A DNA stretch of 61,000 bases from Clostridia bacterium (GTDB taxonomy: Bacteria; Bacillota; Clostridia; Oscillospirales; CAG-272), in contig JAFTIH010000023.1 in assembly GCA_017456985.1 (NCBI GenBank), positions 1-61,000 of the forward strand, given 5' to 3'. Under the pieces are notes generated by a model. That model worked only from the letters and a program-made list of their open reading frames with translations. It was not told the DNA's origin and made no database searches. Numbering within the stretch: position 1 is the stretch's first letter; the number at the start of each line of letters is the position of its first letter. A program made the position numbers and the translations under genes. Shown here piece by piece: positions 1-61,000 of this stretch.

Positions 1-87
1 CGGAGAATTTTACACTTTGGGCAAAGTGCGAGCATCGCATTTGACTAGTCAAACGCAAATGGGCTAAGCCCAAACCCTTATTACAAG

Positions 88-134
88 CAGAAAGAGAGAA
101 CAACGGTTTATAGCCGAAAGTTCTCTCTTTTCTG
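88..134. terminator. Intrinsic terminator-like hairpin
   Basis: CAGAAAGAGAGAAC...GTTCTCTCTTTTCTG inverted repeat downstream of the minus-strand DUF4037 gene. Confidence 0.5.
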
Positions 135-137
135 TTG

Positions 138-312
138 GTGAAGTTTTTGCTATCGCAAAAGTGAAGTTGTTATGCAGTGAAGTTTGCCGCTTTGCGACGC
201 AAAGCATCAAGTGAAGTTAAGTTTGCCCATCACTTCGCCGTCAGGCGAAACTTCACTCACGAAGTGAACTTACTATCAGAGATAACTTCACTTGCCCAAA
301 GGGCAAACTTAG
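138..312. repeat. Nested multi-hairpin repeat element (GTGAAGTT copies followed by AACTTCAC-like copies)
   Basis: GTGAAGTT at 138, 161, 177, 211; reverse-complement AACTTCAC at 249 and 284, variants at ~231, ~267, ~306; short hairpins between them. Confidence 0.75.
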
Positions 313-365
313 TTAGCGCGATACTCCGTTAAGAGTATCACGCCATTGCCGAGGCGGTTTTTTTA

Positions 366-1298
366 TCAGCCGAAGACCGAAAGACGGGAAAGCGGACTAT
401 CCTTGGGAACGGTGTCCTTGACGGCGTAGGCGTGCCGCTCAAGGTCAGGGCTCTCGACGTTCGAGAGTCCCTCCTTGCGTAACGCGTCCGAAAAGCGCAG
501 GGCAACGTCCTCAACAATGCCCGCTTTGTGCGGCACAAGTGCCGCGCTGTTCTCGCTCGTAAGAAGAAAGGAAAGCGGCTCCGCGAGGTCCGAAAACCGA
601 GGAAGCGCGCGCAGCGCGCGAAAGACCCACTTGTAAAAGGGTGGGTGTTTTTCTTCCAGAAGAAAGCAAATTTGTAAACAACTCTTTACAAAATCCGTGA
701 TTGCAAGCTGAGCGGCACCCTCTTCGCCGTGTCCGACACAGCGCGCGTAGTTGTACTGCCCGCTTTGCCCCGCCGCGATCAGCGCAGCGGCAAGCCGCGT
801 CGCACGCACGGCGCCCGGCAGGCGGGAAAAGCCCTCGCGGCGGGCGGTAAAGTCGCCTGTGCCGTCATAAAAGACCGCGCCGTTGGTGGCGGCGGCAAGC
901 GCGTAGTCGGGGATGGCGTAAAACGCCGTGTCGTCGGCGGGGGGCGTCGGATGCCCCGTTTCGCGCAGATAAAATTCCGAAACGGTAAAGACGCCGCACC
1001 GCCTGCCGCCCGGGGGCGCCATTTTGGGACGGCGCACGCCCATAAACTCCTGTGGGAGCGCCGCGTAGGCGCGTTCCAGCGCAAAGAGCGTTTTTCGGTC
1101 GGTGTCGTCGGGCGCAAGCAGAAGAAAGCCCGCCTCAAAGTCGTGGTCGCGCGAGAGCGCGTCGTCAAAGCCAAAGCAATCCGACCCCTCGCCCACCTTG
1201 GCGGCGGCAAGTCGCGGGTATAGCGCGGGAAAGTCCCGCTTTAACATCGGCTCCCCGAATTGCAGATAGTAGGCGCGCGAAAGCTCGATCCCGTTCAT
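366..1298 (-). CDS. DUF4037-type protein with nucleotidyltransferase-like signature
   Basis: Start MNGIELSRAYY at 1298 overlaps the upstream stop (ATGA); motifs VGEGSDCFGFDDALSRDHDF, GQYNY.R and PFYKW. Confidence 0.75.
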   Translation of the reverse strand: MNGIELSRAYYLQFGEPMLKRDFPALYPRLAAAKVGEGSDCFGFDDALSRDHDFEAGFLLLAPDDTDRKTLFALERAYAALPQEFMGVRRPKMAPPGGRRCGVFTVSEFYLRETGHPTPPADDTAFYAIPDYALAAATNGAVFYDGTGDFTARREGFSRLPGAVRATRLAAALIAAGQSGQYNYARCVGHGEEGAAQLAITDFVKSCLQICFLLEEKHPPFYKWVFRALRALPRFSDLAEPLSFLLTSENSAALVPHKAGIVEDVALRFSDALRKEGLSNVESPDLERHAYAVKDTVPKDSPLSRLSVFG

Positions 1299-2119
1299 CC
1301 GTCTGCCCCGTCCTTTCCGTAGAGGGCGCGCGACAGACGCGCGTATTTGTCCGCAAGCAGGAAAAAGCCGTGGAAGCGGAAGGCGGCGGCGCACTTGTCC
1401 GCGACGAAGGCGTAGTTGCCATCACGCACGACGCGTGCATCCGAAAGCAGGGCGTCCGCCTCGGCGCAAAGCGCACCAACGGCGTCCGCGCTTTGCTCGG
1501 CGCCGTCGCGGCGATAGAGAAGGTCGGCAATATTAAGGAGAGTAACTGCCGCGTCAAGGTAGCGTGCACTCTCGCTTTTTCCAAGTTTGAGCGCCTCTTT
1601 GTAAAGCGCGAGCGCTTCCTCGTACTCGCCCAACTCGACGAGCGCGGCGGCAAGGTTGTTTTTGAGTGCGGCAACCCGCCCGTCCTCGGGGGAGAGCGTT
1701 TTTTCGTAAATTATCATTGCGCGGCGGTAGCGCGTGACCGCTTCTTCCGGCGCCCCGAAGGCGGCACACACGGTGGCGGCGTTGAGCAAGACGGTCGCGG
1801 CGCTCACCGTGTCCGAAAGCCCCGCCGTCAAAACGGCGCGCTCTGCCGCGAGCGCCGCTGCGTAGGCTTCCTCGCGCATCCCGCATTTGCGGTAAAGACC
1901 CATTTGCTCGTTTAAGACCGCGATCTCGCCTCGCACGTCGCGCCCTACGCGCGCTTCCTCGAGCCAATAGGCGAGATGGCGCCTGGCGCCCGCGGTGTCG
2001 TCTGTGGAAAGAAGAGCGTCAAGACGCTCGATCATACGCGAAACGGAGATGGGGGTCACCCCGTCGTTTCGCATACAAAGCGGACAGTCGCGCTCCTCGT
2101 AATCTTCCTTGGTGATCAT
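1295..2119 (-). CDS. Tetratricopeptide repeat protein
   Basis: Helical TPR-like repeats (ATVLLNAA, AALKNNLAAALVELGEYEEALALYKEAL); N-terminal CPLC; RBS AAAGGAAA before ATG 2119. Confidence 0.8.
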   Translation of the reverse strand: MITKEDYEERDCPLCMRNDGVTPISVSRMIERLDALLSTDDTAGARRHLAYWLEEARVGRDVRGEIAVLNEQMGLYRKCGMREEAYAAALAAERAVLTAGLSDTVSAATVLLNAATVCAAFGAPEEAVTRYRRAMIIYEKTLSPEDGRVAALKNNLAAALVELGEYEEALALYKEALKLGKSESARYLDAAVTLLNIADLLYRRDGAEQSADAVGALCAEADALLSDARVVRDGNYAFVADKCAAAFRFHGFFLLADKYARLSRALYGKDGADG

Positions 2120-2209
2120 AGCGTTTCCTTTCAAAAACAAGAGTTGCTTTTGTCAAAAATGCTAACCAAAGTTAGATTTTTAGCTTGAAAAAGACAACTC
2201 TTGTTTACA

Positions 2210-3211
2210 TTATTTGGTATATGCGGTTTGGGAGAGCGTGGGAAAAACGAATGCCTTATGCACGCCGTCCTTGGTGAGTGAGTCGGGTGTGTGCGTGGCG
2301 CCGAAGGTGTCCTCGTGACAAACGGTTTCTGTGCCGACGAGGGTATAGACGTTGCTTTCCGTGGTATCGTTCCAGGTGACGTCAACGCCGTACAGTACGC
2401 CGTCGATGCGCACGGCGCTCCACAGGTGTCCCTCCGTTTCACCGTTTGCCTTGGCGTAGCCGGGAATGCTGACGACGTCAAGCCCCGCACGCTTGGCAAG
2501 ATAGGCGAACGCAAGCGCGTATCCCTCACAAACGCACCTCTTGTCAACGAGTGCGCCAAGTAGGTTGCCGCGGCGTGGCGCGTTTAGCTCGTATTCGATG
2601 CGTGCGCAAAGGTAATTGCTAACGTAAGCGACCTGCTCTGCCTCGGTCTTGCCCGTAGGTGCAAAATCTAAAATTGCGGCTTTTAGCCTTGCGGCGTCTG
2701 CTACCGCGTCCGTGATCCCCTCCGCCGCCTCGATGGTGACGGTGAGCTCGGTGAGCGTGAGGACGTTTTCATCGTCCCCCTCTAAGCTGTACGCCAAAGA
2801 AAATTTGCCGTGCTCTAACCAAAAGATCTCGGGATGGTCCAGCCATACGGCGTACAGTGCGTTGGTGATCCAATAGGTCAGGCGGTCGGAAAGCGCCTCC
2901 TTCTCCGCTTCGGTCGGCATTCTGCCGCGGCAGACCTTGGGGACCTCGGGAAGGGTGGGACGGATCTCGAATTCCCCCACCTCTAGTGCAACGACAGCGT
3001 CGTAAACGGCGATCTCGTTGGGTGAAAGCTGGTCGCGGTAGCTGTTTTCAAAAACGGTCGGGACGAGATCCGTATAGGTGGGAGGCGTGAAGCTCGTGCC
3101 TTCGCCCGTGCCGCCCGAGGGGGACGGAAGGAGGGCGGAAAGATCGCACGAGGCGAGGGAAAATACGAGCAAAAGCGAGAGAAAAAAGGAAAGTGCGCGC
3201 TTGGTCTTCAT
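2210..3211 (-). CDS. Transglutaminase-like domain lipoprotein
   Basis: Signal peptide with lipobox LASC; Cys-His-Asp motifs VCEGYA, GHLW, DVTW. Confidence 0.8.
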   Translation of the reverse strand: MKTKRALSFFLSLLLVFSLASCDLSALLPSPSGGTGEGTSFTPPTYTDLVPTVFENSYRDQLSPNEIAVYDAVVALEVGEFEIRPTLPEVPKVCRGRMPTEAEKEALSDRLTYWITNALYAVWLDHPEIFWLEHGKFSLAYSLEGDDENVLTLTELTVTIEAAEGITDAVADAARLKAAILDFAPTGKTEAEQVAYVSNYLCARIEYELNAPRRGNLLGALVDKRCVCEGYALAFAYLAKRAGLDVVSIPGYAKANGETEGHLWSAVRIDGVLYGVDVTWNDTTESNVYTLVGTETVCHEDTFGATHTPDSLTKDGVHKAFVFPTLSQTAYTK

Positions 3212-4236
3212 TCTTGCTTTCCTTTCTTTTTTGCCGCGCGCTTAAGCGATCGCGCCTCGGCAAGCGCGCGCTTCTTTTCGGCTTTTGCCCGACGAAGCGG
3301 CTCGCGGCGCTCGCTCTTAGTGGCGAATTTTGCCGCAATGCGCTTCTTCTCTTCGGCGTAAACGCGCTTTGCGCGGAGCTTCTCGTAATCGCCCGGCTTT
3401 GCCCACTCGCGGATGATGGGATACTTCGATTCTCCCTCAAGGAGCGTGGGGTCGGCAAGGTATTCCTTGAAGCGCGCAAACGCGGCGGCAAAATAGCTTC
3501 CCGTACAGATGCGCTCATCCATTACGATGCCGAAGGGCAGACAGCGCTCAAAGCGCACCTTGTCGCCGTGACGGCGGGGGATCTCCTTGGTCACGCCGAT
3601 GGTCAAGATCACGCTCGTCGTACCAAAGTGATATACGTGATGGTAAATGTGATTGGTGCCGATGGAGGCAAGGTTGGAGATGACCATGCTCGAATGGAAG
3701 GGAGAGGCGTCAATGATCGCTTTGGGGAGCCATCCAAGGTGGTCAAGCAGCTTGATAAAGCTCACACCGATCGAAAGAAGCCCCGGCATATTGACGAGAA
3801 ATCTCGCGATGCGGTCGGTGCGGTTGGTGTCGCCGTCCTTGCGGTTGCCGTCCACGTACTCATCGAGCACTCTTTGCACGTCAAAGATGTCGTTTTCATA
3901 TTCAAGAAAAAATTTGCTGGTCGTGCCGTCCGTGTCGCCCGGCTTCAAGACCACCATACCGATGGAAAGGTCGGTGCGTGCGTAGGGACGCTTGTTTACA
4001 AAAAAGCGGTTGAGCTTATAGAACTCTGCTACCGTGCGCAGATATGCCGTCAGAATGACGCCAAGGTGGGAGACGCGGCGCCCCTCCTTGCGCTTCTCGC
4101 GCACGTAGGCGCTGATAGGTGCCAGCGGCACGTCCACCTCGATCATATTGAGCGCATCGTAGCGCTTATTCATTAGATGTGCGCCGACGTAATAGTCAGG
4201 GACCTCGTTGCGGACTCGTTTTCCGTCTGTTCTCAT
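3208..4236 (-). CDS. Stand-alone 2-oxoacid dehydrogenase E2 catalytic-domain-like (CAT-fold) protein
   Basis: ISNLASIG and MDERICTG motifs at the positions of E2 ISNLG and DHRxxDG; no lipoyl domain; basic C-terminal tail. Confidence 0.65.
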   Translation of the reverse strand: MRTDGKRVRNEVPDYYVGAHLMNKRYDALNMIEVDVPLAPISAYVREKRKEGRRVSHLGVILTAYLRTVAEFYKLNRFFVNKRPYARTDLSIGMVVLKPGDTDGTTSKFFLEYENDIFDVQRVLDEYVDGNRKDGDTNRTDRIARFLVNMPGLLSIGVSFIKLLDHLGWLPKAIIDASPFHSSMVISNLASIGTNHIYHHVYHFGTTSVILTIGVTKEIPRRHGDKVRFERCLPFGIVMDERICTGSYFAAAFARFKEYLADPTLLEGESKYPIIREWAKPGDYEKLRAKRVYAEEKKRIAAKFATKSERREPLRRAKAEKKRALAEARSLKRAAKKKGKQE

Positions 4237-4299
4237 AGGGGAGGATCCTTTCTGTATGTAGCGTTGGAATGTAGGGCGGAAATATCTATGTATATTATA

Positions 4300-4460
4300 T
4301 CAAAAATCTGCCGCAAAATCAGGGATTTTGAGGCGGAAGCGTGGCTTCCGCAAAAGGCGCGAAGCGCCATTTGGCAGATTTCCGATGTAGTAAAACGGTC
4401 TTTGCCCCAAGGGCAAAGGTGCACGCAGGGCGTGCTACGGCAAGCATCTGCTTGCCGGTC
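4300..4460 (-). ncRNA. Candidate structured sRNA or 5' leader
   Basis: Directly downstream of a consensus sigma-A promoter; at least five hairpins plus a long-range AAATCTGCC/GGCAGATTT pairing; no credible ORF. Confidence 0.35.
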
Positions 4461-4466
4461 TGTTTT

Positions 4467-4495
4467 ATTATATCACAAAAAAGTGAATTTTGCAA
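4467..4495 (-). promoter_or_regulatory. Sigma-A promoter
   Basis: TTGCAA-17bp-TATAAT with TG extended -10 on the minus strand. Confidence 0.7.
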
Positions 4496-4629
4496 GAGCT
4501 TTCGCGAAAACGGTGCCTGCGGACACACGAAAACGGCGTCTTTTTTGCCGCGTCCGTGTGCGTTTCATCGAATGGGGCGCCCGAATGTGAACAAATCAAA
4601 AATTCTTTTTCGATTTTTTCGGAAAAGGT

Positions 4630-4658
4630 TTGCATTTTGCGTGCGTATATGTTATAAT
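4630..4658 (+). promoter_or_regulatory. Sigma-A promoter of nrdR operon
   Basis: TTGCAT-17bp-TATAAT with TG extended -10. Confidence 0.7.
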
Positions 4659-4735
4659 ATATTAAATATTTATATGTTAGCGCCCGTGGGCGCGAGAAAA
4701 CAGTGCAAGTACAAAGAGAAACGGAGAGAAGTACC

Positions 4736-5197
4736 GTGAAATGTCCCAACTGTGCATCCCCTGACAGCCACGTTTTAGACAGCCGTCACACCGAGGAAGG
4801 AAACAGCATTCGTCGCCGCCGCGAGTGTGCGGGCTGCGGCAAGCGCTTTACCACCTACGAGATGATCGAAACGGCGCCCGTCACCGTGATCAAGAAGGAT
4901 GGAAGCCGCGAGTATTTTGATCGTCACAAGCTTCAATCGGGCATTATGCACGCCTGTCAGAAGCGTCCCGTGGACGTGGGTGCCGTGGTAGATGCGATCG
5001 AAAAGGAATTACAAAACGCCTTGGTCGAGGAGGTCACGAGCGAGCGCATCGGAGAGCTCGTGATGGAGCATCTGCGCGTGCTCGACGCGGTTTCCTACGT
5101 GCGCTTTGCCTCTGTCTATCGCGAGTTCAAGGACGTTGATACCTTCCTTGCGGAGATCAACAAGGTCATCCGCGGGGACGGAAAGGAGAAAAAATAA
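4736..5197 (+). CDS. nrdR: Transcriptional repressor NrdR
   Basis: GTG start; KCPNC...DSR...IRRRREC..CGKRFTTYE zinc ribbon; ATP cone; YVRFASVYREF. Confidence 0.97.
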   Translation: MKCPNCASPDSHVLDSRHTEEGNSIRRRRECAGCGKRFTTYEMIETAPVTVIKKDGSREYFDRHKLQSGIMHACQKRPVDVGAVVDAIEKELQNALVEEVTSERIGELVMEHLRVLDAVSYVRFASVYREFKDVDTFLAEINKVIRGDGKEKK

Positions 5198-6084
5198 TGT
5201 TAAAGAGCATGACTGCCTTCGGGCGCGCCGTGGGAGAGTGGGAGGATAAGTCCATCACCGTGGAGATCCGCTCCGTCAACTCCCGCTATCTTGACGCGAC
5301 CATCAAGCTGCCGCGCGTTTACGCCGCCCTCGAAGAAAAGCTCAAGGCGTATTTACAGAAAAACGTGATCTCGCGCGGTAAGGTAGAGCTTTCGGTTTTC
5401 GTGCAGGGAAGAGGCAGTACCGAAACCCAGATTTCGCTGGATGAGGCTTATCTTGACGGCTATCTGCGCGCGCTGTACCGCTTGCGCGACGAGTACGGGC
5501 TTGCGGACGATATTTCCGTGATGCGCGTGGCAGAGAACCGTGAGGTCTTCACCGTGGTGCGTGCCGAGGAGGACGTGAGTGCGGATTACGAGCGCATCCT
5601 TGCGGTGCTTTCCCGCGCTGCTGCCGACCACACTGCGATGCGCAAGGCGGAGGGTGAGCGCATTGAGCGCGATCTTTGCGAGAAGGTTGCCGCCATCCGT
5701 GCGCTGACCGAAAAGATCGCCGCCCGCTCCGCCGAGGAGATCGCCGCCTACCGTGAGAAATTAGAGGGCAGGCTGCGCACCGTGCTTGCGGAGCACGCCG
5801 TCACCCCCGACGAGGGGCGCGTGCTGACCGAGTGCGCCATTATGGCGGACCGCCTTGCCATCGACGAGGAGCTCGTGCGTCTTGACAGTCATTTTGCCGC
5901 CTTTGCGGAAATTCTCGCCTCGGGCGAGGTTGCGGGCAGAAAGCTCGACTTCTTGATGCAAGAAATGAACCGCGAGACCAACACCATCGGCTCCAAGTGC
6001 TCGAGTGCGGAGATCGCGCGCCACGTTGTGGAGATCAAGTGCGAGTTGGAAAAGATACGGGAACAGATCCAAAACATCGAATAA
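5197..6084 (+). CDS. yicC: YicC/YloC family endoribonuclease
   Basis: KSMTAFGR, EIRSVNSRYLD, GRKLDFLMQEMNRETNTIGSK, EKIREQIQNIE. Confidence 0.95.
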   Translation: MLKSMTAFGRAVGEWEDKSITVEIRSVNSRYLDATIKLPRVYAALEEKLKAYLQKNVISRGKVELSVFVQGRGSTETQISLDEAYLDGYLRALYRLRDEYGLADDISVMRVAENREVFTVVRAEEDVSADYERILAVLSRAAADHTAMRKAEGERIERDLCEKVAAIRALTEKIAARSAEEIAAYREKLEGRLRTVLAEHAVTPDEGRVLTECAIMADRLAIDEELVRLDSHFAAFAEILASGEVAGRKLDFLMQEMNRETNTIGSKCSSAEIARHVVEIKCELEKIREQIQNIE

Positions 6085-6090
6085 TTTCGG

Positions 6091-6364
6091 GCGAAAACGC
6101 TCCGAATACTTCGTTGCTCGCAGGGGGCAGTGCCCAGCACAGCACCCCTGACATCGCGCCTCGTCTCGGAACGTTTTCACACCCAAATGCGCGCGCCTAG
6201 CCCGAAAGCGTTTTCGTACCGAAATAACTCCGCGCGAAAATGCTCCGAATACTTCGTTGCTCGCAGGGGGCAGTGCCCAGCACAGCACCCCTGACATCGC
6301 GCCTTGTCTCGGAGCGTTTTTACTCCGAAATGAGTACGCGCGCCCAGCCCGAAAGCGTTTTCGC
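6091..6364. repeat. Tandem pair of ~143-bp palindromic units
   Basis: Near-identical copies starting at 6091 and 6234, each a long stem (GAAAACGCTCCGA/TCGGAACGTTTTC) enclosing inner hairpins. Confidence 0.9.
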
Positions 6365-6491
6365 TCCCGAGCGGGCGTGCTTATCAAAGGCAACGCTACT
6401 CCATACGCAAAACGGACGTGCGTTATGCACGACAAATAAAAGAAATCGCAAAGCAAAGAAAAAACTCTCCGAAAAGTGAGGATAATACAAA

Positions 6492-6764
6492 ATGAAATTC
6501 ATCAACATCGGATCGGGTAATATGGTGGCGGCAGGGCGCGTGGTGGCGCTGGCGAGCCCCGATTCCGCGCCGATCAAGCGCCTCGTTTCTGAGGCGAAGG
6601 AGGAGGGACGCGTGATTGACGTTTCCTGCGGTCGCCGTACCCGTACCGTTATTTTTACCGACAGCGACCATTTGATCCTGTCCGCCATCCGTGCGGAGAC
6701 CATTTCCAACCGTCTGTACGATAGCGAGGGCGGTGAGGACGAGGAGCTGGACGAGGAGGAGTGA
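6492..6764 (+). CDS. remA: RemA/DUF370 family regulator
   Basis: [10 protein letters not shown]...PDSAPIKRL...[20 protein letters not shown]; canonical position after yicC. Confidence 0.92.
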
Positions 6765-6939
6765 TCCTCCCGCGCGAGGCTTTTTTGCGCCACGGCGCTC
6801 CCGACGGGTATTTTCCCGCTCGGGTGCTGACGACGGGCGGTTTTTCGCTTGGGCGCTCCCGACTTGCGGCGCGTGCCGCGTTTTCCTAACGTGTATCTAA
6901 AAATAAAAAATAGATTTCAAGAAAGAAAGGCAAGTTATT

Positions 6940-7251
6940 ATGAAAGACAGCCGTATGATCTACCCCCCCATTCCCGAACTGACGGAAAACTACCGCTTCA
7001 ACCGTTACGAGCTTGTGATCGCCGTAGCAAAGGGCGCACACGTTGTGACGAGCGAGTATCTGACGATGCGCGCAAACGCGGAGCGTATGATCTCCGAGGA
7101 GAAGGTGGATAAGCCCATGCTCTCCCTCATCGACCCCGAATACCGCGACCAGAAGGCGATCCGCATCGCCATCACGCGTCTGCACGAGGGCAAGTACCGT
7201 ATGGAGGCGCCCGCCGCAGCCGCAGTCGAAGAAAAGGTCGTCGAGGAATAA
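6940..7251 (+). CDS. rpoZ: RNA polymerase omega subunit
   Basis: MIYPPI.EL...NRYELVIAVAKGA...KAIRIAI; synteny upstream of priA. Confidence 0.8.
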   Translation: MKDSRMIYPPIPELTENYRFNRYELVIAVAKGAHVVTSEYLTMRANAERMISEEKVDKPMLSLIDPEYRDQKAIRIAITRLHEGKYRMEAPAAAAVEEKVVEE

Positions 7252-7445
7252 GCATTGCACCGTTACATTTCCCTGCGGGCGCCGATAAGGGCGCCTCTTG
7301 GGGGATGTTCAAGTAAGCCTTTGCGCTCTCCGAACGCCGTGCTTGGCGAGAAGATCGACCTAAGGTAAAGGCTATTATTTTGTGACAAAGACTAATATCG
7401 CGATGAAGGTGACGATCACGCGAAAATTATGGAAAGGGAAGGACC

Positions 7446-9914
7446 GTGACAACGCGTACCGCTACGCCGTCTGTTTTGAGAGTGCGTCTGCTTGACGTCC
7501 CCTATCGGATAGACCGTGACTACGATTATTTGCCGCCCGAGGAGCTATCGGGCGACCCTGTCGGACGGATCGTTCTCGTTCCCTTCGGCAAGGGAAACCG
7601 CCCCGTCTACGCCGTCGTTTGCGACGCGGTCGAGGATACGGGCGAGCACGCGCTCAAGCGCGCGCTCTGGTTTTTGCCCGAGGATTATCGCGTGTTGCCC
7701 GAGATCCTGCGCCTTTGCTTTTTCTTGCGCGAGCATACGCTGTGCTCGGTGGGAGATGCGGTGCGTGCCGCGTTTCCTGCCGCGGCGCTGGGGCTCGTCG
7801 AGGAGGTCTTTTCCGCCACCGCCCCGCCTGCGGGTGCGAAAAGCAAAAAGGACGCGCTTCTTGCCTACCTTTGGGAGCATCCCGAGCAGTCGCGCGCGGC
7901 GCTGAACAAGGCGCTGGGCGAGGACGTCGTACGCACGGCGCTCGCGGCGTTACTCAAAGAGGGCAGAGTGCGGCGCGTTATCCGCCGCCACGCCGATGCC
8001 GCGCCGCGGACCAAGCGATACTACACCCCCGCTCTTACGGGTGAGGCGCGTGAGCGCGTACTGCGCGGAGAGGAGAAGCGCCTTTCCGCCAAGGCACTTG
8101 CCGCGTTTCGTTTTTTGTGCGACGAGGAGGGTGCCTTCGAGGAAGAGATCACCGAGCGGCTGAATATTTCCGCATCCCCCCTGCAAACGCTTGCCGCACG
8201 CGGCATTTTGCAGGTAGAGGAGCGCGAGATCGAGCGCAACCCCTACGCACTTCTTGCGCGTCGGCGGGATGCGTCGCCCGTGCTGCTTTCACGCGCACAA
8301 GAGGAGGCGTTTTTGAAGATCTCCTCTCTTTACGAGCAAAAAAAGCCCGCCTGCGCCCTGCTTCACGGCGTGACGGGAAGCGGCAAGACCAAGATCATGA
8401 TCAAGATGCTTGACCGCGTGCTTGCCGAGGGACGGCAGGCGATCCTTCTCGTTCCCGAGATCGCCCTCACCCCGCAAACGGTGGGCATTTTCTGCTCGCG
8501 CTACGGGGAGCGCGTATCGGTGCTGCATTCCTCGCTTTCGGTGGGAGAGCGCTACGACGCCTACCGCCGCATTCTTGCGGGGCAGACGGATCTCGTCATC
8601 GGCACGCGAAGCGCCATCTTTGCGCCGCTCTCGCGGCTTTCCCTCATCATCATTGACGAGGAGCACGAGCATACCTATAAATCGGACGCGCCGCCCCGCT
8701 ACCACACGCGTGACGTTGCGGCGTTCCGCTCGGCGCAAAACGGCGCCCTGACGGTGCTTGCGTCCGCCACCCCGACGATCGAAAGCTATTATAAGGCAAA
8801 GGAAGGGAAATACACGTTAGTACCCCTGACCGAGCGCTACGGCGGGCTTCTTTTGCCCCAAACGGAGATCGTGGATATGCGCGAGGAGCTTCGCGCGGGA
8901 AACACCTCTCCCATCAGCCGCCGCCTTGCCGAGGCACTTGGTGACGTCTGCGCACGCGGCAAGCAAGCGGTGCTTTTCCTCAACCGACGCGGCTATCATC
9001 ACACGGTGAGCTGTCGCGCGTGCGGCGAGGTTCTGCTTTGCCCGCATTGCTCGGTTTCCTTTACCCAGCACACGGGCTATGGTGAGAGCTATCTGCTTTG
9101 CCACGCCTGCGGCACCAAGCGCCCCTTACCCTCTGCGTGTCCCACCTGCGGCGCCGCGCCGCTCTCCTTTCTCGGGACGGGAACGCAAAAGGCAGAGGCG
9201 ACGCTCTCTTCCGAGATCCCCTGTGCGCGCGTCGTCCGTATGGATGCGGACACCACCGCGACGAAGTCTGCTTACGAGCGCATTCTCGGCAAATTCCGAG
9301 AGGGAAAAGCCAACCTTCTTCTCGGCACCCAGATGGTCACCAAGGGACACGATTTCCCGAACGTGGCGCTCTCGGGCGTTTTGCTTGCGGACGCTTCGCT
9401 CTATATGCACGATTTCCGCGCCGCCGAGCGCACCTTCTCGCTTTTGACCCAAGTCATCGGCAGAGCGGGCAGAGCGGGCGAGGTGGGGCGCGCCATCATC
9501 CAAACGATGTCCCCCGACCATCCCGTCATCCGTCTTGCGGCAAAGCAGGACTATCCCGCCTTCTACGAGGACGAGATCAAGCTGCGCCGTTCGCTTGCCT
9601 ACCCGCCCTTTTGCGACGTCGTCACGCTGACGATGAGCGCCGCCGACGAGCAGATGCTCTTAAAGACTGCCGCCGCGGCAAGGGAGCTTCTTATTCGCCG
9701 CCTTGGCGAATGCGAGGGCAAGCCGCGCTTCGCACTGTACGGACCGCTTGAGCTTTCCACCTACAAGGTGGCAGAAAAATATCGGATGCGCCTTCTCGTC
9801 AAGTGCCGCCTCTCTCCCGCGCTTCGCCGTTTGTTCGGCGGCGTGCTTACCGAGCTTGGCACCACCCACGCGCAGGTCGATTTTGCGGTGGACTTCAACC
9901 CGACGGATACCTAA
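7446..9914 (+). CDS. priA: Primosomal protein N'
   Basis: GVTGSGKT, LVPEIALTPQ, DEEH, SATP, four CxxC, GTQMVTKGHDF, QVIGRAGR. Confidence 0.97.
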   Translation: MTTRTATPSVLRVRLLDVPYRIDRDYDYLPPEELSGDPVGRIVLVPFGKGNRPVYAVVCDAVEDTGEHALKRALWFLPEDYRVLPEILRLCFFLREHTLCSVGDAVRAAFPAAALGLVEEVFSATAPPAGAKSKKDALLAYLWEHPEQSRAALNKALGEDVVRTALAALLKEGRVRRVIRRHADAAPRTKRYYTPALTGEARERVLRGEEKRLSAKALAAFRFLCDEEGAFEEEITERLNISASPLQTLAARGILQVEEREIERNPYALLARRRDASPVLLSRAQEEAFLKISSLYEQKKPACALLHGVTGSGKTKIMIKMLDRVLAEGRQAILLVPEIALTPQTVGIFCSRYGERVSVLHSSLSVGERYDAYRRILAGQTDLVIGTRSAIFAPLSRLSLIIIDEEHEHTYKSDAPPRYHTRDVAAFRSAQNGALTVLASATPTIESYYKAKEGKYTLVPLTERYGGLLLPQTEIVDMREELRAGNTSPISRRLAEALGDVCARGKQAVLFLNRRGYHHTVSCRACGEVLLCPHCSVSFTQHTGYGESYLLCHACGTKRPLPSACPTCGAAPLSFLGTGTQKAEATLSSEIPCARVVRMDADTTATKSAYERILGKFREGKANLLLGTQMVTKGHDFPNVALSGVLLADASLYMHDFRAAERTFSLLTQVIGRAGRAGEVGRAIIQTMSPDHPVIRLAAKQDYPAFYEDEIKLRRSLAYPPFCDVVTLTMSAADEQMLLKTAAAARELLIRRLGECEGKPRFALYGPLELSTYKVAEKYRMRLLVKCRLSPALRRLFGGVLTELGTTHAQVDFAVDFNPTDT

Positions 9915-10006
9915 GTACGGATCCTACGCACCGCAGGGCTTCGTCCGAAGCGACCGAGGGTGTGATCAATAAAAAACGGCATAGCCGTAAAAAAACCGAG
10001 GTAACT

Positions 10007-10459
10007 ATGGCAATTCTCAACATTATTAAGGAGGGCGATCCTCTTCTTCGCAAGCACAGCCGTGCGGTGGAGGAAATTACGCCCCGTATTACGACGCTTC
10101 TTGACGATATGGTAGAAACGATGCGCAAGGCAAACGGCTGCGGGCTTGCCGCCGTACAGGTGGGCGTGCTTCGCCGCGTCGTGGTCATCGAGGTCGAGGA
10201 GGGGACGGTCTATGAGATGATCAACCCCGAGATCGTTTTCCGCGCAGGCGTACAGGAGGAGCAGGAGGGGTGCCTTTCGGTTCCCGAAAAATGGGGCATC
10301 ACCCGCCGTCCTGCGCGCGTTACGGTGCGCTTTACCAACCGCGAGGGAACGCTGTGCGAGCTTCGCGGCGAGGGACTTCTTGCCCGCGCCATCTGCCACG
10401 AGGTGGACCATCTTGACGGTAAGCTCTTTACCGACGTCGTGATCCGCTACGAGGACTAA
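10007..10459 (+). CDS. def: Peptide deformylase
   Basis: GCGLAAVQVG, EGCLS, CHEVDHLDG; RBS GAGG before ATG 10007. Confidence 0.97.
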   Translation: MAILNIIKEGDPLLRKHSRAVEEITPRITTLLDDMVETMRKANGCGLAAVQVGVLRRVVVIEVEEGTVYEMINPEIVFRAGVQEEQEGCLSVPEKWGITRRPARVTVRFTNREGTLCELRGEGLLARAICHEVDHLDGKLFTDVVIRYED

Positions 10460-10497
10460 ATGCCGCGCAAGCGCAAAGAAAACCCGAGGAGTCAAGT

Positions 10498-11430
10498 ATG
10501 AGAGTTTTATTTATGGGGACCCCCGACATTGCCGCGACCGCGCTTTCGGCGCTTCTTGAGGGCGGCTTTACCGTCGTGGGTGCCGTGTCCCAGCCCGACC
10601 GCCCGCGCGGCAGAGGAATGACCCTCACGCCGCCCCCCGTCAAGGTGCTTGCCAAAGAGCGGGGCATTCCCGTGTATCAGCCCGAGAGCCTTCGCGACGG
10701 GGCGCTTTTGCCCCTGCTCGATGCGTGCCGTCCCGACGTGATCGCCGTGGTGGCGTACGGAAAGATCCTTCCCGAATACGTTTTGAATTATCCCGCATAC
10801 GGCTGTATCAATCTGCACGTTTCGCTCCTTCCGCGCTATCGCGGTGCCGCCCCGATGCAACGCGCCATTATGGCGGGCGAGCGCGAAACGGGCGTTTGCA
10901 CGATGCAGATGGACGCGGGACTCGATACGGGCGACGTGCTTTTGCGCCGCGCCTTTCCCATTTCCGACGAGGACAACTTTGAAACGGTCCACGATCGCGC
11001 CGCAGAGATCGGCGGTGCGCTCCTTTGCGAGACCCTGAAAGCGCTCAAAGCGGGTACCGTCACGCCCCAAAAGCAGGACGCTTCTCTTGCCACGTACGCC
11101 GAGAAAATCACCAAGGAGGACTGCGTTCTTGATTTTACGAAGAGCGCGCGCGTGCTTTTTGCTCAGATCCGCGGTCTTTCCCCCATCCCCCTTTCCTTTA
11201 CGAAAATGCCCGACGGCAAGCTCTTAAAGGTCGTGTCCGCTTCGCTTGCCGAGGGACGCGGCAGGGCGGGTGAGATCCTGCGTGCCGAGAGCGACGGCTT
11301 CGTCGTTGCCTGCGGTGAGGGTGCGCTTCTTCTTCGCACCGTGCTCCCCGAGGGCAAGGGCAGAATGAATGCCGCCGATCTCCTTCGCGGTCGCCGCGTG
11401 AACGTGGGCGACGTCCTTGGCAATGTTTAA
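10498..11430 (+). CDS. fmt: Methionyl-tRNA formyltransferase
   Basis: FMGTPDIA, QPDRPRGRG, NLHVSLLPRYRGAAP, GLDTGD. Confidence 0.97.
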   Translation: MRVLFMGTPDIAATALSALLEGGFTVVGAVSQPDRPRGRGMTLTPPPVKVLAKERGIPVYQPESLRDGALLPLLDACRPDVIAVVAYGKILPEYVLNYPAYGCINLHVSLLPRYRGAAPMQRAIMAGERETGVCTMQMDAGLDTGDVLLRRAFPISDEDNFETVHDRAAEIGGALLCETLKALKAGTVTPQKQDASLATYAEKITKEDCVLDFTKSARVLFAQIRGLSPIPLSFTKMPDGKLLKVVSASLAEGRGRAGEILRAESDGFVVACGEGALLLRTVLPEGKGRMNAADLLRGRRVNVGDVLGNV

Positions 11431-12718
11431 CGTGCGTCGCGCCGCGACGGCGCTCCTTCTTTCGATGGTGAAGTCGGGCGGCTTTGCCAATCTCGTGCTT
11501 TCGGACGCACGCCTTGCCGAGGCGGGCGAGGACGCGCCGCTTCTGACCGCTCTTTTTTACGGGACGGTGGAGCGCACCCTGACGCTCGATTACGCCATCT
11601 CGCATTTTGCCGCACGCCCCGCAGAGTCGCTGGCGCCCCACACGCGCGCCGTCCTTCGGCTCGGCTTGTATCAAATCTATTTCACCCGCATCCCCCCGCA
11701 CGCCGCCATCAACGAAACGGTGTCGCTCGGGGAAAACAAGGGCGAGCGCGCCCTTTTGAACGCGGTGCTTCGCCGCGCCGCGACCGAGCCGCCACCGCTT
11801 CCCCCCGAGGGACGCACGGCGCGCCACCTTTCGGTCAAGGAGTCCTTTCCCTTGCCCACCGTGCGCCGCTTTTTGTCCCAGTACGGCGAGGAGGAAACGA
11901 GAGCGCTTTTATCCGCGTTTAACCGCGTTTCTCCCTTGACGATCACCGTCAATCCCCGCGTTGCCACGCGCGAGGCGCTGCTTGCCGACTTTGCGGCGGC
12001 GGGCTTTTCCGCCGAGCCGACGCGCTATTGTGCGCGCAGCATTCGCTTTTTGGAAAGCGTTGACCCCGTAAGGCTACCGCGCTTTGCCGAGGGGGCGTTT
12101 TTCGTGCAGGACGAGGCGTCCGCGCTCGTTGCCGATGCGCTGGGTGCGCGCGAGGGGGACAACGTCATCGACGTTTGTGCCGCCCCGGGCGGCAAGATCC
12201 TTGGGGTCGCGACGGCGCTTTGCGGCAACGGGACCTTTACGGCGTTTGACTTGCACGAAAGCAAGCTCTCTCTTATTCGCGAGAGCGCCGCGCGGCTGGG
12301 CGTTTCTCTTTCCGTGCGCGCACTTGACGCGACGGAGGGCGACGCATCGCTCGACGGCACCGCCGACGCGCTTCTTTGCGACGTCCCCTGCTCGGGACTC
12401 GGCGTGCTGGGCAAAAAGCCCGACCTGCGCTACCGCGCGTACGACCCGATGCTCTCTTCCTTGGGCGCGCGCATCCTTGCGCGAAGCACACGCTATCTGC
12501 GCGTGGGCGGTGTGATGATCTATTCCACCTGCACGCTTGCTCCCGAGGAAAACGAGGACGTAGTCAAGAATTTCTTAAATGCTAACCAACAGTTTACGTT
12601 GGAAGAGTTTACTCTGGGTGACGGCGCCTTAAAGAGCGAAGAGGGGATGCTGACGATGCTCCCGCATAAGCACGGGACGGACGGCTTCTTCCTCGCCAAA
12701 CTGCGCCGCCATGCGTAA
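11423..12718 (+). CDS. rsmB: 16S rRNA m5C967 methyltransferase
   Basis: NusB-like N-terminus; VQDEAS, DVCAAPGGK, DVPCSGLG, YSTCT, DGFF. Confidence 0.95.
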   Translation: MFNVRRAATALLLSMVKSGGFANLVLSDARLAEAGEDAPLLTALFYGTVERTLTLDYAISHFAARPAESLAPHTRAVLRLGLYQIYFTRIPPHAAINETVSLGENKGERALLNAVLRRAATEPPPLPPEGRTARHLSVKESFPLPTVRRFLSQYGEEETRALLSAFNRVSPLTITVNPRVATREALLADFAAAGFSAEPTRYCARSIRFLESVDPVRLPRFAEGAFFVQDEASALVADALGAREGDNVIDVCAAPGGKILGVATALCGNGTFTAFDLHESKLSLIRESAARLGVSLSVRALDATEGDASLDGTADALLCDVPCSGLGVLGKKPDLRYRAYDPMLSSLGARILARSTRYLRVGGVMIYSTCTLAPEENEDVVKNFLNANQQFTLEEFTLGDGALKSEEGMLTMLPHKHGTDGFFLAKLRRHA

Positions 12719-12807
12719 GTGGCGCCCCCGTTTGATGCTTTCTTTATTTTCAGAGGATACGGGACTTTGACTAAAAAACAAAAAAACGACAAGGACGACG
12801 GAATATT

Positions 12808-13872
12808 TTGAACGAAAACGGGCAAACAATGGATCTGATGTCCCTTCTCCCCGAGGAGCTAGAGGCACTTTGCGCTTCTCTGGGACAGCCGCGCTACCGC
12901 GCCAAGCAGATCTTTACCTTTCTCTCGCGCGGGGTGTGGGTGGACGAAATGTCCTCGCTTCCCAAGGACCTGCGCGCAAAGCTCTCACAAATTGCGGAAA
13001 ACCGCTTGCCGACGGTAGAGGAAAAGCAGATCTCCTCCGACGGCACGGTCAAATATCTGTTCCGCCTTCTCGACGGGGAGTGCATCGAGAGCGTTTTTAT
13101 GCGCTACGAGCACGGCAACACCCTTTGCATTTCGAGCGAGGTGGGATGCCCGATGGGCTGCACCTTCTGCGCCTCCACGCTGGGGGGCAAGGTGCGCGAT
13201 CTTCTCCCCTCCGAAATGCTTGGACAGATCATCGCCGCCGAAAAGGATATGGGCGAGCGCATCTCGGGCGTGGTGATGATGGGCATCGGGGAGCCGCTTG
13301 ACAACTACGACAACGTCATTCGATTTTTACAGCTGGTCAATCACAAGGACGGGCTTTGCATCGGCTACCGCCACATCTCCCTTTCGACCTGCGGTCTGGT
13401 GCCCGGTATTGAAAAGCTCGCAAACGAGGACCTTCCCATCACGCTTTCCATCTCGCTCCACGCGGTGACGGACGAAAAGCGCTCGGCGATCATGCCCGTC
13501 AACCGCCGCTACGGCATTGACGCGCTTCTTTCGGCGTGCGCCGCCTACTACCGCAAGACGGGACGCCGCATTTCCTTTGAATATACCCTTCTTCACGGTG
13601 AAAACGATACCGACGAGGACGCGGCGGCGCTTGCAAGGCTTCTGCATCGGTATATGCGGGGAATGCCCATCCACGTCAACCTCATTCGTGTCAACGAGGT
13701 CAAGGAGCGCACGCACCGCGCGGGAACGCGCCAGAGCGCTCACCGCTTTGCCGAGCTGCTCGGCACGATGGGCGTGAACGCCACGGTGCGCCGCCGCCTC
13801 GGCTCGGACGTGGACGCCGCTTGCGGTCAGCTTCGCCGCGCCCGCGCCAAGAAGGAGGAGCGCCCGTCGTGA
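12808..13872 (+). CDS. rlmN: 23S rRNA m2A2503 radical SAM methyltransferase
   Basis: CPMGCTFCAS, MGIGEP, SLHA, DVDAACGQL; start may be ATG 12829. Confidence 0.95.
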   Translation: MNENGQTMDLMSLLPEELEALCASLGQPRYRAKQIFTFLSRGVWVDEMSSLPKDLRAKLSQIAENRLPTVEEKQISSDGTVKYLFRLLDGECIESVFMRYEHGNTLCISSEVGCPMGCTFCASTLGGKVRDLLPSEMLGQIIAAEKDMGERISGVVMMGIGEPLDNYDNVIRFLQLVNHKDGLCIGYRHISLSTCGLVPGIEKLANEDLPITLSISLHAVTDEKRSAIMPVNRRYGIDALLSACAAYYRKTGRRISFEYTLLHGENDTDEDAAALARLLHRYMRGMPIHVNLIRVNEVKERTHRAGTRQSAHRFAELLGTMGVNATVRRRLGSDVDAACGQLRRARAKKEERPS

Positions 13873-14612
13873 ACGTTTACGCACACACCGACGTGGGGCT
13901 TCGCCGCGCCCACAACGAGGACACCTACGCCATCTGTCCGCTTGCCGAGGAGGACGCTCTTCTTCTCGTGCTTTGTGACGGTATGGGCGGCGAGAAGGGC
14001 GGGGAGGTGGCGGCAGAGCTTTGCTCCACGTATCTTTATGACACCTTCAAGGGAGAAAAAACGCCCACAAAGCGCGCGCTCCGCGCGGCGCTTTCCGCGG
14101 CAAACCGCGCCGTCTTCCGCGCACGGAGCGCGGGGGATGGAGAAAACGCCCGTATGGGAACGACGGTGGTTTTAGCCCTTGCCGAGCCCGCGGCGCTCAC
14201 CCTTTTCTGGGTGGGGGACAGCCGCGCCTACCTCTTGCACGGCGGCGCGCTTTCCCGCCTGACGCGGGACCACTCCTACGTGGAGGAGGAAATTGCAAAG
14301 GGGCGCCTTTCGCCGTCGGCGGCAAGGCTTCATCCGATGCGCAACGTAATTACCCGTGCTGTGGGTGCCGCGCCCACGGTCAAGGTCGACTCACTGACTC
14401 TTGCGTGGGAGGAGGGCGATCGCCTGCTTTTGTGCAGCGACGGATTGCACGGCGCGCTTTCGGATGGGGAGATCCTTGAGATCCTATCCGAGGGGGAGCC
14501 GCTCGGGATCGTCGCGCACGGGCTCGTTCACGCGGCAAACACCCACGGCGGTGAGGACAACGTCACCGTAGTGCTTTTAGAAAATACGAAGGAGAATTTA
14601 CCCAATGCTTGA
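13869..14612 (+). CDS. stp: PP2C-type Ser/Thr phosphatase (Stp/PrpC)
   Basis: TDVGLRR.HNED, CDGMGG, MGTT, VGDSRAY, LCSDGL, GGEDNVT; GTG start overlapping rlmN stop. Confidence 0.93.
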   Translation: MNVYAHTDVGLRRAHNEDTYAICPLAEEDALLLVLCDGMGGEKGGEVAAELCSTYLYDTFKGEKTPTKRALRAALSAANRAVFRARSAGDGENARMGTTVVLALAEPAALTLFWVGDSRAYLLHGGALSRLTRDHSYVEEEIAKGRLSPSAARLHPMRNVITRAVGAAPTVKVDSLTLAWEEGDRLLLCSDGLHGALSDGEILEILSEGEPLGIVAHGLVHAANTHGGEDNVTVVLLENTKENLPNA

Positions 14613-16473
14613 TGTAAAAAACTATCTTGGTAGAATGCTGGCGGAGCGCTATCTGCTCGTCCGCGTGATCGGACACGGTGCGTCCTCGACGGTGTTTTAC
14701 GCACAGGATATGATGACGAGGCAGGAGGACGGCTCGCCGCTTCCCGTCGCGATCAAGGTGCTTGACCGTGACGCGGGGGAGTATAAGCTCAACTCCAAGA
14801 GCTACCGCACGGAGATCAGCGCGGTGGCGGACATCCCTACCAGCCCCCATATCATCGCCGTAAAGGACGTCTCCTTCTTTGAGGACGAGCATTTTATCGT
14901 GATGGAATACGTCAGCGGTAAGACGCTTAAGGACTATATTGCCGAAAAGGGCGGAACGCTCCCCCCCAAGGAGATCGTTTCGATCGCGTTGCAGCTTCTT
15001 TCCGCGCTTCGCATCGCACACGAGGCGGGCGTCGTTCACCGCGACGTCAAGCCCCAGAACATTATGGTGGAGCGCGCGGACGAGGTCGGCGGCGCGGTGG
15101 AGATCCCGGGCGGTGCCGATATGCCCTTCGTCAAGCTCGCCGACTTCGGTATCGCGCTTCTTCCCGATGAAGATTTGTTTATGATGAAGGAAAAGGGCGT
15201 GGGGACGGTATATTATATCAGCCCCGAGCAGGCGTGCGGCAATCCCACCGATGCGCGCAGCGACCTATATTCTCTGGGCGTCGTGATGTACGAGATGGCG
15301 ACGGGCAACGTGCCCTTTGATGCGCAAAGCCCCACGGGTATCATCTCCAAGCACCAGACCGAGATGCCCTTCCACGTGCGCAACCGCAACCACGAGGTTC
15401 CGCTGCTTCTCGACCAGATCATCTTTACCGCGATGCAGAAAAATCCCGCGGCGCGCTACAAGGATGCCGCTTCGATGGAGAAAAAGCTAAGGGAAGTGAT
15501 GCGTCTGCTTTGCCACGAGGGAACGACCCCCGTGATGGACGACGCAGACCCCTTCCGCAAAGCGCCCACGGGTGTGACGGTGGATGCGCGCGACGCAAAG
15601 CCCGCACGCGCCCCCAAGGAACCCCGCGCTCCCCGTGCTCCCCGCAAGCAGAATAAAGCCCTCACGCGCGGGCTTCTCATCGGCGGCGCGTCGCTCCTTC
15701 TTTGCGCCGCGATCGTGCTTGGTGCGGTGTTCCTTTTGCCCACCCTTCTCAAAAAGACCTACGATATCACCGTGCCGAATCTCGTCGGTACGGCGTATAA
15801 CGAGGACGCGACCTACGCCGACGGCGTCTTCGTTCCCGTGGACAAGGTCACCTTCGTCTATGACGACGACGTGGCGGCGGGACAGGTCATCCGCCAGACC
15901 CCCTCGTCGGGCGTCTTTCTGCAAGACGTAGAAAAGGTGGAGATCTCGCTCGTCGTCAGCCTTGGTCCCGAGATGGCGGACTTCTCGCTTCCCGCCACTT
16001 TCCGCACGGATTATAAGACGGCAAAGAATTATTTGGAGAGCGGCGATCGCCCCTATAAGCAGTTCTTCGTCAGCCATTTCGTAGAAGCGGAAACCTACGA
16101 CCCCACCCTGCCCGGCGGCACGGTCGTGGGCGCATACCACAAGCACGACTTTACCCCGCTTTCGTTAGACGGCGACAAGGTGTATAAGGTCAAGACGAAG
16201 GAGATCGTTCTCGTCGTCAACCCCACCGAAAAGGAGCTCTTTGCCATTCCCGACACGGAGTGCCGCAACGCAGAGCGCGCGACGGCGTATCTTGCCGTGG
16301 CGTATCCTTATCTGACGGTGGAGGGAACCGTTACGGCACCCGAAGGGATGGAGGGCGCCAATATGCCCACGGGTACCGTGGTCGGGCTTTGCCTTGAAGA
16401 CGGCACCATCATTGGATTTTTGCAGAATATTGTGAAGGAGGAGCAGCGGGTCAAGCTCGTTCTTGCCCCGTAA
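14605..16473 (+). CDS. pknB: Membrane Ser/Thr kinase with PASTA domain (PrkC/PknB)
   Basis: VAIK, HRDVKPQN, DFG, YISPEQ, DLYSLG; one TM; VPNLVG...GQVIRQTP PASTA-like region. Confidence 0.9.
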   Translation: MLDVKNYLGRMLAERYLLVRVIGHGASSTVFYAQDMMTRQEDGSPLPVAIKVLDRDAGEYKLNSKSYRTEISAVADIPTSPHIIAVKDVSFFEDEHFIVMEYVSGKTLKDYIAEKGGTLPPKEIVSIALQLLSALRIAHEAGVVHRDVKPQNIMVERADEVGGAVEIPGGADMPFVKLADFGIALLPDEDLFMMKEKGVGTVYYISPEQACGNPTDARSDLYSLGVVMYEMATGNVPFDAQSPTGIISKHQTEMPFHVRNRNHEVPLLLDQIIFTAMQKNPAARYKDAASMEKKLREVMRLLCHEGTTPVMDDADPFRKAPTGVTVDARDAKPARAPKEPRAPRAPRKQNKALTRGLLIGGASLLLCAAIVLGAVFLLPTLLKKTYDITVPNLVGTAYNEDATYADGVFVPVDKVTFVYDDDVAAGQVIRQTPSSGVFLQDVEKVEISLVVSLGPEMADFSLPATFRTDYKTAKNYLESGDRPYKQFFVSHFVEAETYDPTLPGGTVVGAYHKHDFTPLSLDGDKVYKVKTKEIVLVVNPTEKELFAIPDTECRNAERATAYLAVAYPYLTVEGTVTAPEGMEGANMPTGTVVGLCLEDGTIIGFLQNIVKEEQRVKLVLAP

Positions 16474-16478
16474 GGCTT

Positions 16479-17399
16479 ATGACGGAATATAAAGAAGAGG
16501 GGATCGTCGTTCGCGGTCTTGGCGGTGCCTTTACCGTCCGCACGGATGCGGGCGCGTATTACACCTGTCGCGCCAAGGGCGTTTTGAAGCGCAACGACGG
16601 TAAGCTTCTCGTGGGCGACCGCGTGACGCTTTCCCGCTCCGAGGACGGGCAGGAGTGCGTGGTGTCCGAGATCCTTGCGCGCCGATGTGCGCTCATCCGC
16701 CCGCCGCTTGCCAACGTGACGGTGCTCGTGCTCGTGATGGCGGGCGCCTATCCCGCCCCCTCCCTTCCCACCGCTGACCGCCTGCTCGCCATTTGCGCGC
16801 ACGAGGGCATCGAGCCTGTGATCGTGCTCACCAAATCCGATCTTGCGAAGGCGGAAAACGAGGCGCTTTGCGCCTTGTATCGCGATGCGGGCTACGAGGT
16901 CTATTCTACCTGCGCCACGACGGGCGCGGGGACGGACGTGCTTCGCGCGGCACTCTCCGAAAAGCTCCGTGCGGGCGGCATCGCCGCGTTTGCGGGGGCT
17001 TCGGGCGTGGGAAAATCCACCCTGCTCTGTGCGCTTTTCCCCTCGCTTGCGCTCGAAACGGGCGCGCTCAGCGAGAAAACGGCGCGCGGACGGCATACCA
17101 CGCGCCACGTGGAGCTGTTTGATTTTTCGGGCGGCTTTGTGGCGGACACTCCCGGTTTTAGCCTGCTCGACTTTGAGCATTTTGACTTTTTCTCCCTCGA
17201 CGACCTTTTTGACGCCTTCCCCGATTTCGCTCCCTATCGCGGTGCCTGCCGCTACGACGACTGCACGCACGTCAAGGAGGAGGGGTGCGCACTGTTAGAT
17301 GCCGTCCGCGAGGGACGCGTTGCCCCCTCACGCCACGAAACCTACGCAGAGCTTTACGCCATTCTCAAAACGAAAAAATCAACCTATCCCAAGCGGTAG
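16479..17399 (+). CDS. rsgA: Ribosome small subunit-dependent GTPase A
   Basis: TKSDL, GASGVGKST, GRHTT, DTPGF, CRYDDCTHVKEEGC. Confidence 0.96.
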   Translation: MTEYKEEGIVVRGLGGAFTVRTDAGAYYTCRAKGVLKRNDGKLLVGDRVTLSRSEDGQECVVSEILARRCALIRPPLANVTVLVLVMAGAYPAPSLPTADRLLAICAHEGIEPVIVLTKSDLAKAENEALCALYRDAGYEVYSTCATTGAGTDVLRAALSEKLRAGGIAAFAGASGVGKSTLLCALFPSLALETGALSEKTARGRHTTRHVELFDFSGGFVADTPGFSLLDFEHFDFFSLDDLFDAFPDFAPYRGACRYDDCTHVKEEGCALLDAVREGRVAPSRHETYAELYAILKTKKSTYPKR

Positions 17400-17438
17400 A
17401 GGGCAAGCGCAGTCAGCGTTTCCTACATAAAAAGAAAA

Positions 17439-17475
17439 GAGCAAATACGGTTTCCCGTATTTGCTCCTTTTTTTT
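17439..17475. terminator. Bidirectional intrinsic terminator between rsgA and the virion operon
   Basis: GAGCAAATACGG-TTTC-CCGTATTTGCTC with A-rich 5' flank and T-tract 3' flank. Confidence 0.85.
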
Positions 17476-17494
17476 GCGGGGGTCAGTGCTTGCC

Positions 17495-18340
17495 CTATTC
17501 TTGGCACGCGTGTGCCGTTTGCTCCTTTAAGTATTCTTCAAGGAGCGCGCACTGCTCGGAAAGGAATTCCGCTTTGTCCTCCGTTGCGTGAAAGTAACCC
17601 GCGCGAAAGCCCTTGACGCCGCTTTGTAAGAGTGTGAAGAGCTTTAATAGGTACCCCACGATGGCGTCGGGCGAGGGGTTTAACAGGACCTCGCAGGCGA
17701 CGGAAACGGAGAGTGCGGCGAACAGTGCGAGCGGCAGAAGAAAGGAAAGGGTGCGGCGGTGGCGCTGCTTGTCGGGAGAGAGGGAGAGCGGCGCGTGGAA
17801 CGCCGCGGCGGGACGCTCTGCGAGCAGGGCGCGTGGGGAAAGCGTGATCGCTTTCATCCCGTCGAGCGCGCGCAAAGCGCGCGCCTCCCGTCTTGTGCGC
17901 TCTCGCTTTTCCTTGGCACGAATGGCGGTGAGCGCTTCTTCATCCAAAAAGTGCTCGTGTAAGAGCTCGCGGCGTCGGGCTGCCGTTTCCTTCTCGGAGT
18001 ACGCCCTACAAAACGCCGCAACGGATGCGCCCGAGCCGTGTGTGCTGACCGCCTCGAAGAGAGCTGTGCGTTTCGAGAGAAGGGTAGAGAAGCGCTCTTC
18101 CTTTTCCCCCTGCGCGCGGCCCGTTTCAAAGAGGGAAACGTAGATGACGTAGGAGGAGAAAAGAAGGAGAAAAAAGGAAAGGGAAAAATTGACCGTGCTG
18201 ACGAAGGAAAAGGAAAGGTCGGTAAAGAAGAGCGCCGAGAAGATCAGCACCGTTGCCGCCGCGACGACGAGTCCGAGGTAGGAGAGAAGACCGCGCAGGG
18301 CGGGCTTTTTGGTGACGGGGAGAAGCCATTCGTCCTTCAT
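17495..18340 (-). CDS. Hypothetical membrane protein (about 4 TM, large basic loop), last gene of virion operon
   Basis: Two N-terminal and one to two C-terminal hydrophobic segments; RBS AGGAGG. Confidence 0.7.
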   Translation of the reverse strand: MKDEWLLPVTKKPALRGLLSYLGLVVAAATVLIFSALFFTDLSFSFVSTVNFSLSFFLLLFSSYVIYVSLFETGRAQGEKEERFSTLLSKRTALFEAVSTHGSGASVAAFCRAYSEKETAARRRELLHEHFLDEEALTAIRAKEKRERTRREARALRALDGMKAITLSPRALLAERPAAAFHAPLSLSPDKQRHRRTLSFLLPLALFAALSVSVACEVLLNPSPDAIVGYLLKLFTLLQSGVKGFRAGYFHATEDKAEFLSEQCALLEEYLKEQTAHACQE

Positions 18341-18352
18341 ACGCGTGCCTCC

Positions 18353-18697
18353 TTACTCGGTGTTCCGCTCCGCTCGCGCGGCAAGGCGGAAGCACAGGGC
18401 TCCCGCAAGACTTGTGGGAAAGGAAATGAGTGCGATGACGCGCACCGAGGAAAGAATGGGTGCGCTCACCGTTAAGAAAAGCCACAAAAGAAACCAGACG
18501 AGCCAAGCGGAGGGAGTTTTTAAGCGCTCACGCAGAATGCGAAAGAGGGGAATTGCGGCGAGCGTGAGCAAAAGGAGGGCAAGAAGGGAGAGGGCGCTCT
18601 CTCCCCTCCCGAGCCAGAGCGGGAAATGCTCAACCGTGGCGACGGCGGGGGGCAGGATGCAAAGCAAAAGCCCGAGGGCACGGAACAGGTGCTTCAC
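18353..18697 (-). CDS. Small multi-TM protein (possibly holin-like)
   Basis: 114 aa, 3-4 hydrophobic segments, charged C-terminus; GTG start overlapping upstream stop. Confidence 0.6.
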   Translation of the reverse strand: MKHLFRALGLLLCILPPAVATVEHFPLWLGRGESALSLLALLLLTLAAIPLFRILRERLKTPSAWLVWFLLWLFLTVSAPILSSVRVIALISFPTSLAGALCFRLAARAERNTE

Positions 18698-19293
18698 GAG
18701 TGGGACCCTAACGTCTTTTTCAAGCGATAGTAGCTTTCCGCCATGCTGTCCTTTTGCGCCTGGGGCAGATTGACGGACGAAAGAAGCTCGTAAAACAGCT
18801 CCGTTTCGGTTGCAAGCACGGCGGCGGTGGCTTTGCGCTCCTTCTCACTCTCGGCAAGCGCCGCCTCGATGGTGGCAAGGCGCTCACCAAGGGATATGAG
18901 GGCGTCGCGGCTCTCGTGAACTGCTCCGAGAAGGGGGGCGGTCTGCGCCTTGACGTCGGTGAGCACCGCAGACGCCTCGCTCGTGAATTTTTCGGTTACC
19001 TCGCCCGTTTTTCCGAGAAGCGAGGCGAGGGCGGACAGTCCCGAGCGCACCAAGGGCAAAAGTCCCTTCTTGTAAAGAAACGCCACGAGCAGAGAGCCAA
19101 GGAGCGTTAAGGAGCCGAGGATGGTGTCCGCGTTCTCGGTGAAAAAGTCGGCAACGAGGGTGGTAAAGGGGGTGCTCTCTTCCATAGCTGCTCCGTCCTC
19201 GGGGACCGCGGCGTCCTCCGACGCAAGCACGGGTACGAGCAGAAGGAGTGCAAGCAAAAGAGAAAGCAAGGATAATGCGAGAATTTTTTTCAT
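18694..19293 (-). CDS. Signal-peptide/TM protein with C-terminal coiled coil
   Basis: RBS AGGAGG, start MKKILALSLLSLLLALLLLVPVLA; internal TM ILGSLTLLGSLLVAFLY; helical C-terminus. Confidence 0.7.
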   Translation of the reverse strand: MKKILALSLLSLLLALLLLVPVLASEDAAVPEDGAAMEESTPFTTLVADFFTENADTILGSLTLLGSLLVAFLYKKGLLPLVRSGLSALASLLGKTGEVTEKFTSEASAVLTDVKAQTAPLLGAVHESRDALISLGERLATIEAALAESEKERKATAAVLATETELFYELLSSVNLPQAQKDSMAESYYRLKKTLGSHS

Positions 19294-19309
19294 AAGTTCC
19301 TCCTGATTT

Positions 19310-19696
19310 TTAAGTAAAAAGTCTGCGGCTCTTTGCCGCGTTTTCAAGCATCGCGATGCGCTCGCGCAGGGCTTCCACCGTGCGAGTAAGCTCGCACAGG
19401 GCAAGATGCTCTTGCACGAGAAGCGCATCGGCGGGCAAGCCGACGGGCATCACGGCGGCGCCGTCGTAAAACAGGCTTTCCGCAGGAATGATGCGGTTCT
19501 CCGAGCGAAGCGCGATGCGGTTTTCGCCCTTGTGCAGGGCGGCGGGTGGCAGCGTCACCTTGCCGTGGCGGGCGATGAGGCGGCGTCCGTTGCAAAACAA
19601 GTCGTATCCTGTCGGCACCGAGATGACCGTAGGACGGCCGAGAGATTTTTCGCGCTCGGCGAAGAAGGCGTTTTTGCCATCGAAAAGAAGGGTCAC
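19310..19696 (-). CDS. Hypothetical protein (beta-rich, short C-terminal coiled coil)
   Basis: GTG start overlapping upstream stop (GTGA), preceded by GGAGAGGAG. Confidence 0.6.
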   Translation of the reverse strand: MTLLFDGKNAFFAEREKSLGRPTVISVPTGYDLFCNGRRLIARHGKVTLPPAALHKGENRIALRSENRIIPAESLFYDGAAVMPVGLPADALLVQEHLALCELTRTVEALRERIAMLENAAKSRRLFT

Positions 19697-19920
19697 TCGC
19701 TCATCTCCTCTCCGTAGATCTCGGCGCGTGCCGCCTTTTTGCACGCCTCGACAAAGTCGTAATACGTCCCGAAATTTTCGGGCTTTTCCTCCCGCCTGCG
19801 GAGCAGGGAAAGCTCCTCGGACAGGGAATACCGCTCGCGCACGAGGGCGTGGACACGGGCGGCGTAAAGAGCGTCAAGCGTGCCGTTCTTCTCGGCAAGC
19901 TTTTTTTGTGATTTCGTCAT
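19693..19920 (-). CDS. Small helical protein downstream of tail fibre (fibre chaperone-like)
   Basis: RBS AAGGAGG; motif VRERYSLSEELSLLR...YYDFVEACK, which I recall from small phage fibre-adjacent proteins. Confidence 0.6.
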   Translation of the reverse strand: MTKSQKKLAEKNGTLDALYAARVHALVRERYSLSEELSLLRRREEKPENFGTYYDFVEACKKAARAEIYGEEMSE

Positions 19921-19934
19921 ACAGACCTCCTTGC

Positions 19935-21986
19935 TCAAACGAGCTTCAATTGATATAAAAGGTTCACGACGGCGTTGCTGACCGCCTCGCCGTTCTCATC
20001 GACTACCTTGACGGTGTCCCCCTTTTCAAGGGGCAGATAGATCGCCGCTTCGCCGTTTTCCAAGAGGGCGGGAGGAAAGCTGTATTCCTCGTAAGGGAGC
20101 AAAAACGTCACGCAAAAGGGCTGTGCGGCAAGCAGCGCGCAAAGGGTCTCTTTCGTGGTGACGTTGGGACAGGCGAGCATCAGCCGTCCCTCCTCGTACC
20201 ATACGCGGCAGGGGATCGCATCCGTTTCGTCAAACTGAAAAAAGCCGCTGGTTTTTAACGCTTCGGGCTCCTCATCGATGGGAAGGGCAAAGACGCCCGC
20301 CGTGTCCGTTTCCTCCCACGCCTCCTCTCCGCAAAGGGAAAGGGTCTTAATGTAGTTTGCGTAGAAAAACGACTCGAAATCGTAATAATTCATGTCCTGT
20401 GCATCGAACACGTGGCCGTATCCGGGAAGAGAGGTGAGCGCATCGGGGAGGGGGATGCGGACGTCCTCGTGGCGAGGCATAAACACGCCGTCCCCGTTTT
20501 TTTCTTCTAACATCACGTTTTTAACGAGAAGCTTAACGCCCGTGCTTTGACTTGCCGTGCTTGCGGCATAGACGGTAAAGCTTGCGAGCGGGATGCTTGC
20601 AGAAAGGGTATAGACGGCGCGATTGTTCTCTTGCAGAGTGACGAAGGCGTCCTTTTCGCTTCCGTCCGCAAAAGACAGACGAATTAAAATACGTGACGCG
20701 CTGCGCTCGGCAAGGTGGTCAAAGCTCAAAACGTAATCTCCCACAGGCAAGGGCTCCTTTAAAGAAAGCGTGACTGCCGCCGTGCCGCTTGCTTGGGAAT
20801 CCCCCGTCCAACGGTTTTTTGCGCAGATCAGAAAGGCTCGTGCCGTGTGAATAGGACGCAAAAAGCTCGTCTTTTCGTGCGTTTCGGGAATGATGTAGGC
20901 GTTAAAGGAAAGCTGAAAGCGAAAATCCGAAAAGACGGTGTCGGCGGCGGCAGAAAACGAGAGCGTGGTTGCCATTTCTTCGTCAGCGGAGGCGATAGGC
21001 TTCAGCGTGCTTTTCGTTTTTCCCGTTTCAAGAGCAAACGTGAGGGATTCGGTGCCTTTTGAAAAGACGACCGAAATGCTGGGACTCTCGCCCGCACTCG
21101 TTACTTCGCCGCCAAGATAAAAGAGCTTTAAGGCGTAAGCAAGCATTTTGGCAGGGATATAAAGCGGGATCTCGACGCTCGCACCCGCCGCAAGGGTACC
21201 GTTTAAGACGAGGGAGCTCGTTTGTGCGTCGTAGGTGAGCGAGAGCCCGTCCGTCCCGGGAAACAAAAAGGGAAGCGCCGCCTCGGGCATCAGATTTTCG
21301 GCGCTTGCCGCCTTGGGCGGGTTGTGCCAGAGCGTACAAAGCATCGCGTTTCCGAGGCTGTTTTGGGGCGGTGTGATGGTGGCACCCGTGTGCTCCGTGT
21401 AGTCGTAATAGTAGATCGTGTCCTCCGCCGCACGCTCCAAGACGGAGACGCGCCTGGAAAAGGCGGCGGTGACGTCATCGACCTTCTTGCGAAGCACCTC
21501 CGCCAGCTCTGCAAGCAGATCCTTTTTATAAAAGATTAGGCGGTTATCCTTGCTGATGGACGCGGCGTAGATGCAATCCCCCTCTCCCACCGTTTCCACG
21601 GAAATGAGCTTAAGCGCATCCACGTCCTTTTCCAAAACCTCAAGGATCTCGGCAAGCGGACGCGCACCGTCGGGCGCAAAATACGTAGCAAGCGAGCCGT
21701 CGGCGACGTCGCGAAAGAGGTCTTCGAGAGAATGTCCCTCGAAAATGTGGGTAGCGATGAGCGAGGCAAAGCTCTCGCTCGCGCCCTTTTCCTCGAAAAG
21801 TCCCAAGGAATCCACGAGGTCGTTCAGGGCATCCGCAAGTAAGAGTGGAAGCGCGTCAAAGGCGGCGCGCAGCTCACTTGCTGAAAGCACCTCGCCCGAA
21901 TAGAGAGAGGGAAAGGAAGGACGCGAGGGCAGATTGCTGATGCGGCACGCTTCGATCTCCGAGGGTTTGATTTTATAAATAGGCAT
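19935..21986 (-). CDS. Putative tail fibre / receptor-binding protein
   Basis: Follows nozzle gene; helical N-terminal anchor (ISNLPSRP...LRAAFDALP), coiled coil, then beta-rich modules. Confidence 0.55.
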   Translation of the reverse strand: MPIYKIKPSEIEACRISNLPSRPSFPSLYSGEVLSASELRAAFDALPLLLADALNDLVDSLGLFEEKGASESFASLIATHIFEGHSLEDLFRDVADGSLATYFAPDGARPLAEILEVLEKDVDALKLISVETVGEGDCIYAASISKDNRLIFYKKDLLAELAEVLRKKVDDVTAAFSRRVSVLERAAEDTIYYYDYTEHTGATITPPQNSLGNAMLCTLWHNPPKAASAENLMPEAALPFLFPGTDGLSLTYDAQTSSLVLNGTLAAGASVEIPLYIPAKMLAYALKLFYLGGEVTSAGESPSISVVFSKGTESLTFALETGKTKSTLKPIASADEEMATTLSFSAAADTVFSDFRFQLSFNAYIIPETHEKTSFLRPIHTARAFLICAKNRWTGDSQASGTAAVTLSLKEPLPVGDYVLSFDHLAERSASRILIRLSFADGSEKDAFVTLQENNRAVYTLSASIPLASFTVYAASTASQSTGVKLLVKNVMLEEKNGDGVFMPRHEDVRIPLPDALTSLPGYGHVFDAQDMNYYDFESFFYANYIKTLSLCGEEAWEETDTAGVFALPIDEEPEALKTSGFFQFDETDAIPCRVWYEEGRLMLACPNVTTKETLCALLAAQPFCVTFLLPYEEYSFPPALLENGEAAIYLPLEKGDTVKVVDENGEAVSNAVVNLLYQLKLV

Positions 21987-22025
21987 AGTTTTTCCTTTCC
22001 GAGGCGGCTTTTGCCGCCTCTGTTT

Positions 22026-24950
22026 TTATGGCTTGATCCTTCCCGACGGGTAGAAGGAATAGGTGAGTGAAAAAATACCGAAGGGTGCGCGGTGAGCGCT
22101 CGACTCGAACAGGTATTGCTTATAGCACCAGCCGCGCTCACGCTCCCGAAGCGGGACGCTCGTAAAATCGTCCGTGGTGAAGGTGAAGGCGGAAAAGTCG
22201 GTGTCGGCGGCGTCGGCGGCACCCGGGGCGAGCGTATCGCACAAACGGAAGGGGTGGCGGTCGGTGCGCACGAGCACCGAGATCTTACCGCCCGCAAGGG
22301 TCTTGAGCTTGACCGTTGGACTGCGCGGGACGGTGTCCTTGGCGTATTGGGGCGCATCGCCGTCGTCCGTCGCAAGCGCGCACGCGCACCGATAGGGGTG
22401 TCCGTCAAAGGAGTAATAATAGCGGTGGATCTTTCCGCTTTGTGCGCGCTCCCCGATGGGCTTGACAAGGCACGCACAGTCGCCGTCGTGGTAAACGTCG
22501 GCAAAGATCAAGGCGTCGTAGCGGTCGTCGTGGCGCTCATAAAGCCGCTCGCGCGTGAGCATATCCTCGCTGAACAGGCGGGGGAGCATCTTGTTTAGCG
22601 CGCTGTAGGTGCCGTCCTCGTTCTTGAGGTAGCGAGGGGTGGGGGCACAGCGGTACAGCGCCTGTCCGCGCTTGTCGGTGTTGAAGCACCCAACGGCGCC
22701 CTCTGCCGTGCCGTAGTAGAGCGCGTGCTCGGTGGCGCAAAGCACCGTCGCAGGGAAGAAGGTACCGCCCTTGCGCTCGCCGTCCGTATCGACGGGATAG
22801 GAGCCCTCTGCTTCCTTGGAGTAATAGACCTGACCGCCTGTAAGCGTGAGGGAATACACGGGTCCCGCCGCCTCCTCGCCCACGCGCGGATGGATGCAAA
22901 GACCCTGCTCCGCCCCGCCCTCGGGAAGGTGTGCCGTATAGCGATATACGGGCACGTCCCCCGCATAGGAGCCGACACCCGAAAGCCGATACCATTCGTA
23001 TTCGGCGCTCCCGCCCGTAGCGGTGCGGCGCTTGGCGTTTCCGAGGTATATCCGACCGTTTGTCAGCAGATAAAAAATCCCCTCGAAAATTGCCGCCGAG
23101 GCGTTTGCCGTGTCCTCGTTTGCAAGATGCAGATCCACGGCACCCGAGCGGGGAAGCAAAATGCGGTCGTTTTCCGTATCGCCCGGCACGAGGGCAAAGA
23201 GCCCGCGCTTACCGAGAAAAAGGGCTTCTCCGTCGTAATGGAGCGCAAGATCTCCCGCAACGCCCACCCCGGGGAAGGATGACACGGTGGGATAGACGCG
23301 GGGGACGAGGTCGTTTCCGCCCGATGCGGGGGTATGGAAGAAGATCTCGCCCTCCCCGCCGCCGTGCGCCTTGCAAACGGCAAGCAGTCCGCCCGTCACG
23401 AGAAAGGCGCGGTTGGGAACGGCGCCCGTGCCGTCGTTGAAATAGTTGAAGCACCCGACGTAGAAGGGATTGTTAACGCCGCTGTCGTCGGGCGCCGAGA
23501 AAAAGACGGTGTTGGGGAACTTTTCGTTGCCCGTGAAGAAGACGCGCCCGTCGTATTTTCCCACGGTGCGACACCCGCAAAGGGCGTCCCGCCCCTCCGT
23601 GCCAAAGCCGCCGCCGATCTCGGAAAAACGGGTGGGGGAAACCGTCGCGCGCACGGTTAAGCGTTTTCCCTCCACAAGCGCGGGACTTGACACGAATAGC
23701 TCGACGTGGGTGACGAGCTCGTCCGTGCGCACCTCGCGGTAGCGGATGTAGCCGTCCTCGTAGGGAAGGAAGGATTGCGCAAGCACCGTCCCCCCGAGCG
23801 CGACCTCACAAAGCGAAAGACAGGGCTCGTACAGCGGATAGCGATAGACGGTCCCGCTGCTCTCAAACGGCTCTGCCGAGAAGACTACCTCGGCGCCCGC
23901 CGCCGCGGGATCGGCACCCTCTGCGAAGGTGATGGCGGCATACTCTTCCTCGGTGCCTCCAAAGCGCACCTCTGCGAGCGACTGGCAATAGGTGAAGGCA
24001 CCCTCGTCCACGTGGTTGAGCGCCCCCGCGCCAAGATAAAGCTGGGAGAGGGACAGACAACCGAAAAAGGCTTCCCTGCCGATGCCGTAGGTTTGAGAGG
24101 GGAGCGACAAGACCTTAAGGGCGCTGTCGCCGTAAAAGGCGCGCGGACCGATCAGGGTGACCGTTTCGGGGAGCGAGATGGAGAGAAGACCCATCATCCC
24201 CGCAAAGCCGTCCGTGGCGACTGCCGTCACCGTATAGCTTTCGGCGCCGATCTTGACGCTCGGGGGGACGGTGACCTTGCCCACGCCCCGATATTCCTTT
24301 GACATTCTCACAGTGCAGGTCTTTTCCTCCTCATTCAGTACCGAGAATAAAAGACCGTTTTCCGTGACGGCGCTCTCGTACGCGCCGTCGGCAGTGAAGG
24401 CGATGCGCACGGTGTTCGAGAGCAGATTGCGCTGCTCGTGCGGCACGCCGTTGAGGTAGGTTAAGGGCACGTAGGCGAGAGATTCGTTTTGATCAAGCGT
24501 TAAGAGCGTTCCGTCGCGCTCAATGCAAAGGTACCTGCCCCCGATCAGAAGGCAAAGCCGCTCGCCAAAGGAGAATGCGCAGCCCTTTTCCGCCTTTACG
24601 GTGACGTCGAGGGGCGCGACCGCCGCGAGCGTGAGGGGATAGTTGCGCAGCCGCTCGGGAAAGCGGAAGAGCCGCTCCCCTGCGTGGACGACGAGGTAGT
24701 CCTCGCCCCCGACGCGATGGCGGAAGATGCCGAGCACGGGCGCGCCGAAGCGGGCAAAGGAGCGAAAGCCGGGAAAGCTCTCGGTGGCAACGCCGTCGGT
24801 GGCGACGGGATCGCACCACATATTTTCAAGGAAAGCAAAGTGCTTTCGCGACACCTCCGAGGGGTCGGAGGAGAGGTCCACGCCGCGCAAGGCGGTATAG
24901 TAGCGGTGATAAATTTGGTTGCCGCTGAAAGAATATCGGCTCGTTTTCAT
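22026..24950 (-). CDS. Short-tail nozzle / head-stabilisation protein (P22 gp10 / T7 gp12-like) with BspA-type LRR insertion
   Basis: N-terminal LRGVDLSSDP...ENMW, beta-propeller-like repeats (YDGRVFFTG...VFFS), C-terminal QYLFES...PFGIFSLTYSF; position after adaptor. Confidence 0.6.
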   Translation of the reverse strand: MKTSRYSFSGNQIYHRYYTALRGVDLSSDPSEVSRKHFAFLENMWCDPVATDGVATESFPGFRSFARFGAPVLGIFRHRVGGEDYLVVHAGERLFRFPERLRNYPLTLAAVAPLDVTVKAEKGCAFSFGERLCLLIGGRYLCIERDGTLLTLDQNESLAYVPLTYLNGVPHEQRNLLSNTVRIAFTADGAYESAVTENGLLFSVLNEEEKTCTVRMSKEYRGVGKVTVPPSVKIGAESYTVTAVATDGFAGMMGLLSISLPETVTLIGPRAFYGDSALKVLSLPSQTYGIGREAFFGCLSLSQLYLGAGALNHVDEGAFTYCQSLAEVRFGGTEEEYAAITFAEGADPAAAGAEVVFSAEPFESSGTVYRYPLYEPCLSLCEVALGGTVLAQSFLPYEDGYIRYREVRTDELVTHVELFVSSPALVEGKRLTVRATVSPTRFSEIGGGFGTEGRDALCGCRTVGKYDGRVFFTGNEKFPNTVFFSAPDDSGVNNPFYVGCFNYFNDGTGAVPNRAFLVTGGLLAVCKAHGGGEGEIFFHTPASGGNDLVPRVYPTVSSFPGVGVAGDLALHYDGEALFLGKRGLFALVPGDTENDRILLPRSGAVDLHLANEDTANASAAIFEGIFYLLTNGRIYLGNAKRRTATGGSAEYEWYRLSGVGSYAGDVPVYRYTAHLPEGGAEQGLCIHPRVGEEAAGPVYSLTLTGGQVYYSKEAEGSYPVDTDGERKGGTFFPATVLCATEHALYYGTAEGAVGCFNTDKRGQALYRCAPTPRYLKNEDGTYSALNKMLPRLFSEDMLTRERLYERHDDRYDALIFADVYHDGDCACLVKPIGERAQSGKIHRYYYSFDGHPYRCACALATDDGDAPQYAKDTVPRSPTVKLKTLAGGKISVLVRTDRHPFRLCDTLAPGAADAADTDFSAFTFTTDDFTSVPLRERERGWCYKQYLFESSAHRAPFGIFSLTYSFYPSGRIKP

Positions 24951-25516
24951 CCTTTATCCCATCCGTTTCGTATCAGAATTGACGCACCGCCGTGGCGGTT
25001 AAGGCATCGCGAAAGCTCCTCCGCCTCGGTGTGGTAGAGCGAGAGGTAGTGGGTGGCAAGCTCCCCGCGGTCGTCGAGCCAAAGGTAGGACGCCACGAGC
25101 GGAGCAAGCAGGCTTTCCGCGTAAGGGGCAACGTCAAGCTCCTCGTCTAAGCAGTCCACCGAAAGCTGTCTTGGGCGGTGCAAATACCGTACCGTGAAGG
25201 CGCCCGCAAGCCCGCGCGCCAGGATGATGCGGCTCCCTTCCACACGGAAATCCCTGCCCTCGACGGGTCGGACGTCCTCCCCGAAGAGGACTTCTCGGGG
25301 AAACCCCGAGAAGTCCGAGACCAGCTCGGCAAGGTCAAAATCGGCGCTCCGCTTCCCGTCAACGACGGGAAGGGAGTACAGAGAAATGCGGGGAAAGCGT
25401 CTTGCGATACGGGAAAGAGAAAGATTTGCCGCACGGTAAAAATACGGCTCGTTATCTTCGAGTGTTCTGGCAAAGCCCATTTGCGCGACCGTGGTGTATA
25501 ATTCTTTTCCTGTCAT
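24947..25516 (-). CDS. Putative head-tail adaptor / tail tubular protein
   Basis: 189 aa directly after capsid gene; MTGKEL start, helix-beta-helix layout with LAPLVASYLWLDD. Confidence 0.55.
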   Translation of the reverse strand: MTGKELYTTVAQMGFARTLEDNEPYFYRAANLSLSRIARRFPRISLYSLPVVDGKRSADFDLAELVSDFSGFPREVLFGEDVRPVEGRDFRVEGSRIILARGLAGAFTVRYLHRPRQLSVDCLDEELDVAPYAESLLAPLVASYLWLDDRGELATHYLSLYHTEAEELSRCLNRHGGASILIRNGWDKG

Positions 25517-25529
25517 AGCGGCGCTTCCT

Positions 25530-26591
25530 TTACAGCTTGGTCGCGCCCTCTACCGTGCTCTCGGAATCTACCGCAAGCAGGATATGCTTGTAGGTACCGA
25601 AGCCCACGCCGAAGCGGCATCTGCCGTTCCAGATGTAGTTGCCCGTGTGGTTATCCACCCAGTTGGAAACGGTGAGGGGAACGCGGTTGAAGAACATATT
25701 GCCCGAGAGGTTCTTGTTCGCCTCGCTGGACATAATGAGCACACGGTCGTCCTCGCTCTGCCAGCCGGGCATCACGACGATGTTCCAATTGCCGTATTGC
25801 AGATTGATATCGTTGTAGCCGTTGCCGAGCGCGCCCTCCGAGCCGCATACCTTCTTGACGATAGCCTCCGCCATCGGGCGGTTGCCGGGCAGAATGATGG
25901 TGTCGGCAGTGTAGCCCAGGATCTCGCCGTTTTCGTCCTTCATATTGCGGATCTTGGCGGCAAGCTCACCGAGCGCTGCCTCAAAGGCGGCGGTGGAGGC
26001 GATGCGGGCGTCGCCCGTGCCGCTCTTAAAGACGTCGCCGAAGAAGTAGTTGCTCTGCGTGCCGTTTGCGCGTCTGCCGCCGTAGGTGTGGGCGGAGGAG
26101 AAGAGCGGCTCGCCGTCGGGTGCGGTCAAATCGAGCTTCGCCTTGGCGAATACGCCCTCCTTCTCGGTGCCGTGCGAAAGCGCGTACTCGCAGATCTTGT
26201 GCATCGTCTTGTAGTAGGCGCGGGTGAAGTTCTCCGCGCGGCGGCGGGCGTCGGCGGCGACGCCGTAGTTGGCGTCCTCCATCATCTGTGCGGTGATGGT
26301 GAACTCCTTCATAAACTGGATGTGCTCGATGAACTTGCGGTAGGTTTCCTCCACCGAGTCGTTTTCGGCACCTGCACCCTCCTCGGCGGCGGCAAAGACG
26401 CCAAATTCGTTCTGACCGACGATGGTCTCGCCGAACTTGGAAGAGCGCTCGACGTTGAAGAGCCAGTCACAGATGCCTCCGCGCTTGGTCTGCAAGTCGC
26501 TTTCGTGCTCAATGACCATCTTGATGGGGGTTTCAAGCTTACCGATGGCGGCGTTGGAGAAGCCGCTGTTTTCAGAATAAATGATCGACAT
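25530..26591 (-). CDS. Major capsid protein (HK97 fold, Mu gpT-like family)
   Basis: 353 aa after scaffold/decoration genes; FTITAQMMED, DGEPLFSSAH, ADTIILP, RFGVGFG. Confidence 0.85.
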   Translation of the reverse strand: MSIIYSENSGFSNAAIGKLETPIKMVIEHESDLQTKRGGICDWLFNVERSSKFGETIVGQNEFGVFAAAEEGAGAENDSVEETYRKFIEHIQFMKEFTITAQMMEDANYGVAADARRRAENFTRAYYKTMHKICEYALSHGTEKEGVFAKAKLDLTAPDGEPLFSSAHTYGGRRANGTQSNYFFGDVFKSGTGDARIASTAAFEAALGELAAKIRNMKDENGEILGYTADTIILPGNRPMAEAIVKKVCGSEGALGNGYNDINLQYGNWNIVVMPGWQSEDDRVLIMSSEANKNLSGNMFFNRVPLTVSNWVDNHTGNYIWNGRCRFGVGFGTYKHILLAVDSESTVEGATKL

Positions 26592-26617
26592 ATCGTGTTT
26601 CCTTTCTTACGTTGTTT

Positions 26618-27025
26618 TTAGTTTGCGAAGCGGACGGTGACGGTATCGCCTGCCGCCTTGGCGCCGTTTGCAGAAACGAGCTTTGCGCCGCGCTTGGAGG
26701 AGTCGGCGGCGGTTGCCGAGAGGGAAAGACCGTCGGATGCGACGAGATATTCCTTGCCCTCGACGAGCGTGGTAGCGGCGGCACCCAGCGGGACCTCAAA
26801 GACCATTTCGGGGAAAATGGGGGTGGCGAGGATCTCCTTGCCCTCCGAGTCCGCCAGCACGAGGTGCGTGGGGAGCGCGGTGGAGGAGGCACTCATTTTG
26901 GTGAGCGCACCGCCCGAGATGATAACGGGGGTACCGTACTTGACGGTGGCGGCAGAGGTGAGCGCGATGCGAGAGGGCTCGGGTACGCCCGTTCTGCCGT
27001 TTAAGATCTTTAAAAGATGAAACAT
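26618..27025 (-). CDS. Putative capsid decoration/cement protein
   Basis: 135 aa rich in small residues, beta-type, between scaffold and capsid genes. Confidence 0.55.
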   Translation of the reverse strand: MFHLLKILNGRTGVPEPSRIALTSAATVKYGTPVIISGGALTKMSASSTALPTHLVLADSEGKEILATPIFPEMVFEVPLGAAATTLVEGKEYLVASDGLSLSATAADSSKRGAKLVSANGAKAAGDTVTVRFAN

Positions 27026-27046
27026 AGCTTTTTTCCTTTCGTTCGT

Positions 27047-27559
27047 TTAATCGTTGTTTTTTTGTGTGACACGGCGGTACAGCGCGTTGATCTCGCTGTC
27101 CGAAAGACCGTAAAAGAGAGCGCGGGCATTTTTTAATTCGCTCGGTGCCAGCCCCTCGGGCGCCGCCTTTCCGCCGCGCGGTGCTACGGCGCGCAGATGG
27201 GCTCTGCCATCCGTGCGCGGAAAGCGGGGTGCGGCGGCGGCAAGTGCCTCCTTTACCGAAAGACCGAGGTCACGCAGCTCGGCAAAGCGCGCGGCAAAGG
27301 GCAATTCGCCCAAATGTGCGGCGGGCGCGTAGGCGGGGTCGAGGCGCTTGATCTCGGCAAGGTCCTCCTCCGCCATTTTCGCGTAATCAACGGGCGCCTC
27401 CTCGGCGGGAGGCTCGGTGGGTACGCTCTCGGCGTCCGCCGTCACGACGGGAGCGTCGGGTGCGGGCGCTTCCTCTGCGGGCGCGCCGTCAGTCGGTACG
27501 GCGTCGGCAGAGGGGGTGACTTCGTCAAGAGGGGTGTCCTCGGTAAACTCCGTGCTCAT
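27047..27559 (-). CDS. Putative capsid scaffolding protein
   Basis: Acidic Pro/Ala low-complexity N-terminus, helical core, C-terminal LSDSEINALYRRV helix; upstream of capsid. Confidence 0.6.
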   Translation of the reverse strand: MSTEFTEDTPLDEVTPSADAVPTDGAPAEEAPAPDAPVVTADAESVPTEPPAEEAPVDYAKMAEEDLAEIKRLDPAYAPAAHLGELPFAARFAELRDLGLSVKEALAAAAPRFPRTDGRAHLRAVAPRGGKAAPEGLAPSELKNARALFYGLSDSEINALYRRVTQKNND

Positions 27560-27702
27560 ACCGATTTCCTCTTGCCCGTGCGCAGATCGTCACCCTTGGT
27601 CACGGTTGCGCGGGGATCGCCCTTGCCGACCTGGCTCGGGGCTTCGATCTTGCCACCGCGATTGGTGGCGTAGGGGTTCTTGGTGGTTTTGATTTCCTTC
27701 AT
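27556..27702 (-). CDS. 48-aa basic hypothetical protein
   Basis: RBS AAGAAAGGAAA before ATG 27702; stop overlaps scaffold start (ATGA). Confidence 0.6.
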   Translation of the reverse strand: MKEIKTTKNPYATNRGGKIEAPSQVGKGDPRATVTKGDDLRTGKRKSV

Positions 27703-27745
27703 AGCGTTTCCTTTCTTGTTTTTGTTTTTTAGGGGGGCGCCCCTC

Positions 27746-28432
27746 TTAATAAAAGAGGTTTGCATCCATACCCGGAAATTTGTGTGAGCCGATGACGAAG
27801 GTGGAGATCTTCGCGATCTCGTCCGCCATCGCGGGGGACAGTCCTTGCAAAAGCGCGAACTTGTAGGCGTCCTCGTAGAGATAGCCTTGGGACACCGCCT
27901 GACTCGTCACGTACTTGCGGTAGCTGTCCGAGCCACGGTAGATCGTGATGGCTTGGTCCGCGATCCGATTCGCCGTCTCCTTGTCAAAGCCGCGTGCGGT
28001 GGTGAGGAAGGTGACGGCAGAGGTCTTGTCCGATATCTCGCGCTTTAAAAGCTCGTTTAGCGCCGCCGTTTCTGCGCTCGTGGTCTCTACGGGCTCCGAG
28101 GCGCTTTGCAAATAGGAAAGATATCCCTTTTGGTTTTCGATCTCCGTTTTCTTTTTGTTTGCAAGGGCGTTTTCCGTGGCGCGTGCGCGCTCCGTCAGGG
28201 CAACGGTGTTTAAGTAATCGCTGTAACCGCTCCCCGTAAGACCGCGCGCGGCAAGGCTTGACGCGCGCTCTCCGTATTCGGCGAGAGAGGCGGCGTAGCG
28301 GTTTTCGGCGGCGCGCTTGGCTTCGCCGTATTCCCGCTTGGCGTCCTTACCGTACAGTGATACCCAGCCCTCATAATCCGAGATCTTCTGGTTCTTGAGG
28401 TAGTCCTTGAGATAGCTCTGTAAGCTTGCCAT
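27746..28432 (-). CDS. Helical hypothetical protein, possible internal virion/ejection protein
   Basis: RBS AAGGAG before ATG 28432; Ala-rich helices with LAARGLTGSGYSDY motif. Confidence 0.5.
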   Translation of the reverse strand: MASLQSYLKDYLKNQKISDYEGWVSLYGKDAKREYGEAKRAAENRYAASLAEYGERASSLAARGLTGSGYSDYLNTVALTERARATENALANKKKTEIENQKGYLSYLQSASEPVETTSAETAALNELLKREISDKTSAVTFLTTARGFDKETANRIADQAITIYRGSDSYRKYVTSQAVSQGYLYEDAYKFALLQGLSPAMADEIAKISTFVIGSHKFPGMDANLFY

Positions 28433-30191
28433 ACGCATCTCCTTTCATTCGTTCTTCCTCCAAGCGGCCACGGAAATATTCGACGTTTTCCTTGGCGCCG
28501 GGGTAGTGTGCGCGCTCCTGACACAGCCAATAGTGCAAAAGCGTTGCGCTTTCCGCGGGGTTGCCAAGCGTTCCCGCGTTGAGGTTTTCGAGGTTTTTCT
28601 CCCACAAAAGCTCCCTCTGCTGCTCCACACAGCTCCCAAGGTCCACCGAAAACAGAAAATCGTCGTTGTACTCGTAGCGCCCCGTTTCGGGATGATAGAC
28701 GATAAAGTCGTAGCGGTTGAACAAGGCGTTCTTCTGTCTGCCGAAGGCGTCGCGATAGGAGATGGGACGGCATTCGTCCGCATACGCCAGATGGTACTCG
28801 AAGAGGATGCGATCCAACTCCGCGTAGGCGGTCTGCTTCATCTTGCGCTTGGACTCAAGCCTGCCCGCCGCCTGCTCCACGAGCAGCTTTTTGGCGTAGC
28901 CCGAGGTCGCGGAGCGATCCGACATGCCGAGATAGGTGTCCGAGATACCGAGAATGCGCTTGGCGTGCTCGTAAAGACGGTCGGATTGGGCGATGTCCTG
29001 CGCAATAGAGGGCGTGGTGTCTAACACACCGTAGCGCTCCTTTTCGTCCCCCGTGCGCAGCTTGATGATCTGTCCGAAGATGGAGTTGTCAAGCGTCAGC
29101 TCCGCGTCGTCGGGAAGAATGGGCGTGACGCCCGAGCGCATCAGCTTTTCAAGGATGCGGCTTTCGATCTTGTTGATCTGCTGTTGCTGGGGGCGGATGA
29201 ATTCGCAATCCGACTGCCCGTACAGCGACTTCTCCTCCGAGGTGTTCTTGCGGATGACGATGGGGAAGCGTCGGGGACGGTAATAGGGAACGTGGGTGGG
29301 GACGAGCTCTGCTCCCCGCAAATTCCCCTCCTCGTCGATATCGGGCGAGAGGGCGGGCAGGGTGCGTCCGTCGGTGAGCGGAAGGTCGTAGGAAAAGAAT
29401 TCCTCCTCCACGGACGAGAGGCTGAGTGCGGGACGAGCGCAAAGGCAAAGGCATTCGCGCTTGCCGCACTTTTTGCAAGTCATCTCCTTGCGGGCGTAGT
29501 AGTCCTCGTGGTCGAGAAGCACCGCGTCACCCGAGTAGGCAAAGGCGCAAACGCGCCCCTCTTCATCCCGCCAGAAGGCGAGGATAAGCTCCACAGTGTC
29601 AAGCTCGTCCCCCTCCTCACCCTCCTCGCGGAGCAGAGAAAGCGGAACGCCGTAGCGCCGTGCGACCTCCTCGGCGGAGGTGCTGAAGCGCAAGAAGCAA
29701 TATTGCATTTCCTCTACGTCATATACGCCCGGCTCGGGAACGAAATCCATCGGGGAGAGGCAAGAAAGCCGTACACCCCCGTGCGCGCCGTTCTTGTGAA
29801 TGGTGGAATCCCACTCGACAAACCACACGCTTCCGCCGTAAACGTAGGTGTAGCGCTCGTCGATGTCGTTGAGCTTTTCAAAGGGAAGCTCGCGGCGCAG
29901 CGCCGCACAAAGCCGCTCGATTGCCTTGGCACAGCGGTCGTTTTGCTCGGTATATTGCTTCGCCTCGGCGGCGGGTGTGGGGATGAGAGTGGAGACCTGC
30001 GACTCGATCAGCTCGTAGGTAATGTTGCGCACGACCGTGGCGTCACGGGTGGCGCCGTCCAGCGAACGGGAGCCCTTGTATTGAGCGCGGTGTCGCTCAA
30101 AGCGCTCGAAAAGCGCGCTGTGGCGGTCGCGGCTTTTTTGGTAAAGTGTCTTGAAATAGGCAAGACGGTCCTTGATGTTGGATAAATTCAT
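28371..30191 (-). CDS. Portal protein (large, P22-like size)
   Basis: 606 aa immediately after terL; NITYELIESQV, SLYGQSD, ILGISDTYLG...SGYAK; ATGA coupling. Confidence 0.85.
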   Translation of the reverse strand: MNLSNIKDRLAYFKTLYQKSRDRHSALFERFERHRAQYKGSRSLDGATRDATVVRNITYELIESQVSTLIPTPAAEAKQYTEQNDRCAKAIERLCAALRRELPFEKLNDIDERYTYVYGGSVWFVEWDSTIHKNGAHGGVRLSCLSPMDFVPEPGVYDVEEMQYCFLRFSTSAEEVARRYGVPLSLLREEGEEGDELDTVELILAFWRDEEGRVCAFAYSGDAVLLDHEDYYARKEMTCKKCGKRECLCLCARPALSLSSVEEEFFSYDLPLTDGRTLPALSPDIDEEGNLRGAELVPTHVPYYRPRRFPIVIRKNTSEEKSLYGQSDCEFIRPQQQQINKIESRILEKLMRSGVTPILPDDAELTLDNSIFGQIIKLRTGDEKERYGVLDTTPSIAQDIAQSDRLYEHAKRILGISDTYLGMSDRSATSGYAKKLLVEQAAGRLESKRKMKQTAYAELDRILFEYHLAYADECRPISYRDAFGRQKNALFNRYDFIVYHPETGRYEYNDDFLFSVDLGSCVEQQRELLWEKNLENLNAGTLGNPAESATLLHYWLCQERAHYPGAKENVEYFRGRLEEERMKGDAYGKLTELSQGLPQEPEDLGL

Positions 30192-31543
30192 AGAGGTTCT
30201 CCGTATTTTTCTTTAAGATAGCGCCGCTCCTCTGCCCCTGCGTTTCGGTAATCCTCCCACATATCCTCGCTCCAATAGCGTCGGCTCGTTGCCACCGCTG
30301 GGGTGGCGGGATGCGTAAAGGTGATGGCAAAGCCGCGAAGCGCGTCGGGTGCGTGTGTGATCGCGTGCGGCTCGCGTAGCGTGTCGCAAGGCGCCGCAGG
30401 GTCGATCAAAAGCATCGGCAGACAGCGGATGAGCTCGCGACAGTTGCGGAAGATTTTTAAACGCGGCGTACCGTCCGCTTTTTCCTTGAGCAGCTCCTTG
30501 ACGGCGAGCCAGCCCGCCTCGCGCTCGTTGGAGGATTTGGTGAAATGGACACCGTTCTCCGCAAAAAGGATGGCTTTGCTTTTTCCCGTTTCCTGGGAGC
30601 GGCTCCAAAGGTCGGGCGGTGCGAGCGTCGCATAGATAGTTTCCTTCCCGTTGTACGCGGCGATCGCCTTAGCGGCGTCCGAGATGATCAGATCGCTCTC
30701 GCACAGCTCACGATACACGTAGCTGTCCCCCTCGGGGGAGATGGCGATCCACAGACACGCAAGGCGGTCAAGCCCGTAGTCGATAGAACGGTAGCGCCGC
30801 CAGTGCTCGGGAATGGGAAAGGGGTCGCAGGTGTGCTTTTCCTCCGAAAATTCGTGAAAATACTGTCCTTCGAAAATGTTCCAATCACCGTACAGAAGGG
30901 CGCGCCGCTGGCTTTCGGGCAGGGCGCAAAGGCGCTTTTTGTAGTCGGGGTCGCCCGATGTGAGAAAATGGTTGTCGTCGATCTTCGAGGGGATGAACAG
31001 CCGCGTGTTTTCCCCCGCGGAAAAAACCGTTTCGGGCGGGGCGGGATCGATAAATCTCTCCTTGACCCATACGTGTCCGACACCGCCCGGGTTGGTCGAG
31101 GACTTGACCTGCTTTGGATATCCGCTCGTGCCGCGCAATCTGGATATCAGATAAATATATTGGAATTCCGTGAAGTGCGTCAGCTCATCAAATCGGATCA
31201 CGTCGTATTCCGCCGACTGATACTGGAATACGTCGTTTTCCGTGGCGCAATAGCCAAAGTCGATAAGACTTCCGTTCGTGAATTTCCCCGTATGCTGCGA
31301 GGCGTTGTAAGAGTAGATGTCCTTCGGGTACAGTCCGAGAGAAACGCGGATGAGCGATTTCTCAAGCTCGGCGTAGGTGCGGCGCAGGATCAACTGCTTG
31401 GAGCGGGGATAGCGCACAGCGTAGCGCAAGGCGTCTACGAGCTGTCCGTAGGATTTCCCGCCCCCCGCCGCACCGCCGAAAAGGACCTCCGTGGCGTCTG
31501 CCTTCAAAAAGGCAAGCTGTTTTTTCGTTACGGCGACAGTCAT
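30188..31543 (-). CDS. Terminase large subunit
   Basis: Walker A GGAAGGGKS, Walker B IRFDE, motif C STNPGG, nuclease SIDYG and HAPDALR; all intact. Confidence 0.95.
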   Translation of the reverse strand: MTVAVTKKQLAFLKADATEVLFGGAAGGGKSYGQLVDALRYAVRYPRSKQLILRRTYAELEKSLIRVSLGLYPKDIYSYNASQHTGKFTNGSLIDFGYCATENDVFQYQSAEYDVIRFDELTHFTEFQYIYLISRLRGTSGYPKQVKSSTNPGGVGHVWVKERFIDPAPPETVFSAGENTRLFIPSKIDDNHFLTSGDPDYKKRLCALPESQRRALLYGDWNIFEGQYFHEFSEEKHTCDPFPIPEHWRRYRSIDYGLDRLACLWIAISPEGDSYVYRELCESDLIISDAAKAIAAYNGKETIYATLAPPDLWSRSQETGKSKAILFAENGVHFTKSSNEREAGWLAVKELLKEKADGTPRLKIFRNCRELIRCLPMLLIDPAAPCDTLREPHAITHAPDALRGFAITFTHPATPAVATSRRYWSEDMWEDYRNAGAEERRYLKEKYGEPL

Positions 31544-31911
31544 ACGTCACCTCCTTTCTTCTCGTTTTCATCGGGTTCCTTTAAAAGGATCTCCACCGCA
31601 AAGGGGTCCTTCTCCTCGCGCACCTCGTCAAAGCCGAAGCGCGAGAGCAAAAGAAACTTGGCAAAGGAGCCGTCAAGGCGGCGGTGAAGCGCGCCGTCCG
31701 TGATGCGGTCGGCAAGGATCTCCTCGCACTCCGCATAGATCCTAGCGAAGGCGGAGCTTTTCTTGCATAGACCGCGAAGGGTCGCTCCCGTCATCCCCAC
31801 GGCGTTCGCGAAGCGGACAAAGGAGGGAAGATCCTCTTTGTATTCGCTCCCCTCGCATCCCGCGGTACGGAAGTAATGAAGCATTCTTTTTGCAAGCTCC
31901 TTGGTGCGCAC
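31540..31911 (-). CDS. Terminase small subunit (P22 gp3-like)
   Basis: RBS AAGGAG before GTG 31911; HTH-like PSFVRFANAVGMTGATL, then DGAL...FAKFLL..RFGF; stop overlaps terL start. Confidence 0.75.
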   Translation of the reverse strand: MRTKELAKRMLHYFRTAGCEGSEYKEDLPSFVRFANAVGMTGATLRGLCKKSSAFARIYAECEEILADRITDGALHRRLDGSFAKFLLLSRFGFDEVREEKDPFAVEILLKEPDENEKKGGDV

Positions 31912-32087
31912 GGCGCGTCTCCTTTCGTTCGTTTTTTTCTGTCGTCTCCCGACTACGCTATTATTGTAAAACAAAAGTAACTCCCGATGGGACCAAAAAA
32001 ACCCCCCTTTTTTTGACCCTATTTTGAGTAACGGCAAAAAATGGCAAAATTCGACCCCTTTTGCGGCGCAAAAAAAGCAGTCCGTTA

Positions 32088-32297
32088 GCGTAGTGCCCTT
32101 AAAGGCACTACGCAGCGATATAAATCCCTTGCGGGATTTGCGATATACGCGGTGGCGCGTGCGATATATCTTCGATGCGATATGCCCTTTCGGGCGTGAA
32201 GGGGATTTATATCATATCGCAACCGACCGTGGGGGAGGTTATATCGCATTTGAGCGCGAGCGAAAATATATCGCATTTGCGAAAGCAAATATATCGC
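32088..32297. repeat. Nested multi-hairpin repeat element (GCGATAT x4 then ATATCGC x4)
   Basis: GCGATAT at 32115, 32140, 32161, 32177; ATATCGC at 32214, 32241, 32268, 32291; small hairpins between; extra hairpin 32088-32113. Confidence 0.8.
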
Positions 32298-32335
32298 CGC
32301 AAAAAAGCTTATGTGTCCACAGAAGCAGTGCTTAC

Positions 32336-32380
32336 AAAGAAAAGAGGACAGAGAGTGTAAAAACATTCTCTGTCCTTTTC
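32336..32380. terminator. Terminator hairpin downstream of wecB
   Basis: AGGACAGAGAGTGT-AAAA-ACATTCTCTGTCCT with T-rich tails on both strands. Confidence 0.65.
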
Positions 32381-32453
32381 TTGTCGGTGGGTAGATCGTT
32401 CTATCAAATTTTAAAAACCGTCCTTAGGAGCACGTCTCAATCAGACTGCTTTT

Positions 32454-33527
32454 TTAAGAAAAATATTCCTCGATGATGGACGCGACGCGCTCTGCGGTGT
32501 GCCCGTCGCCAAAGGCGTCGCTGGGATGGCGGGGGCGCGGGGCGTCGAGGTGCGCGGTGAGCGCCTTGCGGACGGCATCCCGCTCCGTGCCGACGGGGAA
32601 GAGCACGCCCGCCTCCACCCCCTCGGGGCGCTCGGTTTCCTCTCGGAGCACGAGCGTGGGGACGCCAAGTGCGGTCGCCTCCTCGCAAACGCCGCCACTA
32701 TCCGTCAGCACTACCGCCGCGCGGTAGAGAAGGTTGGCAAAGTCGCGGCGGGAAAACGGTGCGCAAAGACGGACGCTCTGCTCGCCTCCAAGCGCCGCGC
32801 GAATGGGATGTGACACGGCGGGGTTGGGGTGGACGGGACAAAGGAGCAGCGCGTCGCTTCGTGCGCGTAGCGCCTCGCGCACGCCCTCGCAGACAGCAAG
32901 GAGCGGCGCGCCGATGCTTTCGCGGCGATGCATCGTCAAAAGCACGAGCTTTTTTTCGGGAACAAGGAGAGGGTGGGTAAAATCGGGCGTGATCACCTCC
33001 CACAACCCGTCGATCACGGTGTTGCCCACCCGAAAGACGCACGCCGCCTGCTTTCCCTCACGCAGTAAAGCCGCCTCGGCACGCGCGGTCGGGGCAAAGC
33101 ACAGGGTGGAGAGGGTGTCGATGGTGCGGCGGTAAAGCTCCTCGGGAAAGGGGGCAAAGGGGGTGTTCGTGCGGAGCCCCGCCTCCAAATGAAGGACGGG
33201 GATCGTTTCATAAAACGCTGCAAGCGCCCCGCAAAACGCCGTCAGGGTGTCGCCGTGAACGAGAAGGGCGTCGGGCGTCTCGGCTTTTAAAATGCTTTCA
33301 AGGTGGGAAAGGCAAAGGGCGCTTTTTTCACAAAGACTTCCTTTTATATTAAAAGAGAGGTCCGCGCGGATGCCGTGCTCGGCAAGCGCTCCCTCTAAAA
33401 GCTCCGCGTGTTGACCCGAGGTGCAAAGGCGCGTCGTAAAGCGCCGCCCGCGGCACGCGCGCAAAAAGGGCGCGATCTTCACCACCTCGGGGCGCGTTCC
33501 GACGAGAACGAGTAGTTTTTTGGGCAT
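32454..33527 (-). CDS. wecB: UDP-N-acetylglucosamine 2-epimerase (non-hydrolysing)
   Basis: GTRPEVVK, SGQH, VHGDT, HLEAGLRT, PFPEE, HRRE, TDSGG, ERPEG. Confidence 0.93.
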   Translation of the reverse strand: MPKKLLVLVGTRPEVVKIAPFLRACRGRRFTTRLCTSGQHAELLEGALAEHGIRADLSFNIKGSLCEKSALCLSHLESILKAETPDALLVHGDTLTAFCGALAAFYETIPVLHLEAGLRTNTPFAPFPEELYRRTIDTLSTLCFAPTARAEAALLREGKQAACVFRVGNTVIDGLWEVITPDFTHPLLVPEKKLVLLTMHRRESIGAPLLAVCEGVREALRARSDALLLCPVHPNPAVSHPIRAALGGEQSVRLCAPFSRRDFANLLYRAAVVLTDSGGVCEEATALGVPTLVLREETERPEGVEAGVLFPVGTERDAVRKALTAHLDAPRPRHPSDAFGDGHTAERVASIIEEYFS

Positions 33528-33545
33528 AGCCTCACCTCCTGTGCT

Positions 33546-33574
33546 ACTGTATGAGGTGCGCCGAGGAAAAATGC
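33546..33574 (-). promoter_or_regulatory. Candidate sigma-E (sporulation) promoter of wecB
   Basis: GCATTTT-14bp-CATACAGT just upstream of RBS AGGAGGTGA. Confidence 0.5.
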
Positions 33575-33678
33575 CTGTGCTTTTTTAGAGGATTTTCCCA
33601 TATAGTTTGGTACGGCTTGCCGTGCAAAGACGCTAAACAACGGCAAAATGCAAACAAAGCTTTACTTTTGGGGGAAAT

Positions 33679-35175
33679 ATGGGAGAATTTCTTTTGGGCG
33701 GCGCGCTTCCGCTCCTTCTTTTTGCGGTGGGACTTCTTTATGCGGTGGCGTTGCGGGGGTTCCCGCTTTTGCATCCCGTGCGCACGTTGCGCGAGCTGAC
33801 ACGGTGCGGACGCTCCTCCTTGCGGGCGCTCTCGGTGGCGCTTGGCGGTACGCTCGGGGTGGGGAACATCGCAGGGGTCGCGCTGGCGCTCTCCGCGGGC
33901 GGCGCGGGAGCGCTGTTTTGGATGTGGGTGAGCGCCGCGCTCGCGATGTTCTTGAAATACGGCGAGATCGTGCTTGCCGTCCTCACGCGTAAGCGGGGGA
34001 GCGACGGCACCTGGCAGGGCGGCGCGATGGTCTATCTGCGCACGCGCGGCGGTACGCTCGGACGCGTGGCGGCGGCACTGTTCTGTCTTTTGTGCGTTCT
34101 TTGTGCACTGACGCTGGGCGCCCCCGTGCAGAGCAACACGGCGGCGTCCGCCGCGTTTGATACGCTGGGCGTTCCGCCCGTGGCGGTGGGCGGGCTTCTT
34201 GCCGCCTTGACTGCGCTCGCGGTTTTTGGGGGCTTTGGCAAGATCGCGAGCTTTTGCGAAAAGCTCATCCCCTTGATGAGCGTGCTTTACCTTTGTTTGA
34301 GCCTTTGGGCGGTCGTCACCCATATCGAAAGCCTTCCGCGCGCGCTTTCGTGGGTGGTGCGGGACGCCTTTTCCTTTCGGGCAGGGGGCGCGGGGGTGCT
34401 TGGCTTTCTTTCCGCGCGCGCGGTGCGCTACGGGGTAACGCGCGGTCTTCTTTCCCACGAGGCGGGCGCGGGGACCGCGCCCCTTGCCCACGTTGCGGCG
34501 GAAAACACCGCCGCCTCGCAGGGGGTGCTAGGGATGCTCGAGGTGGGGATCGACACCTTCGTCTTTTGCACGGCGACGGCGCTCCCGCTTTTGATCGCGT
34601 ACCCCGACGGGCTCCCCGCGCTTGGGGGGATGGTGCTGGTAAACGCTGCCTTTTCCTTGCTCGTCGGGCGGATAGCACCTCTTCTTCTTGCCGTGTCCGT
34701 GCTTCTTTTCGCGTATGCGACGGTGCTTGCGTGGTGCCATTACGGAAAATGCGCCGTCCGCTATCTGACGAGTAGCGGAACGGCGCAAACGGGTTATTTG
34801 TGTCTTTACGTGGCGCTCGTGTTCTTTGGCGCCCTTTGGAAGGAAGGGTGGCTTTGGTCGGTCACCGACCTTGCGATCTCGCTTTTGACGATGCTGCACG
34901 GTGCGTGTCTCGTGCCGCTCTTGCCCACGGTCGTCGCGGCAAGCCGCGAAGCGGGCTTATTCGGTGGGAAGCGTGTCCTTTTCCGTCGGCGCGGTGAGCG
35001 ACAGGCGGTCAAGCGCCGCAAGAAAGTCCTCGGGCAGGGGGGCGAAAACGGAAAACGCCGCTCCGCTTGCGGGGTGACGGAAGGAAAGGCGCGCGGCGTG
35101 GAGCATCGTGCGCGCAAAACCCTCACCCTCTCTGCCGTAAAGAGCGTCGCCCACGATGGGGAAGCCCATATGTGA
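33679..35175 (+). CDS. Alanine/glycine:cation symporter (AGCS family)
   Basis: GTLGVGNIAGVA, GGAGALFWMW, GGAMVY, RGLLSHEAGAG, IDTFVFCTATA; last ~70 codons overlap rluA antisense. Confidence 0.88.
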   Translation: MGEFLLGGALPLLLFAVGLLYAVALRGFPLLHPVRTLRELTRCGRSSLRALSVALGGTLGVGNIAGVALALSAGGAGALFWMWVSAALAMFLKYGEIVLAVLTRKRGSDGTWQGGAMVYLRTRGGTLGRVAAALFCLLCVLCALTLGAPVQSNTAASAAFDTLGVPPVAVGGLLAALTALAVFGGFGKIASFCEKLIPLMSVLYLCLSLWAVVTHIESLPRALSWVVRDAFSFRAGGAGVLGFLSARAVRYGVTRGLLSHEAGAGTAPLAHVAAENTAASQGVLGMLEVGIDTFVFCTATALPLLIAYPDGLPALGGMVLVNAAFSLLVGRIAPLLLAVSVLLFAYATVLAWCHYGKCAVRYLTSSGTAQTGYLCLYVALVFFGALWKEGWLWSVTDLAISLLTMLHGACLVPLLPTVVAASREAGLFGGKRVLFRRRGERQAVKRRKKVLGQGGENGKRRSACGVTEGKARGVEHRARKTLTLSAVKSVAHDGEAHM

Positions 35176-35868
35176 GAGGTGTAAGCGGATCTGATGCGTG
35201 CGCCCCGTTTGGGGAAACACGGCGAGAAGTGCGTGCGTGGGAGAGGCAGAAAGCCTACGGAAACGGGTGAGCGCGTGCGCGCCCTCCTCGTGGATCTCGC
35301 GGAGCATCACGCTATGCGGCTTGCGGCGGATGGGGAGCGCGATCTCGCCTGATGCGGGCGGGGTCCCTTCTACCAAGGCGAAATATACCTTTTCCATCCC
35401 GCCGCCTTGCATCTCCTCGGACAGCAAATGCGCGCTGTGGGCATCCCGTGCCACCAGGACGACACCGCTCGTTTCACGGTCAAGACGGGTGATGGCGCGG
35501 AAGATGAAGGGCGCGCTTGCATAGCGGTGGGCAAGTGCGTTGGCAAGAGTGTCCTCGTAGTGTCCGTGCGAGGGGTGCGTGGGCATTCCCGACTCCTTGT
35601 TGCACAAAACGAGGGCGTCGTCCTCGTACAGGATGGATAGGGGAAGGTCGCTTGGCACGAGGTTGTCGTTTGCCTTTTCGTCGTCAAGCGCAAGAGTGAG
35701 CTCGTCCCCCGCGCGAAGCTGTGCGCGCACGGTCACGGGGGCGCCGTTCAAGAGGATGCCGTGCGGCTTTTGCTTTAAGCGGGAAACGGCACGCGTGGAA
35801 AGATGTAAGCGTTCCTTTAAAAAGGAACGGAGGATGCAAGCATCCTCCGAGCAAATCACGATCCTCAT
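34957..35868 (-). CDS. RluA family pseudouridine synthase
   Basis: NKESGMPTHP, RLDRETSG, TGRTHQIRLH, GDALYG; ATG 35868 overlaps hom stop. Confidence 0.93.
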   Translation of the reverse strand: MRIVICSEDACILRSFLKERLHLSTRAVSRLKQKPHGILLNGAPVTVRAQLRAGDELTLALDDEKANDNLVPSDLPLSILYEDDALVLCNKESGMPTHPSHGHYEDTLANALAHRYASAPFIFRAITRLDRETSGVVLVARDAHSAHLLSEEMQGGGMEKVYFALVEGTPPASGEIALPIRRKPHSVMLREIHEEGAHALTRFRRLSASPTHALLAVFPQTGRTHQIRLHLSHMGFPIVGDALYGREGEGFARTMLHAARLSFRHPASGAAFSVFAPLPEDFLAALDRLSLTAPTEKDTLPTE

Positions 35869-37073
35869 CAGCGGTAAAGGCGGATATGGCTGACGACGCT
35901 GCCGCCGCAAGCCTCCAAGCGCTTGACGCGGGTAAGATAGCTGTCCTCGCTCATTTCGACGGTGAGGAAGGCGTTTTCCTCCGAGGAAAGAGGCTCCGTT
36001 TCGCCAAAGATGATCTGGGCGGCGTTTGCGTCCACGCCCTCGACGACCACGTAACGGCGCGCCGAGAAGAAGGAAATATCGGTCAGCGCGTCGCTCTCGG
36101 CATTTGCGAAGAGGGGACGCTGTGCCACGCCGCGCGCGATCTTATCCACGTCGGCAACGACGGCGCTTGCGGTGGGCGCGGCGCCCGCACCTCTGCCGTA
36201 GAACATCACGTCGTCCACGAAATTGCCGCGGACAAGCACGCCGTTATAAACGTCCGAGATGCCTGAAAGCGGGGACTCGGCGGGAATCATAAAGGGCGCG
36301 ACGAGCAAGAACAGATCGCCCGAGCGCGTAGCAAGGTAACGACCCAGCAGCTTGATGGAATAGCCGATCTTTGCCGCCGCCGCGACGTCCTCCGCGCGAA
36401 TGCCGCGGATGCCCTCGGTCAAGATGTGATCCGCCGAAAAGAGCTTGCCCGAGGCAAGTGCGCCGAGAATGGCGATCTTGCGTGCGGCGTCGTGACCCTC
36501 CACGTCTGCGGTGGGGTCGCTCTCGGCGTATCCCTTTGCCTGTGCCTCGGCAAGTGCCGCCTCAAAGGAAGCACCCGAGGAAAACATACGGGTCAAAATA
36601 TAGTTGGTCGTGCCGTTGAGAATGCCCGAGATCTCCGAGATCTCGTTGTGACCCAGCTCATTCGTCAGGGGCGAGAGCACGGGGATGCCACCGCCGACCG
36701 CCGCCTCAAAGAGATAAAAGCAGCCCTTTTCCTTGGCGATCGCAAGCAGCTCCGCACCGTGGGTGGCGACGAGCTCCTTATTGGAGGTCACGACGCTCTT
36801 GCCCGCAAGCAGAGCGCGGCGAGTGAAGTCGTACGCGATCTTCGCGCCGCCGATCACCTCGATTACGAGCGAGATCTCCTTGTCCGATTCGACGACCGAG
36901 AAATCCTTGATGATCTTATCCGCAAAGGGCGAATCGGGAAACTCGCGAATGTCCACGATGTATTTGATTTCGATGGGCTCGCCCGCGCGTGCCGCGAGCA
37001 GCTCCGCGTTCTTGACGAGCATGTCCGCGGTACCGCCGCCGACCGTGCCGAAGCCGAGAATAGCAAGCTTCAT
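35868..37073 (-). CDS. hom: Homoserine dehydrogenase
   Basis: GFGTVGGG, VVTSNK, EAAVGGGIP, GILNGTTNYIL, DPTADVEGHD, GRGAGAAPTASAV. Confidence 0.96.
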   Translation of the reverse strand: MKLAILGFGTVGGGTADMLVKNAELLAARAGEPIEIKYIVDIREFPDSPFADKIIKDFSVVESDKEISLVIEVIGGAKIAYDFTRRALLAGKSVVTSNKELVATHGAELLAIAKEKGCFYLFEAAVGGGIPVLSPLTNELGHNEISEISGILNGTTNYILTRMFSSGASFEAALAEAQAKGYAESDPTADVEGHDAARKIAILGALASGKLFSADHILTEGIRGIRAEDVAAAAKIGYSIKLLGRYLATRSGDLFLLVAPFMIPAESPLSGISDVYNGVLVRGNFVDDVMFYGRGAGAAPTASAVVADVDKIARGVAQRPLFANAESDALTDISFFSARRYVVVEGVDANAAQIIFGETEPLSSEENAFLTVEMSEDSYLTRVKRLEACGGSVVSHIRLYR

Positions 37074-37296
37074 AAATCTACCTCCAAAGCCCGCCGCAGG
37101 GACGAAAGCGAAAAGCGTGCCTGCACGGGGAATGATTCTTATTATCGTTCTTTATTTTACCATATCCTACAAAAAAAATCAAGAGAAAACGCGACTTTTT
37201 CCCACTTCTTTTCTTGGCGGTTGTGCCGCGGTGAGAATAAGGAGAAAAAAGGAAGGCAAAAAACGAATTTTTACACATTTTTTGACGAAAAAAAGG

Positions 37297-37325
37297 TTGA
37301 CATTTTTTTTTGCTTTTGGTATAAT
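37297..37325 (+). promoter_or_regulatory. Sigma-A promoter of guaB
   Basis: TTGACA-17bp-TATAAT. Confidence 0.85.
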
Positions 37326-37347
37326 AATCGATAATAATAAAAAGTAA

Positions 37348-38824
<1,477 letters not shown>

Positions 38825-38826
<2 letters not shown>

Positions 38827-38955
38827 TTTTACACGTCGAAAAACGGTGCCATACGTCGTTACACCATCGACTTCTCGGCTCGACGACCGCCAAAGGTCGC
38901 CGTCGCCGGGGTCGCTCGGTGTGCCTCGTCTGGCGCCGTTTTTCTCGGTAAAATC
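38825..38955. repeat. Long palindromic element related in architecture to the 6091-6364 units
   Basis: GAAAAACGGTGCCA-TACGTCGTT-inner stems-GCCTCGTC-TGGCGCCGTTTTTC. Confidence 0.65.
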
Positions 38956-38984
38956 CGATCACAGGGTGAGTTTCTTCAAAACAT

Positions 38985-39014
38985 AAAAAAGCCGTGGAAT
39001 TTTCCACGGCTTTT
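38985..39014. terminator. Bidirectional terminator between guaB and the AraC gene
   Basis: AAAAAAGCCGTGGAA-TT-TTCCACGGCTTTT. Confidence 0.85.
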
Positions 39015-39834
39015 ACTTTTTACTTTTTACTTTTTTTCTGTACTCCCCCGGCGTTACGCCCATAATGGACTTGAACACGCGACAAAAGGATTTGGTTTCG
39101 GCGAAGCCGACCTCGATGGCGACGTCTGCAATCGGGATATTCGAAACGGTGAGAAGCTCGGTAGCGCAGGCGACGCGATGACGGTTGAGCGTTGCGTGAA
39201 AGCCTTCTCCTATTGTCTTTTTAAAGATTGTGCAGAAATTACTCTTGCTGTAGCCAAGCTCCTCGGCGACGCCCTCTACCGTAAGAGACTCTTTATAATT
39301 AAATTGGATGAGTTCAATTGCTTTTTCAATATCTGCGATGCGAGAAAAGTGGCGTCCGCTTGTAGCGTAGTCGCCTGTGGTGGAGAGCGTGCGAAGAAAG
39401 TACGCGAGAATTTTATAGATGTTGCCAATAACAATCAGCTCCGCCTCGGCGCTCTTTTTGTCGCCGACCTCGGCACACTCTAAAAAAAGCTCCTTGATCT
39501 TTTTGTCGTCAAGCTCATTTAAATTGCAAACCTCGGGCTTTAAGTCAAAGCGCAGAAAGTCGTTGAAGCGACGGTTGAGAAGGGAAACGCCCACAATGAC
39601 AGTTGTTGCTTTGCAATCGTTGCCGACGGGGATCTTATGGCGGCACATCGGCGGGATAAAGGTGGTGCATCCTTCTTGGACAAGATGCGTCTTCCCCTCA
39701 ATCTCAATATGAAAGCAGCCCTCAACGCAATAGTTGAATTCAAAATCCGCGTGGCGATGCTCGGGATATTCGGGCAGGGCGCCTGTCATAACTTGATAGG
39801 GGGCGTCACCTGTAAAAATTTTTTGGTAAATCAT
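39013..39834 (-). CDS. AraC family transcriptional regulator (cupin sensor)
   Basis: EHRHADFEFNY cupin; C-terminal VAIEVGF...FCRVFKSIMGVTPGEYRK; RBS AAGGAG; TTGACA-17-TATAAT at 39900-39872. Confidence 0.92.
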   Translation of the reverse strand: MIYQKIFTGDAPYQVMTGALPEYPEHRHADFEFNYCVEGCFHIEIEGKTHLVQEGCTTFIPPMCRHKIPVGNDCKATTVIVGVSLLNRRFNDFLRFDLKPEVCNLNELDDKKIKELFLECAEVGDKKSAEAELIVIGNIYKILAYFLRTLSTTGDYATSGRHFSRIADIEKAIELIQFNYKESLTVEGVAEELGYSKSNFCTIFKKTIGEGFHATLNRHRVACATELLTVSNIPIADVAIEVGFAETKSFCRVFKSIMGVTPGEYRKKVKSKK

Positions 39835-40008
39835 AAAGCTTCTCCTTATGGAAATATCTGCTTTCGTCCTTATTATATCAAGGAATTTGCGCTTTGTCAA
39901 GCAGGATGGAAGGGTGAATTTTTGGGTATTTTTGAGAACGAACGGGTGTTGCACATCTTTTTTATGCGTGCTATAATGAAGGAGAAGAAACGAAAACGGA
40001 GGGGCGAT

Positions 40009-40752
40009 ATGATTGGTTTGCAGCTTTACACGCTGAGAGATCTTATGACAGATGAGGAAAGCACCCGTGCGGTCTTGCGCCGCGTGAAGGAGATTGGCTA
40101 TGAGGGCGTTCAGCTTGCCGGCTCCGTTTCCGAGGTGCGCACCGTGGCACAAATGGCAGGCGAGCTTGGATTGCGAGTCATCGGCTTTCTTGGCGGCGTT
40201 ACGGACATTGAAAACGAGTCCGAGGAGCTATTCTCCGCACTTCGCGCATACGGTGCGAGGGACGTGGGCATCAGCGGATACCAAACGACCGAAGCGGGTG
40301 CGCTTGCCTTTGCCACGCGTGTTAACGCGGCGGCGAAAAGGGTAAGGGATGCCGGATTTTCCTTCTCCTATCACAATCACCACCACGAATTTTTGCGCAC
40401 CGAGTGCGGAAAAACGGTGATGGATCTTTATAAGGAAGCCTTTGATGAGGCGATCGTGGACTTTATGCCCGATACCTATTGGTTACAGCGCGCGGGCGTG
40501 GACGTGCGGGACTTTATCGAGAAAAACGCCTCGCGTATCACGATCTTGCACTTGAAGGACTTCAAGTGTACGGAAGACGGCTCTTTGTTTGCACCGCTTG
40601 GTGAAGGCAACATCAATCTGCCCGGCATCGTTGCACTTGCAAAACGCCTCGGGATTGTTGACTTCATTGTAGAGCAGGACGTTTGCGAGAGCGATCCGCT
40701 GGACTGTGTGGAAAAGAGCTATGCGTACCTTAAAAAGCTTTTGGAAGAATAA
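40009..40752 (+). CDS. Sugar phosphate isomerase/epimerase (TIM barrel, IolE/xylose isomerase-like)
   Basis: IGLQLYTLRD, YHNHHHEF, DTYW, LHLKD, LGEGNIN, IVEQD; promoter TTGCAC-17-TATAAT at 39949-39977. Confidence 0.9.
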   Translation: MIGLQLYTLRDLMTDEESTRAVLRRVKEIGYEGVQLAGSVSEVRTVAQMAGELGLRVIGFLGGVTDIENESEELFSALRAYGARDVGISGYQTTEAGALAFATRVNAAAKRVRDAGFSFSYHNHHHEFLRTECGKTVMDLYKEAFDEAIVDFMPDTYWLQRAGVDVRDFIEKNASRITILHLKDFKCTEDGSLFAPLGEGNINLPGIVALAKRLGIVDFIVEQDVCESDPLDCVEKSYAYLKKLLEE

Positions 40753-40764
40753 GGAGGGGCTAAG

Positions 40765-42060
40765 GTGAAAGAAAATTTGTTTCTCGGTGTAGCAAGACGA
40801 ACGATCACCCCCAAGGTGGGAACGTATCTTTATGGCTATCGCCCCAATCACGCATCCGAGTCCGTCAACGACGATCTGACCGCCACGGCGTTTTATTTTG
40901 CACAGGGAGGGGAACGGGCGCTGCTTGTGAGCGTTACCGTTTGCGAGGTGCATCGTGACATTGTGAACGAGATCGTGAGTGCCGTAGAGAAAAAGCACGG
41001 CATTGCGCGTTCCTCGATCATCTTACATTCCATTCATACGCATTCGGGTCCCAATTTGATCGGCACCTTCGGCTGGGGCGACATTGACACTGTGTACCGC
41101 GATGAGATCTTCGTTCCCGAGGTTCTTGCGGCGATCGACGGCGCTGTTGCAAACGTTCAGCCCGTAACGATGGCGATCGCATCGGGAAAGAGCCTTGTCG
41201 GGGTGAACCGTCGAGAGCTTGGGCTTGACAATGAGGTGGGTCTCGGTCAATGTCCGTGGGGACCCTTTGATCCGCAAATGACCATCCTTTCCTTTCGTGG
41301 CGAAGGGGGCGCGTGCGTTGCCAATCTCATTCATTACGGCGCGCATCCCACGGCATCGGGTATGAACGTGGAGATCACGCGTGACTGGCCGGGTGTGATG
41401 ATGGACGCACTCGAAGAAAAAACAGGTGGTGTGACCGCCTTCATCAACGGTCCTGAGGGGGACGTTGGTCCCCGTCTTGCCAACGGTTGGACGACGGCGG
41501 ATCTGCCTCAAGCGATGGCGCACGGCAAATGGGCGGGCGAGGACGCTTGCAGAATTTATGAGGAGATGGGCGCATATCATACGCCTCGTCTTGCGAGCTT
41601 CGGCGGCGAGGTGGTGCTTCCCCTGATGCCTCGCATTTCTTTGGCGGAGGCGAAGGCGGAATACGAGAACTATAAAGGCTCGACCTCCAATTCTCTTGCG
41701 CAGAGAGCCAACTATTATAAGAAGGTCATTGCCTCTTATGAGGAGGGCTACGTAGAGGAAGCAACGCGCGCATTCCATCAGACCATCATTCGTCTTGGTG
41801 ACGTGGCGATCGTTTCCTTCCCCTTTGAGCTGTTTTCCGAGATCGGACTTCGCATTAAGAAGGCAAGCGACGTTCCCTACGTTCTGTCACTTGCCCTTGC
41901 CAATGGTTCAAGCGGTTATTTTGCGACGGAAAGCGATCTTTGTCGCGGCGGTTATGAAATCATTATGTCGCGCACGGCAAACGTGCAAGCCTATGCCCCC
42001 AACGCAGATTGGTACGTTGTAACGGGTACGGTAGAAAACCTGAAAAAAACGGAGGATTAA
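40765..42060 (+). CDS. Neutral/alkaline ceramidase-like amidohydrolase
   Basis: ITP..G..L.GY, HTHSGP, VNRR, HYGAHPT, DWPG, GPEGDVGP, PFELFSEIG. Confidence 0.75.
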   Translation: MKENLFLGVARRTITPKVGTYLYGYRPNHASESVNDDLTATAFYFAQGGERALLVSVTVCEVHRDIVNEIVSAVEKKHGIARSSIILHSIHTHSGPNLIGTFGWGDIDTVYRDEIFVPEVLAAIDGAVANVQPVTMAIASGKSLVGVNRRELGLDNEVGLGQCPWGPFDPQMTILSFRGEGGACVANLIHYGAHPTASGMNVEITRDWPGVMMDALEEKTGGVTAFINGPEGDVGPRLANGWTTADLPQAMAHGKWAGEDACRIYEEMGAYHTPRLASFGGEVVLPLMPRISLAEAKAEYENYKGSTSNSLAQRANYYKKVIASYEEGYVEEATRAFHQTIIRLGDVAIVSFPFELFSEIGLRIKKASDVPYVLSLALANGSSGYFATESDLCRGGYEIIMSRTANVQAYAPNADWYVVTGTVENLKKTED

Positions 42061-42063
42061 AGA

Positions 42064-43236
42064 ATGTATAGAATTGGCGAAGAAGAAATCAGAGCGGTAG
42101 AGCGTGTGATCAAGTCCAAGGAGCTGTTCAAGGTGAACGGCGGTGCGCTTCAGGAAACGATGCACGCGGAGGAGGAGCTTCGCGCAAAGTTCGGCGCACC
42201 CTACAGCGTGATTATGACGAGCGGTCACGCGGCACTTGCCGCTGCGCTCATCGGCCTTGGCATCGGTCCCGGCGATCAGGTCATCGTGCCGGCATATACG
42301 TATATCGCAACTGCAATGGCGGTCCTTGAGGCGGGGGCGATCCCCGTGATCGCGGAGATCGACGGGTCCTTGACGCTGGATCCCGACGATTTTGAAAGAA
42401 AGATCACGCCCTACACCAAGGCGGTTATGCCCGTACATATTCAGGGCTTCCCCTGCGATATGGATAGAATTTGCGAGATCGCCAAGCGTCACGGCATCGC
42501 CGTAGTTGAGGACGCTTGCCAGGCAGACGGTGCCTCCTATCACGGCAAACGTCTTGGCACCATCGGTGACGCGGGTGCATATAGCTTCAACTTCTATAAG
42601 ATCATCTCGATGGGCGAGGGTGGCGCGCTTGTGACAAATCGCCGTGACGTTTTCGAGGGTGCGTTCATTTACCACGACTCCAGCGCGGTCGCCTTCTTCG
42701 GCAACCAGCTTGACAATTTCTCGGTAGAGCCATTTTGCGGTGGAGAGTACCGCACCAACGAGATCGCAACGGCGATGCTGCGTGAGCAGTTGAAGAAGCT
42801 CGACGGCATCATTGCCGACCTGCGCCGTGTGAAAAAGACCTTTATGACCGCCCTTTCTGATGTTGCCGCCTTCATTCGTTCCAACGATATTGAGGGAGAT
42901 CTCGGCACGGGTGCAACGCTTATCTTTGATACGGCGGAGAAGGCAGAGCGCTTCGGTGTGCTGGTCGGCGGCGCTCCCACCATTCATACGGGCAAGCACG
43001 TGTATAGCAACTGGACCCCCATTCTTGAAAAGCGCGGCGCGCTTCACCCCCTGATGGATCCCTTCAAGATGGAAGCAAACCTGCCCATTACGCCCGATTA
43101 CAGCGTGGATATGTGTCCCGTTTCTCTGGATTACTTAAAGAGAACGGTGCATATCCCGATGAATCCCGAGTGGACGGACGAGGAGCTTGAGGAAAAGATT
43201 GCTCTTGTTAAGTCCGCGCTCGCGCAGCTTGGATAA
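42064..43236 (+). CDS. DegT/DnrJ/EryC1/StrS family PLP aminotransferase
   Basis: GPGDQVIVPAYTYIATA, VEDACQA, SFNFYKIISMGEGGA with PLP lysine. Confidence 0.92.
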   Translation: MYRIGEEEIRAVERVIKSKELFKVNGGALQETMHAEEELRAKFGAPYSVIMTSGHAALAAALIGLGIGPGDQVIVPAYTYIATAMAVLEAGAIPVIAEIDGSLTLDPDDFERKITPYTKAVMPVHIQGFPCDMDRICEIAKRHGIAVVEDACQADGASYHGKRLGTIGDAGAYSFNFYKIISMGEGGALVTNRRDVFEGAFIYHDSSAVAFFGNQLDNFSVEPFCGGEYRTNEIATAMLREQLKKLDGIIADLRRVKKTFMTALSDVAAFIRSNDIEGDLGTGATLIFDTAEKAERFGVLVGGAPTIHTGKHVYSNWTPILEKRGALHPLMDPFKMEANLPITPDYSVDMCPVSLDYLKRTVHIPMNPEWTDEELEEKIALVKSALAQLG

Positions 43237-43242
43237 GAAAAA

Positions 43243-43272
43243 AGAAAAAACACCCGAGAGGGTGTTTTTTCT
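43243..43272. terminator. Bidirectional terminator
   Basis: AGAAAAAACACCC-GAGA-GGGTGTTTTTTCT between convergent operons. Confidence 0.85.
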
Positions 43273-43288
43273 ATGCTGTCGGTGGGGA

Positions 43289-44320
43289 TCACCAAAAATC
43301 GGCGATGTCGAGCACCAGGCGCTCGGTCTTTTCCCAGCCGAGGCAGGGGTCGGTGATGGATTTGCCGTAGATGGCGTCGGGACCGATCTTCTGGCAGCCG
43401 TCCTCCAGGTAGCTTTCGATCATCAGACCCTTGACCATGCTCTTGACGTCGGGGCAGTGGCGGCAGCTATGCAAAACCTCCTTGGCGATGCGGATCTGCT
43501 CGAGGTACTTTTTGCCCGAGTTTGCGTGGTTGGTGTCCACGATCACGCCCATATTGGAAAGCCCCGATGCGGCGTAGATGTCGTACAGCGCACGCAGGTC
43601 CTCGTAATGGTAGTTGGGGTGCGAGGTACCGCGCTTATCGACGTAGCCGCGCAGAATGGCGTGCGCGAGCGGGTTGCCCGCGGTCTGCACCTCCCAGCCG
43701 CGATAGAGGAAGGCGTGGGGATGCTGTGCGGCGGTGATGGAGTTCATCATCACCGAGATGTCGCCGCCCGTGGGGTTTTTAAGACCTACGGGAATATCAA
43801 GTCCCGACGCGGTCAGGCGGTGCTGCTGGTTTTCTACTGAGCGCGCGCCGATGGCGACGTAGGAAAGAATATCCGACAGGTAACGGTAGTTTTCGGGGTA
43901 GAGCATTTCATCCGCGCAGGAGAAGCCCGTTTCCTCGATCGCACGGATGTGGATCTTGCGGATGGCGATGATGCCGCGAAGCAGGTCGGGTGCCTCGGTG
44001 GGGTCGGGCTGGTGGAGCATTCCCTTGTAGCCGTCGCCCGTGGTGCGGGGCTTGTTGGTGTAGATACGGGGGATGATGAGCACGCGGTCCTTCACCTTTT
44101 CCTGCAAGGTGCGCAGACGGCTGATATACTCGATCACCGCGTCCTCACGGTCTGCCGAGCAGGGACCAATAACGAGCACGAAGCGGTCGCTTTTACCCGT
44201 AAAGACGTCCGCGATCTCCTTGTCGTTTTTCGCCTTGACGGCGGCGAGGGCGTCCGAGAGCGGGAACTCCTCCTTGATGTCCTTCGGAATGGGAAGCTTG
44301 CGGATGAAATTCATATTCAT
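43289..44320 (-). CDS. aroF: DAHP synthase (class I-alpha)
   Basis: IGPCSAD, KPRTTG..YKG, IGARSVENQQHR, KNPTGG, DTNHANS, KSITDPCLGW. Confidence 0.93.
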   Translation of the reverse strand: MNMNFIRKLPIPKDIKEEFPLSDALAAVKAKNDKEIADVFTGKSDRFVLVIGPCSADREDAVIEYISRLRTLQEKVKDRVLIIPRIYTNKPRTTGDGYKGMLHQPDPTEAPDLLRGIIAIRKIHIRAIEETGFSCADEMLYPENYRYLSDILSYVAIGARSVENQQHRLTASGLDIPVGLKNPTGGDISVMMNSITAAQHPHAFLYRGWEVQTAGNPLAHAILRGYVDKRGTSHPNYHYEDLRALYDIYAASGLSNMGVIVDTNHANSGKKYLEQIRIAKEVLHSCRHCPDVKSMVKGLMIESYLEDGCQKIGPDAIYGKSITDPCLGWEKTERLVLDIADFW

Positions 44321-44371
44321 AACGGAAATCCTTTCTATAAAAGAGGGAAAATGTAAGCTTTTGTTTGCTTT

Positions 44372-45232
44372 TTATGCTTTTTTGTCAAAGAGGGTGCGGC
44401 GCGCCGAGGATTTGCGCATCATCTCGCGCATTTCTTCCCGCTTGCCGTCGGCGATAAACGAGCGCAGCTTTTCAAACTCGCCCATAAAGGTGTCCATCTG
44501 CGCAAGCAGTGCCTCGCGGTTGAGCAGAAACAGCTCACTCCACATCTCGTCGTTGATCTTGGCGATGCGCGTGAGGTCGCGGAAGGAGTCACCCGTATAG
44601 CGCTCAAGCCCGTCGCCCGCATCTGCGCTCATCAGCGTGATGGCGATGCAGTGCGTTAGCTGGGAGAGGAAGGCGATCATACGGTCGTGCTCCTCGGGGG
44701 ACAGCTCGCATACCGAGGAAAAGCCGAGCAGCCAGCCTAATTCGCGGCAAGTGCCGATCGCCTCGGGCGTGTTTTTGGGGGTGGGGGTGACGATATAGTT
44801 TGCACCGCGAAAGACGCCGTCGTCGCTATACAGCACGCCACTGCGCTCGCGTCCCGCCATCGGGTGCGCGGCGACGAACTCTACGTCGGGGCGAAGGATC
44901 TCTTGGATCTGCGTCACGACGGTGCTTTTGACACCTGTCACGTCCGTGATGAGTGCGCCGCTTTTGAAGTAGGCTTGATACCTTTCTATCCATTCAACGA
45001 AGGTGTGCGGATAGAGGGCGAAGATGATGAGGTCTGCCGCCCTTACGTAGTCCTCGTCTACCGTCGTGCGCCCATCCGTCACCATTCCTTCCTTGATGGC
45101 GTACTCGACGTCCTCCGCACGCTGCGTGATGGTGCGGATGCGGAAGCCTTGCTTGGTGAGTGCCTTGGCGTAGCTTCCGCCGATAACGCCAAGACCCACG
45201 ATCAGAATATCGGTATCCTTGTTGAGTTTCAT
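44372..45232 (-). CDS. tyrA: Prephenate dehydrogenase
   Basis: GLGVIGGS, DVTGVK, HPMAGRE, HDRMIAFLSQLTH, SFRDLTRIA. Confidence 0.93.
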   Translation of the reverse strand: MKLNKDTDILIVGLGVIGGSYAKALTKQGFRIRTITQRAEDVEYAIKEGMVTDGRTTVDEDYVRAADLIIFALYPHTFVEWIERYQAYFKSGALITDVTGVKSTVVTQIQEILRPDVEFVAAHPMAGRERSGVLYSDDGVFRGANYIVTPTPKNTPEAIGTCRELGWLLGFSSVCELSPEEHDRMIAFLSQLTHCIAITLMSADAGDGLERYTGDSFRDLTRIAKINDEMWSELFLLNREALLAQMDTFMGEFEKLRSFIADGKREEMREMMRKSSARRTLFDKKA

Positions 45233-45252
45233 TTGCTTTACCTGCTTGTTGG

Positions 45253-46467
45253 TTATTCGTTCGTTCTTGTGAGGGAGATGCCGAGCGCCTCGAGCTTTTC
45301 AAAAACGTCGGGAAAGCTCTTGTTGACCGCCTCGGCGCCCGCAATGGTGCCGCCCGTCAATGTGCAAAGCACGGCGAGCGCCATCACGATGCGGTGGTCG
45401 TTGTGACCGTAAAGCACCTCGCGCGGTGCGTGGAAATCGCTGGGATAGACTACGGTGCTATCCTCGTCCACCGAAACGGTGGTGCCGAATTTCGCTAACT
45501 CCTCTGCCATCACGGCGGCACGGTCGCTCTCCTTGATGCGAAGACGCGCGGTCCCCGTAAAGACGGCACCGTGCCTTGCGGCGGCAACGGCAAAGAGGGT
45601 GGGACCGAGGTCGGGGCAGTCCCCGATATGGATGGTGGGTGTGCCGCGAAGGAGCATCGGGAAATATCGCTCGTAGGCGCGGTCGCCCTGTAAGGAGTCG
45701 GGACGAAGTCCCTCGACGGTGACCTCGCCGCCAAGTGCGCCGAGCGCTGCAAGATAGGATGCGCCCGAATAGTCGCCCTCCACCGTAAGCTCGCGCGGGG
45801 TGTAGGACTGTCCCCCGGGGATGGCGAGCGTATAGTCGTCAAGCCATTCGGTGCGCACGCCGAAGGCGGCAAGGGCGGTGGTCGTTAAGTCGATATAGGA
45901 ACGGCTTTCGAGTGGCGGCGTGATGCGGATAACGCTGTCCCCCGCAAGCAGGGGAAGGGCAAAGAGCAGACCGCTGATAAACTGACTGCTGACGTTGCCC
46001 GCCACGCGGTATTCTCCCGCCGTCAGCGGTCCGCGCACGACGGCGCTTTCCTCGTCGGTGGTAAACAAGAGTCCCCGCTCGCGGCAAAGCTGCTCGTAAA
46101 CGGACATTGGACGGCGAAAGAGTGCCTTGGCACCGCGAAGCATCACCGTTTTGCCCGAAAGCAGGGCGATCGGAATGAGAAAGCGAAGGGTCGAGCCGCT
46201 TTCGTTGCAGAAAAGGGGCTCCTTGGCAGAGGCGCAAAAGGCGTCCGTGCCGACGACACGGACGGTGTCGCCGCACAGCGTGCAGGACACGCCGAGCGCC
46301 GAGAGGGAGCGAATGGTCGCCTTGACGTCCTCGCTCTCGCCAACGCCTTTGATCACGCTTTCGCCCCTTGCAAGCGCGGCGCAGATGAGCAAGCGGTGCG
46401 CCATACTTTTAGAGGGCGCCGCTCGCACGGCACCGCGTGCGACGGAGGGATGAATGGTCACGGTCAT
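45253..46467 (-). CDS. aroA: EPSP synthase
   Basis: SKSMAHR, NESGSTLRF, SSQFISGLL, RIKESDR, DHRIVMA, KSFP. Confidence 0.96.
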   Translation of the reverse strand: MTVTIHPSVARGAVRAAPSKSMAHRLLICAALARGESVIKGVGESEDVKATIRSLSALGVSCTLCGDTVRVVGTDAFCASAKEPLFCNESGSTLRFLIPIALLSGKTVMLRGAKALFRRPMSVYEQLCRERGLLFTTDEESAVVRGPLTAGEYRVAGNVSSQFISGLLFALPLLAGDSVIRITPPLESRSYIDLTTTALAAFGVRTEWLDDYTLAIPGGQSYTPRELTVEGDYSGASYLAALGALGGEVTVEGLRPDSLQGDRAYERYFPMLLRGTPTIHIGDCPDLGPTLFAVAAARHGAVFTGTARLRIKESDRAAVMAEELAKFGTTVSVDEDSTVVYPSDFHAPREVLYGHNDHRIVMALAVLCTLTGGTIAGAEAVNKSFPDVFEKLEALGISLTRTNE

Positions 46468-46468
46468 C

Positions 46469-46912
46469 TTATTTCGCGCCTCCCTTGTAAGAGAGAAGGA
46501 GATCGATCGCTTCGAGATATCCCGCCGTGCCGTGACCGCTGACGGTGCCGATGCACGCCGCGCGGATATAGCTTACCTGACGGAAGTCCTCGCGGGCGCT
46601 GACGTCCGAGATATGCACCTCGACCGTGGGGATGGAGGTCGCCTTGACGGCGTCAAGCAGGGCGATGCTCGTGTGCGTATAGGCACCCGGGTTGATGACG
46701 ATGCCGTCGATCTTCTCAAAAAAGCCTTGATGGATATAGTCTACGAGCGCTCCCTCGTGATTGCTTTGAAGACAGCATACCTCGACGCCGCGCTCGCGGC
46801 AATATTGCTCGATGCGTCCGACGAGCGCGTCGTAGCTCTCGTCGCCGTAAATTCCCGGCTCACGCACGCCGAGCAGATTGAGGTTGGGTCCGTTTAGTAT
46901 GTAAATTTTCAA
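46469..46912 (-). CDS. aroQ: Type II 3-dehydroquinate dehydratase
   Basis: NGPNLNLLGVREPGIYG, QSNHEG, NPGAYTHTS, EVHIS. Confidence 0.96.
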   Translation of the reverse strand: MKIYILNGPNLNLLGVREPGIYGDESYDALVGRIEQYCRERGVEVCCLQSNHEGALVDYIHQGFFEKIDGIVINPGAYTHTSIALLDAVKATSIPTVEVHISDVSAREDFRQVSYIRAACIGTVSGHGTAGYLEAIDLLLSYKGGAK

Positions 46913-48153
46913 GAGAAAAGCTCCTTTTTGATTTGTGCTATCGTGTCGGGAAGATACCCGTTTGGCTTCACCGTGACGTCGGCGGCGGCGAGATAGAGGG
47001 GAAGCCGCTCACGGTAGCGCGCTTCGATTGCCTCGCGCGTGGAAGCGGTGGGACGGTCGGCGGTGGGGTAAAGGCTGTCAAGATCGCGGTCAAGGAAGAA
47101 CAGCCGCCCGTTTTGTTTTAAGCGCGCGACGTTTTCGCTTCGTAATACGACGCCGCCGCCCGTGGCGATGATGAGTCCCGTTTTTGCGGCGTATTTGGCG
47201 ACCGTTTCTGCTTCAAGGTCGCGAAAGCGTGCCTCGCCGTCCTCGCGGAAGATGGTGGGAATGTCGCGCCCCGCGTCTGCGACGAGCGCCGCGTCAAGGT
47301 CGATAAGCTCGCGATTCAATTCGCGCGCGAGCGCCCGTCCCGCCGTCGTTTTGCCCGAGGCGGGCATCCCGATCAGCACGACGTTTTCCTTGCTCCGCAA
47401 AATGCGCTTGTAGGTGTTTGAAAGTGCCGCAGAGGAAAGGCTCTTGTCAAGAAAGATCTCGGCGGCGCGAAAGGCTTGTGCGACGAGCATATACAGTCCG
47501 CCCGACGCGGGGATCCCGCGCGCGAGCGCATCCTGAACGAGTCGGGTGCGAAGGGGATTATACACGGCGTCAAAGACGCACGAAAGGGCGGGGAACGCGT
47601 CAAGCGAAATGGGGGACGCGTCCGCATTCGGATACATACCCACGGGGGTGGTATTGAAGATCACGGCGGCGTCGGTGTGATGCGCAAGGGCTTCCTCGTA
47701 AGAAACGGTGTCCTCCTCGCGCGGGGTACGGCTGACACGCAAGATCGACGCGGCGCCCAAAGAGCGAAGCGCGGCGCGCGCCGTGAGCGAGGTGCCGCCC
47801 GTGCCGAGGATGAGCGCCTTTTTGCCCGCAAGAGAGGTGACGCCCATTTTGGCAAGCGCGGCGCAGATGCCGTAAAAATCCGTGTTGTAGCCGTAGAGCT
47901 TGCCCTCGCGGTTGACGACGGTGTTGACCGCGCCGATCTCCTTTGCCTCGGGAGAGATCTGTGCAAGATAGGGGATCACCGCCTGCTTGTAGGGGATGGT
48001 GACGTTGACGGCGCGAAATGCGCGCTTGGTGAGAAAGTCGTCAAGGTCCCCCTTCGGGATCTCGCACAAGGTGTAATCGTAGTCGGCAAGAAGGGTGTGG
48101 ATCTCCTTTGAAAAGCTGTGTCCCAGCTTCTCGCCTATCAGTCCATATTCCAT
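46909..48153 (-). CDS. aroE: Shikimate dehydrogenase - shikimate kinase fusion
   Basis: HSFSK, NVTIPYK, GAVNT, NTD, then GMPASGKTT and ATGGG kinase motifs. Confidence 0.93.
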   Translation of the reverse strand: MEYGLIGEKLGHSFSKEIHTLLADYDYTLCEIPKGDLDDFLTKRAFRAVNVTIPYKQAVIPYLAQISPEAKEIGAVNTVVNREGKLYGYNTDFYGICAALAKMGVTSLAGKKALILGTGGTSLTARAALRSLGAASILRVSRTPREEDTVSYEEALAHHTDAAVIFNTTPVGMYPNADASPISLDAFPALSCVFDAVYNPLRTRLVQDALARGIPASGGLYMLVAQAFRAAEIFLDKSLSSAALSNTYKRILRSKENVVLIGMPASGKTTAGRALARELNRELIDLDAALVADAGRDIPTIFREDGEARFRDLEAETVAKYAAKTGLIIATGGGVVLRSENVARLKQNGRLFFLDRDLDSLYPTADRPTASTREAIEARYRERLPLYLAAADVTVKPNGYLPDTIAQIKKELFS

Positions 48154-48180
48154 ATGAACTCCTTTTTTGTAAACAATTCT

Positions 48181-49278
48181 TTACTTTTTGGGGGATAAAT
48201 AGTCGGTACCGTAACGCTGTGCAAGCAGGTCACACAGCACGAGGGCGGTGACCGCATCGATAACGGCACGGGCACGATGCACGATGCAAGGGTCGTGCCT
48301 GCCGCCGAGCGCGAGCGTTTCGTTTTTGCCCGTGTCAAGCGAAACGGTCAATTGTTCCTTGTAAATAGAGGGGGTGGGCTTAACGGCAGTGCGGAAGACG
48401 ATGGGAGCGCCGTTCGTGATGCCACCGTAAATGCCGCCCGCGCGGTTGGTGAGGGTGGTCGCGCCGTTCCCTTCCGCACGCATCGGGTCGTTTGCCTCGC
48501 TTCCGCGCATCTTCGTCAGGGCAAAGCCGTCGCCGAATTCCACACCCTTAACGGCGGGAACGGAAAAGAGCATATGCGAAAGCTGGCTTTCCACGCTGTC
48601 GAAGTAGGGCTCGCCCACGCCTGAGGGCATCCCCAGCACGACGGTTTCAAGCACGCCGCCCACGCTGTCGCCCTCACCCGCGGCGGCAAGGATATACTCC
48701 TGCATTGCGGCGGCGCGTGCGTCGTCGAGCACGGGGAAGGTGGTTTCGTTGAGCGCGGCAAAATCCGCCGCAAGATCGGCGAAATCGCGGTCACGGATCT
48801 CGCCGAGCGAAGAAATGTGCGTGCCGAGCGTGATGCCGAGAGCCGCAAGCGCCTCTTTTGCGATCGCACCCGCCGCGACGAGGGGCGCCGTGATGCGTCC
48901 CGAAAAATGTCCGCCGCCGCGAAAGTCCTCAAAGCCGTGGTATTTGCAATGCGCGGTATAGTCCGCGTGACCCGGGCGCGCGAGGCGGGGGGCGTTTTCA
49001 TAATCGGTACTGCGCTTTGCGCTGTTGGGAATGAGAATGCACAGAGGTGTCCCCGTGGTCACCCCGCGAAAGACGCCGCTGACGATGCGGAAGGAATCGC
49101 TCTCCACGCGTGCGGTAGAGATCCGTCCCGCGGGGCGGCGGAGCGACAGCGCGTGCGCGATGGCGTCCTCTTTTACGGGGATGCCGGGGGCAAGCCCGTC
49201 GATGACACAGCCGATCTCTTCTCCGTGACTCTCACCAAAGAGGGTAACGGCAACGCTTTGTCCAATGGTGTTTTTCAT
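48181..49278 (-). CDS. aroC: Chorismate synthase
   Basis: GESHG, RPGHAD, RGGGHFSGR, KPTPSI, GRHDPC. Confidence 0.97.
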   Translation of the reverse strand: MKNTIGQSVAVTLFGESHGEEIGCVIDGLAPGIPVKEDAIAHALSLRRPAGRISTARVESDSFRIVSGVFRGVTTGTPLCILIPNSAKRSTDYENAPRLARPGHADYTAHCKYHGFEDFRGGGHFSGRITAPLVAAGAIAKEALAALGITLGTHISSLGEIRDRDFADLAADFAALNETTFPVLDDARAAAMQEYILAAAGEGDSVGGVLETVVLGMPSGVGEPYFDSVESQLSHMLFSVPAVKGVEFGDGFALTKMRGSEANDPMRAEGNGATTLTNRAGGIYGGITNGAPIVFRTAVKPTPSIYKEQLTVSLDTGKNETLALGGRHDPCIVHRARAVIDAVTALVLCDLLAQRYGTDYLSPKK

Positions 49279-49296
49279 ATGAGTATGCCTTTCGGT

Positions 49297-50355
49297 TCAT
49301 TTTTGGGGGAAGGCGGTGTCCATCCGCGCGCCGATCTCGCTTACGGTCAGCGTTTCAAAGCGGAAGGAGCCGATCTTGTCAACGAAAACGGTACCGATCC
49401 CCGTCGCCTCTGCCTTTTTGTCGTGGACGAGCGCGGCAAGGATCTTATCCTTGGGAAGCGCGGTGCTCGTGGGGAGCGCGAGCGCGCGGAGAATGGGCAG
49501 AAGGCGGGCGCGGACGGCATCCGAGCACATCGGAAGCATACCGAGCGCGACGCATTCGCCGTGATACAGTCCGTTTTCTCTTGCATCGGTGGCTTCGTTT
49601 TCGTCAAAGCCCGCAAGCGTTTCGATGCCGTGTCCCACGGTGTGTCCGAAGTTGAGCACGCGGCGAAGTCCTGCCTCGCGCTCATCCTCCTCGACGACGC
49701 TTTTCTTGATATTTAAGGCGGCAACGATCACCTCTTCAAGGCGCTCTTCGGCGTTCCCCTCTTCAAAGAGGGAAAAGAGCGCGGCGTCCGAGGTCGCCGC
49801 CATTTTGAGTGCTTCGCACAGCCCCGCGGAGATCTGTCGGCGGGGAAGGGTAGAAAGCACGTCGGGGTCGATCAGCACCGCGCGCGGCGGATAAAAGGCG
49901 CCGACGCAGTTTTTGATGCCGTCAAGGTTGACGGCTACCTTGCCGCCGATGGAGGAGTCCACCTGCGAAAGGAGCGTGGTGGGAACGTTGTAAAAATCAA
50001 TGCCGCGCATATAGACGGAGGCGGCGAACCCCGCAAGGTCACCCACCACGCCGCCGCCGACGGCGACCACGCAGTCGCGTCTTGTGAAGCCTGCGTCAAG
50101 TATTTTGCGGCAAAGCATTTCAAGCACGGCGAAGCTTTTACTGCCCTCCCCCGTGGGTACGGTCACGACCAGGGGCTTGGCGGCGGCAGATGCGACCGCC
50201 TCGGCATAGGCGCGAGGAACGCCCTCGTCCGTGACGACCAAGGTGCGGCGGTCAAGGGAAAACAGTGTCCCGACTGCACCGAGCATACCGCGACCTACGG
50301 TGATGGGGTAGGAGCCGCCCGCCGTGCGGACGGTCAAGCGTGTAACGTTTGACAT
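49297..50355 (-). CDS. aroB: 3-dehydroquinate synthase
   Basis: GGGVVGDLAGF, PTTLLSQVDSSIGGK, LNFGHT, HGECVA. Confidence 0.97.
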   Translation of the reverse strand: MSNVTRLTVRTAGGSYPITVGRGMLGAVGTLFSLDRRTLVVTDEGVPRAYAEAVASAAAKPLVVTVPTGEGSKSFAVLEMLCRKILDAGFTRRDCVVAVGGGVVGDLAGFAASVYMRGIDFYNVPTTLLSQVDSSIGGKVAVNLDGIKNCVGAFYPPRAVLIDPDVLSTLPRRQISAGLCEALKMAATSDAALFSLFEEGNAEERLEEVIVAALNIKKSVVEEDEREAGLRRVLNFGHTVGHGIETLAGFDENEATDARENGLYHGECVALGMLPMCSDAVRARLLPILRALALPTSTALPKDKILAALVHDKKAEATGIGTVFVDKIGSFRFETLTVSEIGARMDTAFPQK

Positions 50356-50370
50356 AACAAAACTCTCTTT

Positions 50371-51477
50371 TCAGCTTAAAATGAGGGCGGGGGAGTCGGT
50401 GTAGGTGCCCGACACCTTGATCGCGTCGCAGAAGGCGGCGAGTGCGGCAAGCATTGCCTTGCCCTGGCTCGTATCGACGTTGCCCTCTGCTTCGGCGTAG
50501 AAGTAGTAGCTCCACATATGGTTTTTGGTGGGGCGGCTGCGAAGCGTACGCAGGTTGAAGCCGAACTTACCGATGACGTCAAGCGCTTTTGCGAGCGAGC
50601 CCGCCTCGTTCTTGACGGTGAAGGTGAGAATAAATCTGCCCGCGCCTGCCACGCTTTCGGGAATGGGATGACGCGCACGGGTAAATACGGCGAAGCGCGT
50701 AGTGTTGCCCGCGCTTTCGTTGATGGCGCGCGAAAGCACCGAGAGCCCCCACAGCGCGGCGTTGTCCTCGCCTGCGATGGCGGCAACGCTCATATCCCCC
50801 GCCTCGGCGACCCGCTTTGCGGCGAGTGCGGTATTCTCCGCCTCGACCGTTTTCCAGCCGTGCTCACGGATAAAGGCACTGCACTGGGAGAGTGCTTGGG
50901 GATGGCTGACGACCGTTTTAATATCGGCGAGCGTTGCACCCTTGACGCAAAGCAGGTTTTGCGTTACCGACAGGTCGTACATTCCCGAAACGGAAAGCGA
51001 GCCCGAGAAGAGCAGGTCCGTGACCTGTGCGACCTCACCCGCGAAGGAGTTTTCAATGGGAAGAACGGCGGCGTAGCAGGCACCGCTTTCCACTGCACGG
51101 TAGGCGCTCTCAAAATCGGGATAGCCCACCGCCTCACCCTCGGGGAAGATGCGCGTGGCGGCAGAGTGTGCAAACGCGCCCTCGGTGCCGCTGTATGCGA
51201 CGCGCATTCCTTCGAGTAACAGGCTTTGATAGCTGCGGCAGACTGCCATCAGGCTTTTTTGAAAGGTGACGTAGTATTCCTTCAAGGATTCGTCCTCGAT
51301 GCGGGCGACACCGCTCGCGATCACCGCCGCCTCGCGTGCGGCGTCAAGGATGGGGAGCCCGTGCTCCTTTTTATATGCGGCGACCTCGCGCGAGGCGCAA
51401 AGGCGCTCCTCGAAAAGACGCGCCATTTCGGCGTCCACGCGGTTGATCACTTCTCTTGCTTTTTGTAAGCGGTCCAT
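50371..51477 (-). CDS. pheA: Chorismate mutase / prephenate dehydratase
   Basis: N-terminal CM2 domain; PIENS, SHPQALSQC, NTTRF, C-terminal ACT domain with SRP. Confidence 0.93.
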   Translation of the reverse strand: MDRLQKAREVINRVDAEMARLFEERLCASREVAAYKKEHGLPILDAAREAAVIASGVARIEDESLKEYYVTFQKSLMAVCRSYQSLLLEGMRVAYSGTEGAFAHSAATRIFPEGEAVGYPDFESAYRAVESGACYAAVLPIENSFAGEVAQVTDLLFSGSLSVSGMYDLSVTQNLLCVKGATLADIKTVVSHPQALSQCSAFIREHGWKTVEAENTALAAKRVAEAGDMSVAAIAGEDNAALWGLSVLSRAINESAGNTTRFAVFTRARHPIPESVAGAGRFILTFTVKNEAGSLAKALDVIGKFGFNLRTLRSRPTKNHMWSYYFYAEAEGNVDTSQGKAMLAALAAFCDAIKVSGTYTDSPALILS

Positions 51478-51512
51478 AAAAAACTCCTTTTGCTTGGCGA
51501 AGACAAGCGGGA

Positions 51513-52703
51513 TCAGTGTAAGCCGTACTCCTTGGCGAGCGCCGCGAAGGCGGGCAGGGAGCGGCGGATCTGCTCGGTGGTCACGCAGTATGCGATGCGC
51601 ACGTAGCCCGGGCAGGCAAAGTCGTCACCCGGCACGAGAAGAAGCTCGTACTTCTTGGCGCGCTCGCAGAAGGCGTTCGCGTCGGGCTCGGGGGATTTCA
51701 TAAAGAGGTAGAAGGCGCCCTCGGGCTTCTTTAAGGTAAAGCCGTAATCGGAAAGCCCCTCGTAAAGCAGGTCGCGGTTGGTCTTGTAGGTGTCAATATC
51801 GGCAGTCAAGCCGAGGCACGCAGGCAACAGCTTTTGGAAAAGGCTGGGCGCGCACACGTAGCCGAGCGATCTGCCCGCGCCGCAAACGGCGGCATATACC
51901 GCGTCGTGCTCCTTTGCCGTGGGGGACACGAGCACGTAGCCGATGCGCTCACCCGGCAGGGAAAGCGATTTCGAGAAGGAGTAGCAAACAAGCGTGTCGT
52001 CGTAGTAGCGGGTCGCGTAAGGAACCGTCACACCGTCGTAAACCAGCTCGCGATAGGGCTCGTCCGCGATCAGGTAGATCACGTGTCCGTATTTTGCTTC
52101 TGCCGCGCGAAGCGCGTCAGCAAGGCGGATGAGCGACGCTTCCGAAATGACGGCGCCCGAGGGGTTGTTCGGGGAGTTGATGATGACGGCGGCGGTGCGC
52201 GCCGAGAGGGCGTCGGCAAGCGCGTCAAAGTTGATCTCAAAGTTTTCTTCGTCCGCAGGAACGACGCAAAGCGATGCGCCCGCCTGCTCGGTAAAGACGC
52301 GGTATTCGGGGAAGAAGGGCGCAAAGGCGATGACCTCCTCACCCTCGCCTGCAACGGCGGAAAGGCAAGCCGAGAGGGAAGCGGCGGCGCCCACCGTCAT
52401 ATAAAGGTCGCCGACGCTTGCGCCGACGCCGTAGGTCTTGTTTAAGTAATCTGCGATGGCGCGTCTGACGCCTGCGTCACCGGGGGCGGAGGTGTAGCCG
52501 TGCAAAGCGACCGAGTCGGTCGCCGACAACAGGCGGATGAGCTCCTCGTTCACCGCGTCGGGCGCGGGAACGCTGGGGTTGCCGAGGCTGAAATCAAAAA
52601 CGTTTTCGGCGCCGATCGCGGCACGACGCGCGTTGCCGTATTCAAAGATCTCGCGGATGACGGAGCGTTTTTCTCCAAGTGCTTGCATTTTTTTTACGAT
52701 CAT
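51513..52703 (-). CDS. Class I/II PLP aminotransferase (probable aromatic aminotransferase)
   Basis: NSPNNPSG, DEPY, SFSKSLSLPGERIG; first gene of aro operon; RBS AAAGGAG. Confidence 0.9.
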   Translation of the reverse strand: MIVKKMQALGEKRSVIREIFEYGNARRAAIGAENVFDFSLGNPSVPAPDAVNEELIRLLSATDSVALHGYTSAPGDAGVRRAIADYLNKTYGVGASVGDLYMTVGAAASLSACLSAVAGEGEEVIAFAPFFPEYRVFTEQAGASLCVVPADEENFEINFDALADALSARTAAVIINSPNNPSGAVISEASLIRLADALRAAEAKYGHVIYLIADEPYRELVYDGVTVPYATRYYDDTLVCYSFSKSLSLPGERIGYVLVSPTAKEHDAVYAAVCGAGRSLGYVCAPSLFQKLLPACLGLTADIDTYKTNRDLLYEGLSDYGFTLKKPEGAFYLFMKSPEPDANAFCERAKKYELLLVPGDDFACPGYVRIAYCVTTEQIRRSLPAFAALAKEYGLH

Positions 52704-52722
52704 TGGTTCGTCTCCTTTTGTG

Positions 52723-52781
52723 GTTAACATTGTTAACTCGTTGATTGACGCCATTATACCGCTTTTTTCGCCGTTTGTCAA
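52723..52781 (-). promoter_or_regulatory. aro operon sigma-A promoter and palindromic operator
   Basis: TTGACA(52781-52776)-17bp-TATAAT(52758-52753); palindrome GTTAACA-T-TGTTAAC at 52723-52737. Confidence 0.8.
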
Positions 52782-52810
52782 GGGTTTTGGGAAAAAAATA
52801 GATTTTATGC

Positions 52811-52871
52811 TTGCTTTTTTCACTTTTTCGTGTTATAATCGCAATAAAGAAGGATGATAAACAGTGTTAAC
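52811..52871 (+). promoter_or_regulatory. tetR promoter and second operator copy
   Basis: TTGCTT-17bp-TATAAT (TG extended); ATAAACAGTGTTAAC at 52857-52871 matches 12/15 of the first operator. Confidence 0.7.
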
Positions 52872-52893
52872 TAAACCGAAAAGGGAAAAAGAA

Positions 52894-53505
52894 ATGAAAA
52901 AAACGGATACGGACAAGCTGCGGGAGGATTTCTTTGGGGAAGAGCCCGCCGCCGCCCCTGATCTACGCGAGAGTCTTTTGCTTGCGGGGATCGCGGAGCT
53001 TGAGGCGCACGGACTGTCGGGCTTTTCGCTTCGCCGCGTCGCCGCCGCTTGCGGCGTTTCCTGCGCCGCCCCCTATAAGCATTTTAAGGACAAGGACGCC
53101 CTGATCGCGGCGATCCTTGCGTATATTCACGAAAAATGGGCGCTCCTTGAGCGCCATATCTGCACGGCGTTTCCCAAGGGGGGCGCCGCCCGCCTGATCG
53201 AGCTGTGCCTTGCGGACATCCGCTTTTGGATCGGCAATCCGCATTTCCGCTCGGTGCATATGATGGAGCGCGATGCGCACGCCGAGGGCTGGGCGCGTCT
53301 TGGTCCTGAGGCGGAGAGAGAGCTTGCCTCGCTGTGCGACGCGACGGGTGCGGACCCGCTGCGCACGGCGTACACCCTGCGCTCGCTCGTTTACGGTGCG
53401 ATCCTGATGCTTGAGGACGGCACGCTCAAAAACACGCCCGAGAGCTTTCGGATGCTGCGTGCAGCCTTTACGGAAACCGTTCTGCGCGTGACGGGTGCGG
53501 TGTAA
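52894..53505 (+). CDS. TetR/AcrR family transcriptional regulator
   Basis: GLSGFSLRRVAAACGVSCAAPYKHFKDKDAL HTH. Confidence 0.92.
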   Translation: MKKTDTDKLREDFFGEEPAAAPDLRESLLLAGIAELEAHGLSGFSLRRVAAACGVSCAAPYKHFKDKDALIAAILAYIHEKWALLERHICTAFPKGGAARLIELCLADIRFWIGNPHFRSVHMMERDAHAEGWARLGPEAERELASLCDATGADPLRTAYTLRSLVYGAILMLEDGTLKNTPESFRMLRAAFTETVLRVTGAV

Positions 53506-53620
53506 GGGATAGAAAAAACAAAAAGAAAAGCAGTCGCACACCGTCGCCCCCTTGCATACAATGGTATCGTAGGGCACCCCCCTACGGGTAACACCCATCA
53601 ATGCAACTTTGGAGGACGCT

Positions 53621-53716
53621 ATGAATAACAACTGTCTGTGCCATCTTTTTGACGATAACTGCACTTGGATCATCATCCTCGCTCTGATCGTCGTATTCTG
53701 CTGCTGCTGCAACTGA
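53621..53716 (+). CDS. 31-aa Cys-rich single-TM peptide (not in ORF track)
   Basis: GGAGG RBS at 53611; MNNNCLCHLFDDNCTWIIILALIVVFCCCCN; CATACAAT upstream; terminator immediately downstream. Confidence 0.8.
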   Translation: MNNNCLCHLFDDNCTWIIILALIVVFCCCCN

Positions 53717-53727
53717 ACATAAGCGCA

Positions 53728-53764
53728 TCCGCGGCTGCCCGAGCGGCAGCCGCGGACTTTTTTT
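53728..53764 (+). terminator. Intrinsic terminator
   Basis: TCCGCGGCTGCC-CGAGC-GGCAGCCGCGGA followed by T-tract. Confidence 0.85.
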
Positions 53765-53855
53765 ATAAAAAAACGGAAAGCATCTTGATTTTACAGAAAA
53801 AGTGTGGTAAAATAACCTGTGTTATAAAGATTTTCTCGAAAGGAAACGACAGTTT

Positions 53856-55376
53856 ATGAAAAAGCATAACGGCTTTGCCAGCTCTCTTGGCTTTGTTCTT
53901 GCTTCGGCAGGAAGCGCGGTGGGTCTGGGCAACATCTGGGGCTTCCCCTACAAAACGGGCGCAAACGGCGGCGCTGCCTTCGTTCTCGTTTATATTCTGA
54001 TGGCACTTCTTCTCGGCATCGTGGGTATGACGGTGGAGATGTACGTGGGTAAGCGCGCACAGGCGAACCCCGTCACGGCAGTAAAAAAGATCAATTCCAA
54101 AATCGGATTTGTCGGATTGCTTTCCGTTATCGTTCCGTTTTTTATCATTTGCTACTACTCCGTGCTTGGCGGCTATACGATGCGCGGCATCGTTTCCTCC
54201 TTCACCGATATCGGCAAGGATGCGGCGGGCGTATCGGCGGGACTTTCCGATTTTATGGCGAACCCCTGGCTCCCCGCGCTTTGCACCTTCCTCTTCCTCG
54301 GACTTGCCGTGTTCATCATTATGGGCGGCGTGCAGAAGGGCATTGAGAAGGCGTCCAAGGTGCTGATGCCCTTACTGTTCATCATCCTTCTCGGCGTGAT
54401 GATCTACTCGCTTTGTCTGGGTGAGGGTGTCAAGGCGGGTCTTGACTTCTATATCCTCAAAGCGGACTTCAAGGCGCTCGGCTTCAAGGGCGTTGCCGCC
54501 GCGATGGGACAGGTCTTCTTCTCGATGTCGCTCGGTATGGGTATTATGATCACCTACGGCTCCTACACGGGCAAGGAGATCAACCTCTTCAAGAGCGCCG
54601 TGCAGATCAGCCTGATCGATACCGCGATCGCCTTAATGGCAGGCTTTGCCATCTTCCCCGCCGCATTCCACTTTATGGAGGTGGAGGGAATTGCCGCATC
54701 CGAGGTCGGACTTGGCGGCTTTGCGCTGATGTTTATGACGCTCCCGCTCGTCTTCAATTCTCTTGGTACCGTGGGTGGTATTATCGGCGCGTTCTTCTTC
54801 TTAATGGTCACGATTGCCGCGATCACCTCCGTCGTTTCGCTCGTTGAGGTCGTGACGCAGTTCTTTATCCAGAAGTTCCGCATCAGCCGTAAGCGTGCGG
54901 CAGTGCTTCCGATGATCCTTGCGCTTGCGATCTCCATTCCCGTGTCGCTTTCGCTCGGCGGTCACTTCACGCTCTTCGGCTTTGATCTGCTGACCTTCTT
55001 CGATGAGATCACCAATACCGTTTTGATGCCCGTAACCGCACTTTGCGTTTGCGTTGCGGCAGGCTTCGGCATCAAGCGCCGTGAGTTTGAGGACAATATC
55101 TACGTCGGCAAGCCCATCGTTGGTCGCATCATCTCCTTTATGGCGCGTTTCGTTACGCCCCTCCTGATCCTCGTGGTTGCCATTTTTGGCATTTACAGCA
55201 ACGTATCCGTCAACGTAAATTACTTTGCCGTGATCAACACCGCCTTCCTTTTGGCGGCAGTCGCGTTCGCCGTTTACTTCCTGTCGCTCGTTCGTGTGGG
55301 TGATACGGACACGGGCTGCAACGCAGACGAGCTTGGCTACGAGGGCGACGCAGACCCTGCCGACGCGGCAGAATAA
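53856..55376 (+). CDS. Sodium-dependent transporter, NSS/SNF family
   Basis: AGSAVGLGNIWGFPY...NGGAAF, GIEKASK, QVFFSMSLG, YGSY. Confidence 0.93.
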   Translation: MKKHNGFASSLGFVLASAGSAVGLGNIWGFPYKTGANGGAAFVLVYILMALLLGIVGMTVEMYVGKRAQANPVTAVKKINSKIGFVGLLSVIVPFFIICYYSVLGGYTMRGIVSSFTDIGKDAAGVSAGLSDFMANPWLPALCTFLFLGLAVFIIMGGVQKGIEKASKVLMPLLFIILLGVMIYSLCLGEGVKAGLDFYILKADFKALGFKGVAAAMGQVFFSMSLGMGIMITYGSYTGKEINLFKSAVQISLIDTAIALMAGFAIFPAAFHFMEVEGIAASEVGLGGFALMFMTLPLVFNSLGTVGGIIGAFFFLMVTIAAITSVVSLVEVVTQFFIQKFRISRKRAAVLPMILALAISIPVSLSLGGHFTLFGFDLLTFFDEITNTVLMPVTALCVCVAAGFGIKRREFEDNIYVGKPIVGRIISFMARFVTPLLILVVAIFGIYSNVSVNVNYFAVINTAFLLAAVAFAVYFLSLVRVGDTDTGCNADELGYEGDADPADAAE

Positions 55377-55449
55377 CCCCCCCGCTTTGACTTCCTCGGT
55401 GCGTCTTTTTTAAGGCGCACCGACTTTATTTGATTTTAAGGAGAACGTG

Positions 55450-57201
55450 ATGCTTCGTCGTTTTATTTCCTACTACCGCCCGCACGTCAAGCTCTTTGCG
55501 CTCGATATGTTCGCTTCGTTTCTGATCTCCGCGCTGGGTATGATGTACCCCATCATTACCAACCGTATGCTCAACGACCTGATCCCCAATCGCGAGTATA
55601 AGAGCATCATCTTTGCGGGCGTGCTCGTGCTTGGGCTGTATATCGTGCGCTTCTTTTTGCGCTACTTCGTGCAATACTTCGGACACGTCGTGGGCGTACG
55701 GATGCAGGCACAAATGCGAAACGAGCTGTTTTCGCATCTGCAAAAGCTCCCGTATTCCTATTACGACACCAACGAAACGGGCAAAATTATGTCCCGTCTG
55801 ACAAACGACCTCTTTGAGGTCAGCGAGCTTGCCCACCACGGTCCCGAAAACCTGCTGATCAGCGGCATTATGGTGGTGTGGTCCTTCCTCTACTTAATGA
55901 CCATTGACGTGTATCTCACGCTCATCGTCTTTGCCGCCGTTCCCTTTCTCGTGGTCGTTACGCTTCTATCGCGTAAAAAGATGCGCGCCGCCTTCAGCGA
56001 GCGCCGTGCCGCGACTGCCGAGATCAACGCCGCGACCGAAAGCAGCATATCGGGCATCCGCGTGACCAAGGCGTTCGTCGCGCGAGAGGAGGAAAAGCGT
56101 AAGTTTAGTAAGGGTAACGACCACTTCGTCGCGTCCTCGCACGCCGCCTACCGCGCGATGGCGATGTTCTTCTCCTCGACCTCGTTTATCACGGACGTCT
56201 TTAACGTGGTGCTCCTCATCGCGGGCGGTATCTTCTTGTATAACGGTAGCATCAATTTCGGTGAGTATTCCACCTTCATCGTGTCGGTCAATCTCTTTAT
56301 CTCGCCCGTTATGACGCTCGTCAATTTCAGCGAGCAGTTCCAAAACGGTGCCACGGGCTTCCGCCGCTTCCTTGAGGTGATGGACACGCCGCCCGAAGAG
56401 GATGCGCCCGACGCAGTGCCGCTCACAAACGTGCGCGGCGAGATCGTCTTCTCGCACGTGGACTTCTCGTACGAGGAGTCAAACGAGGTGCTGCGCGACC
56501 TCTCCTTCACCGTGGGCGTGGGGGAAAAGCTCGCGCTCGTGGGTCCCTCGGGCGGCGGTAAAACGACCGTCTGCCACCTCATCCCGCGCTTCTATCGCCC
56601 TACGGGCGGCGAGATCCTCATCGACGGTACCCCCATCTCGCGCCTGACTACCGACTCGCTCAGACGTAGTATCGGCATCGTCCAGCAGGACGTCTTCCTC
56701 TTCTCGGGCTCCTTCCGCGATAATATCCGCTACGGCAGACCCGATGCGACGGAGGAAGAGATCGTCGCGGCGGCAAAGGCGGCGAATATTCACGACTACA
56801 TTCTCTCGCTTGAGGGCGGCTACGATACCGAGATCGGCGAGCGCGGGGTCAAGCTCTCGGGCGGTCAAAAGCAGCGCCTTTCCATTGCCCGTGTGTTCCT
56901 CAAAAATCCCCCCATCCTCATTCTCGACGAGGCGACCAGCGCCCTCGATAACACCACCGAAATGCTCATCCAGCGCGCGCTCGACCGCTTGTGCGAGGGC
57001 AGAACCACCATCGTGGTCGCCCACCGCCTTTCCACCGTCAAGAACGCCGACCGCATCGCGGTGGTACAGAAGGGCGGTATCTCGGAGATCGGTACCCACG
57101 AGGAGCTGATGAAGCGCGACGGCGGCGTCTATCGCTCCCTCTACGCCGCACAGTTTACGGACGGCACGCTTCCCGAGTTTGTCGAAACGGCGCTCTCGTA
57201 A
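55450..57201 (+). CDS. ABC exporter, fused permease/ATP-binding
   Basis: N-terminal TMD; GPSGGGKT, LSGGQKQR, ILDEATSALD, AHRLST. Confidence 0.93.
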   Translation: MLRRFISYYRPHVKLFALDMFASFLISALGMMYPIITNRMLNDLIPNREYKSIIFAGVLVLGLYIVRFFLRYFVQYFGHVVGVRMQAQMRNELFSHLQKLPYSYYDTNETGKIMSRLTNDLFEVSELAHHGPENLLISGIMVVWSFLYLMTIDVYLTLIVFAAVPFLVVVTLLSRKKMRAAFSERRAATAEINAATESSISGIRVTKAFVAREEEKRKFSKGNDHFVASSHAAYRAMAMFFSSTSFITDVFNVVLLIAGGIFLYNGSINFGEYSTFIVSVNLFISPVMTLVNFSEQFQNGATGFRRFLEVMDTPPEEDAPDAVPLTNVRGEIVFSHVDFSYEESNEVLRDLSFTVGVGEKLALVGPSGGGKTTVCHLIPRFYRPTGGEILIDGTPISRLTTDSLRRSIGIVQQDVFLFSGSFRDNIRYGRPDATEEEIVAAAKAANIHDYILSLEGGYDTEIGERGVKLSGGQKQRLSIARVFLKNPPILILDEATSALDNTTEMLIQRALDRLCEGRTTIVVAHRLSTVKNADRIAVVQKGGISEIGTHEELMKRDGGVYRSLYAAQFTDGTLPEFVETALS

Positions 57202-57274
57202 GGGGCGCACCCCTTTCGGTGTAACCGAACAAAAGAAAAAACGCCGTGAAAGCACGGCAACCCCTATGCGAAAC

Positions 57275-57307
57275 AAAACGCACTCTGCGAGCGCAGAGTG
57301 CGTTTTT
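57275..57307. terminator. Bidirectional terminator
   Basis: AAAACGCACTCTGCG-AG-CGCAGAGTGCGTTTTT. Confidence 0.75.
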
Positions 57308-57312
57308 ATCGT

Positions 57313-57525
57313 TTACGGATCCTTTTTGAGTCCAAGAAAATAGTCGGTGCTGACTCCATAAAATTGACAAAGGGTGATCAAGTGATGAATGGGAAGCTCG
57401 TTTGCCCCGCGCTCGTAGCGGGCGTACATCGTCTGCGAGGTGCCAAGCACTTCGGCAATTTCCTGTTGCGTTTTGTCGTGATCCTCGCGAAGATCGCGCA
57501 TGCGCTTTAGGTAGGAAAATTCCAT
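57313..57525 (-). CDS. Xre family HTH regulator (70 aa)
   Basis: RMRDLREDHDKTQQEIAEVLGTSQTMYARYERG...YGVSTDYFLG; RBS GGAGG. Confidence 0.9.
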   Translation of the reverse strand: MEFSYLKRMRDLREDHDKTQQEIAEVLGTSQTMYARYERGANELPIHHLITLCQFYGVSTDYFLGLKKDP

Positions 57526-57586
57526 CGTAGACCTCCGTTTTGCTCGTTTTTGAAAAAATGGAGAAAAATCTACTTTTATTATACCA

Positions 57587-57632
57587 AGTAAATAAATTTA
57601 CTATTGACATTAGTAAAGATTTGTACTATAAT
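57587..57632 (+). promoter_or_regulatory. Sigma-A promoter with inverted repeats flanking -35
   Basis: TTGACA(57604)-17bp-TATAAT(57627); TTTACTA-N7-TAGTAAA at 57597-57617; AGTAAAT-AA-ATTTACT at 57587-57602. Confidence 0.75.
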
Positions 57633-57679
57633 AAATTCTGCGATCAGCAAAAAACATCAAAAGTAAGGAGATTTAAGTG

Positions 57680-58522
57680 ATGTCGGATTTTATTGAAATT
57701 TTGGGTGATTATATTACCCCTATTTTGCTCGTGCTGTGTTTGGTGTGTGTGGTGGCTGTTGCTTTCTTTAACTACAAGAAAATCATGGCCGCTCGAAAGG
57801 CAGACGCACTAGTAAAAAGAAATGCAAAGCAGGTTGTTTTGCTGATAATTTCGATTCTTAGCGCGTTGATTTTGTTTTTTACGCCGTTTTTCACGTTTTG
57901 TGCTGTGGAACTCTTTGGTGAATACGCGTTCAGCAGTATGGACGTTTTGTTTGCAAAGGAAGAATTTTTAGATATTCTGCTTTACGATAAGGGAGCAAAG
58001 ATGCTTGTCATATTCGTTATGCTCCTTGCGGCGCTCTTATCAACCAACGCTTTTGTTGAGGCTATCCGTCATGCTACGTCATATTTCACGGAGCAGGACG
58101 AAGCAAAATATAAGACTCATTACAAATTAGCATGGGGTGATGGAATAGTGAGCGCACTCGTGTATTGGATTGTTGCACTGTGCACTACAGGGGTGCTCAA
58201 TGATGAGATCGGTGATTATTTCAGCGTGGGTGCGTCGTTTGTTCCCTTGATTTTGCAGATTTTGCTTTTAGCGGGGTATACTGTGTGCGAGAAATTGATT
58301 CCCGAGGAGTTTTCCTTCGCTACTATCTTCCCGAGCGCAACAACCGCAAATACGACTTCTTCTTCCGGTACGGCGCCCGTAAGTGCCAAGAAAAAGGCAC
58401 TTTCCGAGCAAGAGCGTATTGAAATGCTGAAAAGCTATAAAGAGCTTTTGGATAGCGGTGTGTTAACGCAAGAAGAATTTGATGCAAAAAAAGCAGAGCT
58501 ATTGGACTTCCCAAACAAGTGA
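57680..58522 (+). CDS. Multi-TM membrane protein with C-terminal SHOCT domain
   Basis: About 5 hydrophobic segments; LKSYKELLDSGVLTQEEFDAKKAELL. Confidence 0.85.
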   Translation: MSDFIEILGDYITPILLVLCLVCVVAVAFFNYKKIMAARKADALVKRNAKQVVLLIISILSALILFFTPFFTFCAVELFGEYAFSSMDVLFAKEEFLDILLYDKGAKMLVIFVMLLAALLSTNAFVEAIRHATSYFTEQDEAKYKTHYKLAWGDGIVSALVYWIVALCTTGVLNDEIGDYFSVGASFVPLILQILLLAGYTVCEKLIPEEFSFATIFPSATTANTTSSSGTAPVSAKKKALSEQERIEMLKSYKELLDSGVLTQEEFDAKKAELLDFPNK

Positions 58523-58537
58523 AAAGGAGAAAGTAAT

Positions 58538-59275
58538 ATGAAAAGACTGATTGCATTGCTTTTAGCGATAGTATTTTGTTGTGTGACGCTTTTCGCGTGT
58601 GGCAAGAGTTCTTGGACAATGACAGAGTTCGAAGAGCGCTTGACGATTTTACAGGATAAGGGGTGGCTTCTTTATCGTGAGGTGGAGGAATCCTCATGGG
58701 AGGAGAGGATTAACCGAGAGCTAAAAAAACTTGGCGAGGAATCTTTGGAAAGCGATATTTACACCGTATTAGAGATCGTTGACATGTACAGCGAGGATCA
58801 ATATGTGTTTGAATTTGCAAGCGTCTCGGATGCTAAAAAGGGGTGTGACGCGCTTACCATGTGGATGGAGGAATCCTCCTATATCGTGAACGACATTCGA
58901 CGGATGAGAAATATTGTTATCCTTGGCGAGACAGAAACGCTACGGCTTGTCATAGAAAACAAAGAAATCGAGGAATTGTCCACAAAAGAAGGTCTACAAG
59001 ATGGCATTTACATCAATGAAAACGGAACGACTTATGAGATTCGCGGCGCGCGCTACACCTTAAAGGCGGGAATTGTCATGCTGGAGGGGCATTATCTTGT
59101 AAAGCAGGGCGCACAAAACAATCGCATTATCATCAAGGTAGAAAACGCTTATATTGAAGGCGTGTTGCTTGCAGATTACGAGCTTGATTATATTGGAGGC
59201 TCTAAGGCAGGTGTTTCTCTTGCCGTCGGAAACGGATACATTGTCATTGATAAAACGGCATACTACTTAAGATAA
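58538..59275 (+). CDS. Acidic lipoprotein, two domains
   Basis: Lipobox LFAC; N-domain paralogous to next gene; extra beta-rich C-domain. Confidence 0.8.
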   Translation: MKRLIALLLAIVFCCVTLFACGKSSWTMTEFEERLTILQDKGWLLYREVEESSWEERINRELKKLGEESLESDIYTVLEIVDMYSEDQYVFEFASVSDAKKGCDALTMWMEESSYIVNDIRRMRNIVILGETETLRLVIENKEIEELSTKEGLQDGIYINENGTTYEIRGARYTLKAGIVMLEGHYLVKQGAQNNRIIIKVENAYIEGVLLADYELDYIGGSKAGVSLAVGNGYIVIDKTAYYLR

Positions 59276-59313
59276 AGCATGATTGGCGAAAAAAGGAGAA
59301 AAGGAGAAGACAA

Positions 59314-59748
59314 ATGAAAAAAATAACACTTTTAATACTGGGGATCTTGTTGTGTTCGCTCCTGTTATCTTGCGGAAGCAAAGAAAGTGCGCTCACAATG
59401 GTAGATATCAAAGAGCGAATGGCAACGTTGGAAGATAAAGGTCTGCTTGATTACGAACGTGACAGAGATCTTGACGGCTGGGCGTATGAGATTGACGAAG
59501 AGCTGGAAAGAGATGGGCAGGCGCCTTTGAAGGAAGAGATACGCTTGATTTATGAAATTGAAGATGAACTGGGGGATGACAATTATATCTTTGAGTTCTC
59601 TTCGGAATCGGATGCCAAGAAAGGATACAAGGCGCTTTCCGGTTGGGAAAACGAGTCTCGTTACGAAGAATGGGACATTCGTCGCATTAGCTGTATTGTA
59701 ATTTTCGGTGAACGAGAAACGTTGGATTTGATTTTAAAGATAAAATAA
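59314..59748 (+). CDS. Acidic lipoprotein, paralog of preceding N-domain
   Basis: Lipobox LLSC; shares DKG, FEF.S.SDAKKG..AL..W, DIRR...IVI.GE.ETL.L motifs. Confidence 0.8.
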   Translation: MKKITLLILGILLCSLLLSCGSKESALTMVDIKERMATLEDKGLLDYERDRDLDGWAYEIDEELERDGQAPLKEEIRLIYEIEDELGDDNYIFEFSSESDAKKGYKALSGWENESRYEEWDIRRISCIVIFGERETLDLILKIK

Positions 59749-59786
59749 TTTCTGCTGTATAGCAATGTTTTCTGCTCCCTTGAAAT

Positions 59787-59838
59787 GAAAAACGCAATGC
59801 TTTGTATGCTACTTGGTTTACAAAGCATTGCGTTTCTT
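59787..59838. terminator. Bidirectional terminator
   Basis: AAACGCAATGCTTTGTA...TACAAAGCATTGCGTTT between convergent genes. Confidence 0.75.
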
Positions 59839-59863
59839 ATTGATTGGTTGAATAAATCGAAAA

Positions 59864-61000
59864 TCAGAACAACCCCGTGATCTTGCCGTTTTCATCGACG
59901 TCGATGCGCTCGGCGGCGGGGGATTTGGGCAGACCGGGCATCGTCATCACCTCGCCCGTGAGGACGACGAGGAAGCCTGCGCCTGCGGAGACCTTGACGT
60001 TCTTGACGCTGACGGTGAAGCCGTCGGGCGCGCCGAGGAGCGCCATATTGTCCGAGAAGGAGTATTGCGTTTTGGCAACGCAGACGGGAAGATTGCCGAA
60101 GCCGAGGGCGGTAAGCTCCTCGATCTGCTTCTTGGCGTTCGGCGTGAAGGTGACACCCTCGCCGTGATAGATCTTCTTAACGAGCGTTTGGATGCGCTCT
60201 TCGATGGTGCCGTCGAGGTCGTAGGCGTAGGTGAAGTCGCCCTTTTCCTCTTCGCAAAGACGAACGACCTCGCGCGCGAGCTCCTCGCCGCCTTTACCGC
60301 CCTCTGCCCAGACGTTAGAGAGCACGACGTTCACGCCCAGCGCACGGCACTTGGCGATGATGGCGTCCACCTCGGCGTCCGTATCGGTGGGGAAGCGGTT
60401 GACCGCCACGACGGCGGGAAGGCGATAGACGTTTTTGATGTTTTCCACGTGGCGAAGCAGGTTGGGCAGACCGCGCTCGAGCGCTTCCAGGTTCTCGCTT
60501 CCCAGCTCCGTCTTGGCAAGACCGCCGTGCATTTTGAGCGCGCGGATGGTCGCGACGATGACCACGGCGTCGGGAGTGAGCCCTGCCATACGGCACTTGA
60601 TATCGAGGAACTTTTCGGCACCCAGGTCTGCACCGAAGCCTGCCTCGGTGATGGCGTAATCGCCAAGGCGAAGCGCCATACGGGTGGCGGTGACGGAGTT
60701 ACAGCCGTGTGCGATGTTGGCAAACGGACCGCCGTGTACGAGCGCGGGGGTACCTTCAAGCGTCTGCACGAGGTTGGGCTTGAGGGCGTTTTTGAGCAGT
60801 GCCGCCATCGCGCCGACCGCCTTCAAGTCACCTGCGGTGACGGGCTTGCCCTCATAGGTGTAGCCCACGATGATGCGGGAGAGGCGCTCCTTCAAGTCGG
60901 TGATGGAGGACGCAAGGCAGAAGATCGCCATAATTTCGGAGGCGACGGTGATGTCGTAGCCGTCCTCACGCGGCACGCCGTTGACCTTGCCGCCAAGACC
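59864..61000 (-). CDS. fhs: Formate--tetrahydrofolate ligase (3' part; start outside window)
   Basis: [58 protein letters not shown]. Confidence 0.97.

Follow-up and report, generated by a model that had tools for sequence, protein, structure and literature searches.

A vertically inherited short-tailed virion operon in a genus of gut Clostridia: a candidate gene-transfer-agent-like particle

A 14.4 kb cluster on the minus strand (17495-31911) of the window, a 61,000-nucleotide stretch of a Clostridia metagenome bin, comprises sixteen open frames, all intact, and constitutes a vertically inherited, host-maintained virion operon. It is most likely the operon of a domesticated short-tailed phage that is passed down vertically and acts as a gene-transfer-agent (GTA)-like particle, a reading to which we assign a probability of about 0.6. 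Domestication is favored because nearly every species of the genus keeps the operon intact, and the reading builds on gene content, on the adaptor and nozzle folds, on conservation, on co-divergence with the host and on purifying selection. The preliminary description of this DNA had proposed a GTA, and the genomic hallmarks of this proposal hold: the cluster is virion-only, near-universal, co-diverging, selected and host-like. From these hallmarks we infer particle production, the packaging of host DNA and its delivery.

The cluster is located between rsgA and wecB, flanked by priA-fmt-rsmB-rlmN-PP2C-pknB-rsgA on one side and by wecB, an alanine symporter gene, rluD and hom on the other. As described before, it forms a single operon in the order terS-terL-portal-g4-g5-g6-g7-capsid-g9 (adaptor)-g10 (nozzle)-g11 (fibre), followed by small and membrane proteins (g12-g16). 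Terminase, portal, capsid, adaptor and nozzle are among the frames recognized, and nine of the sixteen have no recognized family. Pfam, PHROG and fold searches gave no match to integrase, repressor or replication families among the sixteen frames, and family searches detected neither an endolysin domain nor tail tube, sheath or tape measure families in the cluster, which agrees with the absences reported in the preliminary description. The latter had also recommended a genome-wide search for missing phage modules; in the whole assembly (93.6% complete) this search returned no serine recombinase and a single tyrosine recombinase, encoded on a different contig, and terL is present in one copy. 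No att-like repeat exists at the cluster borders, again as claimed, since the longest word common to both is 11 bases and shuffled sequences reach 12. No regulator was found in or beside the cluster within the window, and an XRE-type gene precedes terS only in genome G010 (10 ORFs scanned). The claim of a host-like composition was confirmed by codon use, which corresponds to the 49th percentile of 935 host ORFs, and the codon index of the capsid gene reaches the 99th host percentile. An assembly chimera at either boundary, which had been considered as a threat to the proposal, is countered by run X3, which stems from a different study and whose contigs bridge both the rsgA-side and the wecB-side junction; the former is also bridged in run X2, which belongs to the study of the possible source. 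The 21 listed sequencing runs, 19 of them holders, are all recorded as DNA metagenomes.

The operon starts with terS (31540..31911; this and all following genes on the minus strand), encoding a small terminase of 123 aa (phrog_3064, 7e-6; PF16677 below cut-off). Translation probably starts at the GTG at 31911 behind AAGGAG; the frame stays open up to a TTG at 32037, and relatives align from about residue 45 of this long frame. The start of terL (30188..31543) overlaps the terS stop by 4 bases. TerL, the large terminase, has 451 aa (PF03237, 1e-11; phrog_979, 1e-49), of which 95 positions are invariant across 23 sequences. The Walker A (GAAGGGKS, 24-31) and Walker B (D119 E120) motifs are likewise invariant in this set, and thus the ATPase motifs are intact as previously noted. 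The portal protein (28371..30191, 606 aa; phrog_156, 4e-33) shows 44-77% identity across the genus. It is followed by g4 (27746..28438, 230 aa), a fast-evolving gene without Pfam or PHROG match that was detected in 29 of 80 related loci, and by g5 (27556..27702), which encodes a small basic protein of 48 aa from an inner ATG with a net charge of +13; its frame is open to 27765, and homologues of 40-79 aa are found in 54/80 loci. The acidic g6 product (27047..27559, 170 aa, net charge -14) is present in 79/80 loci, lacks a Pfam or PHROG match and is a putative scaffold by position. For g7 (26618..27025, 135 aa), a putative decoration protein, PHROG gave phrog_24113 (5e-13), a family without known function, and a profile search gave no relative of solved structure. 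The major capsid protein (25530..26591, 353 aa) matches phrog_371 weakly and was placed with PF25209 and Mu gpT-like capsids in the ESM Atlas, in agreement with the precomputed PF25209 assignment of its close relatives. Within the genus, one set of comparisons gives it 75-94% identity, and its dN/dS against the nearest species (L029) is 0.067.

Adaptor and nozzle folds are predicted next to the capsid gene, and on this basis the cluster encodes a podovirus-type tail. For the podovirus-type head-to-tail adaptor g9 (24947..25516, 189 aa; AlphaFold2 pLDDT 89.9), Foldseek retrieved the adaptors of N4, KHP30, SU10, Pa223 (TM 0.64) and GP4 with a probability of 1.00, and the neck of the RcGTA particle (6toa) came up only at rank 38 (E 0.13). 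The predicted tail nozzle g10 (22026..24950, 974 aa; pLDDT 84.7) matches those of cyanophage A4 (1e-19), SU10, T7 (gp12, 3e-13) and P22 (gp10, 3e-10). It contains an inserted BspA-type leucine-rich repeat domain at about residues 190-370 (LRR_5, 2.5e-12), and a profile search against the PDB returned leucine-rich repeat proteins only. The fold matches support the two identities given earlier and, together with the family searches, the earlier expectation of a short podovirus-like tail without tube, sheath or tape measure. A putative fibre or receptor-binding protein is encoded by g11 (19935..21986, 683 aa), as suggested by its position and variability pattern; Pfam and PHROG gave no family match. 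Its N-terminal 125 aa or so are conserved and the remainder is hypervariable, such that most relatives align over the N-terminus only and the nearest species is just 28% identical. Such hypervariability is expected if the particle still has to bind cells.

Two lineage-specific genes follow, g12 (19693..19938, 81 aa; 7/80 loci; dN/dS 0.19 against L029) and the basic g13 (19310..19744, 144 aa; 5/80 loci; dN/dS 0.24). The last three genes encode predicted membrane proteins. The g14 product (18694..19293, 53/80 loci) is probably membrane-anchored and has about 199 aa when read from an inner ATG; the open frame reaches up to 19428, with hydrophobic segments at 49-67 and 100-118 of the long frame, and relatives have 191-269 aa. 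With 114 aa and three to four predicted membrane segments, the g15 product (18353..18697, 55/80 loci) could be holin-like, judging by size and shape; family searches gave no match. The final gene, g16 (17495..18340, 43/80 loci), encodes 281 aa with three hydrophobic segments, for which family and profile searches revealed no family and no solved relative. The Atlas lead for g16 consists of viral hypothetical proteins only (score 0.89).

The cluster is widespread within the genus, as far as it is represented by genomes that are all metagenome bins. Of 213 species genomes, 191 contain the capsid gene, as do 68 of the 74 high-quality ones; an internal stop occurs in 1 of about 150 capsid matches listed. 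The terL gene is present in 34/36 genomes, the two exceptions being 72% and 76% complete. Five of the six high-quality genomes without capsid match were checked: one has a terL of 68% identity, three have only a terL of 44-47% and one has none. Among 80 named loci, 47 contain the whole cluster in the same order, 31 are truncated and two (L058 and L059) are permuted, as is L061 in a separate comparison. Some genomes carry two capsid matches. About ten genomic contexts were found, each common to related loci. In all eight genus genomes in which the flanks were examined, the cluster adjoins homologues of genes that are found elsewhere in the source genome, and no integrase lies beside it. The preliminary description would have been weakened by relatives lacking the cluster at this site, and here the result is divided: the rsgA/wecB site is occupied in the nearest species L029 and partly in L031 and L032, but no cluster genes follow rsgA in 20 of 20 other genus genomes. 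As the gene content downstream of rsgA differs in almost every genome, this points to a general reshuffling of gene order and not to a mobile element.

Vertical inheritance is supported by the comparison of trees, a check proposed earlier. In 20 genomes, a tree of terL, portal and capsid shares 9 of 17 splits with the housekeeping tree; label shuffles average 0.12 shared splits and never exceed 3. Cluster and host distances are correlated, with a Mantel r of 0.45 that none of 5000 permutations attained. The position of the source genome in the host tree is not rejected by the cluster data (AU p = 0.27). Some splits conflict: G016 joins one clade with a support of 99 in the cluster tree only, and the clade {G000, G004, G013}, a group named after the tree had been seen, is weakly rejected by the marker data (AU p = 0.035). 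The core genes are better conserved within the genus than housekeeping genes, with identities of 64-77% for terL and 67-94% for the capsid versus 47-58% for RsgA and 42-58% for PriA. Against L029, synonymous divergence is equal in cluster and flanks, with dS at 0.75-2.2 in the former and 0.97-1.9 in the latter, and dN/dS is 0.07-0.47 for 15 cluster genes and 0.14-0.30 for the flanks, ratios that are rough because dS is about 1 or more; for the fibre gene g11, dS is saturated and hence no ratio was computed. The whole cluster is thus under purifying selection, as measured for 15 genes with the fibre saturated, and the relaxed selection that would have spoken against the GTA proposal was not observed. 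For terS, terL and the portal gene, dN/dS is 0.10-0.17.

As a control, second, diverged copies of the cluster in two genus members (G004, contigs C44 and C26; G036, contig C28) proved to be real temperate prophages. The G004 prophage encodes RecT, SSB, a primase zinc finger protein and a DUF927 helicase upstream of terS, the G036 prophage an integrase, ImmA and a 3187 aa polyvalent protein. They share with the cluster the order g5-g6-g7-capsid-g9-g10-g11-g14-g15-g16 and are 64-66% (terL), 47-48% (portal) and about 51% (capsid) identical to it. In contrast to the prophages, the cluster has neither the RecT/SSB/primase/DUF927 helicase or integrase/ImmA genes nor the giant polyvalent protein (932+ aa; 3187 aa) that follows their portal region. 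A more distant relative is a ten-ORF operon represented by MT836592.1 (locus L109), a 'Bacteriophage sp.' scaffold of 9,588 bases obtained from human faecal virome DNA. Among the genomes of the order, 133 of 401 have this operon, and among those of this genus 0 of 2. It has the gene order of the cluster without g12-g16, a terL of 48% (L109) or 46-60% identity (four genomes of other families), a 642 aa homologue of the nozzle g10 that lacks the leucine-rich repeat, and a small capsid protein (about 275-285 aa) of the same family PF25209 with no similarity detectable by tblastn. In the complete genome G045 this operon is also flanked by host genes, and an XRE-ImmA and a sigma-factor gene precede it.

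These comparisons suggest how the operon could have arisen and how it may work. The ancestor would be a temperate short-tailed (T7/P22-like) phage lineage, from which the modules for integration, immunity and replication as well as the giant ejected polyvalent protein disappeared. Upon expression, TerS and TerL would load DNA, headful by headful, into the portal-bearing capsid, which adaptor, leucine-rich-repeat nozzle and fibre would close to form a short cell-binding tail; the three terminal membrane proteins might serve release or DNA ejection. As genes for replication and excision are missing from the operon, the packaged DNA would be mostly chromosomal, as in a GTA-like particle. A more specific scenario, which is possible but which we advance tentatively, is that a temperate T7-like podophage was domesticated separately and across the whole genus, in about 190 species, to give a GTA with a single operon and a leucine-rich-repeat nozzle. 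This GTA would have replaced the older ten-gene element of many other families of the order, and free-living prophage cousins would still infect the genus.

Structural and packaging genes without integration, replication or lysogeny genes, here and in eight genus genomes, and co-divergence with the host despite some conflicting splits are as expected for a GTA. The capsid protein, however, matches that of the prophage relatives (349 aa) in length, and therefore the head may hold more than 14.4 kb, such that the inability of a GTA to carry its own genes may not apply here. We also count against the GTA reading the differing loci between subclades, the conflicting tree splits, the lack of a recognizable endolysin and of a recognizable regulator, the genomes without capsid match and the fact that every genome is a metagenome bin.

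RcGTA of Rhodobacter capsulatus is siphovirus-like and possesses a tape measure, a tail tube and further loci. As far as published descriptions go, it and related alphaproteobacterial GTAs resemble the cluster in having their head and tail genes within about 15 kb and no replication genes, in co-evolving with the host and in using host-like, translation-optimized codons, but there is no sequence relation. T7 has the order capsid-adaptor-nozzle-fibre, as in the cluster. The adaptor and nozzle folds are those of T7-, P22- and N4-type tails at a sequence identity of only 6-17%, and the cluster differs from these phages by the leucine-rich-repeat insert in the nozzle and by having no recognizable internal core proteins. 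The closest parallel is FpGTA of Faecalibacterium prausnitzii, a most likely podovirus-like GTA whose particles measure 40 nm and contain host DNA of 8.4-8.9 kb (Borodovich et al., Nat Commun 2026, PMC12946183). With a podovirus-like GTA of gut Clostridia already in print, the claimed rarity was overstated and the novelty of the cluster is reduced. According to its published description, FpGTA is likewise virion-only, devoid of replication genes and near-ubiquitous in its host genus, and the hosts of both are Gram-positive gut anaerobes. Both begin with terS and terL, followed by portal, scaffold (putative in the cluster) and capsid, the FpGTA order being taken from the gene list and accession numbers of the paper, and the ten ORFs of FpGTA operon I (10.5 kb) compare with ten ORFs from terS to nozzle in the cluster (10.0 kb). 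In contrast to the single sixteen-gene operon, FpGTA is described as having two operons with about 125 kb between them, the second with baseplate, fibre, holin and endolysin genes, whereas the cluster has no recognizable endolysin; judging by accession numbers, a single gene lies between portal and capsid in FpGTA, versus four in the cluster. FpGTA is known from particles, proteomics and packaged DNA, the cluster from genes alone. No Faecalibacterium-named relative was found among the cluster relatives. A further candidate from a gut Clostridia bin, Coprocola, comprises about 14 kb with small and large terminase and structural genes and was proposed as a GTA from virus-like-particle coverage (bioRxiv 10.64898/2026.07.08.737213); by its description, it belongs to another family and carries its holin and endolysin genes in a second cluster of 3.6 kb, elsewhere on that contig.

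The main competitor of the GTA reading is a domesticated, host-kept particle with another task, such as PBSX-like killing of competitors or the transport of non-random cargo. We consider this unlikely, even though all conservation evidence fits it equally well and the leucine-rich-repeat nozzle and the hypervariable fibre point to selection on cell binding, which a killer needs too; the FpGTA paper itself leaves open DNA delivery versus PBSX-like action (PMC12946183). The low dN/dS (0.10-0.17) of the intact terS, terL and portal genes argues that DNA packaging matters, and no sheath, tube or tape-measure gene was found. We know of no killing action by a short non-contractile tail.

Less probable still is that the cluster represents the structural half of an active mobile system, either a split phage with early genes elsewhere or a resident helper for other elements. 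True prophages with homologous terL and portal genes circulate in the genus, some genomes have two capsid matches, and the permuted loci resemble the outcome of circularization; yet the source assembly offers one terL, one off-contig tyrosine recombinase and no serine recombinase, the cluster tree tracks the host tree, and core-like genes adjoin the cluster in 8 of 8 genomes. An inert prophage remnant, or else a widespread prophage that inserts at many sites, in either case without benefit to the host, would account for the differing loci in different subclades and for the several high-quality genomes without the cluster, but is very improbable given sixteen intact frames, 15 of them constrained at a dS of about 1 or more, the presence in 191/213 species, the missing adjoining integrase in eight genomes, the general scrambling downstream of rsgA and the match between cluster and host trees. 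A functional temperate prophage was rejected, as there are no adjacent integrase, immunity or replication modules and no att repeats. Also rejected was a capsid-forming phage satellite (cf-PICI), which is defined by an integrase, replication genes and dependence on helper tails; the cluster has no integrase or replication genes and encodes its own adaptor, nozzle and fibre.

Few GTAs are found outside the Alphaproteobacteria and, to our knowledge, the first gut GTA was published only in 2026. The cluster adds a well-supported genomic GTA-like case from an uncultured genus that inhabits the guts of animals and humans, with 213 species genomes open to comparison and clear evidence for both vertical descent and purifying selection. 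Its living prophage relatives reveal what was lost, namely integration, immunity, replication and the polyvalent ejected protein, and if the tentative scenario of a separate domestication is true, they provide a natural before-and-after pair for the transition from phage to host organelle. If the particles package host DNA, they could be a main route of gene flow in the group and would explain part of the bacterial DNA in gut viromes.

Two features border the operon. A two-way terminator-like hairpin (17435..17470) lies between the convergent rsgA and g16, with 16 pairs on the minus strand and 12 on the plus strand; a T run comes after the hairpin in both directions. Outside the operon, a 359-base repeat element (32081..32439) is inserted between wecB and terS; it was found upstream of terS in 0 of 58 relatives, and a contig of run X3 omits it. 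The element carries eight GCGATAT copies (four plus four inverted), half of the 16 such sites in the window, and its sequencing depth is about 4-12 times that of neighboring bins in four runs.

The operon consists of sixteen consecutive frames on the minus strand of contig C17 (17495-31911), within an assembly of 1.80 Mb in 49 contigs that is 93.6% complete. Four-base stop/start overlaps join terS/terL, terL/portal, g5/g6, g9/g10, g11/g12 and g14/g15. Sequence families of Pfam and PHROGs identify four of the sixteen products: the large terminase TerL (PF03237; phrog_979, 1e-49), in which both Walker A and Walker B are invariant, the portal (phrog_156, 4e-33), the small terminase (phrog_3064) and the capsid protein (25530-26591), for which a weak match to phrog_371 is accompanied by PF25209 as precomputed for close relatives and by a concurring protein atlas. 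No match to Pfam or PHROGs was found for g4, g5 and g12 to g16, and sequence and profile searches of solved structures returned none for g7, g9, g16, capsid and portal. Hydrophobic segments are present in g14, g15 and g16; g15 has the size of a holin, and a protein-atlas match of g16 (score 0.89) is a lead only.

The tail genes are recognized by their predicted folds. The model of g9 (pLDDT 89.9) resembles podovirus head-to-tail adaptors, those of N4, KHP30, SU10, Pa223 and GP4, and that of g10 (pLDDT 84.7), within which a BspA-type leucine-rich-repeat domain is inserted, matches the nozzles of cyanophage A4, SU10, T7 (gp12) and P22 (gp10). These two predicted structures settle the tail type as that of a podovirus-like, probably short-tailed particle. 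Lysin, integrase, repressor, recombination and replication families had no match in any of the sixteen frames in the Pfam and PHROG searches. In codon use and GC3 the cluster equals the host, and the capsid gene is its most host-optimised member in codon use (GC3 0.84; 99th percentile among 935 host ORFs). The preliminary description of a virion-only operon with a short tail, intact terminase ATPase motifs and host-like codon style is confirmed by these data, with the tail type resting on structure prediction.

Beyond g16 lies the conserved block priA-fmt-rsmB-rlmN-PP2C-pknB-rsgA, separated from the cluster by a two-way terminator hairpin between rsgA and g16, and beyond terS follow wecB, an alanine symporter, rluD and hom. 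As proposed before, an att-like direct repeat is missing, since the two borders share none longer than expected by chance. In the whole assembly, one tyrosine recombinase (contig C3), a single terL and no serine recombinase were detected. The PP2C phosphatase and the PknB kinase, both present between rlmN and rsgA in the window, are less regular within the genus: one or both were detected in this position in only six of 19 genomes with a detected rlmN (tblastn, E 1e-8; drawn from L112-L131, the rsgA regions of 20 genus genomes).

Between wecB and terS, a 359-base repeat element (32081-32439) contains eight GCGATAT motifs, four followed by four in inverted orientation, and a hairpin. The array was considered as an operator of terS and rejected, because none of 58 relatives carries it upstream of terS; moreover, it lies within a stretch that is absent from a contig of metagenome run X3, where four other letters take its place. 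Sequencing depth at the element, where loose ends are numerous, is approximately 4-12 times that of adjacent bins in four metagenomes, and the element looks like a small, MITE-like mobile repeat. Smaller GCGATAT clusters occur in the same genome at C27:9500-9708 and C32:35686-35738. Among ten ORFs located upstream of terS in six genomes, no conserved small regulator was recognized; they comprise one XRE-type protein and one DprA/SLOG-like fragment, both in genome G010, three ordinary enzymes or unknowns and five without a match. In G010, the XRE-type gene encodes a 100 aa HTH protein on the operon's strand just upstream of terS (L022:14199-14925), and an overlapping frame of 162 aa gives the DprA/SLOG-like match (36 bits). 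Elsewhere in the window, GC is 0.44-0.47 at 57001-60000 and 39001-40000, compared with about 0.6 in the remainder; these stretches may be foreign DNA, and the latter contains an AraC-family regulator.

The cluster is widespread in the genus. TerL was found in 34 of the 36 genomes drawn first, with 64-77% identity and no internal stops, and the capsid gene in 191 of 213 species genomes, including 68 of 74 of high quality. Among five high-quality genomes in which the capsid was not matched, one contains a TerL of 68% identity and three a TerL of only 44-47%; the fifth has none. In eight genomes the entire cluster from terS to g16 is abutted by genes with homologues elsewhere in the window's genome. 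Among 80 named loci, 47 are complete in the same order, 31 are interrupted by contig ends and two are permuted. Permuted order was seen in one subclade (L058, L059, L061 and L015, the latter of G013), where g6-capsid-g9-g10-g11-g14-g15 precede terS-terL-portal, as if the operon had been divided or had gone through a circular form.

The arrangement of the locus, hom-rluD-symporter-wecB-cluster-rsgA-pknB, recurs only in the nearest species (L029, capsid 92%); its wecB side is also found in L031 and L032. All of the 20 other genus genomes retain the priA...rsgA block, and in each both the cluster and wecB are missing after rsgA. Since the gene content after rsgA differs in nearly every genome, gene order appears to be scrambled generally in this genus. 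The contexts of the cluster fall into about ten groups, each common to related loci, the largest with about 26.

Descent and selection were examined against the host. Relative to L029, dS is alike for the cluster (0.75-2.2) and its flanks (0.97-1.9). Because dS is near or above 1, the dN/dS ratios are rough, with 0.07 for capsid, 0.10 for terL, 0.17 for portal and a maximum of 0.47 (g7) among 15 cluster genes, compared with 0.14-0.30 for flanking genes; the fibre (g11), with 28% identity, is saturated. In 20 genomes possessing both marker sets, terL, portal and capsid were compared with PriA, Fmt, RsmB, RlmN and RsgA, which gave a Mantel r of 0.45 that was equalled by none of 5000 permutations. 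Quick maximum-likelihood trees had nine of 17 splits in common (label shuffles: mean 0.12, maximum 3), in line with the proposed vertical inheritance, and some splits conflict. The placement of G016 in one clade and the grouping of the window's genome with G004 and G013 occur only in the cluster tree. The host-tree position of the window's genome is not rejected by the cluster data (AU p = 0.27), and the cluster-tree group, chosen after the tree was seen, is weakly rejected by the marker data (p = 0.035).

The operon is not an assembly chimera: X3 contigs from another study span both junctions, and the rsgA side is also spanned in run X2, from the study of the possible source. Some genomes of the genus carry a second, diverged copy of the cluster, which provides an internal control. 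In G004 (L156 and L155, contigs C44 and C26), the genes ahead of terS-terL-portal (TerL of 64% identity) encode RecT, SSB, a primase zinc finger, a DUF927 helicase that includes a Cch HTH domain, and HTH proteins; the remainder of this copy, with a capsid of about 51% identity, is located on a second contig behind a polyvalent protein. In G036 (L157, contig C28), the copy is accompanied by an integrase, a peptidase of the ImmA type and a polyvalent protein of 3187 aa. The polyvalent protein of these prophages contains LPD38 and LPD3 domains and is located after the portal region. True temperate phages of the cluster's lineage therefore occur in the genus, and their early genes are detectable by the searches used; the widespread cluster lacks exactly these genes.

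Near-universal presence in the genus, co-divergence, purifying selection and the fold-based tail type support well the earlier reading of the cluster as a host-maintained virion operon of podovirus type, which we consider highly probable. Its most likely function is the putative packaging and transfer of host DNA, in keeping with the proposal of a gene transfer agent (GTA) between rsgA and wecB. For the complete statement, maintenance together with putative packaging and transfer, we estimate a probability of about 0.6.

According to its description (Nat Commun 2026, PMC12946183), the Faecalibacterium prausnitzii element FpGTA comprises operon I, with ten ORFs in 10.5 kb including terS, terL, portal, scaffold and capsid, and operon II, with baseplate, fibre, receptor-binding protein, holin and endolysin in 5.5 kb. 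Its particles are 40 nm across and contain 8.4-8.9 kb of host DNA; it is termed there the first podovirus-like GTA-like element, and GTA-like packaging is also reported for Oscillospiraceae and Christensenellaceae. The window's operon resembles FpGTA in gene content. In a 2026 preprint (10.64898/2026.07.08.737213), a Coprocola cluster of 14 kb with terminase and structural genes is put forward as a GTA. With both in the literature, this kind of element is already known. A full-text search for FpGTA returned PMC12946183 only, and broader searches gave no description of the element of this genus, which within the literature searched is apparently unpublished.

The window's capsid type is rare in the order (28 of 401 genomes; 3 of 25 in its own family). 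Genomes of other families with a TerL of 46-60% identity contain a different operon of ten ORFs, terS-terL-portal-scaffold-small capsid-...-nozzle (L109, L148, L150, L151, L154), with a nozzle homologue of 642 aa and a capsid of approximately 275-285 aa that shares the Pfam family of the window's capsid. L109 is MT836592.1, a faecal virome scaffold of 9,588 bases named 'Bacteriophage sp.'. Of 401 genomes of the order, 133 carry the capsid of this ten-ORF operon, among them all 26 from each of two families; neither of two genomes of the window's genus does. The operon could represent a second and older case of domestication, perhaps of the FpGTA type.

A link to FpGTA was sought by way of capsid homologues. 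The best 120 homologues of the window's capsid are all at least 80% identical and are either unnamed or assigned to uncultured Clostridia, Oscillospiraceae or Ruminococcaceae; a representative search gave ten capsid clusters with 'Clostridia bacterium' as the sole organism name. Named relatives of the MT836592.1 capsid are Acidaminobacterium and uncultured bins. A capsid from G421 has relatives in Enterenecus, Pseudoflavonifractor and many contigs of about 44 kb, and so belongs to a true phage. None of the homologues listed for these three capsids is named Faecalibacterium. In the complete genome G045, whose flanks were examined, the ten-ORF operon lies among the host genes rlmA, a chemoreceptor gene and trp. 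Upstream of it (L151:17649-19883) are genes for a small HTH protein, a sigma-70-family protein and a divergent XRE and ImmA/IrrE pair, a switch that resembles the control of PBSX by Xre/Xpf.
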